Positions 1-33,592 of a DNA stretch of 33,592 nucleotides are shown piece by piece. The stretch covers positions 1-33,592 of IMG/VR virus record IMGVR_UViG_3300032243_000765; one strand, 5' to 3'. The first letter of the stretch is position 1, and every line of letters starts with the position of its first letter. Both the position numbers and the translations under genes were made by a program. Under the pieces are notes generated by a model, which saw only the letters and a list, made by a program, of their open reading frames with translations, did not search any database and was not told the origin of the DNA. Source of the stretch: a virus (Duplodnaviria; Caudoviricetes).

Positions 1-1
1 C

Positions 2-664
2 CACGACATCTACAGCATCCTCCAACGCTTGGACTTGATTGAGGGCCGGATTACTCCCGCCACAGTCCGGAAAGGCTTTAACGCACAACAGAAGTCAGTG
101 CCACAGATGCCAGCATTATTCAAAATGCCCAAACAAGGGCCTGTACTAGGTGGCGACCCCAATAAAAAAGCATCACCTGCTGGCTACATGTTTGGTGATG
201 ATGTAGAAGTGGGACAAATGCCCTTGGCAGAGACCATGGCTGAAATTGAAGAAGACATGATCTCCAAGGTCAAGAAAGACCTAACACACTACCTGGATCA
301 GTTGGCAGACAAAGTCCGAGTTGATCAAGATCTCAAAGACAAAGCAGTTCGAGATATTGAAGACGATAATCCCACAGATCCACAAGAAGAAGCGGCGGAA
401 GTAGATGAGATGCATGGCACACAAGGTCAAATCTCAACCATACCCGAACCTGTTAGTTCACCAGTAAAGACTATTCCACTTGAAGATGGTTCAGTATTAG
501 AGATACACGGTGACCAACGCAGAGGATTTACCATTCACAATGGCGCTCGAAGCATGCCTAGTAAGTTTCGAGAATTAGATGAAGCCGAGATGGCAGTGAA
601 TCTATATCGTGCCAGACGTCCGGCCAAGCCTGACTCCAGTGCAGACTACGTGGAAGAAGCATAA
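2..664 (+). CDS. Hypothetical acidic phage protein, 5'-partial (possible head/internal protein)
   Basis: The frame is open from base 2 (HDIYSILQRLDLIEG...), so the true start is probably upstream of the window; the ORF track starts it at TTG 29. Acidic, with several L/I-x-E motifs. Stop TAA overlaps the next ATG (TAATG). Confidence 0.7.
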   Translation, partial: HDIYSILQRLDLIEGRITPATVRKGFNAQQKSVPQMPALFKMPKQGPVLGGDPNKKASPAGYMFGDDVEVGQMPLAETMAEIEEDMISKVKKDLTHYLDQLADKVRVDQDLKDKAVRDIEDDNPTDPQEEAAEVDEMHGTQGQISTIPEPVSSPVKTIPLEDGSVLEIHGDQRRGFTIHNGARSMPSKFRELDEAEMAVNLYRARRPAKPDSSADYVEEA

Positions 665-2439
665 TGATACTGAACGAATTTTTTAACTTACCTCAAGTGT
701 TTGAAAAGCAAACGGATGAAGGAATCTTTGGTAGCAAAAAACCTGCAGAGCCTTTTGAATTTTATTTAGACGGCTGTGATCCTTACGCTGTTAAAAAATA
801 TCTACTGAACAAGTTTGGATCTAAAGGATGGCGTGTGGCAGGTCCTGGAGCAGGGACCAGCAGAGTATTTGTTGCCATGTCCCCAGAATTATATCCAACA
901 GCCAACGAAGCAAAATGGGATATAGAATCCAACTGTGGTCAACAAGGTGTGGCGGAAGACTTGAACGAAATTTACAAAATGCCGCCTACAAAAGACAGTA
1001 GTCAAGGAATGACCATTTGGGCCTATAATGATGCACTAGAAAAAAAGTTGCCTGTTGTGCATAAAGATAAAAATGTAATAATTTTTAAATCCAATGAAGA
1101 TTTACTGCGATATATCATATTACAAGATGGAAACCCTGTATTGTATATTGGTTTTAGTAAATTCCTTGATGGGTATAAATCCGGTGCTGTTGCTACCGAA
1201 ATACAAGGACGTGGTAAGGGTTTAGCACAAAAAGCATATATAAATGCCAGTGATATTTTAGGTGTTCCGATATATAGTGATAGCACACAAACTGATGCGA
1301 GTCGTTTAGGAATATGGGACAAACTTATTCAACAATACCCAGATAGAATTGTGGGATACGATCAAAAAACTAATAAAAATTTGCCATTGTCAGTTGGTGA
1401 CAAAGGTCCAATAGTAAATCAAAATCAACCTATATATGTTGATAGAAATCCAATAGACACAAAAAAGCCGGTATCACAAAATCAAAGATATAGAACAAGA
1501 ATTTTAAAACTGCTACCTATCAAGCAAAGTGTGGCGGAAGGTGTTGACATTGGCCAAGAATGGATGAGTGATACTGAGTTAGACCAGTATGTACCAGACC
1601 GCTTACAACAGCAATGGCGTGAACTATTGGGCTATGATCAGAATGGCAATCCAAGTGCGTTGTGGGTCAACTTAACAGGCGGCTACGAGCCCGATGTTCA
1701 GGATCCACAACACCGTGCGTTAATGGTCAAAGTGGCCAACAAGTGGTTTGCCGCAAAAAAGATTCCCAATGTCAAATTCTATGATGTCAAAGATGCTGAT
1801 GATGAATTAGAGTGGTTGGTACAAATTGGTTCTCAAGATGTGGCGGAAGGCTTGACTGGTCTATCTATACAACAACTGGCCACTATCAGTGACGAAGCAT
1901 TAGACAATGCTTATCATTATGGTCGTAGTCAACCTGGAAATACATTTGGTTGGCAAGCAAACTTGAAGTCCGCGGCTTATGCTAAACAAATGATTGACAA
2001 GGGTGTTACTGATATTGAAGCCATTAGCGATGCTATTCATACAGGTTGGAATGTAACTGCTCAAGCATTTGTAAAAAATCCTGATCAATTCAGTGATACT
2101 GAAAAACTAAAGGCTGCAGGTAAACTAGAGGCTAAACTTCAACAACGAGCACAATTGATGAAACAAAATTATGCTCAACTCCCAGAAGAAGAAAAAGAAA
2201 AAGACCGTGTGGTTGCTAGAGCATTATTACGTGCTATTACTGGTCAGCAAGGTGTGGCGGAAGGCAAGGACGACTACGTGCCACCTCGAGAAGCCAACTA
2301 CGATGACAAATATCAGGCCATGGTCCGGCGTGTGGGCGAAAAAGCCAAGCGGCAGGAAAAAGCCCGACAGCAACAGCCGCCAAAAACTCCTGTGCGTGAA
2401 AATCGCAGAGAGTTGTTGAAACAAATCATCCAATCATAA
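664..2439 (+). CDS. Modular repeat-delimited protein (QxVAE linkers) with GNAT-like and RyR-like modules; possible virion internal polyprotein
   Basis: 591 aa. Four linkers: QGVAED, QSVAEG, QDVAEG, QGVAEG. Module 2 has the GNAT-like motif QGRGKGLA plus SDSTQT. Module 4 has IHxxW and YAQLPEEEKEKDR, typical of RyR-domain repeats. Confidence 0.75.
   Translation: MILNEFFNLPQVFEKQTDEGIFGSKKPAEPFEFYLDGCDPYAVKKYLLNKFGSKGWRVAGPGAGTSRVFVAMSPELYPTANEAKWDIESNCGQQGVAEDLNEIYKMPPTKDSSQGMTIWAYNDALEKKLPVVHKDKNVIIFKSNEDLLRYIILQDGNPVLYIGFSKFLDGYKSGAVATEIQGRGKGLAQKAYINASDILGVPIYSDSTQTDASRLGIWDKLIQQYPDRIVGYDQKTNKNLPLSVGDKGPIVNQNQPIYVDRNPIDTKKPVSQNQRYRTRILKLLPIKQSVAEGVDIGQEWMSDTELDQYVPDRLQQQWRELLGYDQNGNPSALWVNLTGGYEPDVQDPQHRALMVKVANKWFAAKKIPNVKFYDVKDADDELEWLVQIGSQDVAEGLTGLSIQQLATISDEALDNAYHYGRSQPGNTFGWQANLKSAAYAKQMIDKGVTDIEAISDAIHTGWNVTAQAFVKNPDQFSDTEKLKAAGKLEAKLQQRAQLMKQNYAQLPEEEKEKDRVVARALLRAITGQQGVAEGKDDYVPPREANYDDKYQAMVRRVGEKAKRQEKARQQQPPKTPVRENRRELLKQIIQS
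943..2265 (+). repeat. Four dispersed in-frame direct repeats, consensus CAARRTGTGGCGGAAG
   Basis: The invariant core TGTGGCGGAAG lies at 948-958, 1530-1540, 1839-1849 and 2253-2263. Spacings are 582, 309 and 414 nt, all multiples of 3. Confidence 0.95.
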
Positions 2440-2440
2440 G

Positions 2441-2528
2441 AACACACCTACCTTAGGACCGTGTGGCCCGGGTGCTGGGCGTGGAAAGCGATTCGCTACC
2501 GTGATCCGCAAAGTGACCATTTTTCTTT
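2441..2528 (+). ncRNA. Candidate structured intergenic RNA (three hairpins followed by a T-rich run)
   Basis: Stems CACAC(2443-47)/GTGTG(2461-65), GCCCGG(2466-71)/CTGGGC(2475-80), and GTGGA(2481-85)/TCCGC(2505-09) enclosing AGCG/CGCT. GC-rich relative to its flanks. Family not recognised. Confidence 0.45.
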
Positions 2529-2538
2529 ACCAAACCCA

Positions 2539-2567
2539 TTGCTTTCGTAACTACATCAGTGTATAAT
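2539..2567 (+). promoter_or_regulatory. Sigma70-type promoter
   Basis: TTGCTT-N17-TATAAT, followed by SD AAGGAG at 2576-2581 before ATG 2587. Confidence 0.7.
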
Positions 2568-2586
2568 ACATGATCAAGGAGAACAC

Positions 2587-2853
2587 ATGAGCGATTATAA
2601 CCGCACTTTTAATGCCGAGGCCAAAGCCAAACTCACACAACTGATCAACGAAGGCATGCAAGTGCTACACGAAGTTGACACACTGAACGAAGGCCTCAAT
2701 GACACCATCAAGGCCATTGCTGAAGAATTGGAAATCAAACCTGCTACCTTAAAGAAAGCAATCAAGATTGCTCACAAGGCCAAACTGGGCGAGACCAATC
2801 GAGATCATGACGAACTCAACACTATCTTGGAAACTGTAGGCAAGACACTTTGA
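2587..2853 (+). CDS. Phage double-stranded DNA-binding protein (T4 DsbA-like)
   Basis: 88 aa helical protein (IKAIAEELEIKPATLKKAIKIAHK). Size, pattern and position near replication genes resemble T4-like dsDNA-binding proteins. Strong SD. Confidence 0.55.
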   Translation: MSDYNRTFNAEAKAKLTQLINEGMQVLHEVDTLNEGLNDTIKAIAEELEIKPATLKKAIKIAHKAKLGETNRDHDELNTILETVGKTL

Positions 2854-3161
2854 AACAAAGTTTTCAAGAATGGCGTAGTTCCGTTGCGGACTATGTTCGC
2901 AATGACTATCACGAATATCCCCTGCGCTTCTGCTTGGAGATGTTGGGTTGGGTAATCTCAATTGGCTGTAGTCTAACCTATGCTATTACAGTGCCCAACT
3001 TGCCATTCATTCCGCTGTATGCGGCTTTCATCACAGGATGCTTGATCATGGCCTGGTGTGCTTACACACGCGGCAGTTTTGGTATCCTGGGCAACTATTT
3101 GATACTAAGTATTATTGACAGCACAGGGCTGATAAAACTTCTTATTCAAGGCAATGGCTAA
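2850..3161 (+). CDS. Small membrane protein
   Basis: 103 aa with about three hydrophobic segments; the TTG start overlaps the upstream stop (TTGA). Confidence 0.65.
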   Translation: MKQSFQEWRSSVADYVRNDYHEYPLRFCLEMLGWVISIGCSLTYAITVPNLPFIPLYAAFITGCLIMAWCAYTRGSFGILGNYLILSIIDSTGLIKLLIQGNG

Positions 3162-4147
3162 TGGACGATCATGCCTGGGATGCACAATGGAGAAGTGCTG
3201 AAAATTACTGTGTTAAACAGATAAAAGATTTTGATTTTAAATTAAAACTAACGCACCCAGACCTATCTATTCAAGGATATCTTGTTGATGCAGTTCCTAC
3301 TGAGCGTCTCCAAGAACAGTGCAAACAGTACAGGCATGTGTATTTGCTTTCAGAGCAGTCAGGTTTTGCTGTTCCGGAAAATTGCACAGTGCATACCATG
3401 CCCAAATCATTCTACGGTACCTACTATGTAGACAACTTGAATCAGGATTGCGAAATTGTTCGAGATTATAATTGTTTCATGCACCGGGCCGACATTGCTC
3501 GACAAAATTGGTTTTATATTTTTTATGATCGTGGTTGGTTAGATCTTGGACATGTATCGTTTAATATTGATTTGCGCCCAGGGCTTTGGTATCCGGCTGA
3601 AACATCCAAAGAGGTGTTTGATCACTATCATAAAAGTTTGTTAAACAGTTACGACTATTTGTATTCATCTGTAGAAAAAATTGTGCCTTACAAAAACTTT
3701 GTAGATACGCACAATCAATTTGAAAGAGTGCTAGAAACAAAGTTTAGTATAGTTGTAGAACCCTATTACGAACGCCCAGATTCAGTTTGTTTCAGTGAAA
3801 AAACCATGCGTGTGCTACAGTTACCAAGACCTTGGGTACTATTCGGTGCCACTGGATCAGTTGATCGATTAAGAAACATGGGGTTTGATGTGTTTGATGA
3901 TTTTGTGGATCACAGTTATGATGTGTTTGATACAGAGCAATCTTATGTTCAACGACAGGATGCTATGATCTCTGAAATTGAAAAACTATTGCAATTACAG
4001 ACAACACCTGCTATAATAGATACATGGAAACAAAAAGCACAACACAATAGAAATATTTTAAGAACATGGGCACAGACTTGGCAGTCGGATTTTTTGAAAC
4101 TGTTAGATAAAGTTTATTGTGATGCAACACAATCACATGCTAAGTAA
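3161..4147 (+). CDS. Hypothetical protein, glycosyltransferase-like (SIVVE...SEKT...GFDVFDDFVDHSYD family)
   Basis: The C-terminal motifs are shared with ORF 18610-19554 and resemble GT10/GT-B nucleotide-sugar-binding regions. Function is inferred. Confidence 0.55.
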   Translation: MDDHAWDAQWRSAENYCVKQIKDFDFKLKLTHPDLSIQGYLVDAVPTERLQEQCKQYRHVYLLSEQSGFAVPENCTVHTMPKSFYGTYYVDNLNQDCEIVRDYNCFMHRADIARQNWFYIFYDRGWLDLGHVSFNIDLRPGLWYPAETSKEVFDHYHKSLLNSYDYLYSSVEKIVPYKNFVDTHNQFERVLETKFSIVVEPYYERPDSVCFSEKTMRVLQLPRPWVLFGATGSVDRLRNMGFDVFDDFVDHSYDVFDTEQSYVQRQDAMISEIEKLLQLQTTPAIIDTWKQKAQHNRNILRTWAQTWQSDFLKLLDKVYCDATQSHAK

Positions 4148-4208
4148 CAAAGAGTCGTTCACTACACGAACATGAATCATGGCCAACCAGCCACAAATGG
4201 AGAGAAAA
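4141..4208 (+). promoter_or_regulatory. Structured leader (two hairpins, possible SD-pairing pseudoknot) with a TAAGTA late-promoter-like motif
   Basis: Stems GTTC(4157-60)/GAAC(4168-71) and TGGC(4180-83)/GCCA(4190-93). Loop CCA(4187-89) can pair with TGG(4198-4200) at the start of the SD TGGAG. Confidence 0.4.
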
Positions 4209-4880
4209 ATGAACAATAAAGTAATGATTTGTTACTGCGGAGGGTCCGGCGGACACTTTATAGCGGCGTTATGTGAATATCTATTATTTCATAATAAACT
4301 AGAACCAACTCCTGAAGGTTCATATCATGTTTTGCAGTATGCTAGGCATCTATCATCTTCACAACTTCTTCCACAAATTTTAACAGCAGAAAGTATTGCC
4401 AGAGAATCTCAGTTTATTGAAAATCTTTCCGACTATCCATTAAACGTAAGCATTCTTAGAAACGTAGCATTGCTAGAGTTGCTCGGGTGGAAGGTTATAT
4501 ACATAACTTATCGTGTAGATCAAGTTCCAGAAATACGCTACCGGCATGATAAAAAACGCCCTCCTATGCGTATCGAAGATATAACTGAAGAAGTATATAA
4601 TATGCTTAAAGGCAACGACTGGCCTACCTGGGAACAATACAAAAATGGTGCAACTGTAGATGAACTTCATCCGGTGTATGCAAGATTAGTCAACAAAGAA
4701 GAATTATTAGATTGGTTTTATATACTTCCTCCAGAATCAAATAATATCTGCGAAATTAAATTTGATGAAATTTTACGTGGGTATACCCTTATTGACAAGT
4801 TAATTTCATTTTTAAATATTAATGATGTTAACAAAAACGAATTGAAGGAATTTGTTGACAATTATAGATCTAAACAATGA
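4209..4880 (+). CDS. Hypothetical AT-rich protein (sulfotransferase/P-loop-like N-terminus)
   Basis: Start moved to ATG 4209 because of the GGAGAG SD. N-terminal YCGGSGGHF resembles ORFs 14900 and 21280. Contains KGNDWP. Confidence 0.55.
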   Translation: MNNKVMICYCGGSGGHFIAALCEYLLFHNKLEPTPEGSYHVLQYARHLSSSQLLPQILTAESIARESQFIENLSDYPLNVSILRNVALLELLGWKVIYITYRVDQVPEIRYRHDKKRPPMRIEDITEEVYNMLKGNDWPTWEQYKNGATVDELHPVYARLVNKEELLDWFYILPPESNNICEIKFDEILRGYTLIDKLISFLNINDVNKNELKEFVDNYRSKQ

Positions 4881-7537
4881 GTTATATTGACGCACTATTT
4901 GATCGTGAGCACGATCGTATTCACATTGTAGAACGCCGTAATGGCGAACGAGTATATAGGGAATATCCTGCCAACTACATATTCTACTACGACGACCCAA
5001 GAGGTAAATTCCAAAGTATCTATGGCACATCAGTTACAAGATTCAGCACAAGAAACAACAAGGAGTTCCGCAAGGAAGTGCGTGTTCACAGCCATAAGCC
5101 GCTGTATGAAAGCGACATCAATCCCATATTCAGATGCCTTGAAGAAAACTACAAGGACCAAGATGCGCCTGAACTTCACACAGCGTTTTTTGACATTGAG
5201 GTGGCGTTTGATAAAGATCGCGGCTTCTCACCGGTATCGGACCCTTTTAATCCCATTACTGCGATTTCAGTCTATCTAGATTGGCTAGATCAACTGGTAA
5301 CCCTGGCAGTACCTCCCCGGAGCATGACCTGGGCCACGGCACAGGATCTTGTGGCTGACTTTGAGAACACTATCTTGTTCGAGCAAGAGTCAGAAATGAT
5401 CAAGACCTTTTTGGACTTGATTGAAGATGCAGACATCTTGACAGGTTGGAACTCAGAAGGCTATGACATTCCCTACACCATCAACAGAGCCACACGAGTG
5501 TTATCAAAAGATGACACACGACGTTTTTGTTTGTGGAACCAACTGCCCAAGAAGCGTATGTTTGAACGTTTTGGTGCTGAGAATGAAACTTATGACTTGA
5601 TTGGTCGTGTGCATATGGACTATATGCAACTGTATCGCAAGTACACATATGAAGAGCGCCATTCATATAGTTTGGACGCTATATCAGAATACGAACTGGG
5701 TGAGTGCAAGACACAATTTGAAGGCACCCTGGACAGTTTATACAATCAACACTTCCGGACGTTTATTGAATATAATCGTCAAGATACTATGCTTATCGCC
5801 AAGATGGACAAGAAGTTACGCTTCTTGGAATTGGCCAATGAATTGGCGCATGCCAATACCGTGCTACTGCAAACCACAATGGGTGCGGTGGCTGTAACTG
5901 AACAGGCAATTATCAATGAAGCACATGAACGTGGAATGGTTGTGCCCAACCGTAAACAAAGACTCACAGACGAAGACACACAGGCGGCAGGTGCCTATGT
6001 TGCTTATCCCAAGAAAGGTGTCCACGAATGGATTGGTTCAGTCGACATCAACAGTCTCTATCCCTCGGCTATTCGTGCGCTCAACATGGGGCCAGAAACC
6101 ATTGTAGGACAACTGCGTCCTGTGATGACTGATCACTTGATCAAAAGCAACATGGCCAAGGGTCAGAGTTTTGCGGCAGCCTGGGAAGGCTTGTTTGCCA
6201 CACTAGAATATACTGCTGTGATGGAACAACAGCGTGGAACAGAGATCACTATCGATTGGCAGTCAGGAGAAGAGACTGTGCATTCGGGTGCAGAAATATG
6301 GCACATGTTGTTTGATAGCAATCAGCCTTGGATACTCAGTGCCAATGGTACTATCTTTACCTATGAAAAGAAAGGTATCATACCTGGCTTGCTGGAACGT
6401 TGGTATAGTGAACGCAAGGAACTACAGGCTCGAAAAAAGGACGCACGAGATGCCAAAGAAATTGCTTTCTGGGACAAACGCCAACTGGTTAAAAAGATTA
6501 ACCTCAACAGTTTGTACGGGGCTATTCTTAACCCGGGCTGTAGGTTCTTTGACAAACGTATTGGACAGTCAACAACACTTACTGGTCGTTCGATTGCCCG
6601 GCACATGGACGCTTATCTTAATGAGTGCATCACAGGCGAATACGACCACGTGGGAAAAGCAGTTATATATGGTGACACAGACTCGTGTTATTTCTCCGCG
6701 TGGCCGGCTCTCAAGAAAGAAGTTGAAGAAGGCCGCATGGCATGGTCAAAAGAAACTTGTATTCAACTGTATGACAGCCTTGCTGAGCAGGTCAACTCGA
6801 GTTTTCCCGGCTTCATGGAACAGGCGTTTCACTGCCCCAGAGACATGGGTGCATTAATCATGTGCGGTCGTGAAACTGTGGCAGATCGTGGTTTGTTTAT
6901 TACCAAAAAGCGTTATGCTGTGAACGCTATTGATATTGAAGGCAAAAGATTAGACGTAGAAGGCAAAATTGGCAAAACAAAAGCCACAGGACTTGACCTA
7001 AAACGTTCAGATACCCCCAAAGTAATTCAAGAGTTCTTGCTAGAAATTCTAAATAAACTACTTTCTGGTGCTGGCAAGGATGAGATTGTGGAACGTATAC
7101 GTGAGTTCAAGTATGAATTTATGGAACGACCAGGTTGGGAGAAAGGCAGTCCCAAGCGTGTGAACAACTTGACCAAGTACGCGGCAGAAGAAGCCAGACT
7201 GGGCAAAGCCAACATGCCAGGGCATGTGCGAGCCGCAATGAACTGGAATCAGATGAGACGTATGAACGGAGACAACTACTCAATGCAGATTGTGGACGGT
7301 ATGAAAACCATTGTGTGCAAACTCAAATCAAATGCATTGGGTTGGACTTCAATTGGTTATCCTACAGATGAACAACGCTTGCCCACTTGGTTTACTGAAT
7401 TGCCGTTTGACGATGGACTTATGGAAGCAACTGTAGTGGATCAAAAGGTTGACAACTTGTTGGGCGTGTTGGATTGGGAATTGGCATCAGCAACCAACAC
7501 AGAAAACACATTTACTAATTTGTTTGAATTTGGATGA
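4877..7537 (+). CDS. gp43: DNA polymerase family B (T4 gp43-like)
   Basis: Exonuclease motifs FDIEV, GWNSEGYDIPY and YNRQD; polymerase motifs DINSLYPS, KKINLNSLYG and YGDTDS; 886 aa. Confidence 0.97.
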   Translation: MSYIDALFDREHDRIHIVERRNGERVYREYPANYIFYYDDPRGKFQSIYGTSVTRFSTRNNKEFRKEVRVHSHKPLYESDINPIFRCLEENYKDQDAPELHTAFFDIEVAFDKDRGFSPVSDPFNPITAISVYLDWLDQLVTLAVPPRSMTWATAQDLVADFENTILFEQESEMIKTFLDLIEDADILTGWNSEGYDIPYTINRATRVLSKDDTRRFCLWNQLPKKRMFERFGAENETYDLIGRVHMDYMQLYRKYTYEERHSYSLDAISEYELGECKTQFEGTLDSLYNQHFRTFIEYNRQDTMLIAKMDKKLRFLELANELAHANTVLLQTTMGAVAVTEQAIINEAHERGMVVPNRKQRLTDEDTQAAGAYVAYPKKGVHEWIGSVDINSLYPSAIRALNMGPETIVGQLRPVMTDHLIKSNMAKGQSFAAAWEGLFATLEYTAVMEQQRGTEITIDWQSGEETVHSGAEIWHMLFDSNQPWILSANGTIFTYEKKGIIPGLLERWYSERKELQARKKDARDAKEIAFWDKRQLVKKINLNSLYGAILNPGCRFFDKRIGQSTTLTGRSIARHMDAYLNECITGEYDHVGKAVIYGDTDSCYFSAWPALKKEVEEGRMAWSKETCIQLYDSLAEQVNSSFPGFMEQAFHCPRDMGALIMCGRETVADRGLFITKKRYAVNAIDIEGKRLDVEGKIGKTKATGLDLKRSDTPKVIQEFLLEILNKLLSGAGKDEIVERIREFKYEFMERPGWEKGSPKRVNNLTKYAAEEARLGKANMPGHVRAAMNWNQMRRMNGDNYSMQIVDGMKTIVCKLKSNALGWTSIGYPTDEQRLPTWFTELPFDDGLMEATVVDQKVDNLLGVLDWELASATNTENTFTNLFEFG

Positions 7538-8694
7538 AACTCAGCGGCATAGTCAATTATAAGAATCTTTTGGACGGTCTCAGTAGTGGGCCTGCGGCTC
7601 AAGACTTACTGAACGAAATTTTGAGCATGATAAATTCGGTCGAAGTCAGTGGTGTACAAATTCCAAATACTGTAGAACAGTTGACTCAAGCACATGAACA
7701 AGTGGCACAGGCCTTGAATGAGTTTGAACAGCAGTTTACACAATTGAAACAGTCAGTTCAAAATCTAATCGAGCAACAAGAGCCTGAGTATTTTCGCAAT
7801 AGCATGGATCTTTACAATACTGGATATCGTAACGAGTCACCCGAACACATTCGCGATCGACACATAGGTCTTGATCCTATAACCTCTGTTGTGATACAAC
7901 ATCGACTGAAATTGTATACAAGTTGGCAACACCCTGGTATGGTCATACGTCCGTCTCATGCACGGCATGTAGAAGATCTTGTGGCATGTGATCCTATGTA
8001 TTTTGTGGATACTAATTCTCAACTGTTAGAAATCACAGAGTCATGGTTCACACCCGAGTATCAACGTAGACTATGCCGTTACGTGATTGAAGAATACACT
8101 GACCAACCTGCGTTTATCAATTTGCCTGCCGGGCAATTTGGTTTGATTTATGCATTTCATTTTTTCAATTATCGCCCTTGGCCTGTGTTACAACAGTATC
8201 TTCGAGAATGTTTTGATCTACTGAGGCCTGGAGGTGTCGTGGCTTTTACCTATAACAACTGTGACATTGCCGGTCGTGTGGGCAAGGTTGAGCACTGTTC
8301 GGGCAGTTATACTCCGGGTAGGCTGGTTCGAGCCTATGTACAAGAATTAGGTTATGAAACAATTTTTGATCTAGACGATGATTCCGACACCAGTTGGTTG
8401 GAATTACGTAAGCCTGGTGAGTATTCTAGCATACGAGGAGGACAAACATTGGCCTCTATAAATCAGAGATCAAATGTTGCCAATGACATTGACAACCCGC
8501 CAGAATCTGTGTACAATGAAGTGAACATGTTGTTGAATATTGCCCAACGATTAGGTATTGACCTAAAACAATGCATTACTAAAGGACAATACTCAACAAA
8601 AAAACTAAGACGCTCTATTGAACAGAGTGTGTATCCTCAGCCACTAACTGAGCAACTGATAAGAGAACTATTTAACCAAAGGAAACAATCATGA
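7534..8694 (+). CDS. SAM-dependent methyltransferase-like protein with an N-terminal coiled coil
   Basis: QFGLIYAFHFF and LLRPGGVVAFTY match class I methyltransferase C-terminal motifs; motif I is degenerate; Q/E-rich coiled-coil N-terminus. Confidence 0.55.
   Translation: MKLSGIVNYKNLLDGLSSGPAAQDLLNEILSMINSVEVSGVQIPNTVEQLTQAHEQVAQALNEFEQQFTQLKQSVQNLIEQQEPEYFRNSMDLYNTGYRNESPEHIRDRHIGLDPITSVVIQHRLKLYTSWQHPGMVIRPSHARHVEDLVACDPMYFVDTNSQLLEITESWFTPEYQRRLCRYVIEEYTDQPAFINLPAGQFGLIYAFHFFNYRPWPVLQQYLRECFDLLRPGGVVAFTYNNCDIAGRVGKVEHCSGSYTPGRLVRAYVQELGYETIFDLDDDSDTSWLELRKPGEYSSIRGGQTLASINQRSNVANDIDNPPESVYNEVNMLLNIAQRLGIDLKQCITKGQYSTKKLRRSIEQSVYPQPLTEQLIRELFNQRKQS
8489..8517 (+). promoter_or_regulatory. 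Sigma70-type promoter inside the 3' end of ORF 7534-8694
   Basis: TTGACA-N17-TACAAT, about 170 nt upstream of ATG 8691. Confidence 0.7.
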
Positions 8695-9413
8695 GAGACC
8701 ATTTATTAGACCTAGTACAGCACACACATGACCTTGGCTGTATCGACTTGATCAAGATCACCGGTACCCATGCCGGCACTGCCATTAATGGTCTAGCCGA
8801 AGACAAAAGTGTAGTGGTAGAAGCCCATTTCCACAATCCAGTGACAGACTTTGTGGGCACATTTGGTATGCCCAACTTGGCCAAACTCAAGATTTTATTA
8901 AACTTGCAAGAGTATCGAGAAAATGCCAAAATTGCATTGACCAGAAACTCTGCAGGTGCACCTGACAACTTGAACTTTGAAAATGCCGACGGTGACTTCA
9001 AGAACAGTTACCGATTTATGGCAGACGCAATTGTGAATGAAAAACTCAAGACACTTAAATTTAAAACACCCACCTGGCACATTGAATTTGAACCCACAGT
9101 GGCTGCCATTCAACGACTACGCATGCAGGCACAGGCCAATGCCGAAGAGTCAACATTTACTGCCAAGACAGACAATGGAGACTTGAAGTTTTTCTTTGGT
9201 GACCACTCCACACATGCCGGTAACTTTGTGTTCCAACCCGGTGTTGCCGGACAACTCAAACGAGCATGGGCTTGGCCAGTGACACAGGTATTGAGCATCA
9301 TGAGCCTGGTTGGTGACAAAACCATGCGTATCAGTGATGATGGCGCCATGCAGATCACCGTGGATTCTGGCCTGGCTGTTTACAACTATATTCTTCCAGC
9401 ACAAAGCAAGTGA
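8691..9413 (+). CDS. Probable DNA polymerase sliding clamp (gp45/PCNA-like)
   Basis: 240 aa two-domain alpha/beta pattern ending MRISDDGAMQITVDSGLAVYNYILPA. Size and position after the polymerase fit a clamp. SD AAGGA. Confidence 0.55.
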   Translation: MRDHLLDLVQHTHDLGCIDLIKITGTHAGTAINGLAEDKSVVVEAHFHNPVTDFVGTFGMPNLAKLKILLNLQEYRENAKIALTRNSAGAPDNLNFENADGDFKNSYRFMADAIVNEKLKTLKFKTPTWHIEFEPTVAAIQRLRMQAQANAEESTFTAKTDNGDLKFFFGDHSTHAGNFVFQPGVAGQLKRAWAWPVTQVLSIMSLVGDKTMRISDDGAMQITVDSGLAVYNYILPAQSK

Positions 9414-10084
9414 TAACACAATTGGCATCAAGAGGTTATGGATATGGTTCGGGTGTGCTCAGCCCGACTCAGGATCGCTTCCTGATAAACATACCCAAAA
9501 ATGCCAGTAGTTACATGCTGGACTGGACCAATCGTCATGGTTGGACCAGTGTGGTGATTGACAACACGTCGCCGTTGGGCGATAGTATTCAAGAGATGAT
9601 TGTTTGTGTTAGAGATCCTGTTCAACGTTGGATATCAGGTGTGGGACAGTACTTGACCAGTTATGTGTTGAATGTGACTGGTGCGTACAGTTGGGAAACT
9701 GGCCCTGGTCCAGATGATCAACAGATATCTGCGGATGACTTTGTAGCAGACTACAATCAAGTGGTCGAGCGTTTGTTGTTTGATAATCTTTCAAGATTGG
9801 ATGATCATGTTTGGCCGCAGACGGAATTTTTCGAAAATCTCTTGCCCTCAGTTCCTAGAAAATTCTTTTACATAGATCAAGACTTTGATCAACGTATCGG
9901 TGAGTATCTTGGGTTTGATCCTATATCTAATCTAGATGGCAATCGTGCTGATTCTAATCCTGACACACACAAAATTCAAACATTTATTCGACATCGTCTA
10001 AATACTAGACCCGAACTAGAGCAAAGAGTACGCAAGGCCTATGTTCGGGACTATGATCTAATTAAACAAGTATTCACTAAATGA
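9410..10084 (+). CDS. Sulfotransferase family protein
   Basis: PAPS-binding-like motifs INIPKNASS and VRDPVQRWISG, plus DHVWPQ and YVRDYDL. Confidence 0.75.
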   Translation: MITQLASRGYGYGSGVLSPTQDRFLINIPKNASSYMLDWTNRHGWTSVVIDNTSPLGDSIQEMIVCVRDPVQRWISGVGQYLTSYVLNVTGAYSWETGPGPDDQQISADDFVADYNQVVERLLFDNLSRLDDHVWPQTEFFENLLPSVPRKFFYIDQDFDQRIGEYLGFDPISNLDGNRADSNPDTHKIQTFIRHRLNTRPELEQRVRKAYVRDYDLIKQVFTK

Positions 10085-11631
10085 CCGAACAAGACAACTT
10101 AACCGCCAAGCAACTGGACTATGCTGTGTTCCTGCCAGCCATATCAGGTTTTTACGCCACCTTTGTGGGCAAGCAACGTGATCCCGTGAATGGTCCCTAT
10201 GTGGATCCTGCACGTATGCCTGCTGGTATCCAAGACATGGAAATGATGAACTGGCTTCATAGTCAAAAGGGATTGTTTCCATACAAATGGAGCCTGTATT
10301 CAGGTGGTCATGCCAACTTGGATTTGACCAAACAAGACTGGTCAGAGGACATGGTTCGCAATCGAGATCCCAATACTGTGTTGCTGGGTGACTCAGGTGG
10401 ATTCCAGATTGCCAAAGGCTTGTGGGAAGGCGACTGGAGGGCCAATTCAGGATGTGCCAAAGCACAAAAGAAACGTTCACAAGTGTTGACTTGGTTAGAC
10501 TCAATTAGCACATACGGTATGGGTCTTGATATTCCTACTTGGGTCATACACGACAAAAAAGCGTCGGACGCTTGTCAGATCAAAACCTTGGACCAAGCAG
10601 TTGCGGCCACCAAATACAACAATGAATATTTTATCAAACACCGTCGGGGCAAGGATGCAGGCGGTGCCAAGTTCTTGAATGTGCTACAAGGTGACAATCA
10701 TCCCAATGCAGATGCATGGTACGAACTCATGAAAGAGTATTGTGATCCTGTCAAGTATCCTGGACGTCACTTTGATGGCTGGGGCATGGGCGGACAAAAC
10801 ATGTGTGATGTTCATTTGGTGCTCCGGAGACTGGTAGCACTACGTCATGACGGTCTGCTACAAGAAGGCCTGCATGATTGGATGCACTTCTTGGGCACAT
10901 CAAAGTTGGAATGGGCTGTGCTACTCACCGTGATCCAAAGGGCAGTTAGAAAGTATGTTAATCCATCCTTTACTATTTCCTTTGATTGTGCCAGTCCATT
11001 CCTCGCTACTGCCAACGGGCAAGTGTATCATCACATTGACTTGCCGCACAACGACAAATGGTGTTATAGAATGAGTCCTATTGTGGATGATAAAAAGTAC
11101 GCCGCAGATACTAGACCATATGGACAGGCTGTGGTAGCAGACGGCTTGATCGATCACTTTGATGAGTCGCCTATTAGTCGTCAACTGCAAATGAAAGATA
11201 TCTGTATCTACAAACCCGGTGACCTAAACAAGATTGGTAAAGAAGGCAAGACTTCGTGGGATTCATTCTCATATGCTTTGTTAATGGGTCATAATGTTTG
11301 GACACATTTGGAAGCAGTCCAACGTGCTAACCGCACATATGATTCGGGTTCATGGCCAGCCATGATGTGGAACCAAGGTACCAAAGGTCGTACTGGAGAT
11401 CACGCACACTTCCGTGACATTGTTGATGCTATCTTTGCCACATCAGACCGTGCGGAATCAGAAGCCATTATCGAACACTATTCAAGATATTGGATGGACA
11501 TTGTGGGCACTAGAGGATTCAAAGGTGACAAGACCATCAGTGCCAGACCACAGTTCAGTATGTTTTTTGAAGAAGATGAAGACACCGACTCGGATGAGTT
11601 AGATGCTGATAAACTTGAAGCATTAGAATAG
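10081..11631 (+). CDS. dpdA: tRNA-guanine transglycosylase-like protein (DpdA-like 7-deazaguanine transglycosylase)
   Basis: TGT motifs GDSGGFQ, LDIP, NVLQG, GWGMGG, HFLGT and SFDCAS; co-located with folE, queD and queE in a phage replication region. Confidence 0.82.
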   Translation: MTEQDNLTAKQLDYAVFLPAISGFYATFVGKQRDPVNGPYVDPARMPAGIQDMEMMNWLHSQKGLFPYKWSLYSGGHANLDLTKQDWSEDMVRNRDPNTVLLGDSGGFQIAKGLWEGDWRANSGCAKAQKKRSQVLTWLDSISTYGMGLDIPTWVIHDKKASDACQIKTLDQAVAATKYNNEYFIKHRRGKDAGGAKFLNVLQGDNHPNADAWYELMKEYCDPVKYPGRHFDGWGMGGQNMCDVHLVLRRLVALRHDGLLQEGLHDWMHFLGTSKLEWAVLLTVIQRAVRKYVNPSFTISFDCASPFLATANGQVYHHIDLPHNDKWCYRMSPIVDDKKYAADTRPYGQAVVADGLIDHFDESPISRQLQMKDICIYKPGDLNKIGKEGKTSWDSFSYALLMGHNVWTHLEAVQRANRTYDSGSWPAMMWNQGTKGRTGDHAHFRDIVDAIFATSDRAESEAIIEHYSRYWMDIVGTRGFKGDKTISARPQFSMFFEEDEDTDSDELDADKLEALE

Positions 11632-11632
11632 C

Positions 11633-12556
11633 ATGTCTATATTATACACCAATGCGCAGAGACAGCAGTATACTGATCGTGATCCAGGCTCGCCTTATTG
11701 GTCAGATTACGTTAAAACTGATGCAAATTATTTGTTAGAAAAAAAATATAATAGATCAAAATTAGTAATTTGCTATGGTGATAGTTGGACCTGGGGAGAT
11801 AGTCTTGGAAATACTAGTGCGGCCACTGGAGTAGATGATATTGAATTTAGATCCAACAACGTTTACGGCAATTGGTTAGCAAACAATATTGATGCAGATT
11901 TTGTCAACTGTGCTATTCCTGGAATTTATAATTTTTGGATACACGATCGTTTGCAAATTTTGTTAAATCATGACATACAAAGACTTAGTGAACAATATGA
12001 AAAAATAGTCATTGTAGTTACATTAACTGAACTTGGTAGAGATTTCGGGTTTGACAAATACAAACAAGAATTCAATAATTTTTATAATTGGAACGCCAGC
12101 GACTCGGTAGAAGAAATACTGATTCAGGCAGAACGATTTGATTTTTTAAAACTCAAAGACGTTCAAACTAAATTACCCGGTAATTGTAATATGTTGATAG
12201 GAAGAAATTTTACAAATACATTTGACCAAAATCAAGATATCGTTGATAATCTACTGCCTAAAAATTGGACACAAGTTATGTTTGAAGCGCAAGGATTTGA
12301 TCACGACACCAATGTACGCATGATGAGTTTTGGTATTAAAGAGTTCGATAAATTTATTGTCAAAGAAAAATTGGATTCAATTGAATACAAACAATGGATG
12401 GGCTCTGTTATTTTACCTTTAGGGAAAAAACAGATTGACCTATTAGAACAAAGCCAGTATAATTATAAAAAGGCTACCAAACACCCTACTCCACAGGGAC
12501 ATAAATTGTGGGCGGATTATTTGTTAAACTATATTAATCAAAAGCAATACATATGA
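11633..12556 (+). CDS. SGNH/GDSL hydrolase-like protein
   Basis: YGDSWTWG block I and C-terminal HPTPQGHKLWA; AT-rich. Confidence 0.7.
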   Translation: MSILYTNAQRQQYTDRDPGSPYWSDYVKTDANYLLEKKYNRSKLVICYGDSWTWGDSLGNTSAATGVDDIEFRSNNVYGNWLANNIDADFVNCAIPGIYNFWIHDRLQILLNHDIQRLSEQYEKIVIVVTLTELGRDFGFDKYKQEFNNFYNWNASDSVEEILIQAERFDFLKLKDVQTKLPGNCNMLIGRNFTNTFDQNQDIVDNLLPKNWTQVMFEAQGFDHDTNVRMMSFGIKEFDKFIVKEKLDSIEYKQWMGSVILPLGKKQIDLLEQSQYNYKKATKHPTPQGHKLWADYLLNYINQKQYI

Positions 12557-13080
12557 ATAGACAAGGACATGAAAATACCAACTTTTTTGTTGGCACCGAA
12601 GTTGAGCGCACACCTGCATTTGGACGACGCACCCTGTTTGTTGTGGGTGTTCAACCCATAACTGAAATTGTTAGACTGCTCGCCGAAAACAATGCATATC
12701 TGGATCGGTCCAAGCACATTGGGCACATCTTCTTTGGTGCCAATCACAGTTTCCATCCTGCCAACAGACTGGAATGGCAACGTTGGGAAAGCATGATTGA
12801 ACCGTTCTTGCGTGATGGGCACTTGTGTAGTTTGGACATTCCGATCACGCATGTGGACGAGTTTCATGATGGTCCACTTTGTGACTACAGAAACTTCATC
12901 CCACAGATTCGAGTAAGTCTACCGTATACAAAGTTGTGGAATTATAATACAATGTTAAAAATAGACGACAAGGACTTTGACGCTACTAATCCTGGTGTTT
13001 GGTGTCACAGTTTACAGAGTCTAATGAGCCGTGACACATTCACATCATGGGATGACTATCGTGAGGATTCGATAATCTAA
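12553..13080 (+). CDS. Hypothetical phage protein in the deazaguanine cluster
   Basis: 175 aa, composition like the core genes, motifs HIFFGANHSF and KIDDKDFDATNPGVWCH; function not recognised. Confidence 0.65.
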   Translation: MNRQGHENTNFFVGTEVERTPAFGRRTLFVVGVQPITEIVRLLAENNAYLDRSKHIGHIFFGANHSFHPANRLEWQRWESMIEPFLRDGHLCSLDIPITHVDEFHDGPLCDYRNFIPQIRVSLPYTKLWNYNTMLKIDDKDFDATNPGVWCHSLQSLMSRDTFTSWDDYREDSII

Positions 13081-13478
13081 TGAATCAATATCCCGCAATC
13101 ATGGGCGCCTCAGTTCAGCCCAAACAACATAGACGTAACAAGATCTACGGCACCACTACCGCAGTCAAAACAGTAAGAAAACACCAAACAAAAGGACCCA
13201 ATATGTTTAAACGAATGATCAAAGGCTTGGTCACATGGAGCACGACCGATCACCATGATCGAGAAGAAGTTGCCATCTCATCAGATCATGAATACAGAAT
13301 CGGTGCCACTGGCATCAAGTTCGAAGTGTATCGTGCCAATGGTGGCACAGTGATTGAGACTCGCAGACCTGATCGCCGCACAGGTGACAACATATATGAA
13401 CTGCATGTGGTTGCTGGAGATCAAGACATTGGGCAAGAAATAGGTCGTATTATTACCATGGAAGCATTGAAAGCATGA
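13080..13478 (+). CDS. Hypothetical protein
   Basis: 132 aa, coupled by TAATG/ATGA overlaps. An alternative start at MFKRMIK (13203) follows AAGGA. Confidence 0.6.
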   Translation: MNQYPAIMGASVQPKQHRRNKIYGTTTAVKTVRKHQTKGPNMFKRMIKGLVTWSTTDHHDREEVAISSDHEYRIGATGIKFEVYRANGGTVIETRRPDRRTGDNIYELHVVAGDQDIGQEIGRIITMEALKA

Positions 13479-14209
13479 CCCAGGCATGCGCAAGCACTGA
13501 CAAGATCTGGCCTAGAAAAGTTATAGGGGAGAGTAACCCACAATGTCAGTATGAAACATTGTTAGATCCAATAAAAGATATTTTTGTTGGAAACTCGGTG
13601 TTAGATGTAGGATGTTACACTGGTTATAGTACTGATCTAATTAAAAAATATCATGCTGTGCGGTGCACCGGGCTTGACCTAGTAGAAGAATTTATTGACA
13701 CAGCCAAGGAATCGTTTGAACAGCAAGATGTACAATTTTTATGTGGGAGTTTGAGTGATCTCGAATTAGTCAAACAACTGGTTAAAGAACACAACGTGGT
13801 TACTTCATTTGGTAATTTTTATCACATGTATAATCATTTTGATTTGATCAAATTATTTTGCCAACCACATGTTAAATATCTGGTGCTAGATTCAATATAT
13901 GGTCCAGAATCGGCTGATCCAGGAATGTTTTGGACTTTTCAACAAATTATTAGACAAAAAAAAGAAATTATTGCAAAAGGAACTCCAAACATCAGTTGGA
14001 TCATGCAGGCCTGCAAATGTTTTGGGTTTAAATTAGACTATGTACACCGCTATTACTCAAGAACAGATTGGAACAACATAGAAGACTTCAACGCCAATAT
14101 GAGAATGACCATGCGATTTTTTAATTCAAACATAATTGATAAAACAACATATTTTGAAATCGATGATGTTTGGCCATGGTCCAACGAATTTTTAATACAA
14201 AAGGTATAA
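13475..14209 (+). CDS. Class I SAM-dependent methyltransferase
   Basis: Motif I VLDVGCYTG, GLD, and FGNFYH. Confidence 0.8.
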   Translation: MTQACASTDKIWPRKVIGESNPQCQYETLLDPIKDIFVGNSVLDVGCYTGYSTDLIKKYHAVRCTGLDLVEEFIDTAKESFEQQDVQFLCGSLSDLELVKQLVKEHNVVTSFGNFYHMYNHFDLIKLFCQPHVKYLVLDSIYGPESADPGMFWTFQQIIRQKKEIIAKGTPNISWIMQACKCFGFKLDYVHRYYSRTDWNNIEDFNANMRMTMRFFNSNIIDKTTYFEIDDVWPWSNEFLIQKV

Positions 14210-14210
14210 C

Positions 14211-14654
14211 ATGATCCATGAACAACGCTTAATCATAGAAAGAATCAAACAAGCCGCAGATCGCAAGATCTGGGTCACATTCCGCAAAGAAGGAATCCAC
14301 TGTTACCCAGCCGCGGCAACTGATCCTGCATTGGCCACAGGTGATGAATATGATGTGAGTTTCCTTGGAACACCACATCGTCACATATTCCACTTTAGAG
14401 TCTGGATTGATGTGCTACACAACGACCGCGACATTGAGTTTATTCAATTCAAACGCTGGTTAGAAAATTTATACAAGGACGGCATCCTGCAACTGGACTA
14501 CAAGAGTTGCGAAATGATGGCCGATGATTTGTATATCCAAATTGCTGGTCGATATCCTGACCGTGCAGTATGGATTGAGGTGGCCGAAGATGGTGAGAAC
14601 GGCGCCTTGATCAAGTATGAACTTTCTCGCCCTAGTCTGTCAATTAAAATTTAA
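14211..14654 (+). CDS. dpdL: QueD-like T-fold protein (DpdL-like, putative CDG decarboxylase)
   Basis: LGTPHRHIFHF fits the LxxxHRHxF signature I recall for DpdL; also DIEFIQFKRWLE and SCEMMA. A separate canonical QueD lies at 25866. Confidence 0.6.
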   Translation: MIHEQRLIIERIKQAADRKIWVTFRKEGIHCYPAAATDPALATGDEYDVSFLGTPHRHIFHFRVWIDVLHNDRDIEFIQFKRWLENLYKDGILQLDYKSCEMMADDLYIQIAGRYPDRAVWIEVAEDGENGALIKYELSRPSLSIKI

Positions 14655-14664
14655 GGAAAATAAA

Positions 14665-14886
14665 ATGGCCAAGCCACAAATCAAACACAATCCCTGCACT
14701 CAACAAGTATGGGAGGATTTGGATCGCTATCGCGAGTTTGTACAAGACTATGGATATCGCTTTAACGAAGCGGACTTGTATAACTTCCGCAGTTATGCAT
14801 TCCAACAATTCAACAAGCATGTGCAGGGCAAGACTGCCAAGAACATGTGGGACGAAGACACACGTCGTTTTGCTTCAAGGTTCTAA
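14665..14886 (+). CDS. Small hypothetical protein
   Basis: Start moved to ATG 14665 (MAKPQIKHN) behind SD AAGGA; 73 aa. Confidence 0.65.
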   Translation: MAKPQIKHNPCTQQVWEDLDRYREFVQDYGYRFNEADLYNFRSYAFQQFNKHVQGKTAKNMWDEDTRRFASRF

Positions 14887-14899
14887 TTTCGGTCGAAGC

Positions 14900-15787
14900 A
14901 TGGTATATGTATTTTTTGTGCCTGGCATGTTTGGAAGTACCATAGAATATGTGCTGAGAAATTACACAAAAGAACTCGATCCTGTGTACGGCAAAATTCT
15001 TGATGATGGAAGTCTCCATTCATTTAAAAAACAAGCACATGTGGCACATATATCGGATTTAAACAGTTTATCTGAGCACATACTGGATCTTGACAATAAT
15101 ATATCTGTTATAACTCAAACATATCCATTTCAACAAACTCGTCTTCCTGAGATACTGTCAATGGCAAAATCTGTCATAACTGAAAATGATCAGTGTATTT
15201 TGCTCTATGCAGACAGTGTTGCTGGCGCAGAGTTGAATATGTTATTTCAATATCATAAAATTTGTGTTGGCCTAAATAAAACTTTGGATATTTTTTGTTT
15301 GGGTAACAGTCACAACATTGTGAATTGGAACAAGAATTATCAACATTGGAAAGACATGCAACCCTGGGAACTACGTGAGTGGTTCAGTATGTTTTACATA
15401 GACTGGATACAAGAATGGATCGATAGTCAAGCACAAGTTCCTGCAAACTGGTTAAAAATATCCAATGTTGATTTTTTAAATAATCCTGACGAAGCCATTG
15501 ATCAAATTATTCAGTTTTGTGGACTTACCGAAAAACCTGAGATAGAACAATTTTTTCAGGAATGGAAACAAAAACAACAATATGTAATTGACGAAATGTC
15601 ATTGATCAATCATATTTCAAAATCCACTGTTAAACAAGTTTGGTTTGCTTGGGAGCCACTCAACATCATAGCAGAAAGCATGATACAGCAGAAATTGCAA
15701 TCTCAAGGTTACAAAATACGCTGTGATGGGTTAAACACTTTTCCCACAGACACTGAAACACTTTACAATCTACTAGAAAAATGTTAA
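14900..15787 (+). CDS. Hypothetical protein, sulfotransferase/P-loop-like
   Basis: Likely start MVYVFFVPGMFGST at 14900. C-terminal LKISNVDFLNNPDEAIDQIIQFCGL resembles sulfotransferase folds. Confidence 0.55.
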   Translation: MVYVFFVPGMFGSTIEYVLRNYTKELDPVYGKILDDGSLHSFKKQAHVAHISDLNSLSEHILDLDNNISVITQTYPFQQTRLPEILSMAKSVITENDQCILLYADSVAGAELNMLFQYHKICVGLNKTLDIFCLGNSHNIVNWNKNYQHWKDMQPWELREWFSMFYIDWIQEWIDSQAQVPANWLKISNVDFLNNPDEAIDQIIQFCGLTEKPEIEQFFQEWKQKQQYVIDEMSLINHISKSTVKQVWFAWEPLNIIAESMIQQKLQSQGYKIRCDGLNTFPTDTETLYNLLEKC

Positions 15788-15788
15788 A

Positions 15789-16490
15789 ATGAGCATTATG
15801 AATTTAGAATCTCAAATACAAAAGTTCTACGGAGAAATCAAGTTTCCTGGAACGTATACCTTAGAAGATTTTGAAATTTACAAAGAACATTTGTTTAACC
15901 CATTTCTTGTGCAAATTGAGCAAGGAATAACAAAATGTAAAAGAGTATTAGATATAGGGTGTGGTAGCGGTATGATTGTAAATCTTTTGGCATATCGCAA
16001 TCCTAACATACAGTTTGATGCCGTGGATTTTTCTGACAGTATCGATTTTGCTCTTGATTTTAGTACCAAACATAAAATTCAAAATGTAAGATTTTATAAA
16101 ATGAACTTTTTTGAGTTTCAATCAAAATCTACATATGATGCTGTGATATGCAATGGTGTATTGCATCATATGCCAGATTATTTGAATGCAATCAAGCATA
16201 TCGATCATCTACTAGAAAAAAACGGTAGACTTGTGGTTGGCCTATATAATCCGTATGGAAAATTAGCAAAGAAACTATTTTCTATAAAGTATGTGAATCA
16301 AATCTTGTTCATGGATCAAGAAAGAGCACCATTTGAACTTACATTCAATTATAAACAGGTCAAATCTCTTTTTAAACAATACACTCTGGAAAAAGTATAT
16401 CCTAGTGTAATCGATCGACTGGTTGACTTGAGAAATATTTTCAACTATACTAATGGCGGGCTTACAATTTATACTTTTAGGAAAAATTAA
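15789..16490 (+). CDS. Class I SAM-dependent methyltransferase
   Basis: VLDIGCGSG, YDAVICNGVLHH and LLEKNGRLVV; very AT-rich. Confidence 0.85.
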   Translation: MSIMNLESQIQKFYGEIKFPGTYTLEDFEIYKEHLFNPFLVQIEQGITKCKRVLDIGCGSGMIVNLLAYRNPNIQFDAVDFSDSIDFALDFSTKHKIQNVRFYKMNFFEFQSKSTYDAVICNGVLHHMPDYLNAIKHIDHLLEKNGRLVVGLYNPYGKLAKKLFSIKYVNQILFMDQERAPFELTFNYKQVKSLFKQYTLEKVYPSVIDRLVDLRNIFNYTNGGLTIYTFRKN

Positions 16491-16494
16491 TATC

Positions 16495-17676
16495 ATGAGA
16501 AAACTATACTATATGGGGCTTGAAAGTTATCAAGGCCGTTACACACTACAACTAACAGAGTGGAACCGACGAGTGTTTGACCGCAGAGGTCTTGACGTTA
16601 TTTATGTTCCTGGCACCACGATCGACAACACACAGGCCATATCAGTTGGCCAAGTGTTGGATGCACATGGTCGCAGTTACTTTGGCATGAGCCAGATGAT
16701 GAATCTAGTTCAATTGATGAAGAATGGAGAAGTTACCAATGAAGATGTTATCTACTTTGAAGACATGTTTCAACCCGGAATCGAGAGCCTACCCTATATT
16801 CTTGATCAAGTTCCTGCTGATCAACGTCCCCGCGTATATGTTAGGTGTCTTGCTCAGTCCATTGATCCTGATGATTTCGTACATGTATGGGGTATGGCAA
16901 AATGGATGGGACTCTACGAACAAATGGTTAATGAGTTTGTTACAGGAGTTCTCGCCACGAACGAAGAGATGGTTGCTCATATGCGCATTGCTGGATGGAC
17001 TGCTCCTATATACAATATTAGTGGTCTAGCATTTGGCAAGGCAGAAGTACTGGAACGCATTGACGGCGCAGACAATCTAAAACCATTCCATGATCGTCAA
17101 CTACGTGTGGGCTTTGCCGCAAGATTTGACCAAGAGAAGCAACCAGGTTTCTTTATGGACTTGGCCGAACAGTATCAAAAGACTGACCCTAGCGTGAAGT
17201 TTGCTATCTTTCAAGGTGGTCCACTGAGATCAAACAATTCCGAGTATGTGGCTCGTGCCCGAGCCATGGCAGCCGCGGGCCTGTTGGAAATACATGAGAA
17301 CTTGACTAAAAATGAATACTATGCTCTTGTTAACGATACTCGTGTGCTGTTTAATTGTGCTTTACAAGATTGGGTTTCAAACACCGTATCAGAGGCCGAT
17401 ACTCTTGGATGTAATGTATTGTATCCAGCGTATCGCAGTTTCCCTGAGACCTTTGCTAATGACCCCGACCGTCTTTACGTACCATGGAGCATGACAGATG
17501 TCATGAACAAGTTGGATCCGCTGTTGGTTACCCCGCACACCAAGATGGGTCGTATCAGTGACTGGAATGACGGTACTGTGGATCGCATTGTGGATATTCT
17601 TCAAGGACAGGGCGAGCAGTGGAATCGTTCGGGCAACAGATATCGTGATCATGTAGCAGGAGCCAAATACCAATGA
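16495..17676 (+). CDS. GT-B fold glycosyltransferase (GT4-like)
   Basis: Start MRKLYYMG at 16495. GFAARFDQEKQP and LFNCALQDWVSNTVSEADTLGCNVLYP match the GT-B donor-binding region. Coupled to galE. Confidence 0.75.
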   Translation: MRKLYYMGLESYQGRYTLQLTEWNRRVFDRRGLDVIYVPGTTIDNTQAISVGQVLDAHGRSYFGMSQMMNLVQLMKNGEVTNEDVIYFEDMFQPGIESLPYILDQVPADQRPRVYVRCLAQSIDPDDFVHVWGMAKWMGLYEQMVNEFVTGVLATNEEMVAHMRIAGWTAPIYNISGLAFGKAEVLERIDGADNLKPFHDRQLRVGFAARFDQEKQPGFFMDLAEQYQKTDPSVKFAIFQGGPLRSNNSEYVARARAMAAAGLLEIHENLTKNEYYALVNDTRVLFNCALQDWVSNTVSEADTLGCNVLYPAYRSFPETFANDPDRLYVPWSMTDVMNKLDPLLVTPHTKMGRISDWNDGTVDRIVDILQGQGEQWNRSGNRYRDHVAGAKYQ

Positions 17677-18620
17677 ACATCATAGTAACCGGATCAGCAG
17701 GCTACATTGGTGGCCAAATCATGTTGCAGTTGAAAGACGCAGGGCATACTGTATATGGAATCGATCGACAACAGCCACCCCGACACTTGTTGGGAGTGTG
17801 CGATAAATTCTTGTTACAAGACTTTGCGTCAGATGTGGCCTTGAGTTACATTATTAGTAAACAACCTGATGCTATTATTCATTGTGCTGGCACAAGTCTT
17901 GTGGGTCCTAGTATGCAGAATCCCAGTGACTATTACAACAACAATGTGGTCAAGACTCTAAAGTTGTTGGACATTGTTAAAAACAGTCTGCCTCAAACAA
18001 GATTTATCTTTAGTAGCAGTGCTGCCACATATGGTGAACCTATCATGACTCCGTGTCAGGAAGTGGATCCTTGTGAACCTGTTAGTCCTTATGGCCAAAG
18101 CAAACTCATGGTGGAACAGATCTTGGCCAGTCACAATCGAGCATATGGTCTAGACTATGTGGCATTCCGTTACTTCAATGCCTGCGGTGCCGACAGTCAA
18201 GGCAGACATGGACAAGCACCTGGTGCCACACACATCATTGCTCGTGTGCTAGAAAGCATTAGAGATCAAAAAGAATTTGTGTTGAATGGAGATGATTTCC
18301 CAACAGTGGATGGTACTTGTGTGCGTGACTACGTGCATGTGGAAGATATCGCAGGTGCTCATGTGCTGGCCTTGGATCGAAAAATAGAACCAGGCGTGTA
18401 CAATCTTGGTTCTAACATGGGCACAAGCAATCGAGGCATTATCGAAGCCGCACTGGATGAAACACAAAGGCCATTGAATGTTGTAGTTGGCGCTCGTCGT
18501 GAGGGCGATCCTGCTGTGTTAACAGCCAGTGATGCAAAATTTGCATCCGTTGTAGGCAAGTGGCGTCATTACATACTAGATGATATAATTCGTCACACAT
18601 GGTCTTGGTATGTTCGATAG
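17673..18620 (+). CDS. galE: UDP-glucose 4-epimerase
   Basis: TGSAGYIG, FSSSAATYG, YGQSK (YxxxK), RYFNACGA and DGTCVRDYVHV. Confidence 0.9.
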   Translation: MNIIVTGSAGYIGGQIMLQLKDAGHTVYGIDRQQPPRHLLGVCDKFLLQDFASDVALSYIISKQPDAIIHCAGTSLVGPSMQNPSDYYNNNVVKTLKLLDIVKNSLPQTRFIFSSSAATYGEPIMTPCQEVDPCEPVSPYGQSKLMVEQILASHNRAYGLDYVAFRYFNACGADSQGRHGQAPGATHIIARVLESIRDQKEFVLNGDDFPTVDGTCVRDYVHVEDIAGAHVLALDRKIEPGVYNLGSNMGTSNRGIIEAALDETQRPLNVVVGARREGDPAVLTASDAKFASVVGKWRHYILDDIIRHTWSWYVR

Positions 18621-19554
18621 TGCAGGAATTTTTTACTTCAACAAACCAAAAGATGTCTTGTTTGATGATAATTGGGTTTTAGATTATAACAAGATTACCC
18701 GACTCAAACAACATAAGTTAGTCATTGCAGATTTCAGTCCTGATCACTATGGCGTGGATGGCCTTGATCATGTATACCACGCCTTGGATCAACAGCAAGT
18801 AAATTTTTTGCTGTTGTCGCATGATCCAAACGATCATCAACGTTTTGACCGAATGTGGTTTTATCCAACTTGGTACCACTGGGCCAGGAAAAATTTAAAA
18901 ACTAAAAATTCTCAATCATTGGACAAAACCTACAAGTGGAGTTGTTTGAATGCTAATCCAAGAAATCATCGAATATACAACTACTATTGTTTGTATCAAA
19001 AACCCTATTTCCGAGATGCATGCTTTACCTTTTACAATGGGGAAGTAACAAAAGCAGACGATGCGGTATTGGATGATGAAGTAATACAATTCTGGAACGA
19101 TATCAAACAAACGTTACCTCACAGTAGCACAATATTTTCAAACGGTTATCCAATAGCAGATTGTAATCTTCCTGCTTGTTATGATTCTTATATTCATCTG
19201 GTGGTAGAAACTACTGTGATTGAAAAAGTTTTTGTGACTGAAAAAACGTGGAAACCCATTGCCTCAGAACAACTTTTTTTAATTTTTGGAACGCCAGGCA
19301 CAATAAAATATCTCAGAAATCACGGAGTGGATGTATTCGACGATTTGATAGATCACAGTTATGACCACACACTAGATTGGAAATTGAGACTGCATCAAAT
19401 ACATCAGCAACTGGAATTATTGATTTCTCAAGATTTAAAAAAACTTTATGAAGTCACACATCAGAGACGCCAAGCGAATAGACAAAAATTTCTTTCAGGT
19501 GCATACGATCAACAAAATTTAGAACAACAAATCAACCTGTTGCTACAAATCTAA
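18610..19554 (+). CDS. Hypothetical protein, glycosyltransferase-like (paralog of 3161-4147)
   Basis: IHLVVET...FVTEKTWKPI...GVDVFDDLIDHSYD. Confidence 0.55.
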   Translation: MFDSAGIFYFNKPKDVLFDDNWVLDYNKITRLKQHKLVIADFSPDHYGVDGLDHVYHALDQQQVNFLLLSHDPNDHQRFDRMWFYPTWYHWARKNLKTKNSQSLDKTYKWSCLNANPRNHRIYNYYCLYQKPYFRDACFTFYNGEVTKADDAVLDDEVIQFWNDIKQTLPHSSTIFSNGYPIADCNLPACYDSYIHLVVETTVIEKVFVTEKTWKPIASEQLFLIFGTPGTIKYLRNHGVDVFDDLIDHSYDHTLDWKLRLHQIHQQLELLISQDLKKLYEVTHQRRQANRQKFLSGAYDQQNLEQQINLLLQI

Positions 19555-19573
19555 ATTGCGATTGCTCTTTACC

Positions 19574-19587
19574 TTAAATAAAACATG
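19574..19587 (+). promoter_or_regulatory. T4-late-like TAAATA motif directly before ATG
   Basis: TTAAATAAAACATG; a near-identical TTAAATAAAGCATG precedes ATG 27141. Confidence 0.4.
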
Positions 19588-20613
19588 TATCAACATGCTG
19601 AACTAGTACACTGGATGAAAAATCAAGAGTCAATGAAACTGTTACCTGCACAGGTTGACATAGATTTGACCAATGTTTGTAATCAAGATTGTTACTATTG
19701 CAACAGCGCAGATTTTCGCCGCGACCGACCAGTTCAAAAAAAGTACACAGAATACATTGCATTATTGGACAAACTGGCTGGTTGGAGAGCACACAGTCCC
19801 AACAGTTACGGAACAACACATACTATTACCTATCCTGGCGGAGGTGAGCCTACAGTATTACCTGGATACGAACATGTGATTGAACACACCATTGACCTGG
19901 GCTTCTTGGCCAGTATCACTACCAACGGCAGCAATCTAGACAAGTTATTGGACAGTATAGTGGTAGAAAAATTACGCAAGATTGCCTGGATCGGTATTGA
20001 TATTGATGCTGGTACTGAAGAATTGTACGAGCAAATTCGCCGCAGCCTCACAGCAAAAAGTTTGTTTGGCCGTGTGATTGAAAACGCCAAACATTTGATT
20101 GCCGCAGGAGTAAATGTTGACTTCAAGTGCTTGATCAACCCTCTCAACGACAACCCAGGTGCCATGAACGATTTGTTTGCATTGGTTAAAAAATTAGGTG
20201 GGCGTATGATTTATTTTCGCCCTGTAATTACCAATAATCAAGCCCATCCTATAACACAAGAAACTATTGCAATGTTGGCGAAACTAAGTCAAAAATACAA
20301 CATACCTTATTGGGCTAACCAAAATAAAACACTTCCGCGTAACTACAAGAAATGTCACCAAATGTTTCACTTTCCTGTTTTTTGTGCCGATGGCAAAATA
20401 TACGTGTGTTGTGAAGGCAAGGGCAACCCCCAATTTGAGTTGTGCAACTGGGACGCTGGTGACTTTAGAGATATGTGGCTAACTGAACGACATCACGAAA
20501 TATACAACAAGACCCGTGTGGAATTTTGTCAACCGTGCCGGCCAAATATCTCTAACATAAACATACAAAATATTTTGAATAATCCAAAAGAAATTGAGAC
20601 ATTGTACCTATGA
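19585..20613 (+). CDS. Radical SAM protein with a SPASM/twitch-like C-terminal domain
   Basis: CNQDCYYC, GGGEP, ITTNG; C-terminal KCHQ...ADGKIYVCC...CQPC. Confidence 0.88.
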   Translation: MYQHAELVHWMKNQESMKLLPAQVDIDLTNVCNQDCYYCNSADFRRDRPVQKKYTEYIALLDKLAGWRAHSPNSYGTTHTITYPGGGEPTVLPGYEHVIEHTIDLGFLASITTNGSNLDKLLDSIVVEKLRKIAWIGIDIDAGTEELYEQIRRSLTAKSLFGRVIENAKHLIAAGVNVDFKCLINPLNDNPGAMNDLFALVKKLGGRMIYFRPVITNNQAHPITQETIAMLAKLSQKYNIPYWANQNKTLPRNYKKCHQMFHFPVFCADGKIYVCCEGKGNPQFELCNWDAGDFRDMWLTERHHEIYNKTRVEFCQPCRPNISNINIQNILNNPKEIETLYL

Positions 20614-21290
20614 TTTATGCATTTGGTTCCTGCAATGTTCTACGCTGTAATACCACAGTCAAACATAGAGACACCAACAGTTGGGTCAAGATGTCTGCCG
20701 ACTTACTCAATGTTGATTATGTAAACCATGGACAAAAGGCTGTTGACAACAATTACATATACCATACTGTCATTTCCAATTTAGATCTGTTTACCCCTAC
20801 CGATATTGTACTGGTAGGATGGACTGACGCAAGCAGTCGATTGTTTGGTTCCACCAATGTTGATCAACACACCATTGATAATAGTTTAAAATTTACTGTG
20901 GGCGATCAAACTTGGATCAGGAGCACGGGCAAAAAAGATGGTGTATGGGATGGAAACTTTGACCATTGTCAGACCTTTGGCAGCGAATACTACGACACCT
21001 ACTTTCAACGATACTACAATGAATATATTGCAGAACTAGAATTGTTTCAAAAAATATCGAGCCTACACAGCATACTCAAAGACTGTGGTATCAAACATGT
21101 CTTTACCTCTAACAAAAATATAAGTTTCACATGGCATGACGACATCAATTGGTTCTATCCAGAACATCTTGGCATAGTAGAGTATACTAAACATGCTGAT
21201 TTAGGTATCAGCGATACCAACTGTCATTTGACCGATAACGGTCATGAGATTTTGGCAAACTTATTTGTAGATTACCTAAATGAATTATAA
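20610..21290 (+). CDS. SGNH-like hypothetical protein (degenerate block I)
   Basis: IYAFGSCN, VLVGWT and CHLTDNGHEILA parallel the other SGNH-like ORFs. Confidence 0.55.
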   Translation: MIYAFGSCNVLRCNTTVKHRDTNSWVKMSADLLNVDYVNHGQKAVDNNYIYHTVISNLDLFTPTDIVLVGWTDASSRLFGSTNVDQHTIDNSLKFTVGDQTWIRSTGKKDGVWDGNFDHCQTFGSEYYDTYFQRYYNEYIAELELFQKISSLHSILKDCGIKHVFTSNKNISFTWHDDINWFYPEHLGIVEYTKHADLGISDTNCHLTDNGHEILANLFVDYLNEL

Positions 21291-22080
21291 TACCAATCAA
21301 TGGACTATCTTTAATTACCCTAGCGGAGCCGGCGGCAAAGTTTTGGCCACATACTTTTCACAGTTTAAAAAAATGGCACATTGGTCTGCACAATCACTGA
21401 CCAAATCAGAATCAATCAAATGGTACATCGATTCTTTGCCAGGAAAAGATGAAACTTGGCCAGCAAAAGAAATAGATACGCCGTGGGCATTGCCCAATAT
21501 CAGTCGTGCATGGCCTCGAGGATCTGACACTACAGAAGCAGAATTTAATCAACTGGTGCCTGCAATCAAAAATGAATATTTTCATTGGGCATGGAAGCAA
21601 GGTTTAATAATACCAGATTTCTGGCACAAAACACAGCGCCCGGTATGGTGGAGCCAGGCCAACTGGATTGGAATTTATGTGGATGACATGGAATTATACA
21701 AAAAATTATTATTTTCTAAAATATTCGAATTCAAAGATAATACTGTGGCAGATCTTTGGCAACGTCCTGATTCAGGCAAACCGGACATGCGACAACGCAA
21801 AGCACAATTTAACAACCAATGGCGTTGGGAAAATGTCAGTAGTATAGATGAATTCTTTAAAACTACCATTTCTCAATTGCCGTGGTACACCTGTTGGGAT
21901 TTCAAAGCAGAACCCATCACTCCGTCGATCACTGTTACCGAACTGTTTGATCTTGACAAGGTATGCAATTTCCTGTTACATTTTGAAGAGCAGTACGAGC
22001 AGAAAATTGACAGAGATTTTGTTAAATCAATTCATCATGCCTGGGTCACTGCATCTTTATTAAAGATTGATTCACTATGA
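21280..22080 (+). CDS. Hypothetical protein, sulfotransferase/P-loop-like N-terminus
   Basis: NYPSGAGGKVL is similar to the N-termini of ORFs 4209 and 14900; Trp-rich. Confidence 0.5.
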   Translation: MNYNTNQWTIFNYPSGAGGKVLATYFSQFKKMAHWSAQSLTKSESIKWYIDSLPGKDETWPAKEIDTPWALPNISRAWPRGSDTTEAEFNQLVPAIKNEYFHWAWKQGLIIPDFWHKTQRPVWWSQANWIGIYVDDMELYKKLLFSKIFEFKDNTVADLWQRPDSGKPDMRQRKAQFNNQWRWENVSSIDEFFKTTISQLPWYTCWDFKAEPITPSITVTELFDLDKVCNFLLHFEEQYEQKIDRDFVKSIHHAWVTASLLKIDSL

Positions 22081-22439
22081 ATATCACATTTCCAATTATA
22101 GAACTAGTTGATAGACTGGCAATTGCCGAAGTAAAATCTCATCGCACCAATGGTGCCAATGGGGCTGAGTTAGCATATTACATGGATCAAGCATTAAAAG
22201 TTGATTTAGATTTGATAGTCAATGAATACCAAGCACTCAAAGAAATTCATAATAAAATTTGGGAACTAGAGTCTGAACTTAAAACAGGCCGTGAAGCAGA
22301 ACTTGCACTAGAGGAAATAGGTCGGCGGGCTATTATCATTAGAGATCACAATAACAAACGTATATTACTTAAAAATGCCATCGCAGAAAAATTAAGTTGC
22401 CCAGTACGGGAAATCAAACAGGATCATCTCAGTCAATAA
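22077..22439 (+). CDS. Coiled-coil hypothetical protein (DUF6165-like)
   Basis: The pattern ELVDRLAIAEVK...LKEIHNKIWELE...NNKRILLKNAI resembles DUF6165 proteins of glycosylation loci. Confidence 0.55.
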   Translation: MNITFPIIELVDRLAIAEVKSHRTNGANGAELAYYMDQALKVDLDLIVNEYQALKEIHNKIWELESELKTGREAELALEEIGRRAIIIRDHNNKRILLKNAIAEKLSCPVREIKQDHLSQ

Positions 22440-22453
22440 ACTATCAATCAAAG

Positions 22454-23068
22454 ATGATCAAACTAGAAGATTACTCAAATCCTTTCCAAGCCATATTTGA
22501 CTTTGAAACAGCAGTGGCCGAATTTACTGGTGCACCTTATTGTATCTCTACAGATTGTTGTACGCATGCAATCGAAATAGCATTTAGACTATCAGACTAT
22601 GACAAGGCTGTGACTTTTCCGGCCCACACATATCTCAGTGTGCCTATGACCATGCACAAGTTGGGTATTCCATATCATCTAATTGATACAAAATGGAAAG
22701 ACTATTATAAATTTGAAGGTAGTCGCGTGTGGGACTGTGCTCGTTATTTCAAACCGGATATGTATGTGGCAGGAAGCATACAATGCATCAGTTTTGGACG
22801 CAGTAAACCGTTAGAAATTGGTCAAGGTGGATGCTTACTAACTGACGATGCTGAACTGTATCGTAAGGCCAGCATGATGCGGTACGATGGTCGAGACCTG
22901 CGCATCAGCCCATGGATTGAACAAAAAGAATTTCAAGTGGGGTATCATTATTACATGCGGCCCGAAGAATGTGTCACCGGACTTAACTTGCTGGCAGAAA
23001 AAAAATTTACCACGCAACAAGATAAACATTTTGATTATCCTGATGTTAGCAGTGTATCCATTGAGTAA
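22454..23068 (+). CDS. Short DegT/DnrJ/EryC1/StrS-like PLP aminotransferase
   Basis: FETAVAEFTGAPY, DCCTHAI, PAHTYLSV and SFGRSKPLEIGQGGCLLTDD (PLP lysine). Start set at MIKLED; 204 aa. Confidence 0.75.
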   Translation: MIKLEDYSNPFQAIFDFETAVAEFTGAPYCISTDCCTHAIEIAFRLSDYDKAVTFPAHTYLSVPMTMHKLGIPYHLIDTKWKDYYKFEGSRVWDCARYFKPDMYVAGSIQCISFGRSKPLEIGQGGCLLTDDAELYRKASMMRYDGRDLRISPWIEQKEFQVGYHYYMRPEECVTGLNLLAEKKFTTQQDKHFDYPDVSSVSIE

Positions 23069-23079
23069 ACTCTGCACCT

Positions 23080-23682
23080 ATGAAAATATTATTATTAGGG
23101 GATAGTTTTGGGGCAGATTGGACTGTGAAATATCCAGACCAAGTGGGCTGGCCTAATCTGTTGTCAAATGAATATCCAGTGGATAACCAATGCCTGGCAG
23201 GTAGTAGTGAATTCCGAATTCAGACACAATTAATCAAACATCCATTGAATGATATCACGCACTGCATTGTGGTTCATACAAGTCCCTATCGATTGCCAGT
23301 GGAGCACAATCCATTGCACAAGGACGACTGCCTGCACCATTCTTGCGATTTTATATATAGTGATGTGGCAGAATCTGATAACTCTCAAGTCAACTGTGTT
23401 AAAGAATATTATGAAAAATATTTTTTTGATGAGTTCTTTTTGTACATACACAAGTTGATTGTCAGCGATATCAGTCGCATTCTCAAAGAAAAAAATATAC
23501 CTAGTTTGCACATCACATTCTTCGATAATGGTGATGAGCAAATTGACATCAACTACAATAAGTTGTTTGTTAAATCCACAGGAGTGATAAATCATTTGTC
23601 ATCAGAGGCCAACAAACAAGTATTTGATGATATAAAAAAATGGATCAACAATGTTGATGCTGTTTTACCTTTTATCAAATAA
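23080..23682 (+). CDS. SGNH/GDSL hydrolase-like protein
   Basis: LLGDSFG, AGSSE and NHLSSEAN. Confidence 0.65.
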   Translation: MKILLLGDSFGADWTVKYPDQVGWPNLLSNEYPVDNQCLAGSSEFRIQTQLIKHPLNDITHCIVVHTSPYRLPVEHNPLHKDDCLHHSCDFIYSDVAESDNSQVNCVKEYYEKYFFDEFFLYIHKLIVSDISRILKEKNIPSLHITFFDNGDEQIDINYNKLFVKSTGVINHLSSEANKQVFDDIKKWINNVDAVLPFIK

Positions 23683-23696
23683 GATAAAAATCTTTC

Positions 23697-23725
23697 TTGA
23701 CAACACGATCTAAATACTATACAAT
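23697..23725 (+). promoter_or_regulatory. Sigma70-type promoter of folE with a nested TAAATA motif
   Basis: TTGACA-N17-TACAAT, with TAAATA at 23711-23716 inside the spacer; SD GGAG before TTG 23765. Confidence 0.75.
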
Positions 23726-23764
23726 ACAACAAAGACATCCACGTCTTATAACTCGGAGAAAAAA

Positions 23765-24511
23765 TTGACAAACAAACAAGAAACAGCGTTGGACGCAATG
23801 TCCGGAGATGGCGGCTACGAAGAAGCATACTTAGGCGATGCGATCCGCTTCAAAATGAAACGTGACAAGAAACGTTTTTGGGCAGGTGACAATATCAGCG
23901 ACTATGTGACCGAAGAAGATAAAGCAAAACTAATTGATGAGGCAACCGAAGCATTTGAAACTGTGCTTGATCGACTGCTGATTGATCGTGACAACGACCC
24001 AAACAGTAAGGGCACAGCACGACGCCTTGCCAAGATGTATTTCAATGAAATAATGGCAGGTAGGTATGAACATTCACCAAACGCTACGGCTTTCCCAAAT
24101 GATACAGACGGTGCATACGAAGGTATGCTGGTTGTTCGGTCTGAACTCAAGAGCATGTGTAGCCACCATCACCAGCCTGTGTCGGGTGTGGCTTACATTG
24201 GAATCATTGCTGGCTCCAAACTTATTGGGCTCTCCAAGTACACCCGAATCGCGCAGTGGTGTGCCAGACGTGGAACCTTACAAGAAGAACTATGCATGGA
24301 TATTGCTCGAGAGATTGGAACTGCCACTGGGTCATCCGATGTGGCGGTTTATATACAGGCTACCCACGGATGTTGTGAGAATCGCGGTATTATGGCACAC
24401 AGTAGTCTCACACAAACTACAGTACTCCATGGAGCGTTCAAGACCGACCCCTCAGTGAAGAAAGAGTTTTTTGACAACATCAAACTGCAACAAGAGTTTG
24501 CACCAAGATGA
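23765..24511 (+). CDS. folE: GTP cyclohydrolase I
   Basis: SMCSHHHQP, IGLSKYTRI, LQEEL and HGCCENRG; TTG start with SD. Confidence 0.95.
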   Translation: MTNKQETALDAMSGDGGYEEAYLGDAIRFKMKRDKKRFWAGDNISDYVTEEDKAKLIDEATEAFETVLDRLLIDRDNDPNSKGTARRLAKMYFNEIMAGRYEHSPNATAFPNDTDGAYEGMLVVRSELKSMCSHHHQPVSGVAYIGIIAGSKLIGLSKYTRIAQWCARRGTLQEELCMDIAREIGTATGSSDVAVYIQATHGCCENRGIMAHSSLTQTTVLHGAFKTDPSVKKEFFDNIKLQQEFAPR

Positions 24512-24621
24512 TGGTAATCTCTAATCATGACAAATCCATCCAACTGCCTGTAGAGCCAGGCTTGTTGGAATGGTTACAACAACACTATCCCTATTCACAA
24601 TATCATCTGATCCAACTATGA
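24508..24621 (+). CDS. 37-aa small protein (not in the ORF track)
   Basis: MMVISNHDKSIQLPVEPGLLEWLQQHYPYSQYHLIQL; ATGA overlaps with folE at its start and with the HIT gene at its end. Confidence 0.6.
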   Translation: MMVISNHDKSIQLPVEPGLLEWLQQHYPYSQYHLIQL

Positions 24622-25019
24622 AATACCAAACACTAGAAGAAGCAAAAACAGCCGGAGTGGCACCTTGGGACCTTAAAGTAGACTCATTGTCAGACTTTCA
24701 TGTTACTGTGTTCCGAGATCGCTTTCCTGTAACCAACGGGCACTTGTTGTTTGTGCCCAACTACAACACGCCCGAAGTTATTCGTGATGCATTTTATAGT
24801 GCTCAACTGGCCGGCGACTCAATGATCCAACTTGGTGATTGTACTGCCTACAACATTGGTATCAATCAGGGTGCGGCTGCTGGACAGACTGTGATGTATC
24901 CACATGTGCATTTGATTCCTCGCAGAACAGGCGACTGTGAGGATCCTGTGGGTGGTGTGCGTGGTGTAATTCCTGCACAACAGAACTATAAAACTGGTGG
25001 CTACAAACAGCCTGCATAA
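24618..25019 (+). CDS. HIT family nucleotide hydrolase
   Basis: DRFPVTNGHLLFVP and NIGINQGAAAGQTVMYPHVHLIPR; start set at ATG 24618. Confidence 0.88.
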   Translation: MKYQTLEEAKTAGVAPWDLKVDSLSDFHVTVFRDRFPVTNGHLLFVPNYNTPEVIRDAFYSAQLAGDSMIQLGDCTAYNIGINQGAAAGQTVMYPHVHLIPRRTGDCEDPVGGVRGVIPAQQNYKTGGYKQPA

Positions 25020-25072
25020 ATATTCTTTTAAGCGGTCTTGACGTCACAAACTCCGCCACCTAGGGTATAGTT
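25017..25072 (+). repeat. Degenerate copy of the queD leader
   Basis: TAAATATTC...AGCGGTCTTGACGTCAC-AAACTCCGCCACCTAGGGTATAGTT aligns with 25788-25850, with an internal deletion of about 11 nt. Confidence 0.8.
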
Positions 25073-25088
25073 CACATACAAGGATAAC

Positions 25089-25790
25089 ATGGTAAATCAT
25101 TTGCAACTTAATCCATATAACGAAGAAATATGTAGAGAAGTTGTTGAATTTTTTAAGGAAAAAATCAAAAACAAATACGGAAAGTTTACAGTAAATGATT
25201 TCCGTAAATTTTATAAGTCTGACGATAATGCACATTCTTGCGAGACTCCTAGATACTCAGTGGTATTTGGACTTATTCCTTGTTCATCTTTTTATTATCT
25301 AAATAAATTATTAGAAATAGAACCATTGGAAATTGCAGACATTGGGTGTGGTATGAATTTTTTTAAAGACATAGTCCCTGGGATCACAGGCTTTGATGGG
25401 CACGGAAAATGGCGTGATATCAATGACGTATTTGATAATGACTTTATTACTGGGCATACAAATTTTTTTCAGTGTGCGTTTTCTATCGATGCGCTACATT
25501 TTGTTCCAATAACAAATTTTTATAAACGAGTATTAGATTTTGCAAACATCGTAAAATCTGGAGGAAGAGGATATCTTGCGATGAATGTGGCTCGGATGGT
25601 TGAACAAACAGATAAAAAAATTTTAAAAGAGTTGTTCAATACCGAAAATCCCAATAACAAGCAACTTTCAGATTATATAAATCAAAAAATTACGGTGTTG
25701 CCTTTAAATTTTTTAGTTATTGATAATTTAATTACAGAAATATACGATGAACCTATAGATGGAAATATTAGGTTAGTATTTGAAAAATAA
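25089..25790 (+). CDS. SAM-dependent methyltransferase-like protein
   Basis: IADIGCGMN, FSIDALHF and VKSGGRGYL; very AT-rich; SD AAGGA. Confidence 0.7.
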   Translation: MVNHLQLNPYNEEICREVVEFFKEKIKNKYGKFTVNDFRKFYKSDDNAHSCETPRYSVVFGLIPCSSFYYLNKLLEIEPLEIADIGCGMNFFKDIVPGITGFDGHGKWRDINDVFDNDFITGHTNFFQCAFSIDALHFVPITNFYKRVLDFANIVKSGGRGYLAMNVARMVEQTDKKILKELFNTENPNNKQLSDYINQKITVLPLNFLVIDNLITEIYDEPIDGNIRLVFEK

Positions 25791-25865
25791 ATATTCAGCG
25801 GTCTTGGCGTCACTCCCGCTTTACAAATTCTGCCGCCTATGCTATAATTAACATAGGAGAATACA
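25788..25865 (+). promoter_or_regulatory. queD leader: TAAATA motif, pseudoknot-like hairpin, sigma70 promoter and SD-sequestering hairpin
   Basis: Stem AGCGG(25797-801)/CCGCT(25816-20). TTTACA(25820-25)-N17-TATAAT(25843-48) with TG extension. Stem CCTATG(25836-41)/CATAGG(25852-57) overlaps SD AGGAGA. Confidence 0.7.
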
Positions 25866-26315
25866 ATGGCAAAATATTATTCAACCAAACATTACGGACA
25901 CAATATCGGCTTGAGCACGGTATTTAGACAGCCCAATGCAGATCATTCACATTGTCATTTGCTACACGGTTATAGTCTAGCGTTTACATTTACATTTGGG
26001 TGTGACGCACTAGACAACAAGAACTGGGCAGTAGACTTTGGCGGGCTCAAACCGCTCAAAGCATGGCTGGAAGATCACTTTGATCACAAGTTGGCCTTGG
26101 ATCGACAAGATCCACACTTGGCCAAATTCCAAGAACTTGAGGCCCTGGATCTAGTAGAGATCCGTATCTTCGATGGAGTGGGTGCAGAGAAGTTTGCCGA
26201 ACATGCTTTCGAGTTTGCTGATAAATTGGTACGAGAATCTAGCAATGGTCGTTGTTATTGTGTTCGAGTAGAATGCGCCGAACATGGCGCCAACTCGGCT
26301 ATCTATGAGGGGTAA
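25866..26315 (+). CDS. queD: 6-carboxy-5,6,7,8-tetrahydropterin synthase
   Basis: HCHLLHGYS, VDFGGLK, FDH and final ECAEHGANSAIY; strong SD. Confidence 0.88.
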   Translation: MAKYYSTKHYGHNIGLSTVFRQPNADHSHCHLLHGYSLAFTFTFGCDALDNKNWAVDFGGLKPLKAWLEDHFDHKLALDRQDPHLAKFQELEALDLVEIRIFDGVGAEKFAEHAFEFADKLVRESSNGRCYCVRVECAEHGANSAIYEG

Positions 26316-26316
26316 C

Positions 26317-27144
26317 ATGAACACAGACATATCAATCTTGTTGCCCACACGTGGTAGGTCAGACATGCTGATGCGTAGTCTCTCCAGCCTGCGTGATCTA
26401 GCCACTGATTTTTCTACTATTGAACTTGTACTAGGAATGGACAACAACGACTCTGTTGGGCTCGAATACCTTTTGCATCACATCATTCCTTGGATTGAGC
26501 AACACGACATAGCGCACAAGATTGTGATATTTGAGCCCATGGGCTATCACAATCTACATCGTTATCTAAATGGCCTGGCGAATCATTGCAAGGGTGGGTG
26601 GATGTTCTTCTGGAACGACGATGCCATAATGAAAACTCAAGGTTGGGACACCTACATACGTGCCAAGACCGGCGAGTTCAAACTGTTGAGTGTGATAACA
26701 CACAACGAACATCCTTATTCAATCTTTCCTATCATTCCCCGTGAGTGGTACGAAACACTGGGTCATATCAGTCAACACAGTCTCAATGATGCCTGGGTCA
26801 GTTGTATAGCATACGCCCTGGACATTTTTGAACGCTTGCCTGTCTATTGTGATCACGAACGTCATGATCTTACTGGCACCAACAATGATGCAACTTACCA
26901 ACAAAGAATCGTGTTAGAAGGTGACAAAACGAATCCCTTGGATTTCAACTATCCGGAAGTTGTGCAATTAAGGATGAATGATGCGGCCAAACTAGCACAA
27001 TGGTTACAAGATGTGAAGAATCAGGACATGAGTTTCTTTGCAGAATGCTGTGAAGGCACTCGAGATCCCTGGGTTAAGATGCGGGCTAACGACCCTAATC
27101 GCCAAGTAACAACCATGACCATAGAACGATTAAATAAAGCATGA
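26317..27144 (+). CDS. GT-A/GT2-like glycosyltransferase
   Basis: ISILLPTRGR and WMFFWNDDA (DxD-like); start set at ATG 26317. Confidence 0.75.
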   Translation: MNTDISILLPTRGRSDMLMRSLSSLRDLATDFSTIELVLGMDNNDSVGLEYLLHHIIPWIEQHDIAHKIVIFEPMGYHNLHRYLNGLANHCKGGWMFFWNDDAIMKTQGWDTYIRAKTGEFKLLSVITHNEHPYSIFPIIPREWYETLGHISQHSLNDAWVSCIAYALDIFERLPVYCDHERHDLTGTNNDATYQQRIVLEGDKTNPLDFNYPEVVQLRMNDAAKLAQWLQDVKNQDMSFFAECCEGTRDPWVKMRANDPNRQVTTMTIERLNKA

Positions 27145-29090
27145 CCAAAAGAACTATAAGTTTTGTACAGCCTAACTTTCAACAAGGCCCTAAAGAGTTT
27201 AATGCTTACTATTTGCCCTATTCAGCAGGCGTGATACTGAGTTACGCCATGGGATTTGAGCACATACGTGCGGCATGGACTATAGATCAACTGATCTGGC
27301 GTAGAGAAGACATCGAAGAACTAGCACCCCGGTTGGCTAAGAATGACATTGTGGCATTCAGCACCTATGTATGGAATCATAGATACAACTATAAACTGGC
27401 TCGACGCATTAAAGAAATCAATCCGGCTGTGACAATTATATTCGGCGGGCCTGAACCTGCCATTGAAGACCCTGAACTGTTTAGCAAAGAGCCTTTCATG
27501 GATCTGGTCAGCAAGATGGAAGGTGAAATCACCTTCAAACGCATACTTGAAGACTTTGATACAGACTTCACTCACATACCCGGCTTGCTGATCAACACCC
27601 CCAATGGTTTGGTCAACACCGGTGACTGTGCTAGAATTGACGACTTGGATCAAATTCCCAGTCCTTACCTTACTGGCATATTTGATAAAATTATTGAAGA
27701 AAATCCTGACGTGATCTGGAATGCCACCCTGGAGACCAATCGTGGATGTCCTTATCAGTGTACATTTTGTGACTGGGGCAGTCTCACATACAACAAGGTC
27801 AAGAAGTTTGAACTCACGCGAGTATTCCACGAAATGGACTGGATCGGTGCCAACTGTGGCTTTGTCACAATTACAGATGCCAACTTTGGTATGTTTGTGG
27901 AACGTGACAACATGATTGTGGACAAACTAATTGAAGTACAGAAACGTTGGGGTCGGCTGGCATCATTCTCCATGACCTGGGCCAAGAATCAAAAGAACGA
28001 AGTTGTGGACATTGTGAAGAAATTGATCCGTGAAAGTCCCAACTTTGGCCAAGGCCTTACTGTGAGTGTGCAATCAATGGACCATGATGTGTTGGAAAAC
28101 ATCAAGCGTAGAAATCTAGACCAACACAAGATTGATGAAATTTTTGCCTTGTGCGATCGCAACAACATTCCTGTGTACACAGAGTTAATTCTGGGCTTGC
28201 CTGGAGAAACTGTACAGACATGGAAAGATGCATTTTGGAAAATCTTCCGCGCAGGTAATCACACTGGCATAAACATTCTACAGGCACAGTTGTTGGAAAA
28301 CGCCGAAATGAATCTGCTACAAAAACGCATGTGGAAGATTGATTCAGTTCCTGTGTATGACTACATGAGTGGTAGTTATGGAGATGCTGACCTCAACGAA
28401 TGTGTGGATGTGGTTGTAAGCACCAAAGATATTCCCCGGGAAGAAATGTTAGACACCTTGGTCTGGAACAGTTTTATTCAAACGTTTCACATCAACGGCT
28501 TGACCACATACATTGCCAGATACTTGGACAAAGCCCATGGTATTGAATACAGTAAGTTTTATGATGACTTGTATCAATGGGTGCAAAAGGATGCCTGGTT
28601 CCGTGAACAGTTTGAAGAAACTCGCAACTACTTTGCCAACTGGACCAAGCAAGGATCTATTGATCATCCACCTATTGGAAACATTCAAGTGTTTGGATGG
28701 AATCTAGTACACCGTACCACTCTATACATGCAAAAACAAGATCGAGTGGCATATGTGTTCGATAGTGTTGACAGATTTGTAAAAAGTCATTATAATATTG
28801 ACAAGGACATATTAGATCAACTCATGCAGTTTCAACGGAACTATGTGATTGATTATCGTGATCTTAAATCATTGCCGATAAAACAACAGTTTGATTATGA
28901 TTTCCTTGGCTATATTTTAGACAACGAACCAATCAAACAAAAATGTATCTACATGTTTGACACTCCAGAAGATCAAGACATGAGTATGGATCGTTTTCTT
29001 GAAAACATGTATTTTGCTAGAAAGAGAAACTTTGGAAAAACAACTATCACCCGAGACAGCATCCACAACGCAGAACTTGCCCGAGCGTGA
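27141..29090 (+). CDS. Cobalamin-binding radical SAM protein
   Basis: N-terminal B12-binding-like region (FSTYVWN, IIFGGPE, EGEITF); RGCPYQCTFCDW; ITDANFG; ELILGLPGET. Confidence 0.88.
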   Translation: MTKRTISFVQPNFQQGPKEFNAYYLPYSAGVILSYAMGFEHIRAAWTIDQLIWRREDIEELAPRLAKNDIVAFSTYVWNHRYNYKLARRIKEINPAVTIIFGGPEPAIEDPELFSKEPFMDLVSKMEGEITFKRILEDFDTDFTHIPGLLINTPNGLVNTGDCARIDDLDQIPSPYLTGIFDKIIEENPDVIWNATLETNRGCPYQCTFCDWGSLTYNKVKKFELTRVFHEMDWIGANCGFVTITDANFGMFVERDNMIVDKLIEVQKRWGRLASFSMTWAKNQKNEVVDIVKKLIRESPNFGQGLTVSVQSMDHDVLENIKRRNLDQHKIDEIFALCDRNNIPVYTELILGLPGETVQTWKDAFWKIFRAGNHTGINILQAQLLENAEMNLLQKRMWKIDSVPVYDYMSGSYGDADLNECVDVVVSTKDIPREEMLDTLVWNSFIQTFHINGLTTYIARYLDKAHGIEYSKFYDDLYQWVQKDAWFREQFEETRNYFANWTKQGSIDHPPIGNIQVFGWNLVHRTTLYMQKQDRVAYVFDSVDRFVKSHYNIDKDILDQLMQFQRNYVIDYRDLKSLPIKQQFDYDFLGYILDNEPIKQKCIYMFDTPEDQDMSMDRFLENMYFARKRNFGKTTITRDSIHNAELARA

Positions 29091-29916
29091 CCCCACCGTA
29101 GACATCAGTATCTTATTACCTGTACGTGGCAGGCCTGAGCCCATGGAAAAGTGTTTGCACACCTTGATTGATCTTGCAAAAAATCCCGAACGTATTGAAG
29201 TGCTAATTGCGTTTGATGATGATGACACAGATACTATTGCGTATTTTGTGGACAATATCGCGTCCTACTTGGATGACATGGATGTGCGTTATAGTGCGTT
29301 GCAATTCAAACGCTTGGGATATATCAGACTCAACGAATATCTAAACGAACTAGCCAAACATAGCCACGGTGCTTGGATGTTCTTTTGGAATGATGACGCT
29401 GTAATGACCACACCGGATTGGGATCAGGCAATCATGGACCATGATGGCAAGTTTGCATTGTTACGTGCAGAAACCAATCATGAGCATCCTTATGCAATAT
29501 TTCCCATTGTGCCACGCAAATGGGTAGAGATTACCGGACACTTGAGTCCACATCAGATCAATGATGCTTGGGTAAGTCAAGTGGCCTGGATGTTGGATAT
29601 TGTTAAAAATATTCCGGTTATGGTCAATCATGAACGCTATGATCTTACTGGCAAGAATGGTGATGATGTCTATAAAAATCGTCCCATGTTAGAAGGCAAT
29701 CCATCAAATCCCAAAGACTTCAATCACATAAACTGGCGCAAGACTAGAATTGATGAATGCATGAAGTTGGCTCAGCACCTTGCACCACTAGGACATGACA
29801 TGACTCATTTCAAATGGGGTGTTGAAGGTGTAGATGATCAAGGCAATGAATATGACATCTGGTGTAAAATGAATCTCGCAGATCCCCACAAACGCTTAAA
29901 ACAATGGAAATCCTAA
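29077..29916 (+). CDS. GT-A/GT2-like glycosyltransferase (paralog of 26317-27144)
   Basis: DISILLPVRGR, WMFFWNDDA and HPYAIFPIVPR. Start is uncertain: TTG 29077 is preferred by paralog length; the track gives 28999. Confidence 0.75.
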   Translation: MPERDPTVDISILLPVRGRPEPMEKCLHTLIDLAKNPERIEVLIAFDDDDTDTIAYFVDNIASYLDDMDVRYSALQFKRLGYIRLNEYLNELAKHSHGAWMFFWNDDAVMTTPDWDQAIMDHDGKFALLRAETNHEHPYAIFPIVPRKWVEITGHLSPHQINDAWVSQVAWMLDIVKNIPVMVNHERYDLTGKNGDDVYKNRPMLEGNPSNPKDFNHINWRKTRIDECMKLAQHLAPLGHDMTHFKWGVEGVDDQGNEYDIWCKMNLADPHKRLKQWKS

Positions 29917-29917
29917 C

Positions 29918-30700
29918 GTGAATAATAATCAACTGATCGACCGTATAAAGAACTACTGGAACACTCAACCCTGTAATGTCAAACACAGCCTAAGTGAACC
30001 TGGCACAGAACAATACTGGAATGAGATAAGTGAGCGTAGATACTTTGTGGAACCGCACCTGCGTGACCTAGCCAGTTTTCATTTGTGGCGTGGCAAACGT
30101 GTGTTAGAAGTGGGTTCAGGCATTGGGTCGGACGCTGTGGAATTTGTGCGTCACGGTGCTGAATATGTGGGCATTGATCTTTCGGCAGAATCTGTAGCCA
30201 TGAGTCGACAGCGATTCGACTTGTTTGGTCTTGATGGTGAATTTCATGTGATGGATGCGGCTGATACCAAGGCCATGGCCGCCTTGGGCCAATTTGATTT
30301 GGTATACTCATGTGGTGTACTACATCACTATCCGGACATGACCACTTGCCTTGACAACATTCACACAGCACTTGACCCGGATGGTGAATTTAGAATGTTG
30401 GTGTATGCAAAGAATTCCTGGAAGTATGCCATGATTCGAAAAGGTCTAGATCAGTTCGAAGCACAAGCAGGCTGTCCATATGCACAAGCCTACTCAAACG
30501 AGGACATATACGAACTGTTAAAAGGCAAATTTGAGGTGCTAAGGATTAGACAATCGCATTGTTTCATGTATAATGTACCCAAGTACCGACAAGGTATCTA
30601 TGAACTAGAGCCTTGGTTTGCGGCCATGTCAGAAGAAATGCGCGAGGCCGTGCGAGAATATCTAGGTTGGCATTTGTTAATTAAAGCAAAGAAAATATGA
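29918..30700 (+). CDS. Class I SAM-dependent methyltransferase
   Basis: VLEVGSGIG, GIDLS and FDLVYSCGVLHH. Confidence 0.88.
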   Translation: MNNNQLIDRIKNYWNTQPCNVKHSLSEPGTEQYWNEISERRYFVEPHLRDLASFHLWRGKRVLEVGSGIGSDAVEFVRHGAEYVGIDLSAESVAMSRQRFDLFGLDGEFHVMDAADTKAMAALGQFDLVYSCGVLHHYPDMTTCLDNIHTALDPDGEFRMLVYAKNSWKYAMIRKGLDQFEAQAGCPYAQAYSNEDIYELLKGKFEVLRIRQSHCFMYNVPKYRQGIYELEPWFAAMSEEMREAVREYLGWHLLIKAKKI

Positions 30701-31554
30701 GTAAACTCAAAATAGCAGAATTATTTTATTCGATCCAGGGTGAAGGTCGATACATGGGTGTGCCGTCGGTGTTCTTGAGAACATTTGGGTGCAACTTCAC
30801 TTGTGGCGGTTTTGGTATGCCACGTGGTGAGATGAGTGTGGAGCGTGATGCTATTGCAGAACGCATGATTGATTTCAAAGATTACAATGAATTGCCTTTG
30901 GTATCAACTGGCTGTGACAGTTATGCAAGTTGGGATCCAAGATTTAAAGATTTAAGTCCCATGCTAGAAACAGATGCTATTGTACATCGTATAATGGAAA
31001 TACTCCCACATAAACGATGGGAAGATGAACATTTAGTTATTACAGGTGGTGAACCTTTATTAGGATGGCAACGTGCATATCCAGACTTGTTGAATCATCC
31101 AAGCATGAGCAGACTTCGAGAAATCACATTTGAAACTAATGGCACTCAGCGGTTAGATGATGTATTCAAACAATACTTGCACACATGGACTTTTCATCAT
31201 GACCAAGACTTCTATAGAGAAGTAACATTTAGTGTGAGTGCTAAGTTGCCTGGTTCAGGTGAGTCATGGGCTGATGCTATTTGTCCAGATGTGGTATGTG
31301 AATATGAAGAATATGGTTATACATACTTGAAATTGGTGGTAGCAACAGAACAGGATCTAGCAGATGCAGAGCGAGCAGTTGAAGAATATCGTGCGGCAGG
31401 GTTTACAGGCCCTGTGTATGTCATGCCTGTTGGTGGTGTTGAGCGGGTGTATACCCTTAACAATCGTGCAGTGGCAGAAATGGCAATGCGAAAAGGCTGG
31501 CGGTACAGTGATAGATTACAAGTGCCACTCTTTAAAAACGAATGGGGAACCTGA
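30697..31554 (+). CDS. queE: 7-carboxy-7-deazaguanine synthase (radical SAM)
   Basis: FYSIQGEG, VFLRTFGCNFTC...GCDS, VITGGEPLL, ETNGT, SVSAKL and YSDRLQ. Confidence 0.9.
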   Translation: MSKLKIAELFYSIQGEGRYMGVPSVFLRTFGCNFTCGGFGMPRGEMSVERDAIAERMIDFKDYNELPLVSTGCDSYASWDPRFKDLSPMLETDAIVHRIMEILPHKRWEDEHLVITGGEPLLGWQRAYPDLLNHPSMSRLREITFETNGTQRLDDVFKQYLHTWTFHHDQDFYREVTFSVSAKLPGSGESWADAICPDVVCEYEEYGYTYLKLVVATEQDLADAERAVEEYRAAGFTGPVYVMPVGGVERVYTLNNRAVAEMAMRKGWRYSDRLQVPLFKNEWGT

Positions 31555-31949
31555 TGGGATTTTGGGACCGATTTAAAAAGACGCAGTCAGCACCGGCTCC
31601 TGCACCGCGGGCTGAACCCAAACCTAAAGCGCCAGAGAAGACCGAAAAGCAACTGGCTACCGAACGTGGAGAACCTTGGGTGGCAATTCTCAGCATGGAT
31701 ATTGATCCAGAGAACCTGCACCAAGGCGCATTTGAATTGGACTGGAACGACAAGTTCATATCCAATCTTATCCGTGCAGGATACCAACTCAAGAAAGAAG
31801 ATACTGACGCAGAGATTGTGGACCGCTGGTTCCAAAATGTTTGCCGACATGTTGTAATGGAAACTTGGGAACAAGAAGAAGCCATGAAGAAATCAGGCAT
31901 TTATGTTCGTGCCACAGATATTGGTAACGGACGCACGGAAGTTTCATGA
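31554..31949 (+). CDS. Hypothetical phage protein
   Basis: Start MGFWDRFKK overlaps the queE stop (TGATG); Pro/Ala/Lys linker followed by GAFELDWNDKF. Confidence 0.7.
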   Translation: MGFWDRFKKTQSAPAPAPRAEPKPKAPEKTEKQLATERGEPWVAILSMDIDPENLHQGAFELDWNDKFISNLIRAGYQLKKEDTDAEIVDRWFQNVCRHVVMETWEQEEAMKKSGIYVRATDIGNGRTEVS

Positions 31950-32635
31950 TCTCGGAAATTTTTGTTAATGGTGACAGTTTCTCTGCCCCTGCCCAGGACG
32001 TTGTGCCATATTCCGTACATCTTGGACAAATGTTCAATGTTCCGGTTACGAATTTTGCTGTGGCAGGCAGTTCAAATGACAGATTATTTCGTTCTACGTT
32101 AGAATATTGTCTAAATCTTTCGGATCAACAAACACCATTGATAGTGATTGGATTTAGTTTTATTGACAGGGAAGAAACTTGGATCGATGAGCCTTCCAAA
32201 TGGCATGAACAAGCGAGAGATTTTACTGGGTCAAAATTTCTAAGCACTATGTGGTTAACCAATCAAACTGTAGATGAAACTACTATGCATCTGATCATAG
32301 ATCAAAATATAAACCAACAAATGATAAATTTTTATACTAAATTGTTCATGTTTACTCAAACTTTAAAACAATTAAAGATACCGTATTTTATATTTTCAGC
32401 GGCAAGCAATCAAGATTTTAAAAAATTAGATTGGACATGTTTAAAAAATTTAAACATGTATAATTATGTCCAGAAAGATGCTTGTGTGCTTGATATACAT
32501 GGTTTCAACATGAGAATTTGGGCAGAAACCAATCGGGTACCTATTAATACTTACGGCTATTTGACTAATGACAGTCATAAAAAATTTGCCGGATTTTTAC
32601 ATGGTCAAATAAATGATACTTTATGTAAACGGTGA
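31946..32635 (+). CDS. SGNH-like protein
   Basis: VNGDSFS and NFAVAGSSNDR; C-terminal GYLTNDSH. Confidence 0.65.
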   Translation: MISEIFVNGDSFSAPAQDVVPYSVHLGQMFNVPVTNFAVAGSSNDRLFRSTLEYCLNLSDQQTPLIVIGFSFIDREETWIDEPSKWHEQARDFTGSKFLSTMWLTNQTVDETTMHLIIDQNINQQMINFYTKLFMFTQTLKQLKIPYFIFSAASNQDFKKLDWTCLKNLNMYNYVQKDACVLDIHGFNMRIWAETNRVPINTYGYLTNDSHKKFAGFLHGQINDTLCKR

Positions 32636-33314
32636 TAGTCACACTGCGGCTGCCGAAGCAGTGAACTGTTATGCCTTTGCAGAAGATGATGGCTTGTATT
32701 ACGGATTGGGTCGTAGGCCACATCCAGATAACGAGCGTGTGAGTTGGGGTTGTGAATTGGCCAATCACCTCCGAGCCATATTGCACTGTGATGCAGAAAG
32801 TGCTTCTAGCAATGCCCGTATCATGCGCACCACACGTGCCTGGTTACAAAAGCAAGACAGTCTCAAAGATACGCTAGTTGTCATACAATGGTCAACTTGG
32901 GAACGTCAAGAATGGTTGCACGATAACATCTGGTATCAAGTCAACGCTAGTGGTGTAGATGATGTGCCCGAGGATCTACAAGATCGATATCGAAGATTCA
33001 TCACCGATGTCAACTGGGCCGGTGCAAGACAACACGCACACAATGAAATTTATCAGTTTCATAAAGAACTGCACCTTAATGGTGTTCGCCATGTGTTCTT
33101 TAATGGAAACTCAGATTTCTCGGATATGGCAAATCGTCACGACTGGGGTGTGAACTACATGGCACCTTATGATCCTGCCCAAACCTACAATAATGTGCTC
33201 AAAAACAACGGTTTCAAAACGGTACGCCCAGATTCCTGGCATTTTGGTGAGGCAGCCCATTGCTTTTGGGCAGAACATGTGCTAAACTACATCAAACACA
33301 ACAACTTGGTTTGA
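32613..33314 (+). CDS. SGNH-like protein
   Basis: VNGDSHT, SASSNARI, IQWSTWER and WHFGEAAH. Confidence 0.65.
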   Translation: MILYVNGDSHTAAAEAVNCYAFAEDDGLYYGLGRRPHPDNERVSWGCELANHLRAILHCDAESASSNARIMRTTRAWLQKQDSLKDTLVVIQWSTWERQEWLHDNIWYQVNASGVDDVPEDLQDRYRRFITDVNWAGARQHAHNEIYQFHKELHLNGVRHVFFNGNSDFSDMANRHDWGVNYMAPYDPAQTYNNVLKNNGFKTVRPDSWHFGEAAHCFWAEHVLNYIKHNNLV

Positions 33315-33316
33315 AC

Positions 33317-33592
33317 ATGAAATATCTGCTGATCGATACTGCCAACACATTTTTTCGTGCCCGTCATTCGGCTTTTAGAGCCGCGGATCCTTGGGAAAAG
33401 GTAGGCTATGCGTTACACATTGTGATGAGTAGTATCAACAAGGTACACCGCAAATTCAACGCAGATCACGTGGTGTTTGCACTAGAGGGTCGCTCGTGGC
33501 GCAAAGACTACTACGAGCCCTACAAGAAGAATCGTGCTGTGGCCCGTGCGGCGCTCACAGAAACCGAAAAGGAAGAAGATCAGTTGTTCTGG
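33317..33592 (+). CDS. rnh: RNase H / 5'-3' exonuclease (T4 rnh-like), 3'-partial
   Basis: MKYLLIDTANTFFRARH...VVFALEGRSWRKDYYEPYKKNR is the N-terminus of the FEN/5'-nuclease family; it runs off the window end and is missing from the ORF track. Confidence 0.85.
   Translation, partial: MKYLLIDTANTFFRARHSAFRAADPWEKVGYALHIVMSSINKVHRKFNADHVVFALEGRSWRKDYYEPYKKNRAVARAALTETEKEEDQLFW

Follow-up and report, generated by a model that had tools for sequence, protein, structure and literature searches.

The window analysed here, a 33.6-kb virus record taken at its full length, contains one open reading frame of 591 amino acids that is split by four in-frame copies of TGTGGCGGAAG (Table 1). Counted over the whole window, the copies lie at 948, 1530, 1839 and 2253, all on the plus strand; their spacings of 582, 309 and 414 nt correspond to 194, 103 and 138 codons, and each copy reads V-A-E, so that count, spacing and frame reproduce the original observation of a single ORF divided at these intervals. 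All four fit a 16-nt consensus, CAARRTGTGGCGGAAG; shuffled sequence holds a mean of 0.35 copies of TGTGGCGGAAG even with one mismatch tolerated, versus the four seen. The hand-counted G+C contents that had been given (18/60 at 1021-1080 versus 34/60 at 2281-2340) were obtained again on recomputation, and the successive segments along the frame have G+C fractions of 0.41, 0.34, 0.46, 0.40 and 0.52.

A fifth, degenerate junction (KQTDE/G, residues 15-19, nine mismatches to the repeat) has the conserved N-terminus on one side and an additional variable module on the other; the region of this module (664-945) yielded no PHROG or Pfam match. Chance and assembly artefact were ruled out as sources of the array by the shuffles, by orthologues and by contigs from several studies.

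A family B polymerase and a T4 DsbA-like gene are encoded downstream of the modular gene, relatives of the phage have genomes of 339-374 kb, and the labelled metagenome runs containing the stretch come from lake or freshwater. The capsid protein of one relative shares 60-65% identity with its counterparts in PA5oct, GAP32 and similar jumbo phages, and no match for the modular protein, the upstream gene or module 3 was found in cultured phages. The window derives from an uncultured giant (jumbo) freshwater phage.

Table 1. Features of the modular locus (positions in the window; slashes mark junctions).
Feature	Position	Strand	Basis or remark
Conserved upstream gene, 5' end cut by the window; orthology anchor	2..664	+	41 loci, 35-93% identity
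Modular gene, 591 aa	664..2439	+	ORF; orthologues in relatives
Conserved N-terminal leader MILNEFFNLPQVFEK plus degenerate junction ending at Glu19; predicted capsid-targeting segment	664..720	+	putative function
Variable module 0, 79 aa, without family	721..957	+	other sequence in 6/6 orthologues
Repeat 1, QGVAE/D, exact consensus	943..958	+	
Module 1, 194 aa, predicted GNAT acetyltransferase fold, mobile	958..1539	+	structure model; contigs; stand-alone homologues
Repeat 2, QSVAE/G, 1 mismatch	1525..1540	+	
Module 2, 103 aa, without known family, mobile	1540..1848	+	different neighbours in other loci; stand-alone homologues
Repeat 3, QDVAE/G, 1 mismatch	1834..1849	+	
Module 3, 138 aa, all-helical, weak RyR-repeat-like C-terminal motif, mobile	1849..2262	+	structure model; Pfam below cut-off; homologues
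Repeat 4, QGVAE/G, exact consensus	2248..2263	+	
Conserved C-terminal segment (..DDYVPP..IIQS)	2263..2439	+	6/6 complete close orthologues plus partial L002
Candidate conserved structured non-coding RNA, directly past the stop codon	2437..2528	+	
Sigma70-like promoter before the DsbA-like gene	TTGCTT 2539, TATAAT 2562	+	read by eye
T4 DsbA-like gene, downstream anchor	2587..2853	+	phrog_639 E 6e-9; PF11126 E 9e-4

Modules are exchanged at the repeat

Orthologues were found using the upstream gene as an anchor (41 loci). Six distinct, complete close orthologues share the same flanks (L211, L212, L213, L005, L215 and L216; L214 duplicates L212 and was left out of this count), and the upstream gene in their loci is 87-93% identical. 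The first 15 amino acids are identical in all six and the C-terminal segment is kept too; between these fixed termini the interiors differ, with total lengths ranging from 215 to 692 aa.

Homology breaks down at the repeat. Alignments among 197 ORFs that carry it end internally at 181 distinct places, of which 133 fall within 12 nt of a repeat, versus 27.9 expected, and 29 of the remaining 48 have [VMLI]-x-E within six residues, versus a background of 14%; because the loci are related, these counts are of non-independent events. Four contigs, each from a different study (X2, X3, X8 and X4, 4 of 8 runs), match module 1 from one repeat to the next (943 to 1540) with 0-1 differences; beyond the repeats they continue without matching the window, and they may represent a single lineage. 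Module 2 is present also in L002, L044 and L207, where the next module is different in each.

Differences of exactly one module plus one repeat separate the window from L002 (414 nt), L005 from L216 (375 nt) and L001 from L216 (201 nt); only 3 of 24 indel events are repeat-bounded in the strict sense, and the longer allele is flanked by repeats on both sides in 9 of the 24. Module 3 is precisely missing from L002 and P0145 (‘empty’ alleles), and in P0145 the window's own module-2 tail (SQDVAE) is joined straight to the C-terminal segment, which places the crossover in the shared core. Contig joints with a side shorter than 30 letters, which likely represent the repeat itself, were excluded from the counts. 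The X13 joint 1829-2246 was seen in a single contig at depth 3.3.

The differing orthologue interiors, the breakpoints, the module 1 contigs and the exact empty alleles together demonstrate that modules are gained, lost and swapped in frame at the repeat, as originally suggested. Comparison across related phages returned conserved flanks enclosing module sets of differing content and length, with breaks at the repeat, rather than a fixed module set or boundaries lying elsewhere.

The repeat as DNA and as peptide

In loci fetched through DsbA, where the pattern itself was not used for selection, linker-like VAE is written GTG GCG GAA in 36 of 48 cases (32 of 44 once the window is set aside), where codon use alone would give about 1%. 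Linkers in relatives therefore do not use random synonymous codons, which bears out the suggestion that wobble conservation points to a DNA-level role. Invariance of the core at synonymous positions, originally noted for the four copies, holds within the window but not across the family: among 109 in-frame near-copies (1-3 mismatches), the wobble base is changed 23 times in the Gly codon, 22 in Val and 27 in Ala, while the first two Glu bases are changed four times and once. Glu is kept in 103 of the 109, with V, M, L or I two residues ahead in 107, and the degenerate junctions MTE, VEE, VDE and TDE retain Glu despite 2-9 bases of drift at the DNA level. On the reading preferred below, recently moved junctions should lie nearer the consensus; they have a mean of 1.35 mismatches to it versus 1.72, a weak difference that is not significant (p=0.085).

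In the genome-wide count that had been proposed, the pattern occurs 2-5 times per genome, on one strand and mostly clustered (5/5 records, 300-374 kb), chiefly in a group of modular genes adjoining the orthologue. Of 235 distinct copies of TGTGGCGGAAG, 229 are read as VAE in the longest reading frame around them. So few, clustered, one-strand copies per phage genome disfavour a Chi-like or host-wide motif, and the repeat is not known to match a Chi word. In bacterial genomes the 17-mer was found in about 160 stretches, with single matches among the 80 listed, where uniform-composition arithmetic gives roughly 70; about 1,400 viral stretches contain the pattern. The changes in the near-copies fit a single ancestral DNA word that exchange has spread and that has since decayed within limits set by the protein; judged from the same changes, the linker is under protein-level selection for hydrophobic-x-Glu.

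Predicted folds and distribution of the modules

The structure model of module 1 (pLDDT 81) retrieved a fold-search list filled by GNATs (best Z 7.9 against a tool threshold of 8, rmsd 3.4, 109 residues aligned), and no Pfam or PDB sequence-profile match was obtained. GNATs bind CoA through the motif R-G-x-G-x-A; module 1 contains GRGKGLA, in which Gly is conserved, and is predicted from its model to have a GNAT acetyltransferase fold. Stand-alone forms exist of module 1 (P0128, P0129, P0132, P0134 and P0135) and of module 2 (P0139, P0140 and P0142), the latter having no Pfam match and, in an Atlas search, retrieving unnamed clusters at 0.92 that serve as leads only. Module 3 is modelled as a confident helical domain (pLDDT 95) and has 455 homologues, being widespread as a stand-alone gene with a leader. 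Its RyR Pfam matches lie below the cut-off (13 of 24 members at E<=0.1), PDB sequence profiles returned weak RyR matches only, and no clear match emerged from the fold search (best Z 6.5; RyR-like 3nrt at Z 4.5). Pfam matches among the modules of the wider family include Pol-beta nucleotidyltransferase, deaminase, GNAT and four Tat-signal-like segments.

A likely head-protease site

According to excerpts of PMC9026906, T4 gp21 cuts after L/I-X-E, and T4 internal proteins bear a short capsid-targeting leader; that of IPIII, read from its sequence, begins MKTYQEFIAE. The window is a fragment without head genes, and the protease is known from relatives: a gp21-type prohead protease (PF03420) scores above cut-off in 5/5, matches the T4 gp21 structure 5jbl (E 3.6e-14) and sits in a portal-core-protease-scaffold-capsid block. 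The capsid protein of one relative (G006) has four [LI]-x-E sites within its first 42 residues.

Stand-alone relatives of the modules carry a comparable motif at the corresponding place, which is the strongest indirect evidence for such a site. Among module-3 homologues, 68 of 71 carry [VLIMF]-x-E in the 14 residues that precede the core, versus a background of 8.8%, the 71 being those that start within 30 residues of the core out of 112 scorable among the 120 listed (455 found); their leaders, resembling MSTELFRKYIDIINE, mostly end in I-N-E or L-N-E. By inspection, leaders of stand-alone modules 1 and 2 end in INE, ITE, IAE, LTE or similar, and these proteins terminate where the cassette tail begins. 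In 29 of 194 module families, against a background of 6%, the repeat is followed within eight residues by a second hydrophobic-x-Glu, as though the end of an old leader had been retained. The conserved leader of the modular gene also resembles in form that of a portal-adjacent gene.

The linker is mostly V/M-x-E, versus the published L/I-X-E of T4, a difference that counts against cleavage; V or M stands at such sites in the scaffolds of two relatives (6/25 and 6/22). Enrichment of [VLIM]-x-E in scaffolds (6.8 vs 3.3 per 100) was not counted as support because coiled-coil spacing confounds it (scaffold Glu, n=49: hydrophobic in 19 at -3 vs 25 at -2). From these sequence comparisons, the linker V/M-x-E is likely where the phage's head protease, of the T4 gp21 type, would cut. 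Since the repeat thus also spells a likely protease site, the gene probably serves to bring separate proteins, in a set that can change, into the particle.

Virion data are available for PA5oct, the nearest cultured phage, in which homologues of family modules (gp140, E 2e-24; gp206, E 2e-36; gp349, E 5e-8) are flagged as virion-detected (ESI-MS/MS notes). Also flagged is gp150, which is syntenic with a relative's portal-adjacent MILNE gene and gave no tblastn match; the MS list, however, also contains non-structural enzymes. PA5oct has no repeat array and no RNA pattern in the 250 of 287 kb examined, to which we give no weight either way.

Interpretation

Our preferred reading, which we consider probable, is that the gene holds cassettes in frame, with a 16-nt repeat as their point of exchange, its product likely being a capsid-packaged polyprotein that the gp21-type protease would cut after each linker Glu, freeing the modules as injected proteins. 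Crossovers inside the shared repeat, the step demonstrated above, would be followed or served by three that we infer. The phage's general recombination system (UvsX, UvsY, gp32, gp46/47), homologues of which are present in the relatives examined, would use the repeat as a short stretch of homology, so that modules with the common sequence would spread, while older junctions would lose the consensus at wobble bases; against this explanation, a 16-nt match is short by the standards of UvsX-type recombination. Cassettes would arise from stand-alone leader-plus-domain genes, the linker replacing or preceding the leader's hydrophobic-x-Glu. Finally, the N-terminal leader would target the chain to the prohead, gp21 would cut at V/M-x-E, and the freed modules, e.g. 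the GNAT, would act in the host at infection.

Shuffling at the repeat might instead yield one uncut, multidomain, polyvalent-like protein in which QGVAE is a flexible linker and its Glu reflects the DNA site, a reading that we regard as possible but unlikely. In its favour, module interiors are undepleted in cut-like motifs (0.97 vs 1.07 [VLIM]-x-E per 100 residues). Two PA5oct results point the same way: the major capsid protein has 97% peptide coverage (supplement table S5, up to gp210), implying that the sample contains uncleaved propeptide, and a leader pattern fixed beforehand is unenriched among PA5oct MS-detected proteins (3/88 vs 3/228, p=0.22), as is a looser version (18/88 vs 59/228). 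GNAT and Pol-beta NTase domains, both found among the modules here, moreover occur in polyvalent single chains described in excerpts of PMC5512222. However, stand-alone genes place hydrophobic-x-Glu at the same position through a different peptide (I-N-E/L-N-E), and the degenerate junctions hold their Glu through the drift noted above; both argue against an uncut product.

The preferred reading also assigns exchange to general recombination, and we think it doubtful that a dedicated, unrecognised recombination or capture system reads the repeat, possibly with the adjacent structured RNA. Such a system would accommodate a single consensus that diverse phages share and that holds even in genes rich in AT (GTG GCG at 32 of 36 VAE junctions with GC3 about 0.3), and might account for how stand-alone genes first gain flanking repeats. 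In 19 of 34 loci with sufficient sequence, all 34 having been fetched around the same region, the conserved RNA candidate follows a repeat at a distance of at most 3 kb; Rfam gave no match in window positions 1-5000. Set against this, five near-complete relatives (97-100% complete) contain no recognisable tyrosine recombinase (PF00589; detected in 14/14 controls), serine recombinase (PF00239), IS110 transposase (PF01548) or reverse transcriptase (PF00078; detected in 3/14 controls), no dyad symmetry is seen by eye in the repeat, and wobble bases drift. General recombination is therefore likelier than a dedicated enzyme, and the integron- or shufflon-like site that had been proposed is unsupported, given the absence of these families from all five relatives. 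An integron-like system within coding sequence, in which the 16-nt word would be both crossover and protease cut site and unrecognised machinery, possibly involving the RNA, would capture stand-alone genes, is similarly improbable; if true, it would mean that phages across the community draw on hundreds of interchangeable proteins and inject them at infection.

The array might also be a by-product, short repeats having allowed mostly neutral pieces to build up in core- or scaffold-like proteins that are cleaved, after which the pieces would leave the head and have no role in the host. Internal modules are small (median 80 aa), 147 of the 194 families drawn from 197 genes are singletons, Pfam matches were found in 12 of the 97 family representatives of at least 75 aa and not in the other 85, and linkers are found also in core-like acidic proteins. 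We nevertheless judge this very unlikely, since modules 1 and 3 are both modelled with confidence as compact domains and also persist, intact, as genes of their own. Internal translation starts at the GTG/ATG of the repeat, yielding nested products, can be practically dismissed: although the commonest change at the first base of the codon is G to A, giving ATG, a Shine-Dalgarno-like word precedes only 24 of 413 junction codons, like internal GTG (61/1339; 90/2083) and unlike real starts (56/151 and 89/301), and GTA variants of the Val codon are common (21 of 109 near-copies).

If the inferred steps of packaging and cleavage hold, the repeat delimits a large number of small phage proteins that enter the host at the very start of infection. 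It would then supply candidates with their boundaries already defined for anti-defence and host-takeover screens, and would allow injected proteins of uncultured jumbo phages to be predicted from sequence by a simple rule. One short sequence would then be selected at two levels, DNA (exchange) and protein (release), in a natural design for bringing several proteins into a capsid from one gene.

Comparison with known systems

A literature search, which reached neither subscription papers nor bioRxiv supplements, returned no description of such a system, and the array lacks the defining features of integrons, shufflons, retroelements and PeSLs. Integrons and shufflons are cassette arrays with a shared junction, and shufflons alter a protein in frame. 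Cassette boundaries here likewise fall at a shared site, but no tyrosine recombinase was found in the five relatives and no attC-like palindrome was seen; in contrast to shufflon inversion, the repeats are direct and modules are gained and lost. Diversity-generating retroelements and retrons differ in relying on a reverse transcriptase, which all five relatives lack.

Similarities to the internal proteins of T4 (IPI, IPII, IPIII and Alt) are several: small variable proteins, a short leader ending in hydrophobic-x-Glu, a gp21 homologue and T4-type head genes. Whereas the T4 proteins are encoded by separate genes with their own leaders, unrelated domains are here chained in one frame behind one leader, and the cut-like site doubles as the point of DNA exchange. 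The T-even ip loci were reportedly studied by Repoila in 1994. T4 internal proteins are described as injected anti-defence proteins in excerpts of PMC9026906 and PMC12373910.

In the T4-type phages RB49 and phi1, PeSL shuffling uses a repeated element as the crossover at which ORFan cassettes are excised and inserted, leaving one chimeric copy; mini-circles were shown, and no dedicated recombinase is identified in excerpts of PMC2839356. In the assembled contigs compared here no go-back joints were listed, a negative to which we give no weight. The present array is similar in having a repeated element as crossover site, again with no dedicated recombinase identified. As described there, PeSLs are intergenic elements of ~100 bp, comprising a promoter and a stem-loop, that move whole genes, whereas the repeat here is 16 nt long, coding (copies of TGTGGCGGAAG lying almost always in the VAE frame) and in frame, and moves domains.

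Polyvalent proteins, as portrayed in excerpts of PMC5512222 and PMC7824862, are multidomain mosaics that include GNAT, Pol-beta NTase and other conflict domains and are suggested to be carried along with the DNA, and recombining cassettes are raised there as a possibility. The GNAT, Pol-beta NTase and deaminase matches in our module set recall this content; a repeated linker, a shared DNA junction or release of each domain by a head protease is not part of the accounts in those excerpts. The system described here thus likely combines known parts: delivery resembling that of T4 internal proteins, exchange resembling that of PeSLs, and content resembling that of polyvalent proteins.

A conserved structured RNA candidate follows the modular gene

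Directly after the stop codon of the modular gene, whose modules are joined in frame at a repeat, lies a candidate structured RNA with the invariant blocks CCTTAGG..CC, CGG.TGCTG and AAGTGA.C. Its gapped pattern gave 54 matches, with one each in the related jumbo phage genomes G006 and G007, and was absent from the examined stretch of jumbo phage PA5oct (250 of 287 kb). Across 22 sequences, a 14-pair structure shows pairing in 91.5% of cells and both-sided changes at 11 pairs, exceeding slid controls. For a 3-bp pseudoknot, a single compensatory change is seen, and the two sequences that carry it are related. An Rfam search of window positions 1-5000 returned no match for the candidate.

Coordinates of features in the window and in related phages
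Feature	Location	Remarks
Structured RNA candidate	window 2437-2528	
7-deazaguanine DNA-modification set	window 10081-11631, 23765-24511, 25866-26315, 30697-31554	putative; labels by eye
AT-rich accessory genes (many)	window 3161-4880, 11633-12556, 13475-14209, 14738-16490, 18610-23682, 25089-25790, 31946-32635	
Modular-gene clusters	G006:C1:137085-150586 (L262-L263); G007:C1:52687-66828	orthologue at the end
Tat signal-like module starts	L061:1375-1794; L002:66-692; L115:9146-9925; L147:3616-4392	L, fetched related loci

Genomic context and module content

Scattered between the higher-GC core genes of the window are AT-rich accessory genes (by eye methyltransferase-, glycosyltransferase-, radical SAM- and SGNH-like), and the putative 7-deazaguanine set would comprise tRNA-guanine transglycosylase-like, FolE, QueD and QueE genes. 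In G006 and G007, several modular or leader-bearing genes are clustered between ClpA/DnaJ and DsbA/PolB, including, as labeled by eye, a Dps/ferritin-like gene and one encoding a 1243-1365 aa protein resembling a nucleotidyltransferase plus amidoligase.

Four modules open, just past a junction, with a twin-arginine (Tat) signal-like segment, which any cutting of the linker would expose as a fresh N-terminus. The sequence ..RMQHLAGI.. closes some of the modular proteins (L240, L242, L245), resembling the scaffold end ..KRLAGL (L251-L255); it is possibly a second capsid-targeting signal. Finally, homologues of PA5oct gp206, a conserved protein carrying an ESI-MS/MS note, bear appended repeat-linked modules in L090, L096, L118 and L136, and core genes therefore also serve the cassette system as carriers.
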